NCBI GenBank assembly: GCA_002749065.1
Contig: PDTX01000003.1
Span: 145,685 to 209,684, forward strand
DNA length: 64,000 nucleotides
Direction of reading: 5' to 3'
DNA from: Bacteroidia bacterium
Lineage (GTDB): Bacteria > Bacteroidota > Bacteroidia > Bacteroidales > CAJPTX01
The notes under the pieces: model-generated
Database searches by the model: none
Seen by the model: the letters and a program-made list of their open reading frames with translations, nothing else
What the model was told of the DNA's origin: nothing
In this document: one piece after another, positions 1 through 64,000 of the stretch
Layout: each line of letters opens with the position of its first letter
Numbering within the stretch: the first letter of the stretch is position 1
Made by a program: the position numbers and the translations under genes

Positions 1-168
1 CGGCCGACCGATCGATTCGTAGGTTCGTCGCCCCATGACCATGTGCCCACCCATGGTCAAGGCCTTGAAGTGCGCCAAGTCCTCGGGCAAATGGGCCAGC
101 AAGCCGTTGCCACGGCCTATGGCATTGCCCTCGGCCACCACCGCCACGAGTATAATCTCCCTGTTCAT
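1..168 (-). CDS. folA: dihydrofolate reductase, N-terminal 56 codons (gene runs off the left edge)
   Basis: Reverse-strand ATG at 166-168. My translation is MNREIILVAVVAEGNAIGRGNGLLAHLPEDLAHFKALTMGGHMVMGRRTYESIGRP, which fits the DHFR N-terminal signature (IG..N.L....P.D...F...T....vvMGR.TyeSIG). It is absent from the ORF track because it is truncated. Confidence 0.75.
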   Translation of the reverse strand, partial: MNREIILVAVVAEGNAIGRGNGLLAHLPEDLAHFKALTMGGHMVMGRRTYESIGRP

Positions 169-263
169 GACCTATTTAATCTCCAATCTCCGGAAAGCTG
201 TCCGACAAAGGTAGTCAAAAAACGTAGCCAGCTGGGTGCCAGAATCGCCCCGCGATTATTGCT

Positions 264-271
264 TACCTTCG
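264..271 (+). promoter_or_regulatory. Bacteroidota -7 promoter box (TACCTTCG, near-consensus TAnnTTTG) for hemW
   Basis: The box ends 4 nt before the ATG at 276, so the leader is very short or absent. Confidence 0.4.
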
Positions 272-275
272 CGCC

Positions 276-1463
276 ATGGAAGCATCTGTTTCACCCCTAG
301 GCCCTAGCGGGCATCCTTCTGAATGGGCACTTTACGTGCATTTTCCCTTCTGCCGCGGCAAATGCCCCTACTGCGATTTCTACTCCCTGCCGGTGCGTGG
401 TGGTGAAGTTCCGCCCGAATATCCTGAGCTCATCGTACAGGAATTCAAGCACCTACGTGGGGAGCTGGATGCCCGGGGGGACTTCCCGTCCGGATGCTCC
501 CCCCGTTTCCGCACCATCTACCTCGGCGGGGGTACCCCCTCCCTCCTCCCGCCCCCCGCCATCGGTCGGCTTCTCTCCCAGCTCGGCCAGAGCAATGACG
601 TGACCCTGGAGTGCAATCCGGAGGGGCTAGACCGGGCCTACTTCGAGGGTGTCCGCACGGCGGGGGTCACGCGCGTCAGCATCGGCGTGCAGTCGCTCGA
701 CGACCGCGTCCTCCGCCTCCTCGGTCGCCGCCATGATGGCCAGCGCGCCCTGCACGCCATCGAGAGCGCCAGGAGTGCCGGTGTGGGCGACATCTCGGTC
801 GACCTCATCTACGGCATACCCGGCCAGCCCCTGCAGAGCCTGGAGGAGAGCCTGCGGCGGCTCAGCCGGCTCGAGGGCGTGGACCACATATCGGCCTACC
901 ACCTCACCGCCGAGCCCAATACCGCGTACGGGAAGCGGGTGGCCAAGGGGAGCGTGCGGGAGGTGGACGAGGAGGTCAGCATGCGGCATTTTCGCCTCGT
1001 TCACGATCTGCTGGAGCGCGCGGGCTTTGAGCACTATGAGGTCTCGAGCTTCGCGCGCCACGGTCGTTACGCCCGCCACAACATGGCCTACTGGCGCGGG
1101 GGGAAGTACCTCGGTCTGGGGCCCGGCGCGCATTCCTACGACGGGGGTCGCCGCTGGTGGAATGCCCCCGATTGGCCGCGCTACGCGAAGAGCATCCGCA
1201 GCGGGCTTCTCCCCCGCGAAATGGAGGAGCTCAGCGATGACAATCGGCTTGATGAGTGGATTATGACGGGCCTTCGCACCCGGTGGGGGCTTGACCTAGC
1301 CAGAGGGGTGGAAGTTTTTGGCCGACAGGCGATTGATGAGCTGCGAAGGCGGGCCTCCAGCTGGATTGACAGGGGCATAGCCCTTGAGCAGGAGGGTTAC
1401 CTCAAGATTCACCCCCGGCACTTCCTTATCTCCGATGCCCTTATCCTGGATTTGGCGGGGTAG
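276..1463 (+). CDS. hemW: radical SAM heme chaperone HemW / oxygen-independent coproporphyrinogen-III oxidase-like protein
   Basis: 395 aa with an ATG start. CxxxCxxC radical-SAM motif (CRGKCPYCDF), GGGTPS motif and a HemN_C-like tail. Confidence 0.9.
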   Translation: MEASVSPLGPSGHPSEWALYVHFPFCRGKCPYCDFYSLPVRGGEVPPEYPELIVQEFKHLRGELDARGDFPSGCSPRFRTIYLGGGTPSLLPPPAIGRLLSQLGQSNDVTLECNPEGLDRAYFEGVRTAGVTRVSIGVQSLDDRVLRLLGRRHDGQRALHAIESARSAGVGDISVDLIYGIPGQPLQSLEESLRRLSRLEGVDHISAYHLTAEPNTAYGKRVAKGSVREVDEEVSMRHFRLVHDLLERAGFEHYEVSSFARHGRYARHNMAYWRGGKYLGLGPGAHSYDGGRRWWNAPDWPRYAKSIRSGLLPREMEELSDDNRLDEWIMTGLRTRWGLDLARGVEVFGRQAIDELRRRASSWIDRGIALEQEGYLKIHPRHFLISDALILDLAG

Positions 1464-1502
1464 GGTTCGCCCGGAGGGTGGTGATTAACTCGAAAAGATA
1501 GG

Positions 1503-1883
1503 ATGGGAAAGCAGGAGCATGATTGGCAGGATATGCTGGCGAGCCTCCGGGCGGAGATGCCGGCCGATGGGCCTGAGGATGGGGGCGCTGGCCCCGAATG
1601 CGAGGGGGATGCTGCGCATCCGCCGCAGGGGGTGGAGGCCATAGCCCGGCGGCAGTTCCGCGTATTCCGGCAGCGGAAGGGGCGGGCGGGCAAGACGGTG
1701 ACGATGATAGAGGGGAGGGGCCTGTCGCCCGATGAGGCCGAGGCACTACTGGTTCACCTGAAGCGTCGCTGCGGCTGCGGCGGTCTGCTGCGGGACGGGC
1801 TGCTGGAGCTGCAGGGCGATAAGCGGGTGCAGGCCAAGGGGGAGCTGGAGGCGATGGGCCATGGTGTGCAGCTGGGCAACTAG
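1503..1883 (+). CDS. translation initiation factor SUI1/eIF1 family (YciH-like)
   Basis: 126 aa. The C-terminal region KGRAGKTVTMIEG...LKRRCGCGGLL...LELQGDKR is typical of the SUI1 domain. Confidence 0.85.
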   Translation: MGKQEHDWQDMLASLRAEMPADGPEDGGAGPECEGDAAHPPQGVEAIARRQFRVFRQRKGRAGKTVTMIEGRGLSPDEAEALLVHLKRRCGCGGLLRDGLLELQGDKRVQAKGELEAMGHGVQLGN

Positions 1884-2995
1884 ATCTGGTGCTTGAAGCT
1901 GAAGGTGCTCCGGATGGGGTAGTGGTCGGAGTAGTCGGCCTCCAGCACGTCGAAGCGGGTGGGGGTGAGCTGCGGGCCGCTGAGTATGTAGTCGATGCGG
2001 AGGCCGGGGAGGAAGCGGCTGTATGTCTTGCCGAATCCGTCGCCGCTGAGCAGGAAGGCATCCTGCAGGCCGATGCTGCGCATGCGCCGGTAGGTGTAGG
2101 AGTTGGGCGAGTCGTTGAAGTCGCCGCAGACCACCACTGGGTATGGCGATAGGGCGATGTGCCGCTCGAGCTGCTGCACCTGCTGGGCCCGCTTGATGCT
2201 GGCGGCGCGGATGTGCCGTCCGAGGTCCTTGAGCTCGACGAGGAAGTCGGCCACCCGGTCCCAGAAGCCCTCCTGGCGCCCTTGTCGTGCTGGGTTCTGG
2301 AGGAACTCCAGGTTGGAGCGCTTGAAGCGGAAGGACTGCAGGTGGGTGTTGTAGATGCGTATGGTGTCGTCGTCGATTTTCACGTCGGTGAAGATGGTGC
2401 TGTTGGCCGAGCGGTCGAAGCGGAGATGGCCGCTGTCGACTATGGGGTAGCGGGTGAAGGTGGCGATGCCGTATCGCCGTTCCCCATGCTCGACGACGTA
2501 GTGGATGTGGGCGTTGCCGGGGATGAGGGCCTTGGCCTGCTCGGTGCTGAAGTCGGCGTTGGTGTAGAACTCCTGTAGGCAGCTCACGGAGGCGTTGGTC
2601 TGCCCGATGAGGTCGGCGATCTGCTGCTGGGTGGGTGGCCTGTCGGACCATCCGTAGAGGTGGAAGAGGTGGACGTTGTAGGAGAGGATGCTCAGGTCGG
2701 CCGGGGGGGCTTGCTCATCGGCGGCGCGGTGGCGGTAGAGGTCGAAGAGCTGGTTGCACCCCAGGAGTATGGATATCAGGGAGATGAGCACCCACTTCTT
2801 CCAGCAGATGGCCCAGTAGACCGCGAAGAGGAGGTTGAGCACGAACCACACCGGCTGCAGTATGCTGATGAGGCTGGGTAGCCAGAAGTCGGCCGGGCTG
2901 ATGTCGACCGATAGGTAGCTGACCGCCAGCATTCCGGCGCAGCAGATGTTGAGCGCGATGATTAGCCAGCGCAGCGTATGCCAGAGCCTTTTCAT
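1880..2995 (-). CDS. membrane-anchored endonuclease/exonuclease/phosphatase (EEP) family protein
   Basis: 371 aa with N-terminal TM helices. The EEP motifs present are LSYNVH, GDFN and SDHYPI. Confidence 0.8.
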   Translation of the reverse strand: MKRLWHTLRWLIIALNICCAGMLAVSYLSVDISPADFWLPSLISILQPVWFVLNLLFAVYWAICWKKWVLISLISILLGCNQLFDLYRHRAADEQAPPADLSILSYNVHLFHLYGWSDRPPTQQQIADLIGQTNASVSCLQEFYTNADFSTEQAKALIPGNAHIHYVVEHGERRYGIATFTRYPIVDSGHLRFDRSANSTIFTDVKIDDDTIRIYNTHLQSFRFKRSNLEFLQNPARQGRQEGFWDRVADFLVELKDLGRHIRAASIKRAQQVQQLERHIALSPYPVVVCGDFNDSPNSYTYRRMRSIGLQDAFLLSGDGFGKTYSRFLPGLRIDYILSGPQLTPTRFDVLEADYSDHYPIRSTFSFKHQI

Positions 2996-3004
2996 TCCTT
3001 GCTG

Positions 3005-3991
3005 CTACTTGCGGAAGAGCTTCTCCTTCTCCTCGCTGGTGAGGGCTGGGTAGCCACCCTGCTTGAGCTTCTCGATGATACGCTGGATTTCGCGCTCCTC
3101 TGCCTCCTTCTCGGCCTGGCTGGTGGCGCGGTCGGCGGATGCTCCGGGGCCATCCTGCGGCGGGGTGTAGCGGCGATACTGCCCCCCGGTGCCCTGCTGG
3201 CGGGTGCTGTCGCCGCTGGAGCTGGCATGCTGCTGGTTTCCCCTGTACCTCCGGAAGCGGGGTCGTTGCCCTTGCCGCTGGGGGCGGGCCTTGCCCCAGT
3301 CCAGGAGGTGGTTGAGCCATGCGCCCAGGTCGGTCCCCCGTCGCAGCATGTGGATGTAGAGGAAGCCGATGATGGCCCCGCCGATGTGGGCTATGCTGCC
3401 CCCGGCGTTGCTGCCCGTGACGCTCATCACGTCGATGGCGACTGCGGCCAGGGCTATCCACTTGACCCTCACGGCGAGGAGGCCGTAGAGGTACACCTCC
3501 CGGTCGGGGTCGTCGTAGGCGGCCGCGATGGTGATGGCCATGACGGCGGCCGATGCGCCCAGGGCGCGGGCGGCGGGTAGCACGCCGGCGAAGTAGGGGA
3601 AGAGGTTGTAGGCCAGGATGTAGAGTAGGCCCCCGGCCAGCCCGCCCAGGATGTAGAGGTTGCGGAGCTGGCGGCTGGTGCGGCGCATGAGGAAGAGGCG
3701 GGCGAAGGCCCAGAACCACATCAGGTTCCAGAAGATGTGGGTGAAGTCCACATGGTAGAACATGTAGGTGACTAGGGTCCAGGGCTCTAGGATGAGCTGG
3801 GGTAGCCAGGCCGGGACGGCCAGGAGGTTGAAGAGCCAGCGGGGGGGGAGGCCGAGCATGGTGGAGAAGCCCCCGATGAGCCGCCCGGCGATGAAGACGG
3901 CCAGGTTGATGAACAGGAGCCAGCCCATGGTGGGGGTAATCCCCACCCGGTAGGAGAGCTGCTCGACCCTAGAGCGGAGTTCCCGAAGCAT
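3005..3991 (-). CDS. rhomboid family intramembrane serine protease (with Gln/Arg/Gly-rich C-terminal tail)
   Basis: 328 aa. GASAAV (GxSxx catalytic Ser) and HIGGAIIG (catalytic His) lie in TM segments. The ATG at 3989-3991 overlaps the upstream rhomboid gene by 23 nt. Confidence 0.85.
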   Translation of the reverse strand: MLRELRSRVEQLSYRVGITPTMGWLLFINLAVFIAGRLIGGFSTMLGLPPRWLFNLLAVPAWLPQLILEPWTLVTYMFYHVDFTHIFWNLMWFWAFARLFLMRRTSRQLRNLYILGGLAGGLLYILAYNLFPYFAGVLPAARALGASAAVMAITIAAAYDDPDREVYLYGLLAVRVKWIALAAVAIDVMSVTGSNAGGSIAHIGGAIIGFLYIHMLRRGTDLGAWLNHLLDWGKARPQRQGQRPRFRRYRGNQQHASSSGDSTRQQGTGGQYRRYTPPQDGPGASADRATSQAEKEAEEREIQRIIEKLKQGGYPALTSEEKEKLFRK

Positions 3992-4790
3992 GGCGTTTCC
4001 AGTAGAGGATGAGGATTAGGCCGAAGAGCATGCCGCCCAAGTGGGCGAAGTGGGCGATGTGGCTGCCGGGCAGGCCGAGGCCCAGGCCCAGCTCGAGCGT
4101 GGCGAAGCCCACGACGGCGTACTTGGCCTTCACGGGGATGGGGATGAAGAAGAGGTAGAGCTCGGCGTTGGGGAATATCATGCCGAAGCCCAGGAGGATG
4201 CCGTAGATGGCGCCGGAGGCACCGACCATGGGCACGTTCAGGTGGCTCTGGATGATGTGGTGCATCACATCGCTGGCCTGGGCCATGACCGCGGGGGTGG
4301 GCTCGTTGAGGGCCGGGTCCATGGCCAGCCGGGTGAAGAGGGAGCTGGAGGCGTTGTCGCGCACGAAGTCCAGGAAGGCGGCCGTCTCGAAGTTCTCCAT
4401 GATCTGCCGGGCGGCGGCCTGCATGCGCCACACGTCGATCTCGATGACCAGGGTGTTGAGCGCGGCCGCCCCGAGGCCACAGAACACGTAGAAGAAGAGG
4501 AAGCGCATGCCCCCCCAGCGCCGCTCGAGGGTGGAGCCGAAGGTCAGGAGAGCGAACATGTTGAAGGCCAGATGCCCCATGCCGGCGTGCATGAACATGG
4601 AGCTGATGTACTGGTAGGGGCTGTAGTACTGGCTATCGGGGGGGAAGAGCCCTAGGAGCTCGTAGAAGTCCAGGTGGAAGGAGCTGGACATCAGCCAGGT
4701 GAGCAGGAGCATCAGGCAGTTGATGATGATGAGGTTCATCGTGACGGGGGCTTGCTCCATCATCCCCCCAAAGCTGGTATTTCTGTACAT
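3969..4790 (-). CDS. rhomboid family intramembrane serine protease
   Basis: 273 aa. Motifs HAGMGHLAFNM, GASGAIYG and HLGGMLFG. The ATG lies 14 nt after the mutL stop. Confidence 0.85.
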   Translation of the reverse strand: MYRNTSFGGMMEQAPVTMNLIIINCLMLLLTWLMSSSFHLDFYELLGLFPPDSQYYSPYQYISSMFMHAGMGHLAFNMFALLTFGSTLERRWGGMRFLFFYVFCGLGAAALNTLVIEIDVWRMQAAARQIMENFETAAFLDFVRDNASSSLFTRLAMDPALNEPTPAVMAQASDVMHHIIQSHLNVPMVGASGAIYGILLGFGMIFPNAELYLFFIPIPVKAKYAVVGFATLELGLGLGLPGSHIAHFAHLGGMLFGLILILYWKRHASGTPL

Positions 4791-4804
4791 ATCTGTTTCT
4801 GTCG

Positions 4805-6610
4805 CTATCCTTTCTGGAACATCTTCTGTATCTGCGGCATGCTGAGCATCTGGAGGGTGGGTCGGCCCTTGGGGTCGATGGCGGGTTCGCGGGTGGCCAG
4901 GAGGTCGTCCGCCAGCTGGGCCAGCTGCTCGGGGCTTAGCTGGCTGCTGCGGGTGTAGGCCGAGGCCTCGGCGAGGGCGGTCAGCTGCATGCGCGTTGCC
5001 GACTGGCCCAGGCTCTCCTCTTCCTGGTGGAACTGGCTGTGCAGCTCGCGGATGAAGCCCGCGTGGTCCGCGATGTTCACCCCCTGGGGTATGGCGTGCA
5101 GCTGGAGGGTGTCGGGCGGCTGGAGGGTGAAGAGCGCGCCTATGCCCCGGGCCTCCTCCATGAAGCGTTCTATGCCGATGAGCTCGTCGGGGGCGAGCTG
5201 CACGGTGGCCGGGAAGAGCAGCTGCAGGGAGGTCACGGCGTTGGGCGGGTTTTTCTCCAGCCGTTCGTAGATGACGCGCGCGTGGGCCCTGTGCTGGTCG
5301 ATGATGGCCAGGCCGTGGAGGTGCGGGGTGGCGAAGTAGCCGTGGCCCAGCGGGATGGTCTGCCGCAGCGCGCCCGCGCGGGCCTCGAGGCCCAGGCCGA
5401 GCCCCCCGTAGAGCATGCCGCTCTCGCCGGGCTGTGGGCGCGGGGCGGGGCGGGGCGCGGTGCTGATGGTCCGCGAGGGGATGATGACCTGCTCGCCCGT
5501 CTGGCTGGCCTGGCCGACGGTGGCCGCGCCGCTGACCTCGAAGCTGGCCGTGGGGGCGCTCGGCGGGTAGAAGGGCATGTCGCGGATGGGGTCCTCGTGG
5601 AAGTAGAGCTCCGGCACGCCCCCGAACTGGCCGAGCGCCTCCCTCACGCCCGAGGTGAGGATTTGCCAGATAATCCGCTCATGCTCAAACTTTATCTCCG
5701 TCTTGGTGGGGTGGATATTCACGTCTATGCTCTCCGGGGGCACGGTCAGGAAGATGAAGTAGACCGGGAGCATGTCCGGGGCGATGATTTTGTCGTAGGC
5801 CGAGAGGACGGCCCGGTGGAAGTAGGGGTGCCGCATGTAGCGGCTGTTGGCGAAGAAGAACTGCTCGCCCCCCCGCCGCCGCGCGCTCTCGGGCCGGCAG
5901 ATGTAGCCCTCGATGGCCACCGACTCGGTCTGTATCTCGATGGGGATGAGGGCCTTCTCGGTCTTCCGGCCGAACATCTGGACGATGCGCTTGTAGCGGT
6001 TCTGCTGGGGGAGGTCGTAGATGACCTCCTCGCCGTGGAAGAGGCGCATGGCGATGGTTGGGTGGGCCAGGGCCACGCGCTGGAACTCGGCCACCACGTG
6101 CTTCATCTCCACGGAGGTGCTCTTGAGGAAGCGGCGGCGGGCCGGGACGTTGAAGAAGAGGTTGCGCACCAGGAAGTTGGCCCCCTTGGGCGTGGTGATG
6201 CTGCTCTGCTCGGCCACCTGCGAGCCCTTCATCACCAGCTTGGTGCCCACCTGGCTGCCCTCCTGCGCGGTGCAGAGGCTCACCTCGGCCACGGCCGCGA
6301 TGGAGGCCAGCGCCTCGCCCCGGAAGCCCATGGTGACGATGCCCTCCAGGTCGGGGGCATCATGAATCTTGGAGGTGGCGTGGCGCTCGAAGCACATACG
6401 CGCGTCCATGGGCGACATGCCGCAGCCGTCGTCAATCACCTGGATCTGCTCCTTCCCCCCCTCGCGCACCAGGAGGGTGATGAGCCTGGCCCCGGCATCC
6501 ACGCTGTTCTCCAGCAGCTCTTTGACCACCGATGCGGGCCGCTGCACGACCTCACCGGCGGCGATCTGGTTGGCGATGCCGTCGGGCAGCAGGTTGATGA
6601 TGTCGGCCAT
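4805..6610 (-). CDS. mutL: DNA mismatch repair protein MutL
   Basis: 601 aa. GHKL ATPase N-terminus (IAAGEVVQRPASVVKELLENSVDAG, DDGCGM) and a MutL C-terminal dimerisation region. Confidence 0.95.
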   Translation of the reverse strand: MADIINLLPDGIANQIAAGEVVQRPASVVKELLENSVDAGARLITLLVREGGKEQIQVIDDGCGMSPMDARMCFERHATSKIHDAPDLEGIVTMGFRGEALASIAAVAEVSLCTAQEGSQVGTKLVMKGSQVAEQSSITTPKGANFLVRNLFFNVPARRRFLKSTSVEMKHVVAEFQRVALAHPTIAMRLFHGEEVIYDLPQQNRYKRIVQMFGRKTEKALIPIEIQTESVAIEGYICRPESARRRGGEQFFFANSRYMRHPYFHRAVLSAYDKIIAPDMLPVYFIFLTVPPESIDVNIHPTKTEIKFEHERIIWQILTSGVREALGQFGGVPELYFHEDPIRDMPFYPPSAPTASFEVSGAATVGQASQTGEQVIIPSRTISTAPRPAPRPQPGESGMLYGGLGLGLEARAGALRQTIPLGHGYFATPHLHGLAIIDQHRAHARVIYERLEKNPPNAVTSLQLLFPATVQLAPDELIGIERFMEEARGIGALFTLQPPDTLQLHAIPQGVNIADHAGFIRELHSQFHQEEESLGQSATRMQLTALAEASAYTRSSQLSPEQLAQLADDLLATREPAIDPKGRPTLQMLSMPQIQKMFQKG

Positions 6611-6657
6611 AGGTTCTTGCTCGGCTAGTTGGTTTGATGCATCGGTACCCGGCGGGG

Positions 6658-6945
6658 CTAGAGGCGGATGTAGAGGTACAGCGCCAGGGCCAGAATCCCC
6701 AGGATGAGGAGGGTGCGGCTGAGCTGCCCACCCTGGGGCGCGGCGCGTCGGCTCCGTGCGTGCTCGCGCCGCTCCAGCTCTAGGCGCGCCTCCCGGACGG
6801 TCGGTGTTTCCTCCTCCAGCTCCAGGCCGTGCCGCTGGCGGGCGCGCTGCTCCATGGCGGTCAGGCGCGCCTTCCGCTCGCTGTAGTAGCGGGGTTTGTA
6901 CTCGAACTGCCGGGGGCGCTGCGTGCGGAATACCCTAAATCCCAT
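6658..6945 (-). CDS. small Arg-rich protein with C-terminal TM helix (hypothetical)
   Basis: 95 aa with an ATG 28 nt downstream of a perfect minus-strand TACCTTTG box. It is the first gene of the mutL-rhomboid-EEP string, and its C-terminus [15 protein letters not shown] is hydrophobic. Confidence 0.55.
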
Positions 6946-6972
6946 GTGGTCCCGATATCCTCAATTTTGTGG

Positions 6973-6980
6973 CAAAGGTA
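6973..6980 (-). promoter_or_regulatory. -7 promoter box TACCTTTG (minus strand) for the small-ORF/mutL operon
   Basis: Perfect TAnnTTTG match, 28 nt upstream of the ATG at 6945. Confidence 0.5.
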
Positions 6981-7192
6981 GGCTTTTTCTTCCAGCCCGA
7001 GGCATGGCGGGGCGAGCTCACGCTGCGGCGAGCCCGATACGCGCGGCTTCGGAGCGAGTGGCTCGGAGACCGTTTTGTCTGGAATGGCAACAAATAGGGG
7101 CACACGGCATGCGAATTGCCCCTCGGGCATCCCGCGTTCGCGCCGAAGGTCTATATTCGCGAACTCAATTAAGCAAACCAAATACGAGGCGG

Positions 7193-8008
7193 ATGTCGGT
7201 AGAAACCAAGACCCGTGCGGTCACAGTGCGTACCCTGCAACGGATGAAGGAGCGGGGAGAGCGGATTTCGATGCTTACGGCCTACGATTTCTCCATGGCG
7301 TCGCTCATTGACGGCGCCGGGGTGGACGTAATCCTGGTGGGCGACTCGGCGGCCAACGTCATGGCGGGCTACGGCTCCACCCTGCCGATAACGCTCGACC
7401 AGATGATATACCACGCCCAGTCGGTGGTCCGGGCCGTGCAGCGGGCCCTGGTGGTGGTCGACCTCCCCTTCGGCTCGTACCAGGGCGACTCGCAGTCGGC
7501 CCTCAAGTCCTCCATCCGCATCATGAAGGAGTCGGGGGCCGATGCCGTCAAGATGGAGGGGGGGCGCGAGGTCATCGAGTCCGTCGAGCGCATCCTCTCG
7601 GCCGGCATCCCGGTGATGGGCCACCTGGGGCTCACCCCGCAGTCCATCAACAAGTTCGGCACCTACGCCGTGCGGGCCACCGACGAGGACGAGGCCGACA
7701 GGCTGGTGGCCGATGCCCAGCTCCTGGAGTCGGCGGGCTGCTTCTCCATCGTGCTGGAGAAGATACCGGCCTGCCTGGGCAAGGAGGTCTCCCGCAAGCT
7801 CGACATCCCCATCATCGGGATAGGGGCCGGCGGCATGGTCGACGGCCAGGTCCTGGTCACCCACGACATGCTCGGCATCACCCAGGAGTTCAACCCCCGC
7901 TTCCTGCGCCGCTACCAGCAGATGGGCGAGGACATGCGCAGGGCCTTCGGGGAGTACATCGCCGATGTCAAGTCGGGCGACTTCCCCAGCGAGAACGAGC
8001 AGTACTAG
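7193..8008 (+). CDS. panB: 3-methyl-2-oxobutanoate hydroxymethyltransferase
   Basis: The in-frame ATG at 7193 gives 271 aa ([33 protein letters not shown]...GDS...). The 99-codon upstream extension in the track ORF overlaps the divergent promoter region. Confidence 0.9.
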
Positions 8009-8041
8009 CCCCGCGCTGGCACATCACACTATAATCATAGT

Positions 8042-8764
8042 ATGGCAGACGAAGGAAGGCGGCAAGCCAGCAGGCAGGACCCCCCCCCGGTGCGCAAGCG
8101 CGTGCTCTACGAGGACAACCACTACATCGCGGTGCAGAAGCTCGTGGGCGAGCTGGTGCAGGGCGACACGACGGGCGACACGGCCCTGGTGGACAGCGTG
8201 CGGGAGTTCATCCGCGTGCGCGACAAGAAGCCCGGCGAGGCCTTCCTCCAGGTGGTGCACCGCGTGGACAGGCCCGTGGGGGGCGTGGTGCTCTTCGCCA
8301 AGACCTCGAAGGGCCTGGCCCGGGCCAACGAGCTCTTCCGCGAGCAGAGGATAGCGCGCGTCTACTGGGCCATCAGTGAGGAGCAGCCCCAGGAGCTGGC
8401 CGCCACCCTGACCCACTACCTGGTGCGCAAGGCCGCGCAGAACAAGTCCTACGCCTACACCCGGAAGCGGCCCGAGGCGAAGCTCTCCACCCTGAGCTAC
8501 GAGCAGGTGGCCCGCAGCAAGAACTACGCCCTGCTGGAGGTGCGCCTACACTCCGGCCGCCACCACCAGATTCGCGCCCAGCTGGCGGCCGTGGGCTGCA
8601 TGCTCCGCGGCGACCTGAAGTACGGGGCCAAACGCTCGATACCCGGCGGCGGCATAGGGCTCTTCGCCCGCTCGCTGGAGTTCGACCACCCCATCCGCGA
8701 CGAGCACGTGCGCATCGTGGCCGAGCCGCCCGCCGACCCGCTCTGGGACCTCTTCCCGAGGTAG
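8042..8764 (+). CDS. RluA-family RNA pseudouridine synthase
   Basis: 240 aa. HRVDRPVGGVVLFAKT (catalytic Asp motif) and GRHHQIRAQL. Confidence 0.85.
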   Translation: MADEGRRQASRQDPPPVRKRVLYEDNHYIAVQKLVGELVQGDTTGDTALVDSVREFIRVRDKKPGEAFLQVVHRVDRPVGGVVLFAKTSKGLARANELFREQRIARVYWAISEEQPQELAATLTHYLVRKAAQNKSYAYTRKRPEAKLSTLSYEQVARSKNYALLEVRLHSGRHHQIRAQLAAVGCMLRGDLKYGAKRSIPGGGIGLFARSLEFDHPIRDEHVRIVAEPPADPLWDLFPR

Positions 8765-8980
8765 GGCGGGGAGAGTAGGGCGAATATCAGCTGATTTACA
8801 GATAGTTAGAGTTGCCCCATGAGGATAAGGAATGCCCGCATGGGGCGATTGCCCCTGCTTGCCATGGGGCGAAGCGCGCCGGGCGCCCACTCGTCAGGAA
8901 TAGCCAATCCTACGTCCCCGGAATGCATCCATTCGTCAGCATGCCACGAACCTTTTGCACCAAGCCCCGTTGAATAGGTC

Positions 8981-11422
8981 ATGTTCATAACCAAAAAGAG
9001 GACAAAGATGAATTGGAGACGCAAAGCGGCATCTGTAGCCATCGTAGCATTGGCAGCACTGGTAGTAGCACCATCCTGCAAGAAGGATGATGATGTCAAA
9101 CCGGCGAGCAAGACGCCCCAGGTTGGGAATACGAATGGTAATTCTACCGGCGGGGCCGAGAAGAAGGCCGATGAGGAGGCCAGGAAGAGGAAAGAGGAGG
9201 ATGCCGAGAAGAAGGCCAAGCTGCTGAAGCAGATAGATGCCATCAAGGGCAAGGTGAAGGAGGTGGATGCCTTGACGGACAAGGCGCAGAAGAAGGCCAA
9301 GCTGGGCGAGGCGAAGGAGGAGACGATGAAGACGCTCACCCTTGTGAAGCAGGCGCCCAAGGGCATTCTGGACGAGGAGATAAAGCAGCTGGAGGGCATC
9401 GTGAAGGACATCGACAAGAAGCTGCAGGAGATGATGACCCCGGGGGAGGCCGAGATGCAGCTGAAGAAGGTGAATGAGGCGCTGAAGGCCATCGAGGGTA
9501 AGGTGGAGGCCGCCGCGAAGGAGGCTGACCTGGCCAAGAAGAAGAAAGGGCTGGAAGAGGCCAAGACGGAGCTCGAGGCGGCCGATGGCCCGAAGAGCAA
9601 GCTGGGCGAGGTGAAGGACGGCACGGAAGGCAAGGCTGAGGCCATGAAGAAGCTGGAAGACCTGAAGAAGAGCATCGATGAGAAGCTGGCTGAGGTGAAG
9701 AAGGCCGAGGACAAGAAGGTGGTAGATGAGGTGAATGCCGAGCTGACCAAGATAGAGACCGCGGTGAATGGGGCGAAGCCGATGGCTGGCGACGATGTGG
9801 CCAAGCTGAAGGGGAAGAAGGGGAAGCTGGAGCAGGCCCAAAAGGATGCTGCAGCTGAGGAGAAGAAGCTGGAGAATGTGGCAGCTGAGGCCAAGACGGA
9901 GGCAGTGAAGAAGCTGGAGGGCATAAAGACGACGATTACCGCGGAGCTGGAGAAGGTGAATAAGGAGCTGGCTAAGGTTGCGGGGAAGGAGATTGTGGAT
10001 GAGGTGAACAAGGCGCTGGTCGAGGTGAAGAAGGCTGCCGATGCGGCTGTAGCCATGCCCAACACTGACCTTGCTGCGAAGAAGGCTGCGCTGGAGAAGG
10101 CCCAGACGGATGCTAAGGCTCAGGAGGAGAAGCTGAAGGATGTGGACGCTGAGACCAAGAAGGAGGCGGTGAAGAAGCTGGAGGACATCCAGAAGACGAT
10201 TACCGAGGAGCTGAAGAAGGTGAATAAGGAGCTGGCTGGTAAGGCTGGTGGTAAGAAGATTGTAGATGAGGTGAATGCCGAGCTGGCCAAGATAGAGACC
10301 GCGGTGGAGCAGGCCAAGACGGAAGCCGACCTGGCCAAGAAGAAGGCTGCGCTGGAGCAGGCCCAGAAGGATGCTATGGCTCAGGGCAAGAAGCTGGAGA
10401 ATGTGGCTGATGAGACCAAGAAGGACGCAGTGAAGAAGCTGGAGGGCATAAAGACGACGATTACCGAGGAGCTGGAGAAGGTGAAGAAGGAGCTGGGGAA
10501 AGTTGCGGGGAAGGAGCTGGAGGCTGTGAAGACCCAGCTGCAGGAGCTGGATGGTAAGGTTAATACTGCGCTGGCCCTACCCGAAGATGACCTCAAGGCG
10601 AAGGTAGAGCAGCTGAATAAGGTGAAGGGTGAGGCAGAGGAGCTTGGCAAGAAGCTGGCGATGGTGAAGGGCGAGAAGGCCGAGACCAAAACGAAGCTGA
10701 AGGAGACCTCCCTGAAGATAGATGCTGGGCTGAAGAAAGCCATGGAGACGGCGGCTGCGAAGGTGAAGGAAATAGCCAACTACGTAAAGGAGGAAGCAGG
10801 TAAGGTTTCTGGCTTTATCAATGCTAATGACAAGAACAATCTGATAGAGGCTCAGAATAGGATTGAGGGGAAGATGGCAGAGCTGAATAAGCTACCTGAA
10901 GAGGCTTCAGAGTTCAAGACGACCAAGGATAATCTTAGCAAAATTTCGGCGGCAGCAGCCGTTGCAGTTGAACTAATTGATGCTAAGGCTGAGTACAAGG
11001 CGGACGAGGTGAAGGCGGCGTTCAAGGCTGTAGCAGATGCTAAGCCAGTAAAAGTCATTGGGGATATCGGTCGAATAACAAAGCCTGCAGCCGGTACTTC
11101 AACAGAAGCTTATGACGCAGCTAAGGGTGCTGTAGAAGACTTAAACTTGATTAAGGAAATCAATGAGAACACCGAACTGGATAAGGTTGTAATGCTCGAA
11201 AAGAACATAAATAACCTCAAGGCTGCGAAGGAAAAAATACCTGCAGCTGGCGTTTCTGGTGTGTTGGCATCCTCTGTTGCGAAGGAATTCAGGGCTTGTG
11301 TTGATGCCCTAGATAATGCTCTTACCAAGGCCAAGGAAAATCAGGCGGCCAAGATGAAGCTGGATGAGGCTCAGAAGAATCTGACCCCGCTGAAGAGCAA
11401 GGTGGACGAGCTGGCGAAGTAG
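8981..11422 (+). CDS. Lys/Glu/Ala-rich coiled-coil surface lipoprotein with tandem ~90-aa repeats
   Basis: 813 aa. Signal peptide with lipobox (..AALVVAPS-C-KKDDD). Almost the entire mature protein is heptad-like K/E/A sequence. An alternative ATG at 9008 is equally possible. Confidence 0.8.
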   Translation: MFITKKRTKMNWRRKAASVAIVALAALVVAPSCKKDDDVKPASKTPQVGNTNGNSTGGAEKKADEEARKRKEEDAEKKAKLLKQIDAIKGKVKEVDALTDKAQKKAKLGEAKEETMKTLTLVKQAPKGILDEEIKQLEGIVKDIDKKLQEMMTPGEAEMQLKKVNEALKAIEGKVEAAAKEADLAKKKKGLEEAKTELEAADGPKSKLGEVKDGTEGKAEAMKKLEDLKKSIDEKLAEVKKAEDKKVVDEVNAELTKIETAVNGAKPMAGDDVAKLKGKKGKLEQAQKDAAAEEKKLENVAAEAKTEAVKKLEGIKTTITAELEKVNKELAKVAGKEIVDEVNKALVEVKKAADAAVAMPNTDLAAKKAALEKAQTDAKAQEEKLKDVDAETKKEAVKKLEDIQKTITEELKKVNKELAGKAGGKKIVDEVNAELAKIETAVEQAKTEADLAKKKAALEQAQKDAMAQGKKLENVADETKKDAVKKLEGIKTTITEELEKVKKELGKVAGKELEAVKTQLQELDGKVNTALALPEDDLKAKVEQLNKVKGEAEELGKKLAMVKGEKAETKTKLKETSLKIDAGLKKAMETAAAKVKEIANYVKEEAGKVSGFINANDKNNLIEAQNRIEGKMAELNKLPEEASEFKTTKDNLSKISAAAAVAVELIDAKAEYKADEVKAAFKAVADAKPVKVIGDIGRITKPAAGTSTEAYDAAKGAVEDLNLIKEINENTELDKVVMLEKNINNLKAAKEKIPAAGVSGVLASSVAKEFRACVDALDNALTKAKENQAAKMKLDEAQKNLTPLKSKVDELAK
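9715..10760 (+). repeat. in-frame tandem repeat, period ~270 nt (about 4 clear copies; weaker copies extend upstream to ~9.2 kb)
   Basis: GTAGATGAGGTGAATGCCGAGCTG[A/G]CCAAGATAGAGACCGCGGTG occurs at 9722 and 10262, with a diverged copy at ~9994. GTGAAGAAGCTGGAGGGCATAAAGACGACGATTACCG occurs at ~9906 and ~10430. Confidence 0.85.
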
Positions 11423-11449
11423 GCCCGAGGGGATAGGTAGCATACGGAG

Positions 11450-11479
11450 GGGCGGCCCGATATGGGCCGCCCTTTTTTT
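11450..11479 (+). terminator. rho-independent terminator after the coiled-coil gene
   Basis: Stem GGGCGGCCC (11450-58) / GGGCCGCCC (11464-72), 5-nt loop, then T7 (11473-79). Confidence 0.8.
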
Positions 11480-11521
11480 GGGCTTTTGCCCCGCGCCCGG
11501 CGGAGTTTGCGTACTTTGGCC

Positions 11522-11529
11522 TATCTTTG
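11522..11529 (+). promoter_or_regulatory. -7 promoter box TATCTTTG for lepB
   Basis: Perfect TAnnTTTG match, 18 nt upstream of the ATG at 11547. Confidence 0.5.
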
Positions 11530-11546
11530 TGGCAACAATTTGGTAT

Positions 11547-12881
11547 ATGGAGAAGCTGAGGGATTTCCTGGGGAAGTACGGTCGTTTCGCGCTGGTGGCC
11601 CTGGTGTACGTGCTGGTGGTGGTGTGGACGGGGGGCTACTGGTGGTTGCTGGGCCTACCGGTGGTGTACGATTTCTACGTGTCGAAGCGGGTGCACTGGT
11701 TCTTCTGGCGCAAGCGGGGCGTGCGGCGGCAGTCGGTGCTGGTGGAGTGGGTCGATGCCCTGCTCTTCGCCGGGGTGGCGGCCCTGCTCATCCGACTGCT
11801 GCTCTTCGAGGCCTTCAGGATACCGTCCGGCTCGATGGAGAAGAGCCTGCTGGTGGGCGACTACATCTTCGTGTCGAAGCTGGCCTACGGGCCGAAGATG
11901 CCCAATACGCCCGTGAGCTTCCCCTTCGTGCAGCATACCCTGCCCTTCACCGAGGCCACCCCCTCGTACACCCGCCTGCTGGAGTTCGGCTACGACCGCC
12001 GGCCGGGCCTGGGGCGCGTGGAGCGCAACGACGTGGTGGTCTTCCAGTTCCCGGAGGGCGACACCGTCGTCACCGAGTACCCCGAGCGGAGCTACTACGC
12101 CATGTGCCGCGAGCTGGGCCGGGAGCACGTGCAGCGCAACTTCCAGCTGGTGGTGCGCCCGGTGGACCACCGCGAGAACTACATCAAGCGCTGCGTGGCC
12201 ATCCCGGGCGACACGCTCCGCATCGTCGGTGGCCAGGTGTACGTCAACGGCCAGCGGCAGCAGCGCTTCCCGGGCCTGCAGTACTCCTACCACCTGAAGA
12301 CCAACGGCGTACCCATCAATCCGCGCCTCCTCGACGAGATGGAGATCTACCCCAACGACCGACTATTCAGCCAGGCCGACAGTCGCTACATGCTACCCCT
12401 GACGGCGGGCATGAAGGACCAGCTCGAGAAGCTGCCCAACGTGCTGGCGGTGGAGCAGTACGTCGACCGCGCGTGGGAGCAGATGCAGCGGTACATCTTC
12501 CCGCACTCGCCCCACTACCGGTGGACGGAGGACGAGTTCGGCCCCATCGTCATCCCCAGGCGGGGCGCGACCGTCACCCTGACCCCCGCGACCCTCCCGC
12601 TCTACCGGCGCATCATCGAGTGCTACGAGGGCCACAGCCTGGAGCAGCGCGACGCGGCCATCCTGGTCGACGGCCAGCGGGTGGAGAGCTACACCTTCGC
12701 GATGGACTACTACTGGATGATGGGCGACAACCGCCACCATTCGCTGGACTCCCGCTTCTGGGGCTTCGTGCCGGAGGACCACGTGGTGGGCAAGGCCGTG
12801 ATGGTCTGGATGTCCACCTCCCCTCTGGGCAGCTTCCCGGGCAATATCCGCTGGTCGCGCCTGTTCACCAAGATACGCTAG
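11547..12881 (+). CDS. lepB: signal peptidase I
   Basis: S26 motifs IPSGSMEKSL (catalytic Ser), KRCVAIPGD and GDNRHHSLDSRFWGFVPEDHVVGKA. The track start at 11478 is a TTG inside the upstream terminator, so I chose the ATG at 11547. Confidence 0.9.
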   Translation: MEKLRDFLGKYGRFALVALVYVLVVVWTGGYWWLLGLPVVYDFYVSKRVHWFFWRKRGVRRQSVLVEWVDALLFAGVAALLIRLLLFEAFRIPSGSMEKSLLVGDYIFVSKLAYGPKMPNTPVSFPFVQHTLPFTEATPSYTRLLEFGYDRRPGLGRVERNDVVVFQFPEGDTVVTEYPERSYYAMCRELGREHVQRNFQLVVRPVDHRENYIKRCVAIPGDTLRIVGGQVYVNGQRQQRFPGLQYSYHLKTNGVPINPRLLDEMEIYPNDRLFSQADSRYMLPLTAGMKDQLEKLPNVLAVEQYVDRAWEQMQRYIFPHSPHYRWTEDEFGPIVIPRRGATVTLTPATLPLYRRIIECYEGHSLEQRDAAILVDGQRVESYTFAMDYYWMMGDNRHHSLDSRFWGFVPEDHVVGKAVMVWMSTSPLGSFPGNIRWSRLFTKIR

Positions 12882-12883
12882 GC

Positions 12884-13519
12884 ATGCTGCTGGCCGACCG
12901 CTACCGGGCCCTGATAGCCCACTTCCTGGAGGCCAACCCCGCCCCCGAGAGCGAGCTGCGCTTCCGCGATGCCTACGAGCTGCTGGTGGCCGTCATCCTC
13001 TCGGCCCAGTGCACCGACGTGCGGGTGAACCAGCTGACCCCCGCGCTCTTCGAGGCCTACCCCTCGGCCGGCCATCTGGCCCGCGCCACCGAGGAGGAGA
13101 TATTCGCCTACGTGCGCAGCTGCTCCTACCCCAACGCCAAGGCCAAGCACCTGAAGGGCATGGCCGAGCGCCTGGTGGCCGACTTCGGGGGGGAGGTGCC
13201 GGGGGACTTCGGGGCGCTCACCTCCCTGCCCGGCGTGGGGCGCAAGACCGCCAACGTGGTCCTCTCGGTGATGTTCGACCAGCCCGCCCTGGCCGTGGAT
13301 ACGCACGTCTTCCGCGTGGCCAGGCGCCTGGGGCTCACCCGTGGCGCGAAGACCCCCGAGGAGACCGAGCGGCAGCTCACCCGCCACATACCCCGCGAGT
13401 ACTGGTCCAGGGCGCACCACTGGCTCATACTGCACGGGCGCTACGTCTGCCTGGCCCGAAGGCCCAAGTGCGAAGAGTGCGACCTCTCGGGGATATGCGC
13501 CAAGCGCGGGGTGGGGTAG
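12884..13519 (+). CDS. nth: endonuclease III
   Basis: 211 aa from the ATG at 12884. HhH-GPD (LPGVGRKTANVVL), DTH, and the C-terminal 4Fe-4S cluster CLARRPKCEECDLSGIC. The upstream part of the 685-aa track ORF is an alternate frame of lepB. Confidence 0.92.
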   Translation: MLLADRYRALIAHFLEANPAPESELRFRDAYELLVAVILSAQCTDVRVNQLTPALFEAYPSAGHLARATEEEIFAYVRSCSYPNAKAKHLKGMAERLVADFGGEVPGDFGALTSLPGVGRKTANVVLSVMFDQPALAVDTHVFRVARRLGLTRGAKTPEETERQLTRHIPREYWSRAHHWLILHGRYVCLARRPKCEECDLSGICAKRGVG

Positions 13520-13531
13520 GGTGCGTGGAGC

Positions 13532-14296
13532 CTAGCCCCGCTCCTCGTGTAGCTGCTTGACCTTCTGGGCCATGGGCGTGGCGAAGACGAAGGCGTTGAG
13601 CTGCTCGTTGTCGCTGCTGAGGACCTCCTTGCTGGTGCCCTGCCAGGCCAGCTGCCCCTCGTAGAGGAAGACCACCGTGTCGCCGATGGCCATCACCGAG
13701 TTCATGTCGTGCGTGTTCACGATGGTGGTGATGTCGAACTCCTGGGTGAGGTTGTGTATCAGGCTGTCGATGAGCAGGCCCGTGGTGGGGTCGAGGCCCG
13801 AGTTGGGTTCGTCGCAGAAGAGGTACTTGGGCCTGGGGGCTATGGCCCGGGCTATGGCCACCCGCTTACGCATGCCGCCGCTGAGCTCCGCGGGGTAGAG
13901 GCGCATGGTGTTGGCCAGGTCCACCCGCTCGAGGCACTCCTCCACCCGCTTCTGCATCTCTTTTCGCCCCATCTGGGTGAACATGCGCAGGGGGAAGCCC
14001 ACGTTCTCCCCCACGCTCATGGAGTCGAAGAGCGCGCCGTTCTGGAATATCATCCCCGTTTCGCGCTGTATGCGGTGCTTGTCCCGGGGCGAGAGGTCCG
14101 GCACATTCTCCCCCTCGAAGAGTATCTGCCCCCCGTCGGGGCTGAGCAGGCCCGAGAGCAGCTTGATCATGACCGTCTTCCCCGAGCCGCTCTTGCCGAT
14201 CACCAGGTTGGTTTTCCCCCGCTCGAAGCGGGCATTGATGCCCTTGAGCACATCGCGCTCATCGAAGCGCTTGACCAGGTTCACAGCCTCTATCAT
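13532..14296 (-). CDS. ABC transporter ATP-binding protein (MlaF-like)
   Basis: 254 aa from the ATG at 14294-96. Walker A GKSGSGKT, signature LSGGMRKR and Walker B LFCDEP. There is a 4-nt ATGA overlap with the permease gene. Confidence 0.9.
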   Translation of the reverse strand: MIEAVNLVKRFDERDVLKGINARFERGKTNLVIGKSGSGKTVMIKLLSGLLSPDGGQILFEGENVPDLSPRDKHRIQRETGMIFQNGALFDSMSVGENVGFPLRMFTQMGRKEMQKRVEECLERVDLANTMRLYPAELSGGMRKRVAIARAIAPRPKYLFCDEPNSGLDPTTGLLIDSLIHNLTQEFDITTIVNTHDMNSVMAIGDTVVFLYEGQLAWQGTSKEVLSSDNEQLNAFVFATPMAQKVKQLHEERG

Positions 14297-15045
14297 CCGA
14301 AGAACATTTGCGTGATGATGAAGTTGAGGATCAGGACGGCGATGCTGCTGTCGACGACCCCCCGCGTGCTGGCGCGCCCGACCTCCAGGGAGCCCCCCTG
14401 CACGTAGTACGACCAGAAGGCCGGGACGGTGGCGATGACGAAGCCGTAGGTCGACATCTTCACCAGCGTGAAGCTGATGTACCAGGGCTTGAAGAAGCTC
14501 CGTATGCCCTCGATGAAGTCGGCCGCCATGATGACCCCGGTGAGATGCCCGGCCGCGCCACCCCCGATGATGCCGATGATGAAGCTCATGATGGTCAGCA
14601 GGGGGAAGAAGAGCACCGTGGCCGTCACCTTGGGCAGCACCAGGAAAGCGGCCGAGTTGACCCCCATGACCTCCAGCGCGTCGATCTGCTCGGTGATGCG
14701 CATGGTGCCGATCTCCGAGGCGATGCTCCCCCCCACCTTGCCGGCCAGCACCAGGGCGATGACCGTGGAGCTGAATTCCAGCAGAATCATGTCGCGGGTG
14801 GCCACCCCGATGGTGAAGACCGGGAGTAGGGGGTGCGCCGCCTGGTAGGTGAGCTCGATGGTGAGCACCGCCCCCACGAAGAGCGAGACCACGGCCACGA
14901 TCCACGTGGAGCGAACCACCAGCAACCACACCTCGTCGACTAGCCGCTGCAGGAAGACGGGCCACCTCCCCGGCCTCCTGGCTACCTGTCCGAGGAAGAG
15001 CACGTAGCGCCCCAGTAAAGTAAGTAGCCCCTTGAGGATAATCAT
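14293..15045 (-). CDS. MlaE-family ABC transporter permease
   Basis: 250 aa from the ATG at 15043-45. Conserved EIGTMRITEQIDALEVMG motif and multiple TM helices. Confidence 0.85.
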   Translation of the reverse strand: MIILKGLLTLLGRYVLFLGQVARRPGRWPVFLQRLVDEVWLLVVRSTWIVAVVSLFVGAVLTIELTYQAAHPLLPVFTIGVATRDMILLEFSSTVIALVLAGKVGGSIASEIGTMRITEQIDALEVMGVNSAAFLVLPKVTATVLFFPLLTIMSFIIGIIGGGAAGHLTGVIMAADFIEGIRSFFKPWYISFTLVKMSTYGFVIATVPAFWSYYVQGGSLEVGRASTRGVVDSSIAVLILNFIITQMFFG

Positions 15046-15137
15046 GACCCCGCGAAGGTAGGAAAATCCGGGATACGCCGCACTTTTATCCCACGGAAAG
15101 GTTAATTTCGCGGGCAGGAACGAAATACACGCATGGT

Positions 15138-15995
15138 ATGGAGAGAGGATTTTTGAACCTGGGCCTGGGCTTTTTGCTCTCGCTCCTCGTGCTGCTGGGG
15201 CTATCCGCCTGCGGGGGGAGAGTCGCCACGCCCCTTGGCCCGAAGCCCCAGACCGAGGCCAACCTGGCGATTGAGTGGGTGTGGGTAGAGGGTGGCACAT
15301 TCAGGATGGGTAGTCCGACTGGGGAAGGAGGGGCCATTTTTGACGAGCAACCCCGGCACAAAGTGGAGGTTCCCTCCTTCTGGATGAGCGCGACGGAGGT
15401 CACCAACGCGCAGTACAGGGGCTTTCTGGAGAGCCTGCCGGAGGGCGACACGCGGCGGCGTACCGGTCCGAATTCCCCGGACCTGGACGAGGCGTTCAAG
15501 GGTGATGACCAGCCGGTGGTGATGGTCACCTGGGACGACGCTCAGGCCTTCTGCGCCTGGGTGGGCCACGGGGTGACCCTCCCGACGGAGGCGCAGTGGG
15601 AGTACGCTTGCCGGGCGGGGAACGAGACGGTGTACAGCTTCGGGGACGATGCCGACCAGCTGGGCGACTACGCCTGGTACGGCGAGGACTACGACATGGG
15701 CCGTACGCACCCGGTGGGCCAGAAGCCAGCCAATGCCTTCGGCCTCTACGATATGCATGGCAACGCATGGGAGTGGTGCGCCGACTGGTATGGGGAGGAC
15801 TACTACGCCACCTGCGATGGGGGCGGCACGGCAGTCAACCCGTCCGGTCCAGCCAGTGGTGCTAACCGTGTGGCGCGGGGTGGCAGCTACATCAACAATG
15901 CCCGGTTCTGCCGCAGCGCGACACGCTCGGGTGACCTCCTAGGGGCTCAGGATGAGGTCCTGGGGTTCAGGGTGGTCGTGCCCGTTACGCCCTAA
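15138..15995 (+). CDS. formylglycine-generating enzyme (SUMF1/FGE-sulfatase) family lipoprotein
   Basis: 285 aa. Lipobox LSAC. Motifs PVVMVTWDDAQAFCAW, NAFGLYDMHGNAWEWCADWY and RVARGGSY. Confidence 0.85.
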   Translation: MERGFLNLGLGFLLSLLVLLGLSACGGRVATPLGPKPQTEANLAIEWVWVEGGTFRMGSPTGEGGAIFDEQPRHKVEVPSFWMSATEVTNAQYRGFLESLPEGDTRRRTGPNSPDLDEAFKGDDQPVVMVTWDDAQAFCAWVGHGVTLPTEAQWEYACRAGNETVYSFGDDADQLGDYAWYGEDYDMGRTHPVGQKPANAFGLYDMHGNAWEWCADWYGEDYYATCDGGGTAVNPSGPASGANRVARGGSYINNARFCRSATRSGDLLGAQDEVLGFRVVVPVTP

Positions 15996-16117
15996 TCGGG
16001 AACTTCGGGGATATATATCCATGGCCGTGAAGTGCTTGCGAAGTGTGGCCATGGTTGGATTTACCAGGTTAGAAATCTGCGGCTTACAGGGTAAACCTGA
16101 AGGTGACCCTTTAGGTG

Positions 16118-16804
16118 CTAGTGGGTGCACGACCCCGACGGAGGTGTCAATGCGGCGAGCCCACCCGGCCCCTCGTTCATGAGCAGGTCCAGCCCCGAGG
16201 CGTTGGCCACGAATCCGTGCCGCTCGCCGAATACCTGGTAGTACTCCCCTTGCCCCTCCCTTGCCCGCTTGGGGTGGTACAGCTCGCGCGCATCGCCCTT
16301 TCGCTCAGCCTGATAGTCCTCCAGGTACAGCAGCTCCGTCCCGACCCCAAAGCTCCGCAGCAGGAAGTCCAGCAGACGGGCATTCAGGCGGTAGAGCCGC
16401 TCCTCCCCGGAGAGGATGATGCTTTCCAGCTCCTCGCAGTAGTGGATGTAGTAGGCGGCCTTCCCGTAGGCGGCGCGTATCGCCCCAAGGTGCGCCCGCT
16501 GCCAGGGGGTGGAGTAGTCCACCAGCACCCCGCACGTGGGCGTATGGTTGTCCCCGGGGCGTTTCACCGGGATGCTCAGCGCCTGCCGCCCCTGCGCGCC
16601 GACTATCTCGCAGCGATTGCGGTAGCTCTGCTTGGCGTAGGTCTCCCCGACCTCCACGGCCACCCGCCCATGCTGGGCCAGCCGCCAGAGGTAGTCCACC
16701 GGCGGGAGGTAGGCCGACCAGAGGGTGAGCGTGGCGGCTGGCTCGTTCTCCGTCAGTACCTCCTCCGGATAACCCGAATTAGCACACGAATACCCTCGCC
16801 CCAT
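16118..16804 (-). CDS. WbqC-family protein
   Basis: 228 aa. The pattern ...SAYLPPVDYLWRLAQ...E.YAKQSYRNRCEI.GA.G...LSIPV is typical of the WbqC family. It lies 28 nt downstream of tyrS, and the N-terminal boundary is uncertain. Confidence 0.7.
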   Translation of the reverse strand: MGRGYSCANSGYPEEVLTENEPAATLTLWSAYLPPVDYLWRLAQHGRVAVEVGETYAKQSYRNRCEIVGAQGRQALSIPVKRPGDNHTPTCGVLVDYSTPWQRAHLGAIRAAYGKAAYYIHYCEELESIILSGEERLYRLNARLLDFLLRSFGVGTELLYLEDYQAERKGDARELYHPKRAREGQGEYYQVFGERHGFVANASGLDLLMNEGPGGLAALTPPSGSCTH

Positions 16805-16832
16805 CCTCCTCGCAATCAGCCTGATGCGCCCT

Positions 16833-18137
16833 TTAGCCTACAGTGATGATGTAGTAGTCCTTCTTGCCCTTCTGCACCAGGATGTACTTCCCCTGCAGCG
16901 TGTCGTCCATGCCCACCGTGCGCTCCGCCTCGCTCACCTTCACCTTGTTGAGGCTCAGCCCCCCGCCCTTCACGGCGCGGCGCAGCTCGCCCTTCGAGGG
17001 AAAAATCTGCGTCAGGTCGGTGAGCAGGTCCACCAGCGGCACGCCCCCGCGCAGCGTCTCGGCCGAAACGCCCATCGTGGGCACGCCGTCGAACACCGAG
17101 AGGAAGGTCTCCTCGTCCAGCCGCAGGAGCGCGTCGTGCGTATCCTTCCCGAAGAGGATGCCCGATGCCTCCACCGCCCTGTCGTACTCCTCCTGCCCGT
17201 GCACCATGACGGTCACCTCCCGGGCCAATACCCCCTGCAGCAGCCGTTTGTGCGGCGCCTCGGCGTGCTCCCGCTCCATCGCCTCTATCTCCCCGCGCCC
17301 CAGCATGGTGAAGATGCGGATGTAGCGCCCGGCATCCTCGTCGGAGGTGTTGAGCCAGAACTGGTAGAAGCGGTAGGGCGAGGTGAGCCGCCGGTCGAGC
17401 CATATGTTGCCCTGCTCGGTCTTGCCGAATTTCCGCCCGTCGGCCTTCTTGATCAGCGGGCAGGTCAGGCAGTAGGCCTCCGTCCCGTCCATGCGGCGGA
17501 TTAGCTCCACGCCCGTGGTCATGTTGCCCCACTGGTCCGAGCCCCCCATCTGCATCGACACGCCGTAGTGGCGGTGCATGTGCAGGAAGTCCGTGCCCTG
17601 TATGAGCTGGTAGGTGAACTCCGTGAAGGAGAGGCCCGTGCCCCCCTCCTCCGGGTTGAGCCGCCGCTTGACCGAGTCCTTGGCCATCATGTAGTTGACC
17701 GTGATGTGCTTGCCGATGTCGCGGATGAAATCCAGGAAGCTGAACTGGCTCATCCACTCGTAGTTGTTGAGCAGCAGGGCCCCGTTGGGCGCATCGGAGT
17801 TGAAGTCGATGAGCCGCTCGAATTGCGCCCGGATGCCCGCGATGTTCTCCTCTATCTTCTCGACCGTCAGCAGGTTACGCTCCTGCGACTTGCCCGAGGG
17901 GTCGCCTATCATCCCCGTCGCCCCCCCCAGGAGCACCACGGGCCTATGGCCGCAGCGCTGCAGGTGGCGGAGTATCATCACCGACACCAGGTGCCCGATG
18001 TGCAGCGAGTCGGCCGTCGGGTCGAAGCCCACGTAGGCCGTCACCATCCCCTGCTGCATGAACTCCTCCGTCCCCGGCATGATGTCCTGGAGCATACCCC
18101 GCCACCGTAGCTCCTCCACGAAATTCTGTACTGCCAT
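16833..18137 (-). CDS. tyrS: tyrosine--tRNA ligase
   Basis: 434 aa. HIGH motif (SLHIGHLV), KMSKS variant (KFGKT) and a C-terminal S4 domain. Confidence 0.95.
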
Positions 18138-18170
18138 AGCTTAGCTCTGCCCGATGTGCTTAGTACCTAC

Positions 18171-18197
18171 AAAAAAAGCGGGACGCACCTGGCCCGC
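18171..18197 (-). terminator. putative terminator after tRNA-Arg (minus strand)
   Basis: The minus strand reads GCGGG-CCAGGTGCGT-CCCGC followed by T7. The stem is short, so confidence is moderate. Confidence 0.5.
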
Positions 18198-18244
18198 AAA
18201 TCGAATCGCCCGCGGGTGCAACCGCCACGGGCCAGCATCCCGAG

Positions 18245-18316
18245 TAGCCCCAACAGGACTCGAACCTGTATCTGAAGTTTAGGAAACTTCCGTTCTATCC
18301 CTTGAACTATGGAGCC
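18245..18316 (-). tRNA. tRNA-Arg (anticodon CCT)
   Basis: Hand-folded cloverleaf on the minus strand. Acceptor GGCTCCA/TGGGGCT (G1-U72 wobble), U8, D arm GTTC-AAGGGATA-GAAC. Anticodon arm GAAGT-TTCCTAA-ACTTC, 4-nt variable loop, T arm ACAGG-TTCGAGT-CCTGT, discriminator A. No CCA is encoded. Confidence 0.85.
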
Positions 18317-18334
18317 CTTCCCTGAAAAGCACGG

Positions 18335-18342
18335 CAAAGGTA
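18335..18342 (-). promoter_or_regulatory. -7 promoter box TACCTTTG (minus strand) for tRNA-Arg
   Basis: Perfect box about 19 nt upstream of the tRNA 5' end. Confidence 0.5.
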
Positions 18343-18487
18343 GATAAATTTCCGCTACATCTCCAAACGATGGATGCAAAAGCCCCCGACGGGCGGGATT
18401 TTCAGCGCGGTAATGCAACGTATTACAAAAAAAGTGCTACATTAGCGGCTAGATACAAGGAGTGTTCACCACAGTAAATCGAGAATT

Positions 18488-19486
18488 ATGTTTGAAATTG
18501 CCAACGTCGGGTCCATCGTCATGATACTCATCGCGGTGCTGGCCCTCTGGGTGCTGCTGTACCTCATCCCCATCCGCCTCTGGTTCACCGCGCTGGTCTC
18601 CGGCGTGCACGTTTCCCTCCTGCAGCTCGTGCTGATGCGCTGGCGGAAGATACCGCCCCGCGTCATAGTCCAGGCCCTGATTGGGGGCACGAAGGCCGGG
18701 CTGAAGCTGGAGCGCAACGACCTCGAGGCCCACTACCTCGCCGGGGGCCGGGTGCCCCGCGTGGTGCAGGCCCTGGTCTCGGCCCAGAAGGCCAATATAC
18801 CCCTCGACTTCAAGATGGCCACGGCCATAGACCTCGCCGGGCGCGACGTGTACGAGGCCGTGAGCATGTCGGTCATCCCCAAGGTCATCAACACCCCGCC
18901 GGTGACCGCCGTGGCCAAGGACGGCATACAGCTCATCGCCAAGGCCCGCGTGACGGTGCGGACCAACATCAAGCAGCTGGTCGGCGGCGCGGGCGAGGAG
19001 ACCGTCCTCGCGCGTGTGGGGGAGGGCATCGTCTCCTCCATCGGCTCGTCCAACTCCCACAAGCAGGTGCTGGAGAACCCCGACTTCATCTCGAAGGTCG
19101 TGCTGGAGAAGGGGCTCGATGCCGGGACGGCCTTCGAGATCCTCTCCATCGACATCGCCGACATCGACATCGGCCGTAACATCGGCGCGGTGCTGCAGCT
19201 CGACCAGGCCAACGCCGACAAGAACATCGCCCAGGCCCGGGCCGAGGAGCGGCGCGCCATGGCCGTGGCCACCGAGCAGGAGATGAAGTCGCGCGCGCAG
19301 GAGATGAAGGCCAAGGTCATAGAGGCGGAGGCGCGCATACCGCTCGCCATCGCCAAGGCCTTCGAGGACGGCAACCTCGGCATCATGGACTACTACCAGC
19401 TCCGTAACATACAGGCCGACACCCAGATGCGCGAGCAGATTGGCCTGCCCCCGCAGTCCGAGCCGGGGAGCGAAACGGCGGAGTAG
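18488..19486 (+). CDS. floA: flotillin-like protein FloA (UPF0365/YqfA family)
   Basis: 332 aa. N-terminal TM region followed by an SPFH-like body. The N-terminus [31 protein letters not shown] is characteristic. Confidence 0.9.
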
Positions 19487-19528
19487 GGCGGAACAACATC
19501 GCGCCATCCGGCAAGCAGCCGGGGACAC

Positions 19529-19569
19529 GGCGGGCCGGATTACCCCGGGGTAATCCGGCCCGCCTTTTT
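19529..19569 (+). terminator. rho-independent terminator after floA
   Basis: 16-bp stem GGCGGGCCGGATTACC / GGTAATCCGGCCCGCC, CCGG loop, then T5. Confidence 0.85.
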
Positions 19570-19590
19570 CCTAATGTAGGGGGAAAAAGC

Positions 19591-19598
19591 TACCTTCG
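19591..19598 (+). promoter_or_regulatory. -7 promoter box (TACCTTCG) for the S9 peptidase gene
   Basis: Near-consensus box 26 nt upstream of the ATG at 19624. Confidence 0.4.
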
Positions 19599-19623
19599 CG
19601 GGGGAAGAAAGGAGAACCAAGCC

Positions 19624-21690
19624 ATGGAAAAGACCCGCAATACGCAAGCCAAGCAAGCCGAACCGTGTGGAGCCCAGTTTACCCCCGAGCTGCTCTGGGC
19701 GCTGGGGCGTATATCGGCCTTCAGCGTATCGCCCACCGGGGAGGAGCTGGCCTACGTGGTGACGCGCTACGACATGGCGGCGAATAGGGGCTACGGGGAA
19801 ATCTTCGTGCAAGCAATCGGGGGCGAAGAGGTCAAGCGGCTGGAGATTTCCTGGCCGGAGGAGCGCGCCAAGGAGGGTGAGCCGGATGCCCGGCGTAGCA
19901 TCTCCGACCTGGATTGGGGTGCGGACGGTCTGCTCCGCTTCCTCGCCCCCGAAGATGGTAGCCCGGAGGCCAAGACGCAGCTCTTCGCGCTTGAGCCCAA
20001 GGGGGGCGAAGCCCGCTGCCTGTCGAGGGTGGAGGGCGGCATGGAGGGCTTCAGGCTCTCGCCCGATGGGCAGAGGGTGGCCTACGCCCGCCGGGTGAAG
20101 GTGCTGGATACCGTAAAGGACCGCTGGCCCGATCTGGACAAGACCAGCGGGATGGTCTACGACGACCTCATGTACCGCCACTGGGACGAGTGGGATGACG
20201 GCATGCGGACGCACGTGTTCGTGGCGAGCTGGGGGGAGCTGCAGCGGGGTGGGGGAGTCGACCTGCTGGAGGGGGAGCCCTACCACAGCCCGATGCGACC
20301 CTTCGGCGGGATGGAGGAGGTGGCCTGGACGGCCGACAGCCAGAGCGTGGCCTACACCTGCAAGAAGCTCGAGGGCAAGGAGGCCGCCTTCAGCACCAAC
20401 TCGCACATCTATGTATACAACCTGCTGAGCGGCCAAACGCGCTGCCTGACCGAGGGCAATGAGGGCTACGACGTGTGCCCCGTATTCTCGCCCGACGGTC
20501 GCTACGTGGCCTGGAGCAGCATGGCGCGCGCTGGCTTCGAGTCCGATAAGGCCCGCCTGATGGTCGAGGACTTGGCCAGCGGGGAGCGCGTTGAGCTCAG
20601 CCGCAACTTCGACCACAGCCCCGCGAGGGTGAGGTGGGCCGCCGATAGTCGCTCGCTGTACTTCGTCGCCGGGGTGAAGGGCACCTACCAGATTTTCGCG
20701 CAGGGACTGGATGAGCCAAGCCCCCGGCAGCTCACCCAGGGGCAGTACGACCACACCGCCTTCCGGCTGGCCGGCGATTCGCTGGTGTTCATGCGCTCAT
20801 CCATGGTGGAGCCGCACGAGCTCTACCGCCTAGGAGCCAACGGGGAGGCCATGCGCCTCACGGGGGTGAACGACGACCGGCTCTCGGCCGTCCCCATGCC
20901 GAGGGTGGAGCCCCGCTGGATGGATACGCACGACGGGCAGCGAATGCTGACCTGGCTGGTGTACCCGCCCGGCTTCGATGCCCAGAAGACGTACCCGACC
21001 CTGCTCTACTGCGAGGGTGGGCCGCAGAGCGCGGTGTCGCAGTTCTGGAGCTACCGTTGGAACCTGGCGCTGATGGCCGCGCAGGGCTACGTGGTGGTGG
21101 CCCCCAATCGGCGGGGCACGCTCTCCTTCGGCCAGGCCTGGACGGATGCCATCAGCAAGCACCATGGGACGGATGAGATGAGGGATTTACTGGGGGCGAT
21201 TGACACCATCGCAGGGGAGCCCTGGTGCGATGCCGGGCGGCTAGGCGCGGTGGGTGCCTCCTACGGCGGCTTCACGGTCAACTGGCTCATGGGCCACCAT
21301 CAGGGGCGCTTCAGGGCCTTCGTCAGCCACTGCGGCATATTCGACAGCCCCATGATGTACTACACGACCGAGGAGATGTTCTTCGAGCAGTGGGAGATGG
21401 GCGGCGCGCCCTGGGAGCTGGACAACAGCACCGCCCAGGCTGGCTACGCCCAGAGCCCGAGCCGCTTCGTGGCCCGCTGGGATACGCCCGTCCTCGTAAT
21501 CCACGGCGCCAAGGACTTCCGCATCCCCTACTCGCAGGGACTGGCCGTGCACAACGCCGCCCGGATGCAGGGGGTGGAGAGCCGCCTGCTGTTCTTCCCC
21601 GACGAGGGGCACTGGGTGACGGGGGCGCAGAACGGTCTGCTGTGGCAGCGGGAGTTCTTCCGCTGGCTGGATAGATTCCTGAAGGGGTAG
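19624..21690 (+). CDS. S9 family serine peptidase (prolyl oligopeptidase / acylaminoacyl-peptidase type, beta-propeller + alpha/beta hydrolase)
   Basis: 688 aa. Nucleophile elbow GASYGGF, and C-terminal HGAKDFRIP ... DEGHW (Asp/His of the triad). Confidence 0.9.
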   Translation: MEKTRNTQAKQAEPCGAQFTPELLWALGRISAFSVSPTGEELAYVVTRYDMAANRGYGEIFVQAIGGEEVKRLEISWPEERAKEGEPDARRSISDLDWGADGLLRFLAPEDGSPEAKTQLFALEPKGGEARCLSRVEGGMEGFRLSPDGQRVAYARRVKVLDTVKDRWPDLDKTSGMVYDDLMYRHWDEWDDGMRTHVFVASWGELQRGGGVDLLEGEPYHSPMRPFGGMEEVAWTADSQSVAYTCKKLEGKEAAFSTNSHIYVYNLLSGQTRCLTEGNEGYDVCPVFSPDGRYVAWSSMARAGFESDKARLMVEDLASGERVELSRNFDHSPARVRWAADSRSLYFVAGVKGTYQIFAQGLDEPSPRQLTQGQYDHTAFRLAGDSLVFMRSSMVEPHELYRLGANGEAMRLTGVNDDRLSAVPMPRVEPRWMDTHDGQRMLTWLVYPPGFDAQKTYPTLLYCEGGPQSAVSQFWSYRWNLALMAAQGYVVVAPNRRGTLSFGQAWTDAISKHHGTDEMRDLLGAIDTIAGEPWCDAGRLGAVGASYGGFTVNWLMGHHQGRFRAFVSHCGIFDSPMMYYTTEEMFFEQWEMGGAPWELDNSTAQAGYAQSPSRFVARWDTPVLVIHGAKDFRIPYSQGLAVHNAARMQGVESRLLFFPDEGHWVTGAQNGLLWQREFFRWLDRFLKG

Positions 21691-21763
21691 GGGGGCTCGA
21701 CTACTGCCAGCAGCATGCCGTGGCTTGGACATAGGTAATTACATTAACGTAACGAATAGCATA

Positions 21764-22420
21764 ATGGAGTTTTTTCTGGATACCGCGAACCTGGAGCAGA
21801 TACGCGAGGCGCAGGCCCTGGGCATACTCGATGGGGTGACGACCAACCCCTCGCTCATGGCCAAGGAGGGCATCAAGGGCGAGCAGGCGATACGGGAGCA
21901 CTACGTGAAGATCTGCGAGATCGTGGATGGGGACGTGAGCGCGGAGGTGATATCGACCGACTACGAGGGCATGCTCCGCGAGGGGCGCGAGCTGGCCGCC
22001 CTGCATGAGCAGATTGTGGTCAAGGTGCCCTGCACCAAGGACGGCATACGGGCGATCAGGGCGCTGAGCGATGAGAGTATAGCCACCAACTGCACCCTGG
22101 TATTCTCGCTGGGCCAGGCCCTGCTGGCGGCCAAGGCTGGCGCGACCTACGTTTCGCCCTTCGTGGGGCGGCTCGACGACATCTGCGAGGACGGCATCGG
22201 GCTGGTGCGCAGCATCGTGGAGGTGTACCAGGAGTACGACTACGACACGATGGTGCTGGCGGCCTCCATCCGCCATCCGCAGCACATCATGCAGTGCCTG
22301 GAGGTGGGTGCCGACGTGGCGACCTGCCCCCTGAGCGCCATCCTGCCCCTGCTGCACCACCCGCTGACGGACGCCGGGCTGGAGAAGTTCCTGGCCGACT
22401 ACCGCAAGCTCAACGGCTAG
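21764..22420 (+). CDS. fsa: fructose-6-phosphate aldolase / transaldolase type 3B
   Basis: 218 aa from the ATG at 21764 (MEFFLDTANLEQIREA..., VVKVPCT, VSPFVGRLDD). The track start at 21725 is a TTG. Confidence 0.9.
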   Translation: MEFFLDTANLEQIREAQALGILDGVTTNPSLMAKEGIKGEQAIREHYVKICEIVDGDVSAEVISTDYEGMLREGRELAALHEQIVVKVPCTKDGIRAIRALSDESIATNCTLVFSLGQALLAAKAGATYVSPFVGRLDDICEDGIGLVRSIVEVYQEYDYDTMVLAASIRHPQHIMQCLEVGADVATCPLSAILPLLHHPLTDAGLEKFLADYRKLNG

Positions 22421-22443
22421 AGGCCGCGCCGGGGGAGCGGGAG

Positions 22444-23052
22444 ATGGTACGGGTCTACGAGGATACGCCCCGCGGCGAGGCGATGGAGCGGGCCGTGGCC
22501 ACCCTGCGCGAAGGGGGGGTGATAATCTACCCCACCGACACGCTCTACGCCGTGGGCTGCGCCCTGGACAACGCCCGGGGCGCCGAGCGGATAATGCAGC
22601 TCAAGGGCCTGAAGCGCAAGTCCGACCGCCTGACCTTCCTGTGCGACAGCATCAGCATGGTGGCCGAGTACGCCCGGGTGTCGAATGCGAACTTCCGCCT
22701 CCTGCGCGACAACCTCCCGGGCCCCTTCACCTTCGTCCTGCCGGGGATGAACCGGGTGCCGAACCACTGCCTGAGCCGGCGGAAGACCGTGGGGGTGCGC
22801 ATCCCCGCCAACGCGATTGCCCGGGGGCTGGTGGAGGCCCTGGGGATGCCGCTGGTGACGGGCTCGCTGCCCGTGGAGGAGGGTGCGCCCGAGTACGGGG
22901 TCTACCCCGAGCTGATGCAACAGAAGTGGGGCGCGCTCGTGGACCTGGTGGTGGACGGCGGCCCGGGCCAGATGCAGGCCTCCACGGTGGTGGATGCCAC
23001 GGCGGAGCCGGTGGAAATACTGCGCGAGGGGAAGGGCGAGCTGCTGTGGTAG
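22444..23052 (+). CDS. tsaC: L-threonylcarbamoyladenylate synthase (YrdC/TsaC family)
   Basis: 202 aa from the ATG at 22444. YrdC-domain motifs GGVIIYPTDTLYAVGC, LKGLKRKSD.L.FLC and VGVRIP. Confidence 0.85.
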   Translation: MVRVYEDTPRGEAMERAVATLREGGVIIYPTDTLYAVGCALDNARGAERIMQLKGLKRKSDRLTFLCDSISMVAEYARVSNANFRLLRDNLPGPFTFVLPGMNRVPNHCLSRRKTVGVRIPANAIARGLVEALGMPLVTGSLPVEEGAPEYGVYPELMQQKWGALVDLVVDGGPGQMQASTVVDATAEPVEILREGKGELLW

Positions 23053-23086
23053 GGTGGCGTATGGATTTCGGTTTACGATTAATTAT

Positions 23087-23094
23087 TACCTTCG
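23087..23094 (+). promoter_or_regulatory. -7 promoter box (TACCTTCG) for gap
   Basis: Near-consensus box 60 nt upstream of the ATG at 23154. Confidence 0.35.
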
Positions 23095-23153
23095 CGAGGT
23101 GCGGGAGCACTGCTCTCAGCTGACTCCTGGAAAGGTAGAACAAACTTATAGAG

Positions 23154-24176
23154 ATGGCAAAAGTAAGAGTTGCGATTAACGGTTTTGGTCGCATAGGGCG
23201 TAACGTCTTCCGCGCAATCTACGGGCGGGACGACATCGAGGTGGTGGCTATCAACGGGCTGGCGGATGCCGAGGCGATGGCCTACCTGGGTAAGTACGAT
23301 TCGACGCAGGGGATTTTCCAGGCGGACTTCAAAGCGCTGGACAGCGACACGCTCTCGCTGGACGGGCGTATCATCCCGGTGTCGCACTTCCGTACACCCG
23401 GCGAAATCGAGTGGCCCAACGAGCCACAGGTGGTGATAGAGGCGACGGGGAAGTTCCGCAAGCGCCACAGCGACAAGGGGGGCTTCGGCGACCACCTCAA
23501 GGGCAGCGTGAAGAAGGTGGTGCTCACCGCCCCCTCCAAGGACACCATCGACCGGATGATCGTGCTGGGGGTCAACGATGAGGAGCTGCGGCCGGAGGAT
23601 ATCTTCGTGTCGAACGCCAGCTGCACGACCAACTGCCTGGCCCCAGTGGTGAAGGTGCTGCACGAGCAGTACGGCATAGAGCGCGGCTACATGACCACGG
23701 TGCATTCCTACACCAACGACCAGCGCATCTTGGACTCCTCGCACAAGGATCTCCGGCGGGCGCGCGCCGCGGCGGTATCGCAAATCCCGACCACGACCGG
23801 GGCGGCCAAGGCCATGGGCCTCATCATGCCCGAGCTCGACGGCCTGCTCGACGGCATCTCGGTGCGGGTGCCCACCCCCACCGGCTCGCTGGTAGACCTG
23901 GTGTGCGACCTGAAGAAGGAGGTGAGCCCCGAGGAGATAAACGCGGCCATGAAGGCGGCGGCCGAGGGCGAGCTCAAGGGCATACTGCGCTATACGGAGG
24001 ACCCAATCGTGTCGGTCGACATCGTGCACGACCCGCATAGCTCAATCTTCGATGCGCTCAGCACGAAGGTGAACGGGAAGATGATTAAGGTGCTGGCCTG
24101 GTACGACAACGAGTGGGGCTACTCCTGCCGCATTGCCGATCTGTGCAAGATGGTGATTGAGGTGGGGTGCAAGTAG
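23154..24176 (+). CDS. gap: type I glyceraldehyde-3-phosphate dehydrogenase
   Basis: 340 aa. INGFGRIGRNVFRA and the active site SNASCTTNCLAP. Confidence 0.95.
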   Translation: MAKVRVAINGFGRIGRNVFRAIYGRDDIEVVAINGLADAEAMAYLGKYDSTQGIFQADFKALDSDTLSLDGRIIPVSHFRTPGEIEWPNEPQVVIEATGKFRKRHSDKGGFGDHLKGSVKKVVLTAPSKDTIDRMIVLGVNDEELRPEDIFVSNASCTTNCLAPVVKVLHEQYGIERGYMTTVHSYTNDQRILDSSHKDLRRARAAAVSQIPTTTGAAKAMGLIMPELDGLLDGISVRVPTPTGSLVDLVCDLKKEVSPEEINAAMKAAAEGELKGILRYTEDPIVSVDIVHDPHSSIFDALSTKVNGKMIKVLAWYDNEWGYSCRIADLCKMVIEVGCK

Positions 24177-24204
24177 GATAATTGCCGTCTAGAGTGGATA
24201 TATT

Positions 24205-24240
24205 GGGGCGTGACCTTGCGTTGCGCCCCTCTTTGCTTTG
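24205..24240 (+). terminator. putative terminator after gap
   Basis: GGGGCG ... CGCCCC hairpin followed by the T-rich run TCTTTGCTTTG. Imperfect. Confidence 0.45.
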
Positions 24241-24247
24241 ACCATGC

Positions 24248-24775
24248 ATGCGTGAGGACCTGGACCGCCCCCTGTTCCTGGTGGGCTTCATGGCTTGCGG
24301 CAAGAGCACCGTGGGGCGACGGCTCGCCCACGAGCTGGGGGTGGACTTCGTGGACCTGGACCTGGAGGTGGAAACCATGGCCGGCATGGGCATCCCGGAG
24401 ATATTCGCGCGGGACGGCGAGGTGGCCTTCCGCCGGATGGAGCGACGGGCCCTGGAGGAGGTCCTGCAGCGGCGATGCCCGATGGTGGTGGCCACGGGTG
24501 GCGGTACGCCCACGGTGGGCGATGCGATGATGCGGATGCGGGCCACGGGCTGGGTGGTCTACCTACGTGTGCCGGTGAATATGCTGGTGGAGAGGCTGAA
24601 GCGAGAGCGCTACCAACGACCATTGATAGCGGGCCTGGAGGGAGAAGAGCTTGAGCACTTCGTTATCAGCCACTTGGCGGAGCGGGAGCCCTGCTACCTG
24701 GAGGCCAATGCGGTGGTGGATGCCCGCACAGTGGAGGGCGATACCCTGCTGGAAATGCTCCGTGGACGGGGCTAG
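24248..24775 (+). CDS. aroK: shikimate kinase
   Basis: 175 aa. Walker A GFMACGKST and the DLD / FR..E motifs. Confidence 0.9.
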   Translation: MREDLDRPLFLVGFMACGKSTVGRRLAHELGVDFVDLDLEVETMAGMGIPEIFARDGEVAFRRMERRALEEVLQRRCPMVVATGGGTPTVGDAMMRMRATGWVVYLRVPVNMLVERLKRERYQRPLIAGLEGEELEHFVISHLAEREPCYLEANAVVDARTVEGDTLLEMLRGRG

Positions 24776-24804
24776 CCCTACTCGCTAAGGAAAGTATTCT
24801 TACC

Positions 24805-27633
24805 CTACACTTGGCCCATCGCCGTGGCCAGCGAGTCGATAATCCTCGCCTCCTCGCTATGACCATCCGTGGCGAGGCGGAGCAGGGGAAGATTAATGAA
24901 CCCTAAAATCCCGTCCTTCATCGCATCCCGCCTCTGCTGCTTCTCACGGCTATGGTAGCTCACGCCGTCCACCTCGATGGCCAGCACCGGCGACCTATCC
25001 ACCCGGTTGTACAGCAGGAAGTCCACGCTGGAGGTTCCCCGGATGAACTTCATCTCCTCATCCGAAAAGCCATGGACACCCCGGATTAGGTCCCTCAGTC
25101 GGTACTCCCGCACCACGTCGATGCTGGAGAACTGGGGCATGCGTAACACCCTGTTTTCCAGTAGGTCCAGCACGAGCTGCTCGGCCAGTGAGCCCCCCAC
25201 GTAGCGGTTCGAGGCGCGGAAGCGCGCGCGGGCCCTATGGTACTCCTTGTACAGCAGGTCGAAAACAGAGCGGAGCCTCCCGGCCACCACCGTCTCGCTC
25301 GGGTCGGTGGTGTAGAGCATGTAGCGGATCAGGTCGCCGATGTTCGTCCCGTGGGGCAGCGGCATGGATGCAGGCTTGACCACGATGAGCTCCTCCACGG
25401 CCCGGGACACCGCCACGTTTATCAGGTTCGGGTTGTCGATGAACGGGCCTATCTGGTCCCTCACCGTATTGAAGATTATCACATCCTTCTCGCGCCCCTG
25501 GAACTTGTGTATCGTATCTGCCTCAGTCCCATCGGGTAGGAGTCGCTGGAGCATATCCGCATGCCGCCTGTAGGGAGCGATTACGCCCACCCGCGTAAAA
25601 TCTGCGGCGTAGTGCTCACGGACGTACAGATCCGTTTCATCGATTTGCCGCTGATTGTAATTGCCCCGCCCCCCAGAGATATTCGTCTCGATAATCCTAA
25701 ATGGATGCCCAGCCATCTCCTTCATCACCACCAACTCATTACCATAGAATTTCTTATTGCAGAAGCCGATGATGGTGGGGTGGCACCTATAGTGCTCCCT
25801 TAGTAGGACCGAGCTAATACCCTTGCCGTACAGCGTTTTGAGCGAATCCAGTATGTTCATGCTGACGTAATCGTAGGCCCGGACCATGCTGTGCCTGGCC
25901 TGGAGCTGCTCGGCCAGCCCCTTGCTCTGGGCATCCACGATGTGGGTGAGCTGCATACTGTCGCCCACAATCACCGCGTTTCGGCAGCAGGAGAAGCAAA
26001 CGGCAGACTTAATAATGTCTACCTGGGAAGCCTCATCAATTATCAGGTAATCAAATAGATAACCCCTAGGTATGCTGCTGTGAAGCGAGAGGGTAGAGCT
26101 AAGCACTACGGGGTAGCGCCGGGCGAAGTCGTCGAATTGCCTTCGGTAGTTCTCCATGGAGAATGATGCGTGCTCAAGGGATTGGTAGCGGTGATGCAGC
26201 ACGCCATTCAGCACGGCCCTGGAGCTAAGCGTATATTCCTGCAGCATTTTCTCAATTTCCTTTTCCCATTTCTTTACCTTCCCAATCTCACACTCTATCC
26301 AGTTGATATACAGCTCGTAGAAGCGGTGATTTACGTATGTGACGAACTCATGGCGATACCTCCTCACGGTGGGGTAGCGGAGCATCCCGAACTTCAGCAT
26401 CGCATAGAACTGATTTATCAGCGATAGCCGATTCTCTATATTTATCCTTGAGAGTAAATCCTTTATTCTCAGCGCCCTATCGGTATCCATAATGTAGCGG
26501 AACTTCCGGTCGAGCACCGATTTCACCGCGGGGTCAAGCGCTTGCTCCGCCCTGACATGGGCAAATTCCGTCTTCGCATCCGCCAGCTGGGCTCTCAGTA
26601 CTGCGTATCTCTTTACATGCTGAAACCCCTCCATCAGCTTGGTTTCCAGCTCCCTAAGCTTCCCCTTGGCTTCCTCTGGCCTCTCGAAAGCCAGCATAAG
26701 CCCCAACTCCTTCAACTCTTTCGTTTCCTCCTTGGAATTTTCAAGCTCATTAAGAGATACAAAGCGTATTCGCTCCAGCGGTATTTCACTGATATTCTCA
26801 AAAAAGCTACTCCTATTCTCCTTCCTCCCGAGCGATGCCACGAGCCAGCCATAGCCCTCCTTCTCCAGCTTCTCCTTGACATTGAATACCGCGGAGTTAT
26901 TATTCGATACGATGGCTACCGTTTTCCCCCTCAGTATGATATTTGCCACAATGTTAAGTATAGTCTGGGTTTTCCCCGTGCCGGGTGGCCCCTCCACGAT
27001 GCTCATATTGGTCCGGAGCGCGGTTTCAACGGCCAATTGCTGGCTCTCATTGCAACCGAAGGGGAATACTACGGGCCATTTTGCCGGTCCATCCATGGGG
27101 AGCACACCATCGAGATAGGGGGAGAGGACAGACCTACCGTCCTCCAAATCAATATCTTCAAGCGCCTTGAGTAGTATGTCCGCGCTTATCTGATTGGGGT
27201 TAGCACCCTTCCCCTCGCCCTCCTCGGCCGGGAGGTCAAAGGTTACCCCGCCCGTTCCGCGGAGAATTTCCTTGAAATACTCTACTACGGATGCCCCTTG
27301 CTCCGTGCCCCTCCTCACCTCGCAGATTTCTATGTCCCCGTTCTTCTCAATCAAGTAGGGTTGCGTATCTTCCCCCCTTAAAATCAGGTGCTTATCATAA
27401 TCATCCACGATGTGGTACTTCTGCGCACGCCCCTTTATGTATACTCGGACATTCTCCCTTGTCGAGACTATCGGGTAGTACCTCACCCTGTCCGCCCCGT
27501 AGGCGTAGGACCTACCATTCGCGAAGGTCACGAGATACCCCTTCTCCGTGGGTTTCACCTCTGACACATCCCGCTTGTACTCAAATTTTAGGGAGTCCCT
27601 ATTCCTTAGAAATACAATAAATGGTTTTGCCAT
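24805..27633 (-). CDS. SF1 (Upf1/DNA2-like, AAA_11/AAA_12-type) helicase fused to a C-terminal restriction-endonuclease-like (DUF2726-type) domain; N-terminal ~200 aa unassigned
   Basis: 942 aa from the ATG at 27631-33 (the track start at 27663 is a TTG). Helicase motifs are Walker A GPPGTGKT (26968-26991), Walker B LIIDEASQ (26023-26046), VIVGDSMQL, LREHYRCHP, TIHKFQGREKDVIIF and NVAVSRA. The C-terminus reads SSVDFLLY...PVLAIEVDGVSYH...RRD. G+C is visibly lower than in the neighbours. Confidence 0.85.
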   Translation of the reverse strand: MAKPFIVFLRNRDSLKFEYKRDVSEVKPTEKGYLVTFANGRSYAYGADRVRYYPIVSTRENVRVYIKGRAQKYHIVDDYDKHLILRGEDTQPYLIEKNGDIEICEVRRGTEQGASVVEYFKEILRGTGGVTFDLPAEEGEGKGANPNQISADILLKALEDIDLEDGRSVLSPYLDGVLPMDGPAKWPVVFPFGCNESQQLAVETALRTNMSIVEGPPGTGKTQTILNIVANIILRGKTVAIVSNNNSAVFNVKEKLEKEGYGWLVASLGRKENRSSFFENISEIPLERIRFVSLNELENSKEETKELKELGLMLAFERPEEAKGKLRELETKLMEGFQHVKRYAVLRAQLADAKTEFAHVRAEQALDPAVKSVLDRKFRYIMDTDRALRIKDLLSRINIENRLSLINQFYAMLKFGMLRYPTVRRYRHEFVTYVNHRFYELYINWIECEIGKVKKWEKEIEKMLQEYTLSSRAVLNGVLHHRYQSLEHASFSMENYRRQFDDFARRYPVVLSSTLSLHSSIPRGYLFDYLIIDEASQVDIIKSAVCFSCCRNAVIVGDSMQLTHIVDAQSKGLAEQLQARHSMVRAYDYVSMNILDSLKTLYGKGISSVLLREHYRCHPTIIGFCNKKFYGNELVVMKEMAGHPFRIIETNISGGRGNYNQRQIDETDLYVREHYAADFTRVGVIAPYRRHADMLQRLLPDGTEADTIHKFQGREKDVIIFNTVRDQIGPFIDNPNLINVAVSRAVEELIVVKPASMPLPHGTNIGDLIRYMLYTTDPSETVVAGRLRSVFDLLYKEYHRARARFRASNRYVGGSLAEQLVLDLLENRVLRMPQFSSIDVVREYRLRDLIRGVHGFSDEEMKFIRGTSSVDFLLYNRVDRSPVLAIEVDGVSYHSREKQQRRDAMKDGILGFINLPLLRLATDGHSEEARIIDSLATAMGQV

Positions 27634-27660
27634 TCGACTCTTTCTTAGCCTTTTTGGCCA

Positions 27661-27668
27661 CAAGGATA
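27661..27668 (-). promoter_or_regulatory. promoter-like box TATCCTTG (minus strand) for the helicase-nuclease gene
   Basis: One mismatch to TAnnTTTG. It lies 28 nt upstream of the ATG at 27633, immediately after the upstream terminator T-tract. Confidence 0.35.
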
Positions 27669-27669
27669 C

Positions 27670-27709
27670 AAAAACCCCGCCCCTAATGCAAATGCTTTCG
27701 GGGCGGGGG
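27670..27709 (-). terminator. rho-independent terminator after the AAA-ATPase/PD-(D/E)XK gene (minus strand)
   Basis: The minus strand reads CCCCGCCCC (27708-27700), a 16-nt loop, GGGGCGGGG (27683-27675), then T5 (27674-27670). Confidence 0.75.
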
Positions 27710-27795
27710 AAATCTATGGTGAAGGGGGCTGAGCGTTACTTCGGACTGGAGCTTGATGGGAGAGAAGCGGGTTTAATCAATTGGTTTTCATCCAA

Positions 27796-29484
27796 TTAAA
27801 TCTCTTCCCAGGCCCAGTCGCAGTCGCCGCGCGTCTCCTCGCGCAGGTCGAAGGCCGCCCCGATGCCAAAAATGGGCTTGCCCTTGGCCCGGTGTGGCTC
27901 GGCGTAGGCCTTGGAGCGAATCTGGGCCAGGGCCGTCTGGCCGGTCTCCTGCCCGTGGGTCACCTTCAGCTCGAAGATGTAGATGGCGCTGGGCAGCTCC
28001 AGCACCACGTCCGCGCGCCCACGGACGGAGTGTGGCTCGGCGCGCACATCGCAGCCCAGGGCCGTGAACCACGCGTAGAGCGCCACCTGGAACAGCTCCT
28101 CGTAGACCCGTAGGCGGGCTGCGCGCCGCTTCTCCTCCCGCTCGAGGATGTCGGTCGCATCGAGCTTCTGCGTGGCCACCGCGCTGTAGGGGATGCCCGC
28201 GATGAGGGCCAGCAGCTCACACATAGCCTGCTCCACCCTGCCCTCATTGAGCTGGCGGAGGAAGTTCGCACCCTGGGCCCGGCGGAGGGCGGGTACACTC
28301 GGGCCAAATATCTCCAGCAGCACCCGCCAGAAGGAGGTCTCCACCTCGTGGTTCGGAAAGCCCAGATCGAAGAGGTTTGTGCGGGAGTCGAAGCCCTTAA
28401 TGGTCAGGTAGCCAGTCTGGTATAGCAAGGGGATGGGGTTGCGGCCGGTAAAATCCAGCCGTAGCATGTCCAGCTCATCGAGATAGATCGTACCGGTGAG
28501 CATCTGGAAATCAAAAGTATAGGTGGGGAACACGGTTGCCAGCAGGGCCGGGGTGCCCGTCCGCGCCCAGTAGTTGCCCAGCTGCCGCTGCTCAAGGCTA
28601 AAGATCACGCTCTGCGGGTTGTACACATACACGTCGCGGGTCGTGAAGCGGTAGCCGTCGTACTCATGGCGCAGACGGTCGATCTGCTCCTCGGGTGTTA
28701 TGCCCCCCTCCGCGGCCATGGCGGCAATCTCCGGGCCGAAGGCCTCCACCATCTCCCCCTCCGTCAGGCCGAAGAGGGTGGCGTAGCGGGGGAGCAGGGT
28801 CATGTCCTGCATCTGGTTCACCCCGCTGAAGAGGCTCAGCTCCGTGAACTGCGTGATGCCCGTGACCACCACCAGCTGCAGGTGCTCCCCGGTCTCCTTG
28901 ATGGCCTTGTAGAAGCCGCGGAGCTCCCGCTTGTAGTGCTCATGCAGCTCTCGCTGCGCGGGTAATAGCGTGTCCGTCAGCGGGTTGTCGTACTCGTCGA
29001 CGAGGATGACGGGGCGAAGCCCGCTCTGCTCGTGGGCGGCTATGATGAGCTGGGCCGTCCGGCTGCCGATGGGCCCGCTCGGGCTGAGCCCGTACTCGCC
29101 CTCGTACTGCCTGAGCCAGCGGTCGAGCACGTCGCGCACATCGTCCCGCTCGCTGAAGCCCGAGGCGGAGAAGCCGAAGAAGAAGGTGGGGTGCCTCACC
29201 CACTCCGTCACCCCGGCCTCGGCCCGGAGCTGGGCTATCCGCAGCCCCTCGAAGAGATGCCCCTCGCCCTGGAAGTAGCTCTGCAGCGTGCTTATCATCA
29301 GGCTCTTGCCGAAGCGCCTCGGGCGGGCGATGAACTGCACCGCGGGGCCGTTAATCAGCTCCCAGATGAGGTCGGTCTTGTCCACGTAGATGTACTGCTC
29401 CTCGCGCATCATACGGAAGCTCTGCACCCCGCTCGGCAGCCGACGGGGGGATATTTGCCGCGTACTCATGCTGCTATCCTCCAT
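27796..29484 (-). CDS. AAA-ATPase-like / PD-(D/E)XK nuclease fusion protein (AAA-ATPase_like + PDDEXK_9 architecture)
   Basis: About 562 aa. The N-terminus is LPSGVQSFRMMREEQYIYVDKT...ARPRRFGKSL (P-loop). The C-terminus is RGRADVVLELPSAIYIFELKV (D...ELK nuclease core). The track start at 29529 is a TTG upstream of the promoter box. The ATGs at 29484 and 29469 are both possible starts. Confidence 0.85.
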   Translation of the reverse strand: MEDSSMSTRQISPRRLPSGVQSFRMMREEQYIYVDKTDLIWELINGPAVQFIARPRRFGKSLMISTLQSYFQGEGHLFEGLRIAQLRAEAGVTEWVRHPTFFFGFSASGFSERDDVRDVLDRWLRQYEGEYGLSPSGPIGSRTAQLIIAAHEQSGLRPVILVDEYDNPLTDTLLPAQRELHEHYKRELRGFYKAIKETGEHLQLVVVTGITQFTELSLFSGVNQMQDMTLLPRYATLFGLTEGEMVEAFGPEIAAMAAEGGITPEEQIDRLRHEYDGYRFTTRDVYVYNPQSVIFSLEQRQLGNYWARTGTPALLATVFPTYTFDFQMLTGTIYLDELDMLRLDFTGRNPIPLLYQTGYLTIKGFDSRTNLFDLGFPNHEVETSFWRVLLEIFGPSVPALRRAQGANFLRQLNEGRVEQAMCELLALIAGIPYSAVATQKLDATDILEREEKRRAARLRVYEELFQVALYAWFTALGCDVRAEPHSVRGRADVVLELPSAIYIFELKVTHGQETGQTALAQIRSKAYAEPHRAKGKPIFGIGAAFDLREETRGDCDWAWEEI

Positions 29485-29496
29485 GCTTGTTTCATG

Positions 29497-29504
29497 CAAA
29501 GGTA
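29497..29504 (-). promoter_or_regulatory. -7 promoter box TACCTTTG (minus strand) for the AAA-ATPase/PD-(D/E)XK gene
   Basis: Perfect box. The first in-frame ATGs lie 13 and 28 nt downstream. Confidence 0.5.
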
Positions 29505-29568
29505 CGAATTTCCCCCGCGTTGCCTGCAAGTCCTTGGCAAAGAGTGCTGACCCTGAGTGGGTTCAGCC

Positions 29569-29958
29569 CTACTCTTCGTACAGCTCCATTCCCTCCCTCT
29601 TCAGCCCGTCGACGATAATCCCCCGGAGCTTTTCCATAAGCGGTGGCAGGGGCATTTTCCTGAATAAGCTCCAGAAACTCCGGATAATCCCCTTCGCCTC
29701 TATCGAAATCAGGAAGTTCACCTCCTCCCCGCCCATATTCCCCGTGACGACATGTATTATTATGGGGTGATCGGGCTGCTCCACCCGTATCTCGTAGCAA
29801 CTATCCGTGGGGTAGAAGTCGCTCACTGTCAACCCATTCTCCTCCAGGAGCTTGCAGACGAACTCCCCCAAACGCCTACCGAACCTATCGGGGTTTATCT
29901 CCCTCTCCTCGTTGGGGTAGGGCGGAAAGGCCCCGGTTATTATGAGCTCTGTTCTCAT
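29569..29958 (-). CDS. hypothetical 129-aa cytoplasmic protein (no recognisable family)
   Basis: ATG start 18 nt after the stop of the upstream lipoprotein gene. There is no signal peptide or TM helix. I recognise no motif. Confidence 0.6.
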   Translation of the reverse strand: MRTELIITGAFPPYPNEEREINPDRFGRRLGEFVCKLLEENGLTVSDFYPTDSCYEIRVEQPDHPIIIHVVTGNMGGEEVNFLISIEAKGIIRSFWSLFRKMPLPPLMEKLRGIIVDGLKREGMELYEE

Positions 29959-29976
29959 AGCCCTATTTTGTGTTTA

Positions 29977-30813
29977 TTATTTGTCCCGCGTAAAAGGGCG
30001 GAGGGCAAAGTGAAAGCTACGTAGGCCCAGGTCCACATTTATCTTGCTGTCCCCGAAGCTCGCCCCCATGGCCCCCATGCCATCGAAGGGGGAGCACGAC
30101 CACCATCCGCTCCCGTCGCCCCGGTACCACTGCTCCGCGGGGTCGGTGCGACCATCCAGCAGGCCCAGCGCCGGGAAGTAGCGCCGCACCGCATCGCTCG
30201 CGACATCCCAGTAGTCCTCCCGTTGCACCCCCTCAGGGCTCGCCCCATCGTCCACCCGCGCGCGCACCTCCAGACCCAGACCGACCTTGTACTCAAACCG
30301 GAGGGCGTAGGTGCGACTGCCCGACCCGCTCGGCATGCTCTTCACGACATAGGCCACGAGCACATCCCCCTGCCAGCTGAGCGATATCGGCTCCCCATCG
30401 GCATTGGTGAACAGCACCCTCAGCTCCTCCACCGTGGGAATGGCCCACTCCGCATCGCTACTCCCGCCAGCCGCCGCACGCCATTCGGTGAAGCTGTTCC
30501 TCTCCCCCTCCGCGGACTTGCTCCTCAGGGCGGGGTAGCGGAAAAGGCTGCCGAACTTCGCATCCTCCTCCGGAGAGCCCGCCTTCGTGATGCCCTCGAG
30601 GTCCTCCCACCTCTCCGGGACCTGCTCGCAGAAGCCCGCCACCTCGCCGTCGGGCCCAGCCAGCAGGTTCACCCGGGCGAAGCGGGCCAGGTAATTGTCC
30701 CGGTAGGCCGGGTCCGCATCGGGCCCTACCATCATCCCCGAGCCGCATCCGCCCAGCGTGAGCAGCCCTAGCCCCAGGAGCACCCATGCAATCATTAACC
30801 TTATCCTTGCCAT
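29977..30813 (-). CDS. lipoprotein with C-terminal FISUMP/DUF1566-like motif
   Basis: 278 aa with lipobox LTLGG-C-GSG. The C-terminus YFPALGLLDG...GSGWWSCSP...RSFHFALRPF resembles the LPAAGyR...GyYWSSs...g.svRCv pattern of the 'Fibrobacter succinogenes major paralogous' type domain. This is a similarity judged by eye only. Confidence 0.65.
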   Translation of the reverse strand: MARIRLMIAWVLLGLGLLTLGGCGSGMMVGPDADPAYRDNYLARFARVNLLAGPDGEVAGFCEQVPERWEDLEGITKAGSPEEDAKFGSLFRYPALRSKSAEGERNSFTEWRAAAGGSSDAEWAIPTVEELRVLFTNADGEPISLSWQGDVLVAYVVKSMPSGSGSRTYALRFEYKVGLGLEVRARVDDGASPEGVQREDYWDVASDAVRRYFPALGLLDGRTDPAEQWYRGDGSGWWSCSPFDGMGAMGASFGDSKINVDLGLRSFHFALRPFTRDK

Positions 30814-30846
30814 ACTCTCAGCGTATTTACCTTGTTAATAATGCGA

Positions 30847-30854
30847 CAAATATA
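30847..30854 (-). promoter_or_regulatory. -7 promoter box TATATTTG (minus strand) for the lipoprotein/129-aa operon
   Basis: Perfect box 34 nt upstream of the ATG at 30813. A second identical box sits at 30967-30974. Confidence 0.5.
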
Positions 30855-31339
30855 GGGAATATATCGGACAAGGGTACCCCTATTGAGCCATCGGCGGGCG
30901 ATGAGGCCCTGAGGGCGGGCGCGCTACCCCTCAAGCCCAGGATTTATCGGCGCTGCAGACTATTTTCAAATATATGGCGAAGACGATGCTATGCCTCCCC
31001 AGCGTGGGGCTTCGTCCATCGGCGGAGGGGCTGCCGCCCGCATGTGCCCAAAATGCCCGCATTTGCGCATGAGCGATGAGCTGGTTCTCCGTTTTTTTGT
31101 ACCTTGCGCCTCGGGAATTGCATTCTTTGGGGCATTTCTATGGCTTTCAGCTCGACCTTCGGTGCGCCTTTCTGCTGCGCCATCACCACGATACTTCCGC
31201 GGGTGATGAGCGGCGGACAGGGCCCGTCGTCCTGGATGCCGCATGATGCGCACGAAGCCGATGTACCCGCTGTTCCCGGATGATGGGGTAATGCGTAAGC
31301 AGTACCTGTTTGCCGACTTGTTAAACAACCTTGGCACTG

Positions 31340-33697
31340 ATGGATAAGCAGATAGAAAAGAGTAAACCGAACCGCTCCGCGCAGAGGTTCATACGGATTT
31401 TCTGGGGCGCGTTCGGCTCCATCATCCTGCTGGTGGTGCTGCTGTTCACGCTGATTTCCCTCGGGGTTTTCGGCGACATGCCCACCTTCGAGGAGCTGGA
31501 GAACCCCAAGAGCAACCTGGCCAGCGAGGTGTTGGCGGCCAACCACAGCATCCTGGGCACCTTCTACATCCAGAACCGCTCCGGGGTGAGCTACGACGAG
31601 CTCTCGTCCCACCTACCGGCCGCGCTCATCTCCACCGAGGACGAGCGCTTCTACTCCCACTCGGGCATCGATGCCCTCGGCCTGGGGCGCGTCATCCTCA
31701 AGACCGTCCTGCTGCGCCAGCGGGGTGCGGGGGGGGGGTCGACCATATCCCAGCAGCTGGCCAAGAACCTCTTCCCGCGCGACACGGTGCACTCCGCCAG
31801 CAGCCTGGTGCGGGGCGGGCGCCTGGTGCTCTCCAAGTTCAAGGAGTGGGTGACGGCCGTGAAGCTGGAGCGGAACTACACCAAGGACGAGATCTTGACC
31901 ATGTACCTCAACACGGTGCCCTTCGGGTCGAACGCCTTCGGCATCAAGATGGCGGCCCGCACCTTCTTCGACACCACCCCCGACTCGCTGCGGGTGGAGG
32001 AGGCCGCCATGCTGGTGGGCCTGGTCAAGGGGCCAAGCTACTACAGCCCGGTGCGCCACCCGGAGCGCGCGCGCAAGCGGCGGAACGTGGTGCTGCAGCA
32101 GATGGTCAAGTGCGACCGGCTCACCGAGCAGCAGTACGACTCCCTCTCGCAGCTCCCCCTGGAGATAAGGTACAGGATGCAGGACCACAACACCGGGCTG
32201 GCCACCTACTACCGCGAGCTGCTGCGCATCCAGATGACGGCCCAAAAGCCCCAGCGCGGGAGCTACGCCACCCTCGAGGAGTACCAGGCCGACTCCCTAC
32301 GGTGGGAGACGAGCGACCTGTACGGCTGGTGCAACAAGAACCTCAAGCCCGACGGCACGCCCTACAACCTCTACCGCGACGGCCTGAAAATCTACACCCC
32401 CATCGACGCGAACCTGCAGCGCTACGCGGAGGAGGCCATCGCCCAGCACCTCGGCGAGTATCTGCAGCCGGCCTTCTTCCGGGAGAAGAAGAAGTCGCTC
32501 TTCAGCTACAAAATCCCCAAGAAGATGCGCGAGCAGGTAATCCGCCACGGCATCGTGCGCACCGAGCGCTACCGCAACATGCGCGCCGCGGGCGCCACCC
32601 AGCAGGAGATAGACAGCGCCTTCCATAGGAAAATCAGGACCACGCTCTTCTCCTGGAAGGGGGACATCGATACGGTCATCACCCCCTACGATTCGATGCT
32701 CTACATGAAGAAGATTCTGCGCTGCGGCTTCATCGCCATGGAGCCCAACTCCGGGCGGGTGCGGGCCTACGTGGGGGGCAACAGCTTCAAGTACTTCAAG
32801 TACGACCAGGTGTACGTGGCCCGTCGGCAGATCGGCTCGACCATCAAGCCCTTCCTCTACACCCTGGCCATGCAGGAGGGCTACTCGCCCTGCATGCAGG
32901 TGCCCAACGTGCCGCAGGTCTTCCAGGTGGGCAACTCGACCTGGACCCCGAAGAACTCCGGCAAGACCCGCCACGACGGGGAGATGGTCACCCTGAAGTG
33001 GGGCCTGGCCAACTCGGTCAACAACATATCGGCCTGGCTGGTCAAGCAGTTCACCCCGCATGCGGTGGCCAACCTCATGCACAAGATGGGCATCCACAGC
33101 TTCATCGACCCGGTGTGGTCCATCTTCCTGGGCACCTCCCTGATTACCAACTACGAGCTGACCGCGGCCTACAACGCCTTCGCCTCGGGGGGCTGGCACG
33201 TAGACCCCCTGCTGGTGGACCGCATAGAGGACAAGAACGGGAACATCATCTCGCGCTTCTACCCCGAGAAGCGGGTGGTGATCAGCCCCGAGACGGCCTA
33301 CCTGATGGTCAACCTCCTGCGGGGGGTGGTGGACCACGGCTCGGGCCTGCGCATGCGCTACATCTACAAGCTGCAGGGCCCGCTGGGGGGCAAGACCGGC
33401 ACGACGCAGAACCACGCCGACGGGTGGTTCACGATGATACACCCCAACATCGTGCTGGGCACCTGGGTGGGGGCCGATGACCCGCAGGTCTTCTTCAACA
33501 GCATGACCTACGGCCAGGGGGCGAGCATGGCCCTGCCCATCGCGGGGCGCTTCATGCAGAAGGCCTACGCCGACCCGAGCTCCGGCATCAAGGAGACCGA
33601 CGAGTGGAAGGTGCCGGAGAACCTCCGGGGCGTGTACTTCAACTGCAACACCACCGATTCGGTGGAATCCCAGAATGAGGGCGATGAATTCTTCTAA
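31340..33697 (+). CDS. mrcA: penicillin-binding protein 1A (bifunctional transglycosylase/transpeptidase)
   Basis: About 785 aa from the ATG at 31340 (the track start at 31331 is a TTG). GT51 motifs EDERFYSHSGID and RKRRNVVLQQM. Transpeptidase motifs GSTIKP (SxxK), SVN and KTGTT. Confidence 0.92.
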   Translation: MDKQIEKSKPNRSAQRFIRIFWGAFGSIILLVVLLFTLISLGVFGDMPTFEELENPKSNLASEVLAANHSILGTFYIQNRSGVSYDELSSHLPAALISTEDERFYSHSGIDALGLGRVILKTVLLRQRGAGGGSTISQQLAKNLFPRDTVHSASSLVRGGRLVLSKFKEWVTAVKLERNYTKDEILTMYLNTVPFGSNAFGIKMAARTFFDTTPDSLRVEEAAMLVGLVKGPSYYSPVRHPERARKRRNVVLQQMVKCDRLTEQQYDSLSQLPLEIRYRMQDHNTGLATYYRELLRIQMTAQKPQRGSYATLEEYQADSLRWETSDLYGWCNKNLKPDGTPYNLYRDGLKIYTPIDANLQRYAEEAIAQHLGEYLQPAFFREKKKSLFSYKIPKKMREQVIRHGIVRTERYRNMRAAGATQQEIDSAFHRKIRTTLFSWKGDIDTVITPYDSMLYMKKILRCGFIAMEPNSGRVRAYVGGNSFKYFKYDQVYVARRQIGSTIKPFLYTLAMQEGYSPCMQVPNVPQVFQVGNSTWTPKNSGKTRHDGEMVTLKWGLANSVNNISAWLVKQFTPHAVANLMHKMGIHSFIDPVWSIFLGTSLITNYELTAAYNAFASGGWHVDPLLVDRIEDKNGNIISRFYPEKRVVISPETAYLMVNLLRGVVDHGSGLRMRYIYKLQGPLGGKTGTTQNHADGWFTMIHPNIVLGTWVGADDPQVFFNSMTYGQGASMALPIAGRFMQKAYADPSSGIKETDEWKVPENLRGVYFNCNTTDSVESQNEGDEFF

Positions 33698-34145
33698 GCC
33701 CACGCCCAGGCAGGCCCGGCTCGCCATCCTGCTCGCCCTGCTGTGCGTCGGCCTCCTGCCGGCCTGCGACGACAGGGAGGAGAAGTCGCCCGTGCCGCAT
33801 TCGTACGTGAATCTCGTGCTGCCGCTGAACCTGCCGCAGTACGAGCAGCTGAACTTCCCGGGGAGCATCTACACCTGCAAGGACGAGGGCTTCCAGGGGC
33901 GGGGCATCTTCGTGCTGCATTGCCCCGAGGGTGAGGGCTGCTTCAGGGCCTTCGACGCCACCTGCCCGCGCCACCTGCCCGAGCGACCGGTCACCGTCGA
34001 GCTAAAAGGCCACGAGGCGGTGTGCCCCTACTGCAACACGCACTACAACCTCCTCAACGAGGGGGTGGGGGGCGACGGCAAGTACCAGCTCCAGCGCTAC
34101 AAGTGCCACTTCGACCCACCCAACCTGAGCGTGAAGTCCCGCTGA
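33675..34145 (+). CDS. small lipoprotein with Rieske-like Cys/His motifs (hypothetical)
   Basis: 156 aa with lipobox LLPA-C-DD. Contains CPRH ... CPYCNTH. The start overlaps the PBP1A 3' end by 23 nt, and an alternative ATG lies at 33684. Confidence 0.65.
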   Translation: MRAMNSSKPTPRQARLAILLALLCVGLLPACDDREEKSPVPHSYVNLVLPLNLPQYEQLNFPGSIYTCKDEGFQGRGIFVLHCPEGEGCFRAFDATCPRHLPERPVTVELKGHEAVCPYCNTHYNLLNEGVGGDGKYQLQRYKCHFDPPNLSVKSR

Positions 34146-34180
34146 GCCCCCCGTGGCTTGCTTTTACGGCGAATACTAGC

Positions 34181-34188
34181 TACCTTTG
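34181..34188 (+). promoter_or_regulatory. -7 promoter box TACCTTTG for hutU
   Basis: Perfect box 27 nt upstream of the ATG at 34215. Confidence 0.5.
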
Positions 34189-34214
34189 GCCTCATATACC
34201 AAAAGCAGCACGCC

Positions 34215-36224
34215 ATGAACGATTTCCAGACAGAGATACTGGCCGGCATCCCCGCCTCGCTCCCGGCCCCCCGCCCCCTCAGCACGACCCTTAGCCACGC
34301 CCCCCGCCGCAAGGACATCCTCTCGGCCGAGGAGCAACGGCTGGCCCTGCGCAACGCCCTGCGCTACTTCCCCCCGGAGCAGCACGCTGAGCTGGCCCCC
34401 GAGTTCGCGGCCGAGCTGCGGGAGTACGGACGCATATACATGTACCGCCTGCGCCCCTCGTACCAGATGTACGCCCGGCCGATAGGCGAGTACCCGGCCA
34501 GGTGCCAGCAGGCCGCGGCCATCATGCTGATGATACAGAACAACCTGGACCCCGCCGTGGCCCAGCACCCCGAGGAGCTGATCACCTACGGGGGGAACGG
34601 CGCGGTGTTCCAGAACTGGGCGCAGTACCGCCTGGCGATGCAGTACCTGGCGACGATGACCGACCACCAGACCCTGGTGATGTACTCGGGCCACCCGATG
34701 GGCCTCTTCCCCTCGCACCCCGATGCCCCGAGGGTGGTGGTGACCAACGGGATGGTCATACCGAACTACTCCAAGCCCGACGACTGGGAGCGCCTCAACG
34801 CGCTGGGCGTATCGCAGTACGGCCAGATGACGGCGGGCTCCTACATGTACATCGGCCCGCAGGGCATAGTGCACGGCACGACCATCACCGTGCTGAACGC
34901 CGGGCGCACCCGCAAGGCGGCCGATGCGCCAGACCTCGGGGGGATGCTCTTCGTGTCGTCCGGTCTGGGGGGCATGTCCGGGGCCCAGCCCAAGGCCGGC
35001 AGGATATCCGGCGTGGTGAGCGTCATCGCCGAGATAAACCCCCACGCGGCCCAGAAGCGGCACGCGCAGGGCTGGGTCGACGAGCTGTTCGAGAGCCTCG
35101 ACGAGCTGCTGCCCCGGGTTCGGAAAGCGATGGCGGGCCGGGAGGCCGTGTCGATCGCCTACCTCGGGAACGTGGTCGATCTCTGGGAGCGGCTGGCCCA
35201 GGAGGATATCCCCGTGCATCTGGGGAGCGACCAGAGCTCGCTGCACAACCCCTTCTCGGGGGGCTACTACCCCGTGGGCCTGAGCTTCGAGGAGGCCAAC
35301 GCGATGCTCGCCTCAAAGCCGGAGGAGTTCAAGCAGCGGGTGCACGAGTCGCTGCGCCGCCAGGTGAAGGCCATCAACACCCTGGCCGAGCGGGGCATGT
35401 ACTTCTTCGACTACGGCAACGCCTTCCTCCTGGAGTCGAGCCGGGCCGGGGCCGACATCCTGGCCGCGGATGGGAAGGGCTTCCGCTACCCCTCCTACGT
35501 GCAGGACATCATGGGGCCGCTGTTCTTCGACTACGGCTTCGGCCCCTTCCGCTGGGTGTGCACCTCCGGTAGGCCGGAGGACCTCGCCCTCACCGACCAG
35601 ATAGCCCTGGAGGTGCAGGAGGACATGCTGCGGACCGCCCCCGAGGAGATCCGGGCCCAGCTCGAGGACAACATCCTCTGGATAAAGGGCGCGCAGCAGA
35701 ACCGGCTGGTGGTGGGCTCCCAGGCCCGCATCCTCTACGCCGATGCTGAGGGCCGAGCGCGCATCGCCCACCGCTTCAACGAGGCCGTTCGGCTCGGCAG
35801 GCTGAGCGCCCCCGTCGTGCTGGGCAGGGACCACCACGACGTATCGGGCACCGACTCCCCCTACCGCGAGACCTCCAACATATACGACGGCTCGCAGCTC
35901 ACGGCCGACATGGCCATCCACAACGTCATCGGCGATGCCTTCCGCGGGGCCACCTGGGTATCCATCCACAACGGCGGGGGCGTGGGCTGGGGCGAGGTGA
36001 TCAACGGCGGCTTCGGGCTGGTGGTCGACGGGTCGCCCGAGGCGGATATGCGCCTGGAGCGGATGCTCTTCTGGGACGTGAACAACGGCATAGCCCGTAG
36101 GTCCTGGGCGCGCAACCCCAGCGCCATGTTCGCCATGGCCCGGGAGATGGGCCGCACGCCCGCCCTCCAGGTGACCATGCCGCACCTGGTGGACGACAGC
36201 CTCATAGAGGGGGCGATGGGCTAG
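34215..36224 (+). CDS. hutU: urocanate hydratase
   Basis: 669 aa from the ATG at 34215 (the track start at 34158 is a TTG overlapping the promoter box). Full-length urocanase similarity is evident by eye (YGGNGAVFQNW, GLGGMSGAQP, RDHHDVSGTDSPYRETSN). Confidence 0.95.
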   Translation: MNDFQTEILAGIPASLPAPRPLSTTLSHAPRRKDILSAEEQRLALRNALRYFPPEQHAELAPEFAAELREYGRIYMYRLRPSYQMYARPIGEYPARCQQAAAIMLMIQNNLDPAVAQHPEELITYGGNGAVFQNWAQYRLAMQYLATMTDHQTLVMYSGHPMGLFPSHPDAPRVVVTNGMVIPNYSKPDDWERLNALGVSQYGQMTAGSYMYIGPQGIVHGTTITVLNAGRTRKAADAPDLGGMLFVSSGLGGMSGAQPKAGRISGVVSVIAEINPHAAQKRHAQGWVDELFESLDELLPRVRKAMAGREAVSIAYLGNVVDLWERLAQEDIPVHLGSDQSSLHNPFSGGYYPVGLSFEEANAMLASKPEEFKQRVHESLRRQVKAINTLAERGMYFFDYGNAFLLESSRAGADILAADGKGFRYPSYVQDIMGPLFFDYGFGPFRWVCTSGRPEDLALTDQIALEVQEDMLRTAPEEIRAQLEDNILWIKGAQQNRLVVGSQARILYADAEGRARIAHRFNEAVRLGRLSAPVVLGRDHHDVSGTDSPYRETSNIYDGSQLTADMAIHNVIGDAFRGATWVSIHNGGGVGWGEVINGGFGLVVDGSPEADMRLERMLFWDVNNGIARRSWARNPSAMFAMAREMGRTPALQVTMPHLVDDSLIEGAMG

Positions 36225-36250
36225 AGGGGCGCAGGGGCAAGAATAGGGTA

Positions 36251-36287
36251 GCGGGGTGTGCTCTCCCGGGAGTACGCCCCGCTTTTT
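36251..36287 (+). terminator. rho-independent terminator after hutU
   Basis: GCGGGGTGT ... ACGCCCCGC stem (one G-U pair) followed by T5. Confidence 0.8.
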
Positions 36288-36345
36288 ATGGCCCCGCTTC
36301 TGTACTCAGACAAGCGCGAATGGCCTGGCCCACGCCATTTTTTCC

Positions 36346-36353
36346 TATCTTTG
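36346..36353 (+). promoter_or_regulatory. -7 promoter box TATCTTTG for purD
   Basis: Perfect box 27 nt upstream of the ATG at 36380. Confidence 0.5.
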
Positions 36354-36379
36354 CGAGCCATAATCAACGAAGTACAGCC

Positions 36380-37696
36380 ATGACACCATCGGACCAGAAG
36401 CGAATTCTCATCCTAGGAACAGGCGGACGCGAGCACGCGCTGGCGTGGCGGCTGATGCAGAGCCCCAGCAAGCCGGCGGTCTACGCGCTACCCGGCAATC
36501 CGGGTATGGAGGAGGACGGGGTGAGCTGCGTGGCGGGCGAATCCACGGATTTTGCCAGGGTTCGCACCGTATGCCTCGACCTCGGGATAGACCTCGTGGT
36601 GGTGGGCCCCGAGCAGGCCCTGGTCGATGGCATAGTGGACTTCTTCCGGGCGGACGATGCGCTGCGGAGCATCCCGGTCTTCGGACCATCGCGGCAGGCC
36701 GCCCACCTCGAGGGGAGTAAGCGCTTCGCCAAGGATTTCATGGCCCGCCACTCCATCCCGACCGCCCGCTACGGCAGCTTCACGCGCGAGAGCATCGAGG
36801 CTGCGATGGAGTTCCTCGCTACGATGCGCCCCCCCTACGTGCTGAAGGCCGATGGGCTGGCGGGGGGGAAGGGCGTGCTAATCCCCGAGACCCTCGAGGA
36901 GGCCCAAAGGGCGCTCAGGACCCTGCTGGACGGGCAGTTCGGCGAGGCTAGCAGCACGGTCGTAATCGAGGAATTCCTCCAGGGGCGCGAGGTCTCAGTC
37001 TTCGCCATATGCGATGGGGAGGACTACTACCTCCTCCCCCCGGCGAAGGACTACAAGCGCGCGCTCGACGGCGACAGGGGGCCCAATACGGGGGGGATGG
37101 GCTCGGTGAGCCCCGTGCCCTACGCCGACGACACATTCATGGCCCGAGTGGAGGAGCGCATCGTCAGGCCCACCCTCAGGGGGATGCGCGAGGAGGGCCA
37201 CCCCTTCGTGGGCTTCATGTTCCTGGGCCTGATGTGTAGCCCGGAGGGCGAGCCGCAGATGATAGAGTACAACGTGCGCATGGGCGACCCCGAGACCCAG
37301 GTGGTCATGCAGCGCGTGGAGGGCGACCTGGCCGGCATGCTGCTCTCCGCGGCCAAGGGCGAGCTCGGGGGGAAGCGCCTCGGGCTCAGCCGCGACTGCT
37401 GCGTCTCCATATCGCTGACCTCGGAGGGCTACCCGGGGAAGTACGAAACGGGGCGGGCGGTAACGGTGTCCCCCGTCGGAGATTTGCAGTGCAAGCTCTT
37501 CCATGCCGGCACGCAACGAGGGGAGGATGGCATCCTGCGCACCAAGGGCGGAAGGGTATTCTCGGCCTGTGGCAGAGGGGCAAGCCTCGAGGAGGCGCTC
37601 ACGAAGGCCCATCGCCAGGCGGCGGCCGTAGAGTATGAGGGAAAGACCTCACGCAGCGACATCGGTCAGGACATACAGCGCTACTCGGCCAGCTAG
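36380..37696 (+). CDS. purD: phosphoribosylamine--glycine ligase
   Basis: 438 aa from the ATG at 36380 (ILILGTGGREHALAW..., ATP-grasp body, GDPETQ). Confidence 0.95.
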   Translation: MTPSDQKRILILGTGGREHALAWRLMQSPSKPAVYALPGNPGMEEDGVSCVAGESTDFARVRTVCLDLGIDLVVVGPEQALVDGIVDFFRADDALRSIPVFGPSRQAAHLEGSKRFAKDFMARHSIPTARYGSFTRESIEAAMEFLATMRPPYVLKADGLAGGKGVLIPETLEEAQRALRTLLDGQFGEASSTVVIEEFLQGREVSVFAICDGEDYYLLPPAKDYKRALDGDRGPNTGGMGSVSPVPYADDTFMARVEERIVRPTLRGMREEGHPFVGFMFLGLMCSPEGEPQMIEYNVRMGDPETQVVMQRVEGDLAGMLLSAAKGELGGKRLGLSRDCCVSISLTSEGYPGKYETGRAVTVSPVGDLQCKLFHAGTQRGEDGILRTKGGRVFSACGRGASLEEALTKAHRQAAAVEYEGKTSRSDIGQDIQRYSAS

Positions 37697-37702
37697 CCGA
37701 CC

Positions 37703-38686
37703 ATGCTCGAATTCTTCAGCCATAAGCACCCCACACGAACACTCTGGGCGCTGCTCCTGGTGCTCATAACGTGGGCAGTGGGGCTATACGTCCACCCCCC
37801 CCTGTGGCAGGAATCCCCCCTACATGCCGGACTAATCAGCCTGGCAGTCAGCGGAATCAATCCATACCTCCTCAAATCCCTGGAGCTCCTCCTCCTTATG
37901 GGCACGGTTTTCGCCGTGCGGGCGCTGATGAACCGCCTGTTCAACTCCCTGTTCCAGAGCGGACTATACATCCTACTAGCCTGCCTGAGCGCCACCTCGC
38001 TTAGCCTCTCGAGAGCCCCCATGCTCGCTCCCGGCCTCGGCCTGATACTGCTGGTCTACGGAACCTACCTGCTTACCATACCCAGCGTATCCAGCATTCT
38101 CAGCAGTAGGGTATTACGTGCATCAGTCTCGCTATCAGTCGCAAGCCTCCTCTTCCTCCCCTACGGCCTGCTGCTCCCCATCCCCCTGCTGGCCACAGTC
38201 CAGAGGGGAGCTATGAACCCCCGGATATTCGCCGCCTGGCTGGCCGGAGCCCTCCTGCCACACGCATTCGCCCTCGCCACCTGCTACCTCTTCGGCATCT
38301 CCCTGCTGGCCTACATTCCGGACTATAGCCCTGCCGATATCACCCTCGAGGTCATCCTTAGCACCCTGAACATCAACCCCTTGCAGCTAGCCTACTGGTT
38401 CAGCCTAATCACCCTCTGGGTGGTGGCCGAGCTGCTCTACCCACCCCAGCTGAGCAGCCAACGCAACAGCTACCTTCTGGCCAGAAACCTACGTATATTC
38501 ACCATCATAGCCCTCCTCATCAGCCTGATACTCACCGGTGCGACCACCGGGCTGAGCCTGGCACTCGGACCGACCATGAGCATCCCCATCACCCGCCTCC
38601 TCCTCTCCAGCCAGCGCGCCTGGCTCAAGACCCTCCTCTTCACCACCCTGCTCGCCATGGCCCTCATTACCCAGCTTGTGGGTTAG
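37703..38686 (+). CDS. polytopic membrane protein (hypothetical)
   Basis: 327 aa with about 9 hydrophobic segments. It starts 7 nt after purD. No recognisable family. Confidence 0.7.
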   Translation: MLEFFSHKHPTRTLWALLLVLITWAVGLYVHPPLWQESPLHAGLISLAVSGINPYLLKSLELLLLMGTVFAVRALMNRLFNSLFQSGLYILLACLSATSLSLSRAPMLAPGLGLILLVYGTYLLTIPSVSSILSSRVLRASVSLSVASLLFLPYGLLLPIPLLATVQRGAMNPRIFAAWLAGALLPHAFALATCYLFGISLLAYIPDYSPADITLEVILSTLNINPLQLAYWFSLITLWVVAELLYPPQLSSQRNSYLLARNLRIFTIIALLISLILTGATTGLSLALGPTMSIPITRLLLSSQRAWLKTLLFTTLLAMALITQLVG

Positions 38687-38754
38687 CCCGCAAAGAAGAT
38701 TTACCCCCCGAGAATAGAATGAAAAACGGGTATCATCCAAAAAATGATTGGCAT

Positions 38755-39090
38755 ATGGAAACCATTGATTACTTGACCTTTGCATCCGTAAACATGCATG
38801 TGGGCACCATCCTCGAAGCCACGCCCAACGAGAAGGCCCGCATGCCCGCCTACAAATTGCTCATAGACTTCGGACCGCTGGGTACAAAGAGTAGCTCGGC
38901 CCAGATTACCGAGCACTATACCCCTGAGCAGCTGCGAGGTATGCAGATTATCGCGGTGCTCAATTTTGAGCCCAAGCGTATCGCCGGTTTCAAATCCGAG
39001 GTGCTGGTCCTGGCCGCCGTCAGCGATACGGAGGGCACCGTCCTCCTGCAGCCCACCCAGTATGTCGCCAATGGCGCGCGCATTAGCTAG
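38755..39090 (+). CDS. tRNA-binding domain protein (CsaA/YgjH-like)
   Basis: 111 aa from the ATG at 38755 (METIDYLTFASVNMHVGTILEA...ARMPAYKLLIDFG...SSAQIT). The longer start at 38719 is also an ATG, but it exceeds the usual family length. Confidence 0.8.
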   Translation: METIDYLTFASVNMHVGTILEATPNEKARMPAYKLLIDFGPLGTKSSSAQITEHYTPEQLRGMQIIAVLNFEPKRIAGFKSEVLVLAAVSDTEGTVLLQPTQYVANGARIS

Positions 39091-39751
39091 GGTATAGCTT
39101 TCGGTAGCAACTCGACACAGTGGGTATGCCCCATCCCGGGGAAATCCACGGCTTTTTTGCGTGCGTACGGTATAAGCCCCGGAAGGTCCGCAATTATCGC
39201 CGTAGAGCCTTTTGTCAGCCTGAGCTCTCCGGAGCCCACTAGGTAGGGTAGGGCAGGAGCGAGTATTCAGTCCCGAGAAGTGCGGTATACATTTGTACAA
39301 TAGTGTATTTTCATTCGCAAGCTTTTTATTCATGAGTACTTTTTATACTGTATAGTAGCATATTAAGTATAGAATAATCCGATGACACTAGGATTTTTAC
39401 CCTCGAATACTCCCCGCCCATCCACGAGTATGAGCCACTACACGAGCTTTTCCCCTTCACTAGCTTGGTAACCAAGCCCGAACTCGCCTTTTCCTCCTCT
39501 CCCCACCCCTTATGGGGAGAATTCATCTTTCAAAAGTGGGCCTGAAAACGCGGAGCTGGCAGAGCGGAGCAAAAGACGAACAGAAAGTGCTATCCAAGCT
39601 ATTATGCTGGGGCTTAGAGCAAGGGTGCTGAAGCTAGTGAAGAGGCGTATACAATTTACAGCTCCACGGCTATGGAGTAGATGGAAAATATTGCTACATT
39701 TGTAGCGACCAAATAGGCCACAGGACTAATTCGTCGGCGGTGGCCGTAATG

Positions 39752-39759
39752 TACTTTTG
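39752..39759 (+). promoter_or_regulatory. -7 promoter box TACTTTTG flanked by the inverted repeat CGTCGGCG / CGCCGACG
   Basis: Perfect box 37 nt upstream of the HTH gene ATG. The inverted-repeat arms are at 39732-39739 and 39767-39774. Confidence 0.45.
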
Positions 39760-39783
39760 TAACACTCGCCGACGTCGGATAAA

Positions 39784-39793
39784 TACATTTGTA
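39784..39793 (+). promoter_or_regulatory. TACATTTGTA box (promoter -7 box and/or operator) abutting the HTH start codon
   Basis: This is the third copy of the same 10-mer (the others are at 39288-39297 and 39695-39704). It has TACA/TGTA inverted arms and ends 2 nt before the ATG at 39796. Confidence 0.4.
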
Positions 39794-39795
39794 TC

Positions 39796-40413
39796 ATGAA
39801 GGATGGGGTAAAGGATGGTTCTATAGGTGCTAGGATACGTGGCATCATGGATTCCTACAGCCTTAATGCCAAGGAGTTCTCCGAGCGACTGGGCACAAGC
39901 GCCGGCACGGTGAGCCACTGGCTGAGCGGACGGAATGGCCCCTCGTACGAGGTGATAGTGAAAATCATCGAGGAGTTCCCCACAGTCTCCCTCAACTGGC
40001 TCATCCTGGGCGAGGGAGGAATGCATCGGGAGGCCGCCGTACGGCATACTGTCCCCCTATTCACCGCAGATACATCACCCACCAGCGAGGAGGAATTGCC
40101 CCCGCCCATCCCGGCAGGCTCTGGAGCCCCAGGGACAGGCGGGGCAAACGAAAATCATCCCGAAGAGGATACCGATGTAAATGGCCCTAAGTCGGCCACA
40201 GAAATTACAGATGGAAATCTTCAGGCCTGCCCAGAGGACCCACGGCGAAATACAAGTGTAACCCACCAATCCCCTGAGCATCCCATTGCCCACCGCGAGG
40301 AGTTTACATTTGCTTCTGCTGGAAAGCTACAAATGGAAAGTGTCGAGCATAGCCCCGATATCATTATCCTCCTACCCGACGGCACCTATCAGCGCTATAC
40401 ACCCCGCAAATAG
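39796..40413 (+). CDS. XRE-family helix-turn-helix DNA-binding protein with long disordered C-terminal region
   Basis: 205 aa. The N-terminal ~70 aa form an HTH_3-like region (IRGIMDSYSLNAKEFSERLGTSAGTVSHWLSGRNGPSYEVIVKI...WLILGEG). The remainder is Pro/Glu/Thr-rich. Confidence 0.75.
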   Translation: MKDGVKDGSIGARIRGIMDSYSLNAKEFSERLGTSAGTVSHWLSGRNGPSYEVIVKIIEEFPTVSLNWLILGEGGMHREAAVRHTVPLFTADTSPTSEEELPPPIPAGSGAPGTGGANENHPEEDTDVNGPKSATEITDGNLQACPEDPRRNTSVTHQSPEHPIAHREEFTFASAGKLQMESVEHSPDIIILLPDGTYQRYTPRK

Positions 40414-40460
40414 CCTATTTTGTAGTCCGGGATGCGCCAAATTGCCCAGAAGAAAATCGC

Positions 40461-40468
40461 TATCTTCG
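40461..40468 (+). promoter_or_regulatory. -7 promoter box (TATCTTCG) for rnpB
   Basis: Near-consensus box about 17-20 nt upstream of the P1 stem of the RNase P RNA. Confidence 0.4.
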
Positions 40469-40484
40469 CGCCATGTTCTTTGGG

Positions 40485-40910
40485 CATGAGGGATGCGCGG
40501 GCAGCCGTACAGTTCCCCTCCGTAGGGAGCTGTGAGGAAAGTCCGGGCACCAGCGGGCAGCCTGCTACCTAACGGGTAGACGGTCGTGAGGTTGTGCCGA
40601 CGCAGCAGAAAATAACCGCTCGGATAGGCCCCTGTGGTTCAGACGAGCAAGGGTGAGAACGTGGGGTAAGAGCCCACGGCCCTGCCCGGTGACGGGTATG
40701 GGCGTGCGTCGCCAGGCGGTGCAAAATCATGTAGGCCTACTGGGGCGTGAGCCCTTCGGGAGGCCCTCTCGATGCCTTTCCCCCTGTGGGCAAGGCCAGT
40801 AGGTGGGTAGATTGCTAGAGTCCATTGGCGACAGTGGACCAAGATAAATGGCTGCTAACCAGCGGTTTTCCACTGGGATACAGAACCCGGCTTACAGCGC
40901 ATCCCTTATG
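40485..40910 (+). ncRNA. rnpB: RNase P RNA, bacterial type A
   Basis: Universally conserved GAGGAAAGTCCGGGC (P4 5' strand) and ACAGAACCCGGCTTA (P4 3' strand). The P1 stem pairs CATGAGGGATGCGC with GCGCATCCCTTATG. Ends are +/- a few nt. Confidence 0.9.
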
Positions 40911-40995
40911 CCCTCAGAGCATCCCTCCCGCCCTGCAATCCTGCTGTCCCACATAAAATTCTTCCCCCTAATCGTCTTATTCTCGGGACTTTGCT

Positions 40996-41003
40996 TACCT
41001 TTG
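40996..41003 (+). promoter_or_regulatory. -7 promoter box TACCTTTG for nhaC
   Basis: Perfect box 106 nt upstream of the ATG at 41109. Confidence 0.4.
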
Positions 41004-41108
41004 TAGCCACGCAAAAAAGTGTCGGAGACCAAAATCTATAGCTTGCGAAACCTCGTAATGCCCATTCCATTAGGGAGTTAGCGTGGGTTTCTATCGTTTA
41101 GCGACAAT

Positions 41109-42572
41109 ATGGAGAATACGCCTAGCATAGTGCACAGGAAGCCGTCCCTCGGATTGGCAGTCATCCCCTTTGTGACCCTCATCGCGGCCATGCTGCCCAC
41201 GGTGATAGTCCTAGGGGCCGACCCTCAAATTCCGCTCATCATCGGTAGCGTCGTGACGGCCTTCATCGGCGTCAAATTCCTCGGCTACAAATGGAGCGAG
41301 ATTGAGGATGCCATGATACAGACCAACGGCACGACCATGCAGGCCAACTTCATCATCATGATTGTGGGCTGCCTCATCGCCGTGTGGATTGCCGGCGGCA
41401 TAGTCCCCACCCTCATCTACTACGGTCTGCAGCTCTTCACCCCCAGCACCTTCCTCATCGTTCTACCCCTGGTCTGCGCCGTGGTCGCCATCTCCACGGG
41501 CAGCGCTTGGTCCACGGCCGGCACCATGGGCGTGGCCGCCATCGGGATTGCCTCGGGGCTAGGCATCCCCCTCCCCCTGGCCGCCGGGGCGGTCATCACC
41601 GGCGCGCAGTTCGGCGACAAGCTCTCGCCCCTCTCCGACACCACCAACCTCGCCCCCGGCGTATCCGGGGCCAACGTCTTCGAGCACATCAAGTCCCTAC
41701 TCTGGACCACGCTCCCGTCCTTCACCCTGGCCATCGCCATCTTCGCCTGGATGGGCAGCGGCTACTCGGCCGACCAGATGGACACCCAGCAGATTGACGG
41801 TATACTCCGCGGCCTGGAGGCCAACTTCCACATCACCCCCTGGGCCCTGCTGGCCCCCCTCTCCGTCATCGCCATCATCCTCCTGAGGATACCGGCCGTC
41901 CCGGGCATGATACTGGCCACCCTCATCGGCTGCCTCTTCGCCGCAAGCCAAGGGGTAGGCCTGGCCGACATGCTCATCATGATGATAAATGGCTTCAAGA
42001 TTGAGTCCGGCAACGAGATGATTGACGTGCTCCTCAACCGGGGCGGCATGCAGAGCATGATGTACACCATCTCCCTGGTCATCTGCGCCCTCTCCTTCGG
42101 CGGAGCCGTGCAGAAAATCGGCTGCCTCGACACCTTCATCGGTGGCCTGCTCCGCCTCTTCCGCTCCCGCGGCGCGGTCATCACCTCCAACCTCCTGGCC
42201 TGCTACGCCATGAACGTCTTCGCGGCCGACCAGTACATGTCCATCGTCATACCCGGGCAGATGTACCGCCGGCTCTACCAGAAGCTCAACATACACCCCA
42301 GCGTGGCCTCCCGTATCCTCGAGGATGCCGGGACGCTCACCTCCGGCACCGTCCCCTGGACCACCTGCGGCGCGGTCTACTTCGCCTGCCTGGGCGTGAG
42401 CGCCTGGGAGTACGCCCCCTACTGCCTCATGGCCATCATCACCCCCATCCTCTCGGCCTTCTACGGCTTCACCGGCCTGACCCTCGCCCCGCTCGACCCC
42501 AACAAGCCCATCCTCAAGCACATAACACCCGAAGCCTACGCCGAGGTGGAGAATTCGCAACGCCAGGCATAG
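41109..42572 (+). CDS. nhaC: Na+/H+ antiporter NhaC family protein
   Basis: 487 aa with about 11-12 TM segments. The overall sequence pattern is typical of the NhaC family. Confidence 0.88.
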   Translation: MENTPSIVHRKPSLGLAVIPFVTLIAAMLPTVIVLGADPQIPLIIGSVVTAFIGVKFLGYKWSEIEDAMIQTNGTTMQANFIIMIVGCLIAVWIAGGIVPTLIYYGLQLFTPSTFLIVLPLVCAVVAISTGSAWSTAGTMGVAAIGIASGLGIPLPLAAGAVITGAQFGDKLSPLSDTTNLAPGVSGANVFEHIKSLLWTTLPSFTLAIAIFAWMGSGYSADQMDTQQIDGILRGLEANFHITPWALLAPLSVIAIILLRIPAVPGMILATLIGCLFAASQGVGLADMLIMMINGFKIESGNEMIDVLLNRGGMQSMMYTISLVICALSFGGAVQKIGCLDTFIGGLLRLFRSRGAVITSNLLACYAMNVFAADQYMSIVIPGQMYRRLYQKLNIHPSVASRILEDAGTLTSGTVPWTTCGAVYFACLGVSAWEYAPYCLMAIITPILSAFYGFTGLTLAPLDPNKPILKHITPEAYAEVENSQRQA

Positions 42573-42574
42573 CC

Positions 42575-42931
42575 ATGGAAGGGACGAGTAGGGTATCGGT
42601 ATGGTTGGGCTCTTTTGACAATGAAGAGCAGCTCAATGCGTACGTAGAGGAGCAGTTCGATGAGGAAGGCAATGTGAGCTCGGCATTCATGAGGGACTTC
42701 GGAATCGACTTTATAGACAGCCAGTTTCAGGAAGTGCTATTCAGCCGTGAGCTGAAACGGGATGATATTGCGCCCGCCTCATACTCGGAGAGCTTTCTGG
42801 ACGAAATAGCGGTAGATTTCTCCAGGTATAACAGCCTTATCCTGCTGTACAATTTTAGCTACGACAAGACGGTGGACAGGGTGGGTAGGCTGGCATTTAT
42901 CGGGGTATATGATTATACCATAGGGGAATAG
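42575..42931 (+). CDS. Imm22-like polymorphic-toxin immunity protein (orphan)
   Basis: 118 aa. VSVWLGSFDNEEQLNAYVEE...F.RDFGIDFIDSQFQEV...SYSESF matches my memory of the Immunity-22 family pattern (vs.W.G.f.seeel..Y......F..d.gi...yDedf). The ATG lies 2 nt after the nhaC stop. Two 60-nt lines hand-count to about 48% G+C, against about 72% in the adjacent nhaC. Confidence 0.6.
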   Translation: MEGTSRVSVWLGSFDNEEQLNAYVEEQFDEEGNVSSAFMRDFGIDFIDSQFQEVLFSRELKRDDIAPASYSESFLDEIAVDFSRYNSLILLYNFSYDKTVDRVGRLAFIGVYDYTIGE

Positions 42932-43407
42932 CCTCCCGTTGATACTCACGGTCATAGGGGGTGGAGCTTCATGCGTCGGTGGACAAAGGGATGGGAAGCG
43001 CCACCGGGCTTTTCTGCGCAGGGCGGAGCCTGTGAGAAGGCGCCGATTGCTCGTCGGCGGTTGTATATATCCGTAGGCCATTCTGGCAAGCCGGTTGGAA
43101 GAGAAAGTTACCAGCGTACTATATAGAATGGAGCTGGAGGACGTGCGCGACCCCGCATGCCGAGGCAGACGATGCGGCGAATGGGAGTGCTAGGTCCAGC
43201 TGGGAATAAGCATTGGGCGAGGAAGGCGCTCATTCTGCGCGCCTTGGTGCTTGGCCCTATTTCCGGGATACCGTTTGCCGATAATGCATATTATGTTCAA
43301 TAGCCTATTCCCACCACGGATGCACCCCTTTCCCCACTCTTTTCGGGATGCGGTGGATTCAGGCTCATGCGGAGCCCCCCGCCCCGCTGCCCGCAGAGCC
43401 GTGGTAG

Positions 43408-43809
43408 CTAGAGCCGCTCGTAGGCCTCGGCGATGCGGCTGGCCAGGGTCTGCATCTCCTCGGCCGGGATGTCGCTGAGCTTGTGGCGGAAGTCCATGTC
43501 CCCCTCCTGGCTGATGGGGATGAGGTGGATGTGGGCGTGAGGCACCTCGAGGCCTATGACGGCCACCCCGACGCGTTTGCAGGGCACGACGGCCTCTATG
43601 GCCCGGGCCAGCCGCTTGGCCATGGGGAGCATCTCGGCCAGCAGGTCGTCGGGCAGGCCGAAGAGGTAGTCCTGCTCGAGCTTCGGGACGAGCAGCACGT
43701 GGCCCTTCTGCACCGGGTTGATATCGAGGAAGGCGTAGAAGTGCTCGTTCTCGGCCACCCTGTAGCTGGGGATTTCCCCCTTGATGATCCGTGTGAATAT
43801 GCTTGGCAT
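43408..43809 (-). CDS. HIT family protein (histidine triad nucleotide-binding)
   Basis: 133 aa from the ATG at 43807-09, with the HxHxHxx motif VPHAHIHLIP. The upstream part of the 362-aa track ORF is an alternate frame of greA. Confidence 0.9.
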   Translation of the reverse strand: MPSIFTRIIKGEIPSYRVAENEHFYAFLDINPVQKGHVLLVPKLEQDYLFGLPDDLLAEMLPMAKRLARAIEAVVPCKRVGVAVIGLEVPHAHIHLIPISQEGDMDFRHKLSDIPAEEMQTLASRIAEAYERL

Positions 43810-43865
43810 GGGTCTTATCTTCCTGTCTGTGTGTTCCGTTGGTTTCCCAGGGCGTGGCTTGGGGT

Positions 43866-44339
43866 CTATATGCCGATTTCGAGTATCTCGAGCTTCTGCA
43901 TGCCGTTGGGGACCTGCACCTCGACGATTTCGCCGATTTTGCGCCCCAGCAGGGCCTTGGCGATGGGCGTGCCGATGGAGAGCTTCTTCTCGCGGAGGTT
44001 GGCCTCGCTCTCGGAGACGAGGGTGTACTCCACCACCCGGCCGAGGGTGTGGTTCTTCATCTTGACCCGGCAGTGCATCTGCACCTCGGAGAGGTCGAGC
44101 TTGGAGGGGTCGATCTCCCGGGCCATGGAGAGGGTCCGCTCCATCTGCGATATCTTGGTCTCGAGGAGCACCTGGGCCTCCTTGGCCGCGTCGTACTCCG
44201 CGTTCTCGGAGAGGTCGCCCTTGTCGCGCGCCTCCGCGATGGCCTGCACAACCGCTGGTCGCTCCACCGATTTGAGCTCCAGCAGCTCCGCCTCGAGCTT
44301 GGCAATACCCTCGGCTGTCATATAGATTACATCCGCCAT
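43866..44339 (-). CDS. greA: transcription elongation factor GreA
   Basis: 157 aa from the ATG at 44337-39 (MADVIYMTAEGIAKLEAELLELK...GDLSENAEYDAAKE...). The start was chosen for family length and for lying 34 nt from the promoter box. The ATG at 44363 is an alternative. Confidence 0.88.
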   Translation of the reverse strand: MADVIYMTAEGIAKLEAELLELKSVERPAVVQAIAEARDKGDLSENAEYDAAKEAQVLLETKISQMERTLSMAREIDPSKLDLSEVQMHCRVKMKNHTLGRVVEYTLVSESEANLREKKLSIGTPIAKALLGRKIGEIVEVQVPNGMQKLEILEIGI

Positions 44340-44372
44340 ATCTATACCTATTTTCTTCGACATATTGAAAGG

Positions 44373-44380
44373 CAAAGATA
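44373..44380 (-). promoter_or_regulatory. -7 promoter box TATCTTTG (minus strand) for greA-HIT
   Basis: Perfect TAnnTTTG match upstream of both candidate greA starts. Confidence 0.5.
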
Positions 44381-44525
44381 GATATATTTCCCGTACGGCT
44401 GCCGCCTCGGCGAAAGTATACCTGTGGCCTGGGGCGGGCGGTCTGGGCGGGGGGCGAATAAACAATCGGGGGCGGGCAAACGTTGGTTTCGTACATTGTA
44501 TCATTCCCTAAATCGCCATACCCTC

Positions 44526-45422
44526 TTGCATTCGGAAGACGAGTATTCCCACATCCAGAGCCCGGGTTGTCCTGATTGCCTCCGGCGGCGCATTGAGCGG
44601 ACGCCGGCCTTTAGCCGCATGCTGGCGGGGGATAGGTCCCGCTTCATGGAGGAGGTGCAGGGGCTGCAGAGGGGCTTCCCGCCCCACGCGGCGCCGGTGG
44701 AGCTGCTGCGGGAGTGCTTCGCGCGGCTGGCCCGGGTGAGCCCCTGCATTGAGGATTGCTGGGATGCGCGGAAGGCGATGAACAACCGGATGCTGGACCT
44801 GCAGTCGATTTTGAAGGTGCGGGTCCGGATGGCTTCCCGCTCCTTCCGGGCGGCGTTGCGGGTGGCGCTGGCGGGCACCAGGGTGGACTTCCTGCATGCC
44901 GACCTGGACGATATCCTCGCGACCATCGACGAGCTGATGTCGACCTCCCTGCCGGTGGACCACGGCGCGGCATTGCGGGCGCGGATGCGCCGGGGGGCCA
45001 ACATCCTCTACATCGCGGGGGAGGCCGGGGAGGTGGTGCTCGACCGTATGTTCATCCGGAGCATCCCCCTGTCGAACATCACCTGCGTGGTGGCCTCGAC
45101 CTACGGCGGGCTGGTGGCCTCGGGCCAGGATGCCGACTACGTGGGCATGCGGCAGAGCTGCCACGTGCTGGCGAGCGGCTGCGGGGGGCCGGGCGTGCTG
45201 CTGCACCACGCCAGCGAGCGGCTGCGGGAGCTGTACCGGGAGGCCGACCTGATCATCGCCAAGGGGGAGCTGCAGCTCGAGTCGCTCTTCCCGGTGCACG
45301 ACGAGCGGCTGTTCTGCCTGTTCACCTGCCGCTGCGAGGCGGTGGCCGAGACCTTCGGCATAGCCCTGGGCGACACGGTCGTCCTCTCCCCCACCCTCCG
45401 GCTCCGGGAGCTGCGCGGCTAG
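44526..45422 (+). CDS. DUF89 / ARMT1-like damage-control phosphatase family protein
   Basis: The family typically begins just before a CxxC (here CPDC at about residue 15 from the TTG at 44526). There is no in-frame ATG before MLAGD. The TTG at 44526 lies 27 nt after a TACATTGT box (44492-99). The start is uncertain, since the track GTG at 44424 overlaps the greA promoter. Confidence 0.65.
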   Translation: MHSEDEYSHIQSPGCPDCLRRRIERTPAFSRMLAGDRSRFMEEVQGLQRGFPPHAAPVELLRECFARLARVSPCIEDCWDARKAMNNRMLDLQSILKVRVRMASRSFRAALRVALAGTRVDFLHADLDDILATIDELMSTSLPVDHGAALRARMRRGANILYIAGEAGEVVLDRMFIRSIPLSNITCVVASTYGGLVASGQDADYVGMRQSCHVLASGCGGPGVLLHHASERLRELYREADLIIAKGELQLESLFPVHDERLFCLFTCRCEAVAETFGIALGDTVVLSPTLRLRELRG

Positions 45423-45475
45423 CCCGCCGGCGGGGAGGGGGCCTGGCCCCATTTGGCGCGCGCGCAGAATTGTCG

Positions 45476-45483
45476 TACCTTCG
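45476..45483 (+). promoter_or_regulatory. -7 promoter box (TACCTTCG) for the aminopeptidase P gene
   Basis: Near-consensus box 33 nt upstream of the ATG at 45516. Confidence 0.4.
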
Positions 45484-45515
45484 CAAGAGTTTTCATGAAC
45501 ATAAGACGATAGGAT

Positions 45516-46931
45516 ATGAAGCTACCATTTTCAGCGCAGGAGTACGCACGGCGGCGGCAGGAGTTGCGCGAGCGGATACGCTCCGGCTTGGTACTGCTGC
45601 TGGGGAACGTGGAATCGCCCGTGAACTACCCCCACAACACCTTCAAGTTCCGCCAGGACAGCTCGTTTCTGTACTACTTCGGCCTGGACATGCCGATGCT
45701 GGCGGGGCTGGTCGACATCGATAGCGGCAAGGACCACCTCTTCGGCAACGACGTGTCGATGGAGGACATCATCTGGATGGGCAAGCAGCCCTCGATGCAG
45801 AGCCTCGGGGAGGGGGTGGGCATCCCGATGGACTGCGTCCGCCCCTACGACGAGCTGAAGGAGACCCTGCACCGGGCCGTGGCCGGGGGGCGCAAGGTGC
45901 ACTTCCTGCCCCCCTACCGGGGCGAGCACTTCCTGACGCTCAGCAAGCTGCTGGGCCTGAAGTCGGGCCGGGTGAAGGACTACGTGTCGGAGGAGCTGAT
46001 CGAGGCGGTGGTGGCCATGCGCTCGTGCAAGCAGCGCTGCGAGGTGGAGGAGCTGCGCCTGGCCGCGGGCATCGGCTACGAGATGCACACCACGGCCATG
46101 CGGATGGCGCAGAGCGGGGCCTTTGAGCAACACATCTACGGCACGATGGAGGGCATCGCGGCGAGCTACGGGTGCCAGACCTCCTTCCCGACCATCCTCT
46201 CGCAGAACGGGCAGATTCTGCACAACCACGACCACTCCCAGTACCTCAAGAAGGGGCGCCTGCTCCTGGTGGACGCGGGGGCGGAGACCTGCTCGCACTA
46301 CGCCTCGGACAACACGCGGACCATCCCGGTCGACGGGGAGTTCACCGATGTGCAGCTGCAGGTGTACAACACCGTGCTGGCGGGCGTGGAGCTCGGCGTG
46401 CAGATGAGCCGGCCGGGCATCCCCTACCGGGATGTGCACCAGGCGGTGAGCCGGGTGCTGGCCGAGGGCCTGCGGGACCTGGGCGTGATGAAGGGCGATA
46501 TCGACGAGGCCGTGGCCAGCGGCGCGCACTCCCTGTTCATGCCCCACGGTCTGGGCCACATGATGGGCATGGACGTGCACGACATGGAGGGCCTGGGCGA
46601 GGACTACGTGGGCTACGACAAGAACATCACCCGCTCGACCCAGTTCGGCCTCGGCGGCCTACGCTGCGGGCGGGTGCTGCAGGAGGGCTTCGTGCTGACC
46701 GTCGAGCCCGGGATATACTTCATCCCCGACCTGATTAAGAAGTGGCGCAACGAGAAGATCAACTCGGCCTTCATCGACTTCGAGGAGCTGGAGAAGTTCT
46801 ACGACTTCGGGGGGGTGCGCCTGGAGGACGACATCCTCATCAAGGAGGGCGGCTGCGAGATCATCGTCAAGGACGAGCGCATCCCCATCCGCCCCGAGGA
46901 GGTGTGCCGCCTGGTGAAGGAGAACCTGTAA
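45516..46931 (+). CDS. Xaa-Pro aminopeptidase (M24B, aminopeptidase P family)
   Basis: 471 aa. Metal-ligand motifs LVDAGAE..HYASD, HGLGHMMGMDVHD, VLTVEPGIY and VRLEDD. Confidence 0.9.
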   Translation: MKLPFSAQEYARRRQELRERIRSGLVLLLGNVESPVNYPHNTFKFRQDSSFLYYFGLDMPMLAGLVDIDSGKDHLFGNDVSMEDIIWMGKQPSMQSLGEGVGIPMDCVRPYDELKETLHRAVAGGRKVHFLPPYRGEHFLTLSKLLGLKSGRVKDYVSEELIEAVVAMRSCKQRCEVEELRLAAGIGYEMHTTAMRMAQSGAFEQHIYGTMEGIAASYGCQTSFPTILSQNGQILHNHDHSQYLKKGRLLLVDAGAETCSHYASDNTRTIPVDGEFTDVQLQVYNTVLAGVELGVQMSRPGIPYRDVHQAVSRVLAEGLRDLGVMKGDIDEAVASGAHSLFMPHGLGHMMGMDVHDMEGLGEDYVGYDKNITRSTQFGLGGLRCGRVLQEGFVLTVEPGIYFIPDLIKKWRNEKINSAFIDFEELEKFYDFGGVRLEDDILIKEGGCEIIVKDERIPIRPEEVCRLVKENL

Positions 46932-46975
46932 CCCTAGGGGCTGTCCCAAAGCCGGGTAGACCCCCTAACCTGCTG

Positions 46976-48826
46976 ATGCGACCTGAGCTATACGGGGGGA
47001 GTGGACGCTCCCCCCTTTTTCTCCTCCTAATCCTCGCGCTGATGCTGGCGGGCGGCCAGGCCCACGCCCAGCTCGACCGGCGCTACTACCTGCAGCGCGC
47101 CCACACGGCCTACCAGGCGGAGCAGTACACCGACGCCATCGCCACCCTGCGCGACTATCTGGACTACCGGCCCGACGACCGCATCGCCCTCTACCTGCGC
47201 GCCCTGTGCAAGTACCAGCTCAGGGACCACCGCGGCGCGCGGCGCGACCTCGACCGCCTGCTGGAGCAGCACCCCTTCGCGGCGGATGCCCTCGTGCTGC
47301 GCGGCCTGGTGGTTGGGGAACTCGGCGCGCCGGAGGAGGGTCTGGCCGACCTCAAGCAGGGCGTGGAGCTCCGGCCCAGCTCGCAGCACATCCGCTTCAT
47401 GCGGGGCATCGGCTACTTCATGCTGAAGGACTACCCGGCGGCCATCGACGACTTCAGCGTGATGCTCCGCGGCGACCCCGCCCACCTAGACGCGCGCCTC
47501 AACCGCGGCACCGCCCACCTGCTCAAGGGCGACACCCTGAGCGCGCGGCGCGACTACCTGGCCGCCATCATCGCCCACCCCTTCAAGCCCTCGCCCCACA
47601 TCCACCTCGCCCGGCTACACTACATGGCCCAGCACCTCGACTCCGCGGAGACCCAGGTGGAGGAGGCCCTAGAGCTGGACCCCAAGTCGGGCCAGGCGCT
47701 CATCATCCGCGCCCTCATACAGAGCACCAGCCAGAAGCCCCGGAAGGCCATCGAGACCCTCACGAAGGTCATCGCCCTCATGCCGCAGAACTCCATGGCC
47801 TACTACAACCGGGCCCTGCTCTTCATGCAGCTCGAGGACTACCGCCAGGCGGCCCACGACCTCGAGCGCGCCAGCCGCATCTCCCCCCGCAACATCTTCA
47901 TCCGCTACAACCGCGCGCTCGCCCACCTCTCCCTCGGCCAGCTCGCCCTGGCGGAGCAGAGCCTGAACATCGCCCTGGCCATCTACCCCGACTTCGCCCT
48001 CGCCTACGGGCTGCGAGCCGAGGTGCGGCGGCGGCAGGGGCGGATGCGCGCGTCGGAGAAGGACCACGACAAATCGCGCAGCCTGGCCAATCGCTACCGG
48101 CAGGGTGAGCTCGGCGAGCTCAGCGACACCACCCGCCAGCTCAACCAGCTCATCGCCTTCGAGGATGGCTTCAGCACGGGCGACAGGGCGCTGGACGAGG
48201 GGCAGGCCGGGGACCGCCCCCTGCCCATGGCCCGCATCGTGCAGGGCGGGGAGCAGGCCTACGAGGAGTGGCTACCCATACGCTACCTCGACAGCGGCCA
48301 GCTCGGCGGCCTGCGGCTGGCCATCCTGCCACCCGATGCGCCGGAGGGGCACTCCCCCACCCTCCCAGCCCTCGACTCGCTCGCCGGGGCGAACCCCCTC
48401 CTCCGCCCCCTGGCCAGCTACCAGAAGGCCGTGGCCGACATCGACCGCATACGCTTCGCCCCCCTCGACGCGCGCGGGGGCATACCCTCCGGGCGGGGCT
48501 ACGAGCCTATCCCCACCGGCCGGGCCGACTACCGCGAACCCATCGCCCGGCTAGAGCAGCTGCGCCAGGCCACCCCCTCGCCCTACATCGACTACACCCT
48601 CGCCACGGCCCACTACCTGCAGCGGAACCCCGCGCGCGCCGAAGCCCTCCTGACCCACGCCATAGAACGCTGGCCGGAATTCGCCGAGGCCTACTTCAAC
48701 CGGGGGTTAATCCGCCTGATTCTCAAGAAGAATGAGGAGGCCTGCCTCGACCTCAGCCGGGCCGGTGAGCTAGGCGTACCCCAGGCATACCGGGCCATAG
48801 CCAGCAGCTGCCTAAGCAGTAAGTAG
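46976..48826 (+). CDS. secreted tetratricopeptide-repeat protein
   Basis: 616 aa from the ATG at 46976, after the pepP stop. The signal peptide is LFLLLILALMLAGGQAHA. There are many TPR-like A..Y/A..D..A/P repeats. The upstream part of the track ORF overlaps pepP. Confidence 0.8.
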   Translation: MRPELYGGSGRSPLFLLLILALMLAGGQAHAQLDRRYYLQRAHTAYQAEQYTDAIATLRDYLDYRPDDRIALYLRALCKYQLRDHRGARRDLDRLLEQHPFAADALVLRGLVVGELGAPEEGLADLKQGVELRPSSQHIRFMRGIGYFMLKDYPAAIDDFSVMLRGDPAHLDARLNRGTAHLLKGDTLSARRDYLAAIIAHPFKPSPHIHLARLHYMAQHLDSAETQVEEALELDPKSGQALIIRALIQSTSQKPRKAIETLTKVIALMPQNSMAYYNRALLFMQLEDYRQAAHDLERASRISPRNIFIRYNRALAHLSLGQLALAEQSLNIALAIYPDFALAYGLRAEVRRRQGRMRASEKDHDKSRSLANRYRQGELGELSDTTRQLNQLIAFEDGFSTGDRALDEGQAGDRPLPMARIVQGGEQAYEEWLPIRYLDSGQLGGLRLAILPPDAPEGHSPTLPALDSLAGANPLLRPLASYQKAVADIDRIRFAPLDARGGIPSGRGYEPIPTGRADYREPIARLEQLRQATPSPYIDYTLATAHYLQRNPARAEALLTHAIERWPEFAEAYFNRGLIRLILKKNEEACLDLSRAGELGVPQAYRAIASSCLSSK

Positions 48827-48858
48827 CCAGGGGCTTCGATTTTTCCCGCATTCTTTTC

Positions 48859-48866
48859 TACCTTTG
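48859..48866 (+). promoter_or_regulatory. -7 promoter box TACCTTTG for the GNAT acyltransferase gene
   Basis: Perfect box 39 nt upstream of the ATG at 48905. Confidence 0.5.
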
Positions 48867-48904
48867 CCAAGCGAATTGGCTTGAAGAACTAGAGAAGCAG
48901 AAAG

Positions 48905-49849
48905 ATGCAGGAAATCATAGCCCCCGTGGCCCCCGAGCTCATCGAGAAGGAGCTCACCCCCGAGCTATTCCTCCGTAAGGCCAACAGCGGCGGCACGGAG
49001 ATCTACCACTTCACCGCCGCCCAGGCCCCCAACACCATGCGGGAGCTCGGCCGCCTACGTGAGGAGGCCTTCAGGGACGCGGGGGGCGGCACAGGGCTAG
49101 AGCTGGACATCGACGCCTTCGACACCTCCGAGCACCCCTACCACCAGCTGGTGGTGTGGGACCCCGCCGAGCGGCTCATCCTCGGGGGCTACCGCTACAT
49201 CATCCCCTCGCGCCAGGGCTTCACCCTGGAGGACATGGCAACCTACGAGCTCTTCGACTTCTCGCCAGAGTTCATCGACAGCTACCTGCCCCGAGCCATC
49301 GAGCTGGGGCGCTCCTTCGTGACGGTGGCCTACCAGGGGACCAAGCTCCGCCGCAAGGGCATGTTCGCCCTCGACAACCTCTGGGACGGCCTCGGTGCCA
49401 TCCTCCGCCTCAACCCGGGCATCGACTACTTCTTCGGGAAGGTCACCATGTACACCACCTACCACCCCGAGGCCCGCAACGCCCTGATGTACTTCCTGCG
49501 CAAGCACTTCCCCGACAAGGACCGCCTCGTCTTCCCCCGCCAGCCCCTCGAGATGCACATCGACTCCGAGCGGCTCGCCCAGCTATTCTGCGGCGAGAGC
49601 TTCCGGGAGGACTTCGAGCACATCGTGGCCGAGACCAAACGCCTCGGGGAGTACGTGCCGCCGCTCATCAAGTCCTACATGAGCCTGAGCGCCACCATGC
49701 GCGTCTTCGGCACGTCCATCAACCCCGACTTCGGGGGCGTGGAGGAGACCGGCATCCTGGTGACGGTAGACGACATATACGACGAGAAGAAGCAGCGGCA
49801 CATCGACACCTTCAACCCCGACCGCGGCATGCGGATGGGCGTATCCTAG
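48905..49849 (+). CDS. GNAT-family N-acyltransferase (hemolysin-like; OlsB/GlsB-type lipoamino-acid synthase)
   Basis: 314 aa. The N-terminal pattern ...MRELGRLREEAFRDAGGGTG...D.D.FD..Y.QL.VWD is typical of the Bacteroidota 'hemolysin'/GlsB group. Confidence 0.75.
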   Translation: MQEIIAPVAPELIEKELTPELFLRKANSGGTEIYHFTAAQAPNTMRELGRLREEAFRDAGGGTGLELDIDAFDTSEHPYHQLVVWDPAERLILGGYRYIIPSRQGFTLEDMATYELFDFSPEFIDSYLPRAIELGRSFVTVAYQGTKLRRKGMFALDNLWDGLGAILRLNPGIDYFFGKVTMYTTYHPEARNALMYFLRKHFPDKDRLVFPRQPLEMHIDSERLAQLFCGESFREDFEHIVAETKRLGEYVPPLIKSYMSLSATMRVFGTSINPDFGGVEETGILVTVDDIYDEKKQRHIDTFNPDRGMRMGVS

Positions 49850-51942
49850 CCCACCTTCTCGTAGCCGAAGACCCGCTTCAGCGAGGCGATGTGCTCCCGG
49901 AGCGGCTCGTTCTCCGGCTTGAGCAGCAGGGGGTCCTCGGCGCATATCTCCCGGGCCCGGTCGCGGGCAAAACCCAGGAGCTCACCGTCCTCGGCCAGGG
50001 AGGCCAGCTTGAGCTGGGCGTTGTGCCCGCTCTGCTGCGTCCCCTCGAGCGAGCCGGAGCCCCGTAGGCGCATGTCCGCCTCGGCGATCTCGAAGCCGTT
50101 GGTGGTGCGCACCATGGTGGCCAGCCGCTCATGCGCCGAGCTCGACAGCTTGTAGTCCGTCACCAGAACGCAGTGGGAGAGCTCCCCGCCCCGCCCCACC
50201 CGGCCCCGCAGCTGGTGGAGCTGGGAGAGGCCGAAGCGGTCGGCGTTCTCTATGACCATGACCGTGGCGTTAGGCACATCGACCCCGACCTCGATGACCG
50301 TCGTTGAGACGAGAATGTGCGCCTCGCCCCGCTTGAAGCGCCCCATCGCGGCCTCCTTCTCCTCGGGGCGCATCCGTCCGTGCACGATCTCCACGCTCAG
50401 GGAGGGGAAGGCCTCCACCAGGCGGGCGTGGCCCTCGGTCAGCGACTGCAGCTCCAGCTTCCCGTTCTCCTCTATGAGGGGGAAGACCACGTAGGCCTGC
50501 CGCCCGGCGGCTACCTCGCGCTGCAGCAGCCCGTAGACCTCGGCCCGCTGCGTCTCGTACATGTGCGCCGTGCGTATGGGCTTTCGGCCCGGGGGCAGCT
50601 CGTCTATCACGCTCACGTCGAGGTCGCCGTAGAGGGTCAGGGCGAGGGTCCGCGGGATGGGGGTGGCCGTCATGATGAGCACGTGCGGCGCGTAGCCCTC
50701 AGCCTTCCGCCAGAGCTTGGCCCGCTGGTCGACCCCGAAGCGCTGCTGCTCGTCGACCACCACCACCCCCAGCTTGGGGAGGCGCACCCAGTCCTCGATG
50801 AGGGCGTGCGTGCCCACCAGGATGTGGAGGTAGCCGCTCTCCGCGCCCACGAGTATCTCGCGCCGGGCCCTGGCGGGCGTGCTGCCGGTGAGCAGGGCCA
50901 GGTGCACGGGGAGCCCGCTGAGCATCCTCGAGAGGGTGCCGAAGTGCTGCTGGGCCAGTATCTCGGTCGGGGCCATGAGCATGGCCTGGTAGCCATTGTC
51001 GGCGGCCAGGAGCATGGTGAAGAGCGCGACGACCGTCTTGCCGCTGCCGACATCCCCCTGCAGCAGGCGGTTCATCTGCCGGCCGCTGCCCATGTCGCCA
51101 CGTATTTCGCGCACGACGCGCTTCTGGGCGTTGGTGAGGTCGAAGGGCAGGGCCTCGCGGTAGAGGCGGTGCGTGAGCTCGCCCACCCGGGGGCACTCGA
51201 AGCCCTTGTACGCGATGCGGTAGGACTCGTGGAGCTGGAGGAGCTGGACCTGGATGCCGAACAGCTCGTCGAACTTGAGCCGCCCGATGGCGTGCCGGGC
51301 CTGCTCGCCGTCCCGGGGGAAGTGCACGGCCGTCACCGCCTCGCCGTAGGGCATGAAGCGGTAGCGCGAGAGGAGGCCCTCCGGGAGGTACTCGGCCAGG
51401 TGGGGCCGGGCCCACTGGAGGGCGGCACCCATCAGGCGGAGTATGCCCCGCGAGTTGAGGCCCGCCTTCTTCATCTTCTCGCTGGCGTGGTAGAGTGGCT
51501 CCATGGGGATGCGGTCCTGCTGCTGGGGGTTGTAGAGGTTGACCTCGGGGTGGGCCATGGTCACGCTCCCGCCGAAAACGCTCAGCCTGCCGAAGACCAG
51601 GTACTGCCCCCCCACCCTGAAGCGCTTGTAGAGCCACTGTATGCCCTTGAAGAAGACGCAGCGGATACGCCCGCTGGCATCCTGAAAATCAACCACCAAG
51701 CGCTGCTTCCGCCCCACCCCCTCGCAGGCTATGTGCACCAGCTGGGCCACGAACTGGTAGTGCTCGCCCTCGCGGCTCATCCCGCGGATGGGCGTGAGCA
51801 CCGAGCGGTCGATGTAGCGGTAGGGGTAGTAGGCCAGCAGGTCGCCCACCGAGACGATGTCCGCCTCCTGCGACAGCAGCTTCACGTACCGCTCCCCCAC
51901 GCCCGGCACGAGCGATATGGGGGCTTCGAGCGCATTCCTCAT
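49846..51942 (-). CDS. recG: ATP-dependent DNA helicase RecG
   Basis: 698 aa with a wedge domain. Motifs LQGDVGSGKT, VVDEQQRFG, MTATPIPRT and HQLRGRVGRG. Confidence 0.95.
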   Translation of the reverse strand: MRNALEAPISLVPGVGERYVKLLSQEADIVSVGDLLAYYPYRYIDRSVLTPIRGMSREGEHYQFVAQLVHIACEGVGRKQRLVVDFQDASGRIRCVFFKGIQWLYKRFRVGGQYLVFGRLSVFGGSVTMAHPEVNLYNPQQQDRIPMEPLYHASEKMKKAGLNSRGILRLMGAALQWARPHLAEYLPEGLLSRYRFMPYGEAVTAVHFPRDGEQARHAIGRLKFDELFGIQVQLLQLHESYRIAYKGFECPRVGELTHRLYREALPFDLTNAQKRVVREIRGDMGSGRQMNRLLQGDVGSGKTVVALFTMLLAADNGYQAMLMAPTEILAQQHFGTLSRMLSGLPVHLALLTGSTPARARREILVGAESGYLHILVGTHALIEDWVRLPKLGVVVVDEQQRFGVDQRAKLWRKAEGYAPHVLIMTATPIPRTLALTLYGDLDVSVIDELPPGRKPIRTAHMYETQRAEVYGLLQREVAAGRQAYVVFPLIEENGKLELQSLTEGHARLVEAFPSLSVEIVHGRMRPEEKEAAMGRFKRGEAHILVSTTVIEVGVDVPNATVMVIENADRFGLSQLHQLRGRVGRGGELSHCVLVTDYKLSSSAHERLATMVRTTNGFEIAEADMRLRGSGSLEGTQQSGHNAQLKLASLAEDGELLGFARDRAREICAEDPLLLKPENEPLREHIASLKRVFGYEKVG

Positions 51943-51949
51943 GGGGTGG

Positions 51950-51957
51950 CAAATGTA
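51950..51957 (-). promoter_or_regulatory. -7 promoter box TACATTTG (minus strand) for recG
   Basis: Perfect box with only 7 nt between it and the ATG at 51942. Confidence 0.45.
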
Positions 51958-52039
51958 CGAAAAAGCGATGAGCCGCAGAAGATGCGGGGGATGAAAAAAT
52001 ACACCCCCTTCGCTTGTTTTGCTATTCCCCCGATTTTTC

Positions 52040-52047
52040 TACCTTTG
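52040..52047 (+). promoter_or_regulatory. -7 promoter box TACCTTTG for the HmuY-like gene
   Basis: Perfect box 36 nt upstream of the ATG at 52083. Confidence 0.5.
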
Positions 52048-52082
52048 CGGGCAACCATTATTAATACTAACTCAAGATTGCG

Positions 52083-52778
52083 ATGAGAAGACTATGGATT
52101 ATGGCCCTGCTCCTCGCGGGCGGCCTGGCCCTTTTGGCCTGCAAGAAGGATAAGGACAGCGGCAAGGGAAAGGGTGCGGGGATAGATGTACCCACGGAGG
52201 CGAAGAAGATAGAAATCGAGGGTACTCTCCACGTGCAGTTTGGACATATCACCTACATCAACCTCCAGACCGGAAAGCAGGAGCGGCACGAGGTGCCCAG
52301 GCCGTACTACAAGGTGGACGGCACGGAGGTGGTGCCTGCGCCCAAGGAGCAGACGGTGCCCACCGACTGGGACATCGCCTTCCACCACTGGTACCCGGCG
52401 ACCAACAAGGGGGCGGCCATCATGACGGACAAGACCGACCTCAACGAGGTAAACGCTGTGCCCGGGGCCGATGCGCCCTGGGTGGAGGATGAGTACATCA
52501 CCACCTTCACGGGCGAGGTGAAGGGGGGCCGGGAAGAGGCCCTGGTGCATATGCTACCCACCAAGGAACACTTCTACCAGATGTACGCCAAGATGTACTT
52601 CAACTCGGAGCTGGCCAAATTCGACAAGACCGTGAGCAAAGATATGCCGAGGGAACACTTTCTGCAGGATAATGTCTTCATCCTGAAGTCGCGCGGCAAG
52701 GTCTACGCCCTGCGTATCTACGCGAAGAGGGCTTCGGATGCGTGGAAGCATACCGTCGTCGCCAAGGAGCTGCAGTAG
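52083..52778 (+). CDS. HmuY-like lipoprotein (putative hemophore family)
   Basis: 231 aa with lipobox LALLA-C-KKD. It has the WDIAFHHW motif typical of the HmuY family and lies directly upstream of a TonB-dependent receptor. Confidence 0.7.
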   Translation: MRRLWIMALLLAGGLALLACKKDKDSGKGKGAGIDVPTEAKKIEIEGTLHVQFGHITYINLQTGKQERHEVPRPYYKVDGTEVVPAPKEQTVPTDWDIAFHHWYPATNKGAAIMTDKTDLNEVNAVPGADAPWVEDEYITTFTGEVKGGREEALVHMLPTKEHFYQMYAKMYFNSELAKFDKTVSKDMPREHFLQDNVFILKSRGKVYALRIYAKRASDAWKHTVVAKELQ

Positions 52779-52793
52779 CTTGGCCCCAGGATT

Positions 52794-52831
52794 AGCGCCG
52801 CGGCAGGGCTTGGCATCTGCCGCGGCGCTTT
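52794..52831 (+). terminator. 13-bp intergenic hairpin between the HmuY-like and receptor genes (attenuator/partial terminator?)
   Basis: AGCGCCGCGGCAG (52794-806) / CTGCCGCGGCGCT (52817-829), followed only by TTT. Confidence 0.4.
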
Positions 52832-52926
52832 GGTCACGAAATGGGTTCCCCCATCCTGAATTGTGGGGATATTTCGTGGGGTATTTCCCCAAAATATTTG
52901 CCAACCACGAGTAATCTCACATCACC

Positions 52927-55206
52927 ATGAGAAAACATCTATTCGCTGTGCTGCTGGGTGGCCTGCTGCTTGGTACGGTGCTCCCCCTGGCTGCGCAAAC
53001 GCCGACGAGCCAGATAGTCATTGCCGGTAGGATAAGCGATGAGGCGGGGATGCCCCTGACGGGGGCGGTCGCCACGATTGCTGGCACGGTCTACGGCGCG
53101 GGTACCAACTCCCGGGGGGAGTTTGAGCTTGTCGCCCGGGTAAGGCAGGGGGCGCCGGTGGTCGTGCGCTACTCGCTCATCGGCTACAAGCCGCGGGAGG
53201 TCGCCGTTGACCCGGAGCTGCTGGCCACGCCCGAGCGGACGATACGGGTGGAGGTGCAGCTGGAGGAGGACCTCCTCAGCATAGAGGACGTGGTGGTCAC
53301 CGGCCTGCGGACCGAGCGTCCGATCAAGGAGGTGCCCGTCATCACCACCGTCATCTCGCACAAGGAGATTGAGGCCATCAACCCCAGCGGGCTGACCTCC
53401 CTGCTGGAGTACACCGTGCCGGGCATCCAGTTCTACTACAACAGCATGAGCGGCAACACGGAGGTGAGCTACCAGGGGCTGGACAGCAAGTCGCTGGTCT
53501 TCCTGTTAGACGGCGAGCCCATCGCCGGGGAGGGGGCGGCCAACAACATCGACTTCAGCCGCATCAGCATGAACGACATCGAGAAGGTGGAGGTGGTGCG
53601 CGGGGCGGCCTCGACGCTCTACGACAGCCGGGCCATCGGCGGGGTGATCAACATCATCACCAAGAAGGCGCTGCGCCCGGTGGACATCAACCTGAACGCG
53701 CGCTACCAGGTAGACCGCAGCCAGCAGTACGGCGCCACCATCGGCCTGAAGAAGTGGAACCTCTCCTCCTTCACGACGGCCAGCTACCGCCAGCAGGAGA
53801 CCTTCAAGCTGGAGGCCCCCAAGATCAAGGCCCTGCGCGACAAGGGGCTAAACCCCGAGTTCCAGGGGGAGGTGAGCCCCCGCAAGGTGTTCGAGAACGA
53901 GGTGCCCATCTACGGGTACGAGATCTGGGATGCGTCCCAGCGCCTGACCCTCCCCATCACGCGCTACCTCAAGGGGGAACTGAACGGCGCGTTCTACCGC
54001 AACGCCAAGCCGCTCAACGTGAAGCTGCGGCACAAGGACCGCTTCTACAACTACAGCGGGGGGGCGAAGCTCGCCTACAGCATGCTCGAGCGGCACTCCA
54101 TGGACCTGTCGTACAACTACAATCAGTACGAGAAGTTCTACGACTTCATCGACACCGACGAGAGCAAGCTCACCTACGAGAGCAAGCGGCACACCGCGCG
54201 CCTGAACTACGCGGGGGGCATCGGCCCGGTGCTACTGGGGGTGGGGGGCGAATTCATGCACGAGGACCTCAAGCACCGCTTCTTCGTCAGCCAGCCGGGC
54301 TACAGCCAGCGCAACTACTCCGTCTACGCCCAGGCCGACTGGAGCATCATCAAGGAGAAGCTCAACCTGGTGGGCGGGGCGCGCCTCGACATGGCGAGCG
54401 GCTACAAGCCCCACGCCACGCCCAAGGTGACGCTCATGTACCGCCCGTGGAACTTCCTGAACCTCCGTGCGGGCTACGCCGAGGGCTACCGCGTGCCGAC
54501 CCTGCAGGAGCTGTACATGGAGTTCGATATGGCCAAGCTCTTCAAGATCTTCGGGAACAAGGACCTGCGCCCCGAGACCAGCCGGCAGTACTCCCTCTCG
54601 GCCGAGTACAACCGGAGGGGCTTCAACACCTCCCTCTCGGCCTACTACAACCAGTTCCACGACAAGATTGACTACGCCCTCAAGGAGCCCAACGGGCCAC
54701 AGGGGCAGTATGGCGACCGGGAGTGCCAGAACCTGCCCCAGGTGAACATCTTCGGCTTGGAGGCCATGATGACCTACCGCTTCAGCATCGGCCTGCAGCT
54801 CATGGGCACCTACACCTACACCCGCGACGACAAGAAGACGGACGGCTACAACACCTCCCTCACCCGCCCGCACATGGCCCGGGGCAACATCATGTACAGC
54901 TACCGGTGGAGGTACGTCACGATGCGCAGCGCCCTCAACGGCCAGTGGGGCTCGGGAATAGAGCACAGCTACCACGACAACAACCCGGGCCAGGAGGGCT
55001 GGTACACCACCCACTACGCCTCGCGCTTCATCATGGGGGCCAGCATCGGCGCGGACTTCCCCCGGGGTATCTCCGCGGGCTTCACCGTCGACAACCTCCT
55101 CAACCACAAGGACACCGGCGACGATGTGGGCGTGCAGATCCCGCAGACCGGCGTGCAGTTCATCTTCAACCTGGGCATCAACGTGTCCAACGCCATAGGC
55201 TGGTAG
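52927..55206 (+). CDS. TonB-dependent receptor with CarboxypepD_reg N-terminal domain (HmuR-like position)
   Basis: 759 aa with a signal peptide. It has a GRISDE..G.PL.GA carboxypeptidase-regulatory-like domain, a plug (VVVTGLRTERPIKEVPV), a beta-barrel and a C-terminal aromatic residue (W). Confidence 0.9.
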   Translation: MRKHLFAVLLGGLLLGTVLPLAAQTPTSQIVIAGRISDEAGMPLTGAVATIAGTVYGAGTNSRGEFELVARVRQGAPVVVRYSLIGYKPREVAVDPELLATPERTIRVEVQLEEDLLSIEDVVVTGLRTERPIKEVPVITTVISHKEIEAINPSGLTSLLEYTVPGIQFYYNSMSGNTEVSYQGLDSKSLVFLLDGEPIAGEGAANNIDFSRISMNDIEKVEVVRGAASTLYDSRAIGGVINIITKKALRPVDINLNARYQVDRSQQYGATIGLKKWNLSSFTTASYRQQETFKLEAPKIKALRDKGLNPEFQGEVSPRKVFENEVPIYGYEIWDASQRLTLPITRYLKGELNGAFYRNAKPLNVKLRHKDRFYNYSGGAKLAYSMLERHSMDLSYNYNQYEKFYDFIDTDESKLTYESKRHTARLNYAGGIGPVLLGVGGEFMHEDLKHRFFVSQPGYSQRNYSVYAQADWSIIKEKLNLVGGARLDMASGYKPHATPKVTLMYRPWNFLNLRAGYAEGYRVPTLQELYMEFDMAKLFKIFGNKDLRPETSRQYSLSAEYNRRGFNTSLSAYYNQFHDKIDYALKEPNGPQGQYGDRECQNLPQVNIFGLEAMMTYRFSIGLQLMGTYTYTRDDKKTDGYNTSLTRPHMARGNIMYSYRWRYVTMRSALNGQWGSGIEHSYHDNNPGQEGWYTTHYASRFIMGASIGADFPRGISAGFTVDNLLNHKDTGDDVGVQIPQTGVQFIFNLGINVSNAIGW

Positions 55207-55233
55207 CCAGGGCCTAGCCCGGCTCAGGATTGG

Positions 55234-55267
55234 GGATGCGCGTCGGCTCGGCGCGCATCCTTTTTTT
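55234..55267 (+). terminator. rho-independent terminator after the TonB-dependent receptor
   Basis: GGATGCGCG / CGCGCATCC stem, 9-nt loop, then T7. Confidence 0.85.
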
Positions 55268-55321
55268 GCCCCGAATTGGCGGATGGGAAATGCTAGGCCG
55301 CCACTCTAGGCGGAAAATATC

Positions 55322-55329
55322 TACCTTTA
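55322..55329 (+). promoter_or_regulatory. -7 promoter-like box (TACCTTTA) for the OmpA-family gene
   Basis: One mismatch to consensus, 62 nt upstream of the ATG at 55391. Confidence 0.35.
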
Positions 55330-55390
55330 GGGCCGATTACCGGCACTGGGCGGGCCGCCGCTGGTGCTGCGAACCAATAGCAAATCGGCC

Positions 55391-57340
55391 ATGAGACCCT
55401 ACGCCAGACTCCTGATAGCCACGAGCATGCTCCTCCCCCTGCTCGTGGAGGCCACGCTGGCCAAACCCTGGTCCTCCTACTCCATAGACAACCGGCGGGC
55501 CATCGAGCGCTACGACGAGGCCGTGCAGGACATCAACCTGGGCAAGGCGGCCGAGGCCCTCAACAAGCTCGACAAGCTGGCCGCAAAGTACGAGGACTTC
55601 GTGGAGCCACACCTGGCCATGGCCTACCAGTACGAGCTGCTGGGCGACTACCGGCGGGCCTACAGCGCGAACCTCAGGGCCATCGCGATAGACTCCAGCT
55701 TCTACCCCACCGCCTACTACGACGCGGGCCGCATGGCCTTCCTCTCGCAGCAGTTCGACGAGGGCGAGCGCCTTATCCAGCATTTCCTCCAGCGGGCCGA
55801 AGGGGTGAAGCCCGCCATGCGCCGCTTCGCCCAGCTCTTCCTGGCCAAGTGCCGCTTCGCCCGCCACGCCTACCGCCATCCGCACGACATCCGCCCCACC
55901 CCGCTCCCCCCGGAGGTGAACACCCGCCTGGACGAGTACTTCCCCTCCCTGAGCGCCGACAGCCGCACCCTCTGCTTCACCCGCCTGCTCCCCAAGGAGG
56001 GCACCAGCGGGCAGGGGCGGCAAAACATGCAGGAGGACCTCTTCCTGGCCCGCCGCGGCGAGGCGAAGGAGGCGTGGAGAGCCGCCCGCAACATCGGCCC
56101 GCCGGTCTCCACCCCCGAGAACGAGGGCTCGCAGGCCCTGGCCGCCGACGGCAACGAGATGTACATCAGCAAGTGCTACGGGCCGTGCCAGATATTCTAC
56201 GCCCGCCGCGACGCCAAGGGCCGCTGGACCACACCGAAGGCCCTGCCCGCGCCCATCAACCAGCGCGGCGTCAGCTCCAAGCAGCCCTCCATCTCCCCCG
56301 ACGGTCGCAGCCTCTACTTCGCCTCCAAGCGGAAGGGAGGGCTCGGGGGATACGACATATGGGTGGCCCACCGGAACGCTGATGGCCAGTGGCTTAGCGT
56401 GGTCAACCTCGGGCCCGACATCAACACCTTCCTGGACGAGCAGTCGCCCTTCATCCACTTCGACAACCAGACCCTCTACTTCGCCTCCGAGGGGCACCCC
56501 GGCCTCGGCAACCTGGACCTCTACCTGAGCCGCAGGATGAGCGACACCGCCTGGACACCGCCCCGCAACCTCGGCTACCCCATCAACTCCCCCGAGGCCG
56601 ACCTGGGCCTCATCGTCTCCGCCACCGGCGACACGGCCTACTACAGCTCCGACCGCAACCCCCGCCAGGGGCTGGACATATACCAGTTCCCCATGCCCGA
56701 CTCGCTGCGCCCACACTCCAGCTCCTACCTCCGCGGCACGGTCGTCGAGGCCAAAACGCACAGGCCACTCCCGGCGACCGTGCAGCTCATCGACCTCAAG
56801 CGGCGCGAGATAGTCATGAGCCTACGGACCGACCCCCAGGGGCGCTTCCTGGTCCTCCTCCCCCGCGGCCGACGCTACGGCCTCTTCGCCCAGTCGGCCG
56901 GCTACCTCGACAACTCCATGCACTTCGACTTCAAGGGGATACACACCGACCTCAAGCCCCTGAGCAAGACCATCGAGCTGATGCCCCAGGCCCAGGGCGC
57001 AACGGTGACCCTCGAGAACGTATTCTTCGACACGGACTCCGACCGGCTGCGCGACGAATCGTACGTGGAGCTCGACCACTGGGTGGCCCTCCTGAAGGTA
57101 AAGCCCACCCTGCGCCTCGAGTTCGCCGGCCACACGGACAACACCGGCAGCCCCGCCCACAACAAGGACCTCTCGCGGCGCCGCGCCCAGAGCGTACGTA
57201 GCTACATGGTATCCAAGGGCATAGCCAAAAGCCGCATGGAGGTGGTGGGGCACGGCGCGGGCAAGCCCGTAGCCACCAACGACACCGAGGAGGGGCGCGC
57301 CAAGAACCGCCGCACCGAGTGCAGGATACTCGGCCTATAG
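55391..57340 (+). CDS. OmpA-family protein with TPR and PD40/WD40-like beta-propeller repeats
   Basis: 649 aa from the ATG at 55391 (the track start is a GTG). It has a signal peptide and repeated S.DG..LYF.S motifs. The C-terminal OmpA domain reads FDTDSDRL...GHTDNTGS...N..LS.RRA..V..Y...G...R....G.G...P...N.T..GRA.NRR.E. Confidence 0.85.
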   Translation: MRPYARLLIATSMLLPLLVEATLAKPWSSYSIDNRRAIERYDEAVQDINLGKAAEALNKLDKLAAKYEDFVEPHLAMAYQYELLGDYRRAYSANLRAIAIDSSFYPTAYYDAGRMAFLSQQFDEGERLIQHFLQRAEGVKPAMRRFAQLFLAKCRFARHAYRHPHDIRPTPLPPEVNTRLDEYFPSLSADSRTLCFTRLLPKEGTSGQGRQNMQEDLFLARRGEAKEAWRAARNIGPPVSTPENEGSQALAADGNEMYISKCYGPCQIFYARRDAKGRWTTPKALPAPINQRGVSSKQPSISPDGRSLYFASKRKGGLGGYDIWVAHRNADGQWLSVVNLGPDINTFLDEQSPFIHFDNQTLYFASEGHPGLGNLDLYLSRRMSDTAWTPPRNLGYPINSPEADLGLIVSATGDTAYYSSDRNPRQGLDIYQFPMPDSLRPHSSSYLRGTVVEAKTHRPLPATVQLIDLKRREIVMSLRTDPQGRFLVLLPRGRRYGLFAQSAGYLDNSMHFDFKGIHTDLKPLSKTIELMPQAQGATVTLENVFFDTDSDRLRDESYVELDHWVALLKVKPTLRLEFAGHTDNTGSPAHNKDLSRRRAQSVRSYMVSKGIAKSRMEVVGHGAGKPVATNDTEEGRAKNRRTECRILGL

Positions 57341-57359
57341 AGCTGGTAAGCAGGGTAAT

Positions 57360-58361
57360 ATGAATAGGCCAAACGGAGAGCAGCAGGACGCGAAAACCTA
57401 CCCCTGGGGCGACCAGCGGCCCATCTACACCTACACGCAGTACATACGTCGCCTCTTCGGCGCGCGGGTCCAGAAGCTCACCATCGACGCGGGTTTCAGC
57501 TGCCCCCATCGGGGCGACCGCCTCGACCAGCTGGGCTGCACCTACTGCCGCAACGAGGCCTTCAACCCCTCCTACTGCACACCCCGCAAGAGCGTTGCCC
57601 AGCAGCTGCGGGAGGGGATGGAGTTCCACGCGCGTCGCTACCGCCGGGCCAGCCGCTACCTGGCCTACTTCCAGGCCTACACCAATACGCTCGCCCCCCT
57701 GGCCGAGCTGCGGGAGCTCTACGGGCAGGCGCTGCACGATGAGCGGGTCCTGGGCCTGGTAATCGGCACGCGCCCCGACTGCCTCCCGGACGACATCATC
57801 GGCTACCTCGCCGACATCGCCCGAACCCACCACGTATTCGTGGAGCTGGGCGCGGAGAGCATGCACGACAGCACCCTGCTGCGCGTAAACCGGGGGCATG
57901 ATGCGCGGACCACCCGCCAAGCCGTTGAGAACCTGCACGCAGCGGGCCTACGCGTCGGGCTGCACCTCATCTTCGGCCTACCCGGCGAGGACGAGGCCAT
58001 GATGCTCCAATCGCTCCGCCAGGCCTGCGCCCTCCCCATCGCCAGCCTGAAGTTTCACCAGCTGCAGATCCTCGAGGGAACGGCCATGGCCAAGGACTAC
58101 GAGCTACACCCCGCGGACTACCCCCTCTTCACCCTGGAGGGCTACCTGAACTTCCTGACCCGGGCCGTCCCCCACGTCCCGCCCACCGTGGCCATAGAGC
58201 GCATCTGCGCCGAGGCACCACCCCGATACCTTATCGCCCCGCTGTGGGAACGCCTACGCAACGACCAAATACTGAGGCGCTTCGAGGCGCTCCTTCAGGA
58301 GCAGGGATTTTATCAGGGCTGCGCACGCTCGGAGGCGGATGCGACGGGGAGCCGGGGGTGA
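57360..58361 (+). CDS. TIGR01212-family radical SAM protein
   Basis: 333 aa. CPHRGD......GCTYC cluster motif and a family-typical length. Confidence 0.85.
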   Translation: MNRPNGEQQDAKTYPWGDQRPIYTYTQYIRRLFGARVQKLTIDAGFSCPHRGDRLDQLGCTYCRNEAFNPSYCTPRKSVAQQLREGMEFHARRYRRASRYLAYFQAYTNTLAPLAELRELYGQALHDERVLGLVIGTRPDCLPDDIIGYLADIARTHHVFVELGAESMHDSTLLRVNRGHDARTTRQAVENLHAAGLRVGLHLIFGLPGEDEAMMLQSLRQACALPIASLKFHQLQILEGTAMAKDYELHPADYPLFTLEGYLNFLTRAVPHVPPTVAIERICAEAPPRYLIAPLWERLRNDQILRRFEALLQEQGFYQGCARSEADATGSRG

Positions 58362-58410
58362 AAAGTGGCTGTTCATCACCGGTATCTATTGCCAGGTCAA
58401 AGGAATGTTG

Positions 58411-58418
58411 TAATTTTG
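58411..58418 (+). promoter_or_regulatory. -7 promoter box TAATTTTG
   Basis: Perfect box 41 nt upstream of a 20-codon hydrophobic mini-ORF and 114 nt upstream of the DUF2520 gene. Confidence 0.4.
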
Positions 58419-58531
58419 TCTTCGCAAGAGTGAGCAAACCATTAACATATATAGACATATGAGCCGTTTGGGGTACTTCATGATTTGGGCCGTTTCCATC
58501 GTAACGATGCTCGCCGTATAGCAGGTAAAGC

Positions 58532-59326
58532 ATGGGGAACTCCCTAGGGCCCGTGGCGCTGGTGGGGGCCGGAGGTGTGGCCAGCGCGCTGGGCGAGGCA
58601 TTCGCCCAGGCGGGGATTGGCATAGCGTCCGTTTATAGCCGGACGCGGGAGCATGCCGAGCTGCTGGCGGGGCGTTTTGGCGCGGAGGCATTCTGGGGGA
58701 ATGGCTTCGGGGTGAACCAGCCAGCGGCCCTCACCGTAGTGGCCAGCACCGACACCGCCATCGTCGACCTACTGGGGCGCGTGGCCGAGGGGGGCATCGT
58801 GGTGCACACCAGCGGGAGCACGTCCCTACCCACCCTGCCCGCGGTGCCGACCGGGGTCTTCTACCCCCTGCAGACCTTCACCCTGGGGCGGCGCATCAGC
58901 CTCGAGGGCGTGCCCATATTCATCGAGGGGAGCACGCGGAAGGTCGAACAGATCCTCTCGGACTACGCCAGGGCCATAGGGGCCAGGCCCATCCCGGCCA
59001 GCAGCAGCAAGCGTCGCCACCTGCACCTCATGGGCGTGGTGGGCTGCAACTTCGTCAACGCCCTGCTCGGCGCCTGCGAGCAGATAGCCCAGTGCGGCGA
59101 GCTTGACCCCCACGTCATCACCCCCCTCCTGCACGAGACCATACAGAAATGGCTGGATATCGGCGCGCACGCCGCCCAGACCGGGCCCGCCAAGCGGCGC
59201 GATGAGTTCACCCTCATGCGGCACAGGGTCCTCCTCTCGGAGGAGCTGCCCGACCTAATCCCCCTCTACGAAACCCTCAGCGAGCTCATCGTCAGGGCCC
59301 ATGCCGAAGCCCGCGACGAGGCCTGA
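58532..59326 (+). CDS. Rossmann-fold NAD(P)-binding protein with DUF2520 C-terminal domain
   Basis: 264 aa. GxGxxA dinucleotide fold (LVGAGGVASALGEAF) and the C-terminal pattern GPAKRRD. Confidence 0.75.
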   Translation: MGNSLGPVALVGAGGVASALGEAFAQAGIGIASVYSRTREHAELLAGRFGAEAFWGNGFGVNQPAALTVVASTDTAIVDLLGRVAEGGIVVHTSGSTSLPTLPAVPTGVFYPLQTFTLGRRISLEGVPIFIEGSTRKVEQILSDYARAIGARPIPASSSKRRHLHLMGVVGCNFVNALLGACEQIAQCGELDPHVITPLLHETIQKWLDIGAHAAQTGPAKRRDEFTLMRHRVLLSEELPDLIPLYETLSELIVRAHAEARDEA

Positions 59327-59378
59327 GGGAAGGGGGCAAGAGCCATATGGACCAAGGTAAAGCACTGAGCATGAAGCT

Positions 59379-59906
59379 ATGATGGTAAGGAATTTCAAGG
59401 AGCGGCTCAGGGAGGTGAAGGCCTTCGCATTCGATGTCGACGGGGTGTGCACCAACAACCAGGTGATAATGACCGAGGAGGGGCACATGCTCCGCAAGGT
59501 CAACACCCGCGATGGGCTGGCCATGAGCCTGGCCGTGCAGGCTGGCTACCCGATGGCCATCATCACCGGGGGCAGCTCCCAGGGCGTCGCCGAGCGCTTC
59601 CGCCGCCTGGGGGTGAGCGACATATACCTCGGCACGCTCCGCAAGCTCGAGGCGCTCGAGGAGTTCTGCATGGTGCATGAGCTCCAGCCCGCGGACGTGC
59701 TCTACATGGGCGACGACATGCCCGACCTCCCGGTGCTCCAGGCCGTGGGCTTCCCGACCTGCCCGGCCGATGCCGCGCCCGAGATCAAAGAGGCCTGCAT
59801 CTACACCTCCCCCATCCGCGGGGGCCACGGCTGCGTGCGCGACGTGGTGGAGCAGGTGCTCAAGGTCGCCGGGCGGTGGGAGAGCCAGGATTTTATGAAC
59901 CAGTAA
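59379..59906 (+). CDS. kdsC: 3-deoxy-D-manno-octulosonate 8-phosphate phosphatase (HAD-IIIA, YrbI family)
   Basis: 175 aa. FAFDVDGVCT (DxD), RDG and YMGDDMPDLPV. Confidence 0.85.
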   Translation: MMVRNFKERLREVKAFAFDVDGVCTNNQVIMTEEGHMLRKVNTRDGLAMSLAVQAGYPMAIITGGSSQGVAERFRRLGVSDIYLGTLRKLEALEEFCMVHELQPADVLYMGDDMPDLPVLQAVGFPTCPADAAPEIKEACIYTSPIRGGHGCVRDVVEQVLKVAGRWESQDFMNQ

Positions 59907-59928
59907 CCCAACCAGCGAAGCTACTCCG

Positions 59929-60897
59929 ATGCGACTGCGCGCCATAGTCCACATGCTCCGCCCGGGCTACCTCCTCCCAATCCTGGCCATCTTCACGGCC
60001 GTACGGATGGGCATCGTCTACCCCGTTTTCCGCGCGGCGGAGCTGCCCGACCCCCTGACCTGGCCCATGTGGACCTGCCTCCTGCTGGCCTGCCTCCTGG
60101 TGGCGGCTGGCAGCAGCGTCATCAACGACTACTTCGACCAGCAGGAGGACCGGACGGTGCGCCCCGAAGTCGTGGCCGTGGGCCGGTACCTCTCGCGGCG
60201 GCAGGCCATACGCCTCCACAGCATCCTGAGCTTCCTGGCCATCCTCCTGGCCGTGTACCCCTCGCTGGCCGTCGGGCGCATCGCCTACGTGCTCTTCTTC
60301 CCCGTGTCGGCCGGGCTCTTCTGGTTCTACTCCACCCTCTACAAGGACCAGTTCCTGGTGGGCAACCTCCAGCTCGCCTTCATGGCCTTCGCCCTCCCCT
60401 TCGTGATGGTGGCCTACCAGGTGCAGGCCGTTGAGGTCTTCCTCTGGCGGGAGGTCGCCTTCCACCAGCTCTCCATCGAGGGCATGTGGAGCTCCACCCT
60501 GGCCTACGGCGTGGCCCTGGGCCTACTGGTGCTCAGCCTGACGCTGGTGCGCAACTGCCGCCACTTCGCCAGCGGGGCCGACCTCGGGGCGGAGACCCTC
60601 CCGGTGCGCATGGGCATGCGCAGCGCGAAGCTCACCATCGCCATCGGGCTCTTCGTCCTGATGCTCGCCTTCCTCCTGGCTGGCGCGTGGGTGTCCATCG
60701 CCCACCCCGTCACCGCCTGGCGATGGGCCCCCCTGGCCTACAGCGGCGGCGCGGTGTGCCTCCCCCTGCTCATCGCCTGCTTCAACCTGCTGGTCTCGGA
60801 GAAGGCCAAGCAGTTCCGTATCAGCGAGATATTCATCCTCACGGGGACGTGGGCCCTCATCCTCTACCCCCTGGCCCAGGTCTTCCTACTCTCCTAG
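59929..60897 (+). CDS. UbiA-family prenyltransferase
   Basis: 322 aa with about 8-9 TM helices and the first Asp-rich motif NDYFDQQEDR. Confidence 0.8.
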   Translation: MRLRAIVHMLRPGYLLPILAIFTAVRMGIVYPVFRAAELPDPLTWPMWTCLLLACLLVAAGSSVINDYFDQQEDRTVRPEVVAVGRYLSRRQAIRLHSILSFLAILLAVYPSLAVGRIAYVLFFPVSAGLFWFYSTLYKDQFLVGNLQLAFMAFALPFVMVAYQVQAVEVFLWREVAFHQLSIEGMWSSTLAYGVALGLLVLSLTLVRNCRHFASGADLGAETLPVRMGMRSAKLTIAIGLFVLMLAFLLAGAWVSIAHPVTAWRWAPLAYSGGAVCLPLLIACFNLLVSEKAKQFRISEIFILTGTWALILYPLAQVFLLS

Positions 60898-60900
60898 CCC

Positions 60901-61506
60901 ATGGCCTTCGACTACGCCGGCGTACCCACCATCCTCCTCGGCTCGCAATCGCCCCGCCGCCTCGCCCTGCTCGAGGGCATGGGGCTGAGGTGCGAGGTCC
61001 TTCGGGGCGACTTCGACGAGCGGGCGGCCAGCGACTCGCATCCCACCGGGGGCATGCACCTGGCGGAGTTCCTCGCCCTGGGCAAGCTCCGGGCCATAGC
61101 CCTCCGGGCCGGTTGCCGGGCGGGCGGGGGCATCCTCCTGACGGCCGACACGGTCGTCATGCTCGACGGTGAGAGGCTCGATAAGCCCCAGGATGAGGCG
61201 CAGGCCCTCGAGCGGCTCATGCGGCTGTCGGGCCGGGAGCACGAGGTCGTCACGGGGCTGGCCCTCAGCTACAGGGGGCGAATCACCAGCCTCAGCGAGA
61301 CCACCCACGTGCAGTTCGCCCCCTTCGACGAGCGCTACGCCCGCGCCTACATCGCCAGCGGCAGCCCCTACGACAAGGCCGGGGGCTACGGCATACAGGA
61401 CTGGTTCGGCCTCGGGGCCGTCGTCGCCATCAGGGGCTCCTACACCAACGTCATGGGCCTGCCCACCCACAGGGTGCACCACTACCTCATGGCCAACTTC
61501 ACCTAG
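60901..61506 (+). CDS. maf: Maf-family nucleoside triphosphate pyrophosphatase
   Basis: 201 aa. LGSQSPRR, ADTVV and DKAGGYGIQ. Confidence 0.9.
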   Translation: MAFDYAGVPTILLGSQSPRRLALLEGMGLRCEVLRGDFDERAASDSHPTGGMHLAEFLALGKLRAIALRAGCRAGGGILLTADTVVMLDGERLDKPQDEAQALERLMRLSGREHEVVTGLALSYRGRITSLSETTHVQFAPFDERYARAYIASGSPYDKAGGYGIQDWFGLGAVVAIRGSYTNVMGLPTHRVHHYLMANFT

Positions 61507-61522
61507 CGGAACCCCCCGAGCC

Positions 61523-64000
61523 ATGGGTCGCAAGCACAGCAGATACGAGCGCGGATTCCGCCCCCTAGCCCAGCTACTGGCCTCTGGCCTGCTCATCCTG
61601 CTGGGGGCCCTCCCTGCCCTGGCCCAGGGCAAATCCCTCAGCGGACGGGTGCTCGACGGGGAAGGCAAGCCCCTGCCAGCGGTCAACGTGATTGTGCTTG
61701 AGACCGGGCAGGGCACCGTCTGCAACGACCGGGGCGAATTTACCCTGAGCCTACCCAATGCCTCCCCCGCCAAAATACGCTTCAGCGCCGTGGGCTACGG
61801 CACCCTCGACACCACCCTCAGCGTCGGGCCAGCCGACCACCGCCACACCATCACCCTCCCGCTGGTGGACACCGAAATCGGCGCGGTGGAGGTCAGCACG
61901 AGCGTCCGCACCGATGCCACCATGGAGCGTATCTTCCTCCCCGACCAATCGGCCGTCGCCACCGCTGGGGCGGGCGTGGAGTCCCTCCTGAAGACCCTCC
62001 CCGGGGTGAGCAGCCGCAACGAGCTCTCCTCCCAGTACTCCGTCCGCGGGGGCAGCTTCGACGAGAACCTCGTCTACATCGACGGCATGCAGGTCCACCG
62101 CCCCTCGCTGGTCCGGGGCGGGAGCCAGGAGGGCCTCTCGGTCATCAACCCCGACATGGTGGAGCGGCTCGAGTTCTCCGCCGGGGCCTTCCCGGCCAAC
62201 CTCGGCGACCGCATGTCCTCGGCGCTGACCATCGGCTACCGCCAGCCCAGGGGCTACCGCGCCAAGCTCGACCTGAGCCTCCTCGAGTCGCGCCTACTCC
62301 TGGAGGGGGGCGAGAAGGACGGCCAGTGGAGCGGCATGGTCGGCCTACGCTACAAGAGCACCCGCCTGCTGCTCAACACCCAGGACACCAAGGGCGACTA
62401 CCGCCCCAACTTCATGGACCTCCAGGTCAAGGGCACCTGGGCACCCCGCGGGGACATGCAGCTCGAGCTGCTGAGCGGCTACATGCGCAATGAGTACCAG
62501 TTCCGACCCACCCGCAAGGAGACCACCTTCGGCAACCTCCAGAGCCCCTACAACCAGATGACCATCTTCTACGAGGGCGGGGAGCGCGACCTCTACCAGA
62601 CCCTCTTCAGCAACCTGCGCTACCGGTGGCGGCTGGGCGAGCAGTGGACCCTCCGCGCCCAGCTCTCCGGCTTCGGCACGATGGAGGCCGAGAGCTTCGA
62701 CATCCTCGGCGAGTACTGGCTCAGCAGCATCAAGCCCAGCGACCAGCCCAACCCGCTCAACGACAGCCTCGCCAACAAGGGGATAGGGGGCGCCTTCGAC
62801 CACGCCCGCAACCGCCTCCAGGCCCTCGTCCTGCGCGGCGGCCTGAGCACCCGCTACCAGCACCACGGGGGCACCTACGAGCTGGGCCTAGAGCTGGAGC
62901 AAAAGCGCCTGGAGCAGGACCTCAACGAGTGGCACCTTGTCGACAGCGCGGAGTACACCCTCCCCCTCGAGCCGCTGGCCTTCAGCCCCACCGACCGGGT
63001 GCGCAACCGGGGCGAGCTGAACGCCTCCAAGAGCGCCCTCTACCTCACCGCACGCCACCAGTGGGAGCTCGCGGGGCTGGAGCTGGAGCTCGCCGGGGGG
63101 GGGAGGCTCACCTCAAGGGACTGGAAGCACGCAATCCGCTTTAGCCCAAGGGGTTCAATCACGGTGCGACCGCTGTCCTACCCCACCCTTTCGGCCTACT
63201 TCGCGAGCGGCTTCTACTACCAGTACCCCTTCTACCGCGAGCTGCAGGACCGCCACGGCGAGCTGCACCCCAAGCTGCGCCCCCAGCGGTCCGTCCACTA
63301 CGTGCTGGGCACCCGGCTGAACTTCCCCCAGTTCGACATCCCCTTCCAGGTCCAGGTGGAGCTCTACCGCAAGGACTTCCGGCACTACATCCCCTACATG
63401 GTCGACAACCTCCGCCTCCGCTACGAGGCCGAGAACGCCGCCCGGGGCGACATCATGGGCATCGACCTGAAGGTGAACGCCACCCTCGTGCCGGGCGCGG
63501 AGTCCTGGCTCTCCCTCTCGCTCATGAGGGGCCAGCTGCGGCTCGACCAGCCCCTCCGCCGGGCAGAGGCCATGCCCCGGGAGGACGGCTACTTCCCCCT
63601 GCCCACCGACCAGCGCCTCGCCATCTCCGTCTTCCTGCAGGACTACCTCCCCTGGTGGCCCAGCTTCCACGTGCATGTGGCCACCACCTACGCCACCGGC
63701 CTACCCTTCACCCCGCCCGACGGCCGCTACGGGCTCACCGGCCGCCTGCCCGCCTACCAGCGCGTCGACATCGGCTTCACGAAGATATTCCGGAGCGACC
63801 ACCACAGCGACCAGTGGCTCAGCGGAGTGAAGTGGCTGCGCGACTGGTCCGTCACCGCGGAGGTGCTCAACCTCACGGACTTCGCCAACACGGCCTCCTA
63901 CCTCTGGGTCTCCATCCCGGGGGGCGAGGGGCTCAGCAAGCTGGCCGTCCCCAACTACCTCACGGCCCGCTGCATCAACTTCCGGCTGGTGGTCGGCTTC
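61523..64000 (+). CDS. TonB-dependent receptor with CarboxypepD_reg N-terminal domain (no stop codon before the window end)
   Basis: My own translation from the ATG at 61523 is open for 826 codons to the last base. It has a signal peptide ending ALAQG, GRVLDGEGKPLPAVNV, and a plug (LLKTLPGVSS...YSVRGGSFDENLVYIDG). The last residues in the window, ...INFRLVVGF, look like a barrel C-terminus, so the stop is probably just beyond the edge. It is not in the ORF track. Confidence 0.8.
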   Translation, partial: MGRKHSRYERGFRPLAQLLASGLLILLGALPALAQGKSLSGRVLDGEGKPLPAVNVIVLETGQGTVCNDRGEFTLSLPNASPAKIRFSAVGYGTLDTTLSVGPADHRHTITLPLVDTEIGAVEVSTSVRTDATMERIFLPDQSAVATAGAGVESLLKTLPGVSSRNELSSQYSVRGGSFDENLVYIDGMQVHRPSLVRGGSQEGLSVINPDMVERLEFSAGAFPANLGDRMSSALTIGYRQPRGYRAKLDLSLLESRLLLEGGEKDGQWSGMVGLRYKSTRLLLNTQDTKGDYRPNFMDLQVKGTWAPRGDMQLELLSGYMRNEYQFRPTRKETTFGNLQSPYNQMTIFYEGGERDLYQTLFSNLRYRWRLGEQWTLRAQLSGFGTMEAESFDILGEYWLSSIKPSDQPNPLNDSLANKGIGGAFDHARNRLQALVLRGGLSTRYQHHGGTYELGLELEQKRLEQDLNEWHLVDSAEYTLPLEPLAFSPTDRVRNRGELNASKSALYLTARHQWELAGLELELAGGGRLTSRDWKHAIRFSPRGSITVRPLSYPTLSAYFASGFYYQYPFYRELQDRHGELHPKLRPQRSVHYVLGTRLNFPQFDIPFQVQVELYRKDFRHYIPYMVDNLRLRYEAENAARGDIMGIDLKVNATLVPGAESWLSLSLMRGQLRLDQPLRRAEAMPREDGYFPLPTDQRLAISVFLQDYLPWWPSFHVHVATTYATGLPFTPPDGRYGLTGRLPAYQRVDIGFTKIFRSDHHSDQWLSGVKWLRDWSVTAEVLNLTDFANTASYLWVSIPGGEGLSKLAVPNYLTARCINFRLVVGF

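Follow-up and report, generated by a model that had tools for sequence, protein, structure and literature searches.

The region between aroK and PBP1A, two housekeeping genes of the plus strand, holds four genes on the minus strand, and the question that it raises is whether these genes arrived together as a defence island, as an earlier note on this DNA had proposed, or have separate origins. Our answer is that the interval is neither a single inserted island nor a single system. We have moderate confidence in describing 24.8-30.8 kb as mosaic accessory DNA upstream of PBP1A, where four genes have four separate histories and one of them, the helicase-nuclease gene helnuc, is a credible immune gene. 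All coordinates are positions in the window, the whole stretch of 64,000 nt that was analysed, and the features are the following.

24248..24775, plus strand: aroK (shikimate kinase), left housekeeping flank; PF01202 SKI, E 2e-39
24805..27633, minus strand: helnuc (CSA07_01080), 942 aa, SF1 helicase with Vsr/DUF2726 nuclease, by Pfam domains
24808..25095, minus strand: Vsr-like/DUF2726 nuclease domain of helnuc, residues 847-942; PF10881, E 9e-12, above the cut-off
25348..27024, minus strand: SF1 helicase core of helnuc, residues 204-762; AAA_11 and AAA_12
26182..26679, minus strand: helical insertion of helnuc between Walker A and Walker B, residues about 319-484, predicted by AF2
27049..27633, minus strand: helnuc residues 1-195, family-specific N-terminal region, conserved across the family
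27661..27668, minus strand: imperfect -7 box TATCCTTG, 28 nt upstream of the helnuc ATG, by sequence reading
27670..27708, minus strand: intrinsic terminator 3' of the DUF1703 gene, a 9-bp G+C stem (27675-27708) and then U5; inverted repeat I23
27796..29484, minus strand: gene of the DUF1703 protein, AAA-ATPase_like and PDDEXK_9, by Pfam
29497..29504, minus strand: exact -7 box TACCTTTG upstream of the DUF1703 gene, by motif match
29569..29958, minus strand: unk129 (CSA07_01090), 129 aa, orphan ORF with relatives in the protein search
29977..30813, minus strand: lipo278 (CSA07_01095), 278-aa lipoprotein with lipobox LTLGG-C
30814..31339, strand not applicable: 526-bp intergenic region from lipo278 to PBP1A, at which the collinear stretch shared with the closest relative breaks off
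30847..30854, minus strand: exact -7 box TATATTTG, 34 nt upstream of the lipo278 ATG
30967..30974, minus strand: second TATATTTG copy, within the intergenic region, by motif match
31340..33697, plus strand: PBP1A (cell-wall gene), right housekeeping flank; Transgly and Transpeptidase domains

The ORF and domain calls confirmed the four minus-strand ORFs between both flanks, and the Pfam matches agreed with the identities given previously to the helicase-nuclease and to the AAA/PD-(D/E)XK protein. The start of the helicase gene had to be moved from the proposed TTG 27663 to ATG 27633, which yields a 942-aa product that matches the database protein exactly; in the DUF1703 gene, the alternative start ATG 29469 yields the 557-aa NCBI product. 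The stop codons of aroK and helnuc are convergent and 29 bp apart, and the hairpin search in this gap found none. The borders were searched for a tRNA, an att-like direct repeat and a recognisable integrase, with the negative result already reported; mobility genes or repeats were sought within and adjoining the interval and none was found. Rfam gave no match in the 526-bp intergenic region.

Each transcription unit had been assigned its own TAnnTTTG box. We counted 25 copies of this motif in the window, where 6.2 were expected; 0/100 shuffles reached as many. The boxes at 30847-54 and 29497-504 are exact, but the third is not an exact match because TATCCTTG has one mismatch. It lies directly after the terminator U-tract, and the hairpin loop contains a TTTG ~20 nt upstream of it; the box is a putative helnuc promoter. 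The strong terminator postulated between the DUF1703 and helnuc units was borne out (-24.9 kcal/mol, z = -4.45; 0/200 shuffles equally stable). Between unk129 and DUF1703 no significant terminator was found (z = -0.57) and therefore read-through from the first unit into the second is possible. lipo278 ends 18 bp upstream of unk129. The four genes probably form two or three transcription units.

Composition does not single out one gene. The G+C content of the interval alternates 54 / 65 / 54 / 66%, the other genes of the window having 64% +/- 4.8. The helicase gene (54.2%, GC3 0.71) had been considered the sole foreign one; unk129 is likewise low (54.4%), while the DUF1703 gene is host-like as stated (65.0%). 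Such a mosaic is better explained by several events than by a single one. Homologues of DUF1703, unk129 and lipo278 were sought in 98 loci of helnuc relatives, and the other three genes in 80 viral loci of DUF1703 relatives, and none was found in either set. The absence of co-occurrence, together with the G+C mosaic, upholds the claim that these are independent modules and not one system; by the same counts, the two nuclease/NTPase proteins side by side, which had been read as the pattern of a defence island, are a chance juxtaposition.

We also compared the gene order with that of relatives. By tblastx, collinearity with the closest relative was restricted to window positions 31357-39090 (6943-14683 of locus L002): PBP1A is the first gene in the block collinear with the sister genome, and the collinearity, which extends downstream of this gene, stops at its 5' end. 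The region upstream of PBP1A was different in every relative examined. This end of collinearity, and the fact that no helnuc homologue between 60% and 100% identity was found in the protein database, indicate that the interval is non-core. Since none of 11 loci had aroK in the 10 kb upstream of PBP1A (7 kb in one short contig), there is no conserved empty site; with a G+C mosaic that fits several events, an insertion as a unit was not demonstrable. Of the contigs available from relatives, only one is genuinely close, and because it stops 7 kb upstream of PBP1A, we infer that the sister genome lacks the four genes from searching the proteins of its metagenome-assembled genome, which is incomplete.

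In helnuc, Pfam located AAA_11/AAA_12 at residues 204-762 and DUF2726 at 847-945, and gave no match in residues 1-200. The helicase motifs are intact, namely Walker A GPPGTGKT 215-222, Walker B DEASQ 533-537, VGDSMQL 556-562, EHYRCHP 613-619, QGREKD 712-717 and NVAVSRA 739-745, and in the family alignment most motif residues are invariant across 26 homologues. The same alignment has no counterpart of a 21-aa insertion at ~residues 300-320, present in the window copy only. Among solved structures, the nearest to the helicase core were DNA2, UPF1, IGHMBP2 and SETX, that of DNA2 being the best match. In the nuclease domain D871, E887 and D889 (VDFLLY ... IEVDG) are invariant in the family alignment, the MTES_1575 profile matched weakly, and Foldseek gave local matches to BstEII and TnsA from a low-confidence model. 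The AF2 model of the whole protein was poor (pLDDT 52), and for this reason the following calls are tentative: the predicted helices 319-363 and 427-484 (pLDDT 70-85) probably make the long insertion a coiled-coil, and residues 1-55 are predicted to fold as a six-stranded beta domain (strands pLDDT 64-84). The N-terminal region is a possible sensor or nucleic-acid-binding module. With PADLOC and NCBIfam, helnuc received partial matches confined to the helicase core, and no gene of the interval was matched full-length or at the curated cut-off for any known defence family.

The helnuc family is highly conserved and patchily distributed in Bacteroidota. It comprises thousands of matches, of which the best 120 are full-length (about 913-944 aa) and, except for the query itself, all 56-60% identical, with Dysgonomonas, Pedobacter, Chitinophaga and Tannerella among the named sources; the alignment has a mean column identity of 79%. 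The relatives are solitary genes adjoining AbiEii, HipA, Fic and a Cas3-like helicase, in a context that differed in every genome examined. Around 56 loci of relatives, the majority of those analysed being 30-40% identical to the window protein, 242 neighbour ORFs included 10 or more subunits of type I or III restriction enzymes, besides specificity and methylase subunits, BrxC of BREX, RhuM/PDC-S05, PbeA and integrases. In the control, 94 ORFs around PBP1A contained no restriction enzymes, and their matches were limited to three PADLOC models, DpdF and two pVip; for restriction subunits the difference gave a one-sided Fisher p = 0.036 against this small control of 10 loci, all centred on one core gene. 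Relatives were also present on IMG/VR contigs and on plasmids from several phyla, some of the plasmid genes being located between IS elements, and a Parabacteroides plasmid copy was preceded by an SNF2 protein, a large N6-methylase and a TIR protein. Defence or mobile contexts are thus frequent for this family elsewhere, the small housekeeping control being nearly free of such genes. We consider helnuc a stand-alone candidate and the only gene in the interval that resembles an anti-phage immune gene. Since helnuc alone has this resemblance and the genes are unrelated, the interval is not a coordinated defence island; of that description, the defence association of helnuc relatives and the non-core character of the interval stand, and the joint occurrence does not.

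The DUF1703 protein (AAA-ATPase_like E 6e-49, PDDEXK_9 E 3e-14; AF2 pLDDT 83) has all the motifs described for its family (PMC1913061): RPRRFGKS 54-61, DEYD 163-166, E462, D492, E505-x-K507 and Q521. This genome has three or more paralogues and the sister genome four or more, the family being expanded in this lineage; the closest relatives form a lineage-specific paralogue clade, at least 51% identical, after which identity drops to about 40%. Against defence models it gave one weak match, to LmuA (E 0.001). The family is multi-copy, horizontally transferred and without conserved context (PMC6387759, PMC3424549). Most likely the window protein is an ATP-dependent DNA-processing protein tied to mobile elements or recombination, and not a partner of helnuc.

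Of the two remaining genes, lipo278 encodes a host-like lipoprotein (G+C 66%), and unk129 a protein without signal peptide; neither was matched by Pfam, NCBIfam, PADLOC or PHROG. The unk129 family is rare, with 36 representatives of about 130 aa among 1.84 billion proteins. Two relatives, 39-43% identical by tblastn, belong to arrays of small ORFs that share one strand; the first array includes Imm11 and AbiH, the second VapBC. From these two contexts, and from the orphan immunity gene arrays described in 10.1101/471110, unk129 is possibly an orphan immunity-type protein; we regard it as a small protein gained by horizontal transfer, like those that such arrays contain.

Among other explanations, the one that survives best is that DUF1703, and possibly helnuc, are mobile-element genes or remnants spread by transfer and duplication and not by benefit to the host. 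At least 133 IMG/VR contigs carry DUF1703 relatives, of which some adjoin serine recombinases, TOTE primase-helicases or phage recombination modules, and this agrees with the expansions and horizontal transfer reported for the family (PMC6387759) and with the IS-flanked helnuc relatives; but the lack of any mobility gene or repeat in the interval and at its borders, the fully host-like composition and intact motifs of DUF1703, and the position of its paralogues in related genomes, single among housekeeping or unknown genes, make this explanation unlikely. It is still less probable that the locus is normal lineage chromosome serving ordinary DNA metabolism, with helnuc as a Dna2/AddAB-type repair or replication helicase-nuclease and DUF1703 as a recombination or repair factor. 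The structural match to DNA2, the strong conservation of the helnuc family, the host-like G+C of DUF1703, the setting of its paralogues and the Sak single-strand-annealing and YqaJ recombination genes that adjoin its relatives in gut phage contigs are in line with it. Against it, helnuc has no orthologue in the 60-100% range, although the PBP1A and hutU copies in the sister genome share 86-90% identity with those of the window; its G+C is low, its context is variable, with many restriction-modification, toxin-antitoxin and integrase genes, its family extends to plasmids and contigs called viral, and its nuclease is of Vsr/DUF2726 and not of Dna2 or RecB type. Finally, a true island acquired as a unit, in which the four genes or both ATPase-nucleases cooperate against phage, would fit their adjacency on one strand, the two NTPase-nuclease pairings, the non-core interval and the defence genes often near helnuc relatives, but it is largely refuted by the absence of co-occurrence and stands further against the G+C alternation, the strong terminator and own promoter boxes that separate helnuc from DUF1703, the borders without integrase, att repeats or tRNA, and the resident multi-copy nature of DUF1703 with its weak LmuA match, so that we give it hardly any credence.

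We return to helnuc as a stand-alone immune candidate in mosaic DNA. The analogues on which we base its proposed mechanism are Mokosh type II, the CnuH-effector modules of CoCoNuTs, and Nhi, Hna and HmaA; its substrate and anti-phage activity are likewise putative. The N-terminal domain and helicase of helnuc would recognise and translocate along foreign nucleic acid, for instance ssDNA, RNA or replication intermediates. ATP hydrolysis would then license the fused nuclease to cut foreign nucleic acid or, alternatively, cellular nucleic acid in an abortive response.

In comparison with known systems, the DUF1703 protein is a typical member of its family (PF09820 + PF08011), with RPRRFGKS as its variant of Walker A, DEYD as Walker B and the nuclease motifs I-IV, and shows nothing notable. 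The Bacteroidales acquired interbacterial defence clusters (10.1101/471110) resemble the long same-strand small-ORF arrays of unk129 relatives, one with Imm11; unlike them, unk129 in the window lies outside any array, after a single lipoprotein gene and without a nearby toxin, T6SS gene or recombinase, its immunity role being putative. Mokosh type II (MkoC), a single-gene anti-phage system (10.1101/2022.05.11.491447), was the best PADLOC match of helnuc (E 1e-41, residues 202-762 only) and also joins an N-terminal COG1112/UPF1-like helicase to a C-terminal nuclease in one polypeptide; its nuclease, however, is of phospholipase D type and that of helnuc is Vsr/DUF2726. Nhi, Hna and HmaA are solitary helicase-nuclease proteins sufficient for defence, whose helicase is thought to be the sensor and whose nuclease the effector (PMC11232893). 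They share with helnuc the union of a helicase with a PD-(D/E)XK-type nuclease in a single protein, but in Nhi (marginal PADLOC match, E 0.0013) the nuclease is N-terminal and the SF1 helicase is of DUF2075 type, and Hna and HmaA have SF2 helicases.

Hhe, reportedly presented by Gao et al. in 2020 as a DUF4011 helicase with a Vsr-like nuclease, also combines an AAA_11/AAA_12 SF1 helicase and a Vsr/MTES_1575-type nuclease in a single protein. It differs in its about 1,800 aa and N-terminal DUF4011, against 942 aa in helnuc, where Pfam found no DUF4011; helnuc scored 82 bits with the Hhe model NCBIfam NF042953, whose cut-off is 2,000.

The closest described architecture, likened by description, is that of CnuH-Vsr. 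CnuH helicases have a helical insertion after Walker A and are Vsr-fused in the type III-B CoCoNuTs, systems of McrBC-related type IV restriction (PMC11090510). The neighbours of helnuc are aroK and DUF1703 in place of CnuB/McrB GTPase, CnuC/McrC, CnuA and CnuD; its N-terminus is beta-rich where CnuH has a Sul7s-like winged helix, and its host belongs to Bacteroidota whereas CnuH-Vsr is found mainly in Alphaproteobacteria. What both have in common is the UPF1-like SF1 helicase, the large helical insertion, a predicted coiled-coil in helnuc, and the direct fusion to a Vsr-like PD-(D/E)XK nuclease.

Four genes, all on the minus strand, lie between aroK and PBP1A in this high-G+C Bacteroidia MAG (locus tags CSA07_; G+C of the window, 63.6%). 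The gene arrangement described in the earlier note was essentially right, with four corrections needed, and Pfam agreed with its domain calls for the two large proteins. The features of the interval and its flanks, with the base composition of the four genes in brackets, were as follows.

24248-24775, plus strand: aroK, left flank of the interval
24805-27633, minus strand: helnuc, SF1 helicase with a Vsr/DUF2726 nuclease, 942 aa when started at the ATG at 27633, which makes it identical to database protein P0001 (G+C 54.2%, GC3 0.71)
27796-29484, minus strand: DUF1703 gene, AAA-ATPase_like plus PDDEXK_9; with 29469 as alternative ATG the product is that of NCBI, 557 aa (G+C 65.0%, GC3 0.89)
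29569-29958, minus strand: unk129, small protein (G+C 54.4%, GC3 0.75)
29977-30813, minus strand: lipo278, lipoprotein with lipobox LTLGG-C (G+C 66.3%, GC3 0.83)
31340-33697, plus strand: PBP1A, right flank of the interval
Other window genes, n = 34: G+C 64.0 +/- 4.8%, GC3 0.86 +/- 0.11

The DUF1703 gene is host-like in G+C (65.0% versus 64.0 +/- 4.8%), as had been proposed. The helicase gene is indeed low (54.2%), but it is not the only compositionally foreign gene, for unk129 is equally low (54.4%). A single acquisition of the interval is disfavoured because low and host-like G+C alternate along it. Low G+C was also seen elsewhere in the window. An 813-aa ORF at 8981-11422 (plus strand; G+C 54.3%, GC3 0.71) matches the low G+C of helnuc and is possibly another horizontally acquired gene; it had no match in Pfam or PHROG, and in PADLOC only marginal, coiled-coil-type matches to JetC and LmuB (E ~1e-4). 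Around the RNase P RNA gene (40489-40910) there are three more genes of clearly low G+C and GC3 (0.52-0.63), at 38701-39333 (minus strand), 39796-40413 and 42575-42931 (both plus strand). Five TAnnTTTG boxes are clustered at 39288-40312, and the gene at 38701-39333 has a conserved counterpart in the closest relative.

The interval had been described as an insertion without integrase, transposase, tRNA or direct repeats at its borders, and the absence of these marks was borne out. No recombinase domain was detected by Pfam in any of the four proteins, the flanking direct repeats were nothing above chance-level matches of 14-34 nt, and the sole tRNA found in a scan of the window (Arg-CCT, 18244-18316) is located 6.5 kb off, behind housekeeping genes. 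Gene order was compared in the 11 loci of one genome-collection scan, one of which is close (86% identity). This closest relative is a dolphin-oral Bacteroidetes genome (PDRH01, contig L002), whose PBP1A and hutU are 86% and 90% identical and whose contig shares its gene order with the window from the start of PBP1A (31357) through at least 39090. Beyond the 5' end of PBP1A the collinearity is lost; on that side L002 has an unrelated ORF of 2,275 aa (28-6855, plus strand), and the contig ends 7 kb upstream. This ORF had no match in Pfam or PADLOC and no homologue in the 64-kb window, and as evidence for a defence hotspot it neither supports nor refutes. In distant relatives PBP1A is preceded by topA, or by an unknown ORF with PSP1 and priA. 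Since aroK was present within 10 kb upstream of PBP1A in 0 of the 11 loci (L002 covers 7 kb only), there is no conserved empty site among them and it cannot be demonstrated that the interval was inserted in one piece. The exact aroK protein was found on one other contig, with identical arrangement, and the nearest other aroK, 65% identical, is on a contig of 1.4 kb. Exact matches to PBP1A and to two of the DUF1703 paralogues of the source genome were looked for as well, and none was found. What stands of the proposed insertion is that gene order in the lineage diverges at this point and that the interval appears to be a non-core, modular stretch.

The TAnnTTTG motif, proposed as a promoter box of the -7 type, occurs 25 times in the window versus 6.2 expected. 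Three such boxes had been assigned to three transcription units. Those at 30847-54 (TATATTTG, directly 5' of lipo278) and 29497-504 (TACCTTTG, directly 5' of the DUF1703 gene) are exact, but the one at 27661-68 (TATCCTTG) has one mismatch and abuts the U-tract of a terminator. The strong terminator postulated between the DUF1703 gene and helnuc was recovered as a 9-bp G+C stem at 27675-27708 (-24.9 kcal/mol, z = -4.45). The hairpin in the gap between unk129 and the DUF1703 gene was not significant (z = -0.57), and in the 29-bp gap between helnuc and aroK neither a significant hairpin nor a terminator after helnuc was found. With a terminator ahead of helnuc and no significant hairpin between unk129 and the DUF1703 gene, there is good support for two units: one of lipo278 and unk129, from which transcription possibly continues into DUF1703, and one of helnuc, behind the terminator. 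Three units are plausible. The intergenic region at 30814-31339 is unusually long (526 bp) and lower in G+C (57-58%). It contains a second exact TATATTTG at 30967-30974 (minus strand), 154 nt 5' of the lipo278 ATG, which could be an alternative promoter or belong to a small RNA. An Rfam scan of the region at a permissive threshold gave no match, and an exact TAnnTTTG box for PBP1A was not found on its plus strand.

The DUF1703 protein scored 167 bits with PF09820 (cut-off 26.1) and 53.4 bits with PF08011 (cut-off 25.5). By comparison with the motifs defined for the family, that is, the Walker A variant RPRRFGKS, the Walker B DEYD, and the PD-(D/E)XK motifs I-IV formed by E, D, ExK and Q (PMC1913061), residues R54-S61, D163-D166, E462, D492, E505/K507 and Q521 were located and were invariant in 22 sequences. 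By its motifs it is a textbook family member. The AF2 model was good (pLDDT 83) and showed weak likeness to solved AAA+ structures (Vps4, p97, clamp loader, TnsC) and to restriction-endonuclease-like ones (CinB, HincII), the best match having a TM of at most 0.22 of the query; a solved relative was not found by sequence. At least three paralogues exist in the source genome (CSA07_01085, _01705, _04730) and at least four in the sister genome. These lineage paralogues are the nearest relatives, and beyond them identity drops to ~40%. The family is described as multi-copy and horizontally transferred, with a context that is not conserved in Bacteroidetes (PMC6387759; PMC3424549), and in related genomes two of the paralogues each stand alone, with housekeeping or unknown genes around them. 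In PADLOC only LmuA was matched, marginally (E 0.001). The gene is a resident multi-copy one, and nothing ties the family to helnuc.

Relatives of the DUF1703 protein are common on IMG/VR contigs. A human-gut viral group (~26% identical) lies directly downstream of a phage recombination module. In this module the gene 5' of DUF1703 encodes the single-strand annealing protein Sak, with either a YqaJ exonuclease or an AAA_14+DUF4143 ATPase encoded ahead of it. Examples are L134 1046-4503 and L135 5933-9668, plus ~40 similar IMG/VR loci, and the arrangement hints at a role linked to recombination. One sister-genome paralogue (L018) has pairs of unannotated genes, alike in size, on both sides, at 1840-2911 (minus strand) and 4842-5954 (plus strand). 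These pairs (240+114 aa, 249+119 aa) were considered as counterparts of lipo278 and unk129 and were rejected, as there was no similarity and PADLOC gave no match.

Neither of the two small proteins had a match in Pfam, NCBIfam, PADLOC or PHROGs. lipo278 has a W-x-I-P-T-x-E-E-L stretch which we take to resemble DUF1566/FISUMP lipoproteins, a likeness not supported by Pfam, and it is an unclassified lipoprotein. The unk129 family is rare, with 36 representatives among 1.84 billion proteins. Two homologues detected by tblastn (39-43% identical) belong to low-G+C genomes (31-36%) and are part of long arrays of small ORFs, all on one strand (L197 1-10387, L200 1-10384), where the surrounding ORFs are unannotated and encode 86-240 aa. 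One array includes Imm11 and AbiH; the other, NADAR, VapBC and a Y2 transposase. This layout is similar to that of orphan-immunity gene arrays (10.1101/471110), and unk129 may possibly be an immunity-type gene. The lipo278-unk129 pair is not a conserved module, because no lipo278 homologue was found beside the two unk129 homologues.

Strictly speaking, the interval is no defence island. Two adjacent recognised defence families were not found in it: helnuc had partial matches over its helicase core, DUF1703 the marginal one to LmuA, and the small proteins none, so that no interval protein had a full-length PADLOC match or reached a curated NCBIfam cut-off. The earlier note had named two things that together would speak against its reading, a lack of co-occurrence of the four families beyond chance and documented non-defence functions. 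The first is what we observed, given that a DUF1703, unk129 or lipo278 homologue was present in 0 of 98 loci of helnuc relatives, and a helnuc, unk129 or lipo278 homologue in 0 of 80 viral loci of DUF1703 relatives; as for the second, no documented non-defence function was found for any of the four families. The proposed defence island is therefore reduced to a non-core modular stretch with one good single-gene defence candidate, helnuc. Two adjacent ATPase-nuclease genes are not evidence of a defence island, and a context of this kind is no ground for annotating DUF1703 as defence. The most useful lead from the interval is the helnuc family, as a candidate.

In helnuc, Pfam detected AAA_11 (E 4e-21) and AAA_12 (E 4e-23) over residues 204-762 and DUF2726 over residues 847-945 (45 bits; cut-off 24.7), while MTES_1575 remained below its cut-off (17.8 bits; 38.2). 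All the SF1 motifs were located (Walker A at 215-222, DEASQ at 533-537, VGDSMQL, EHYRCHP, QGREKD and NVAVSRA). In an alignment with 26 homologues, with a mean column identity of 79%, their residues were mostly invariant and the nuclease residues D871, E887 and D889 were likewise kept. The window copy is an outlier in this alignment, being 58-62% identical to every aligned homologue, and these are much closer to one another; it has a private insertion of 21 aa at residues ~300-320 (26674-26736) that is absent from 25 of 25 aligned homologues. The AF2 model, built from 26 near-identical homologues, was poor overall (pLDDT 52), so Foldseek confirms similarity at the domain level only. The solved structures nearest to the helicase core were DNA2, UPF1, IGHMBP2 and SETX. 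Reasonably confident parts of the model were the N-terminal beta domain (1-55), the C-terminal nuclease and the helices at 319-484, which fall between Walker A (215-222) and Walker B (533-537).

Database searches with helnuc gave thousands of matches, of which the best 120 were full-length (~913-944 aa) and, the query itself excepted, 56-60% identical; named sources include Dysgonomonas, Pedobacter, Chitinophaga and Tannerella. The family is best represented in Bacteroidota, with more distant full-length relatives in other phyla. Among the matches listed there was no homologue at 60-100% identity, although the database includes proteins of the sister genome, and for this reason helnuc is not a vertically shared core gene. 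Elsewhere its relatives are solitary, beside AbiEii, HipA, Fic or a Cas3-like helicase. On a Parabacteroides plasmid the relative comes after an SNF2 protein, a 3.4-kb N6-methylase gene and a TIR protein, and on an E. coli plasmid it sits between IS elements. In 56 non-redundant loci of near-full-length relatives, mostly 30-57% identical, the 242 flanking ORFs comprised at least 10 type I/III restriction subunits, together with specificity and methylase subunits, BrxC, RhuM/PDC-S05, PDC-S23, PbeA, HipA and four integrases. The control, 94 ORFs around PBP1A in 10 loci, included no restriction enzymes and matched only three PADLOC models (DpdF, two pVip), all generic. Enrichment near defence genes was thus seen for helnuc relatives (restriction subunits versus this small control, Fisher one-sided p = 0.036) but not for DUF1703 paralogues.

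A full-length defence model for helnuc was not found in PADLOC, where MkoC, MkoA, PDC-S37 and Hhe cover the helicase core only; in NCBIfam, Hhe and ProA scored far under their cut-offs. The CnuH of type III-B CoCoNuTs is described as a helicase of the UPF1 type that is joined to Vsr and has a coiled coil inserted behind Walker A (PMC11090510). By this description and a poor model (pLDDT 52), the architecture of helnuc would correspond to the CnuH-Vsr layout. However, CoCoNuTs have an operon with the CnuB/McrB-like NxD GTPase, CnuC/McrC, CnuA and CnuD, whereas the neighbours of helnuc are aroK and DUF1703, and Pfam detected no McrB or McrC family within the interval. Mokosh type II shares with helnuc the COG1112/UPF1-like SF1 helicase domain (MkoC, PADLOC E 1e-41 over residues 202-762), but the match ends at residue 762, where MkoC continues to a C-terminal PLD nuclease and helnuc to a DUF2726/Vsr-like C-terminus without PLD match in Pfam; lacking the PLD nuclease, helnuc is not a Mokosh protein. 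Hhe also combines an AAA_11/AAA_12 SF1 helicase with a Vsr-type nuclease, but it is ~1,800 aa long (helnuc, 942 aa) with an N-terminal DUF4011, which Pfam did not find in helnuc and without which it fails as Hhe, and the NF042953 score was 82.3 bits over two short stretches for a cut-off of 2,000.

Because of the partial model cover and the lack of PLD, DUF4011 and McrBC partners, helnuc was filed in the helicase-nuclease class, and it appears to belong to no named system. If its role in defence is confirmed, this immune class would gain a common single-gene system, and experiments would have a way into the coupling between sensing and a fused Vsr nuclease in UPF1-like helicases that have coiled-coil insertions, a question addressed for CoCoNuTs so far by prediction only. 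We tentatively consider that the family (~920 aa) might act on its own in immunity against phages or plasmids and be missing from current catalogues, a solo CnuH-Vsr without McrBC. In its class, helnuc is a candidate immune protein of the same kind as the single-gene Mokosh II system (10.1101/2022.05.11.491447) and the solitary helicase-nuclease defence proteins Nhi, Hna and HmaA (PMC11232893).
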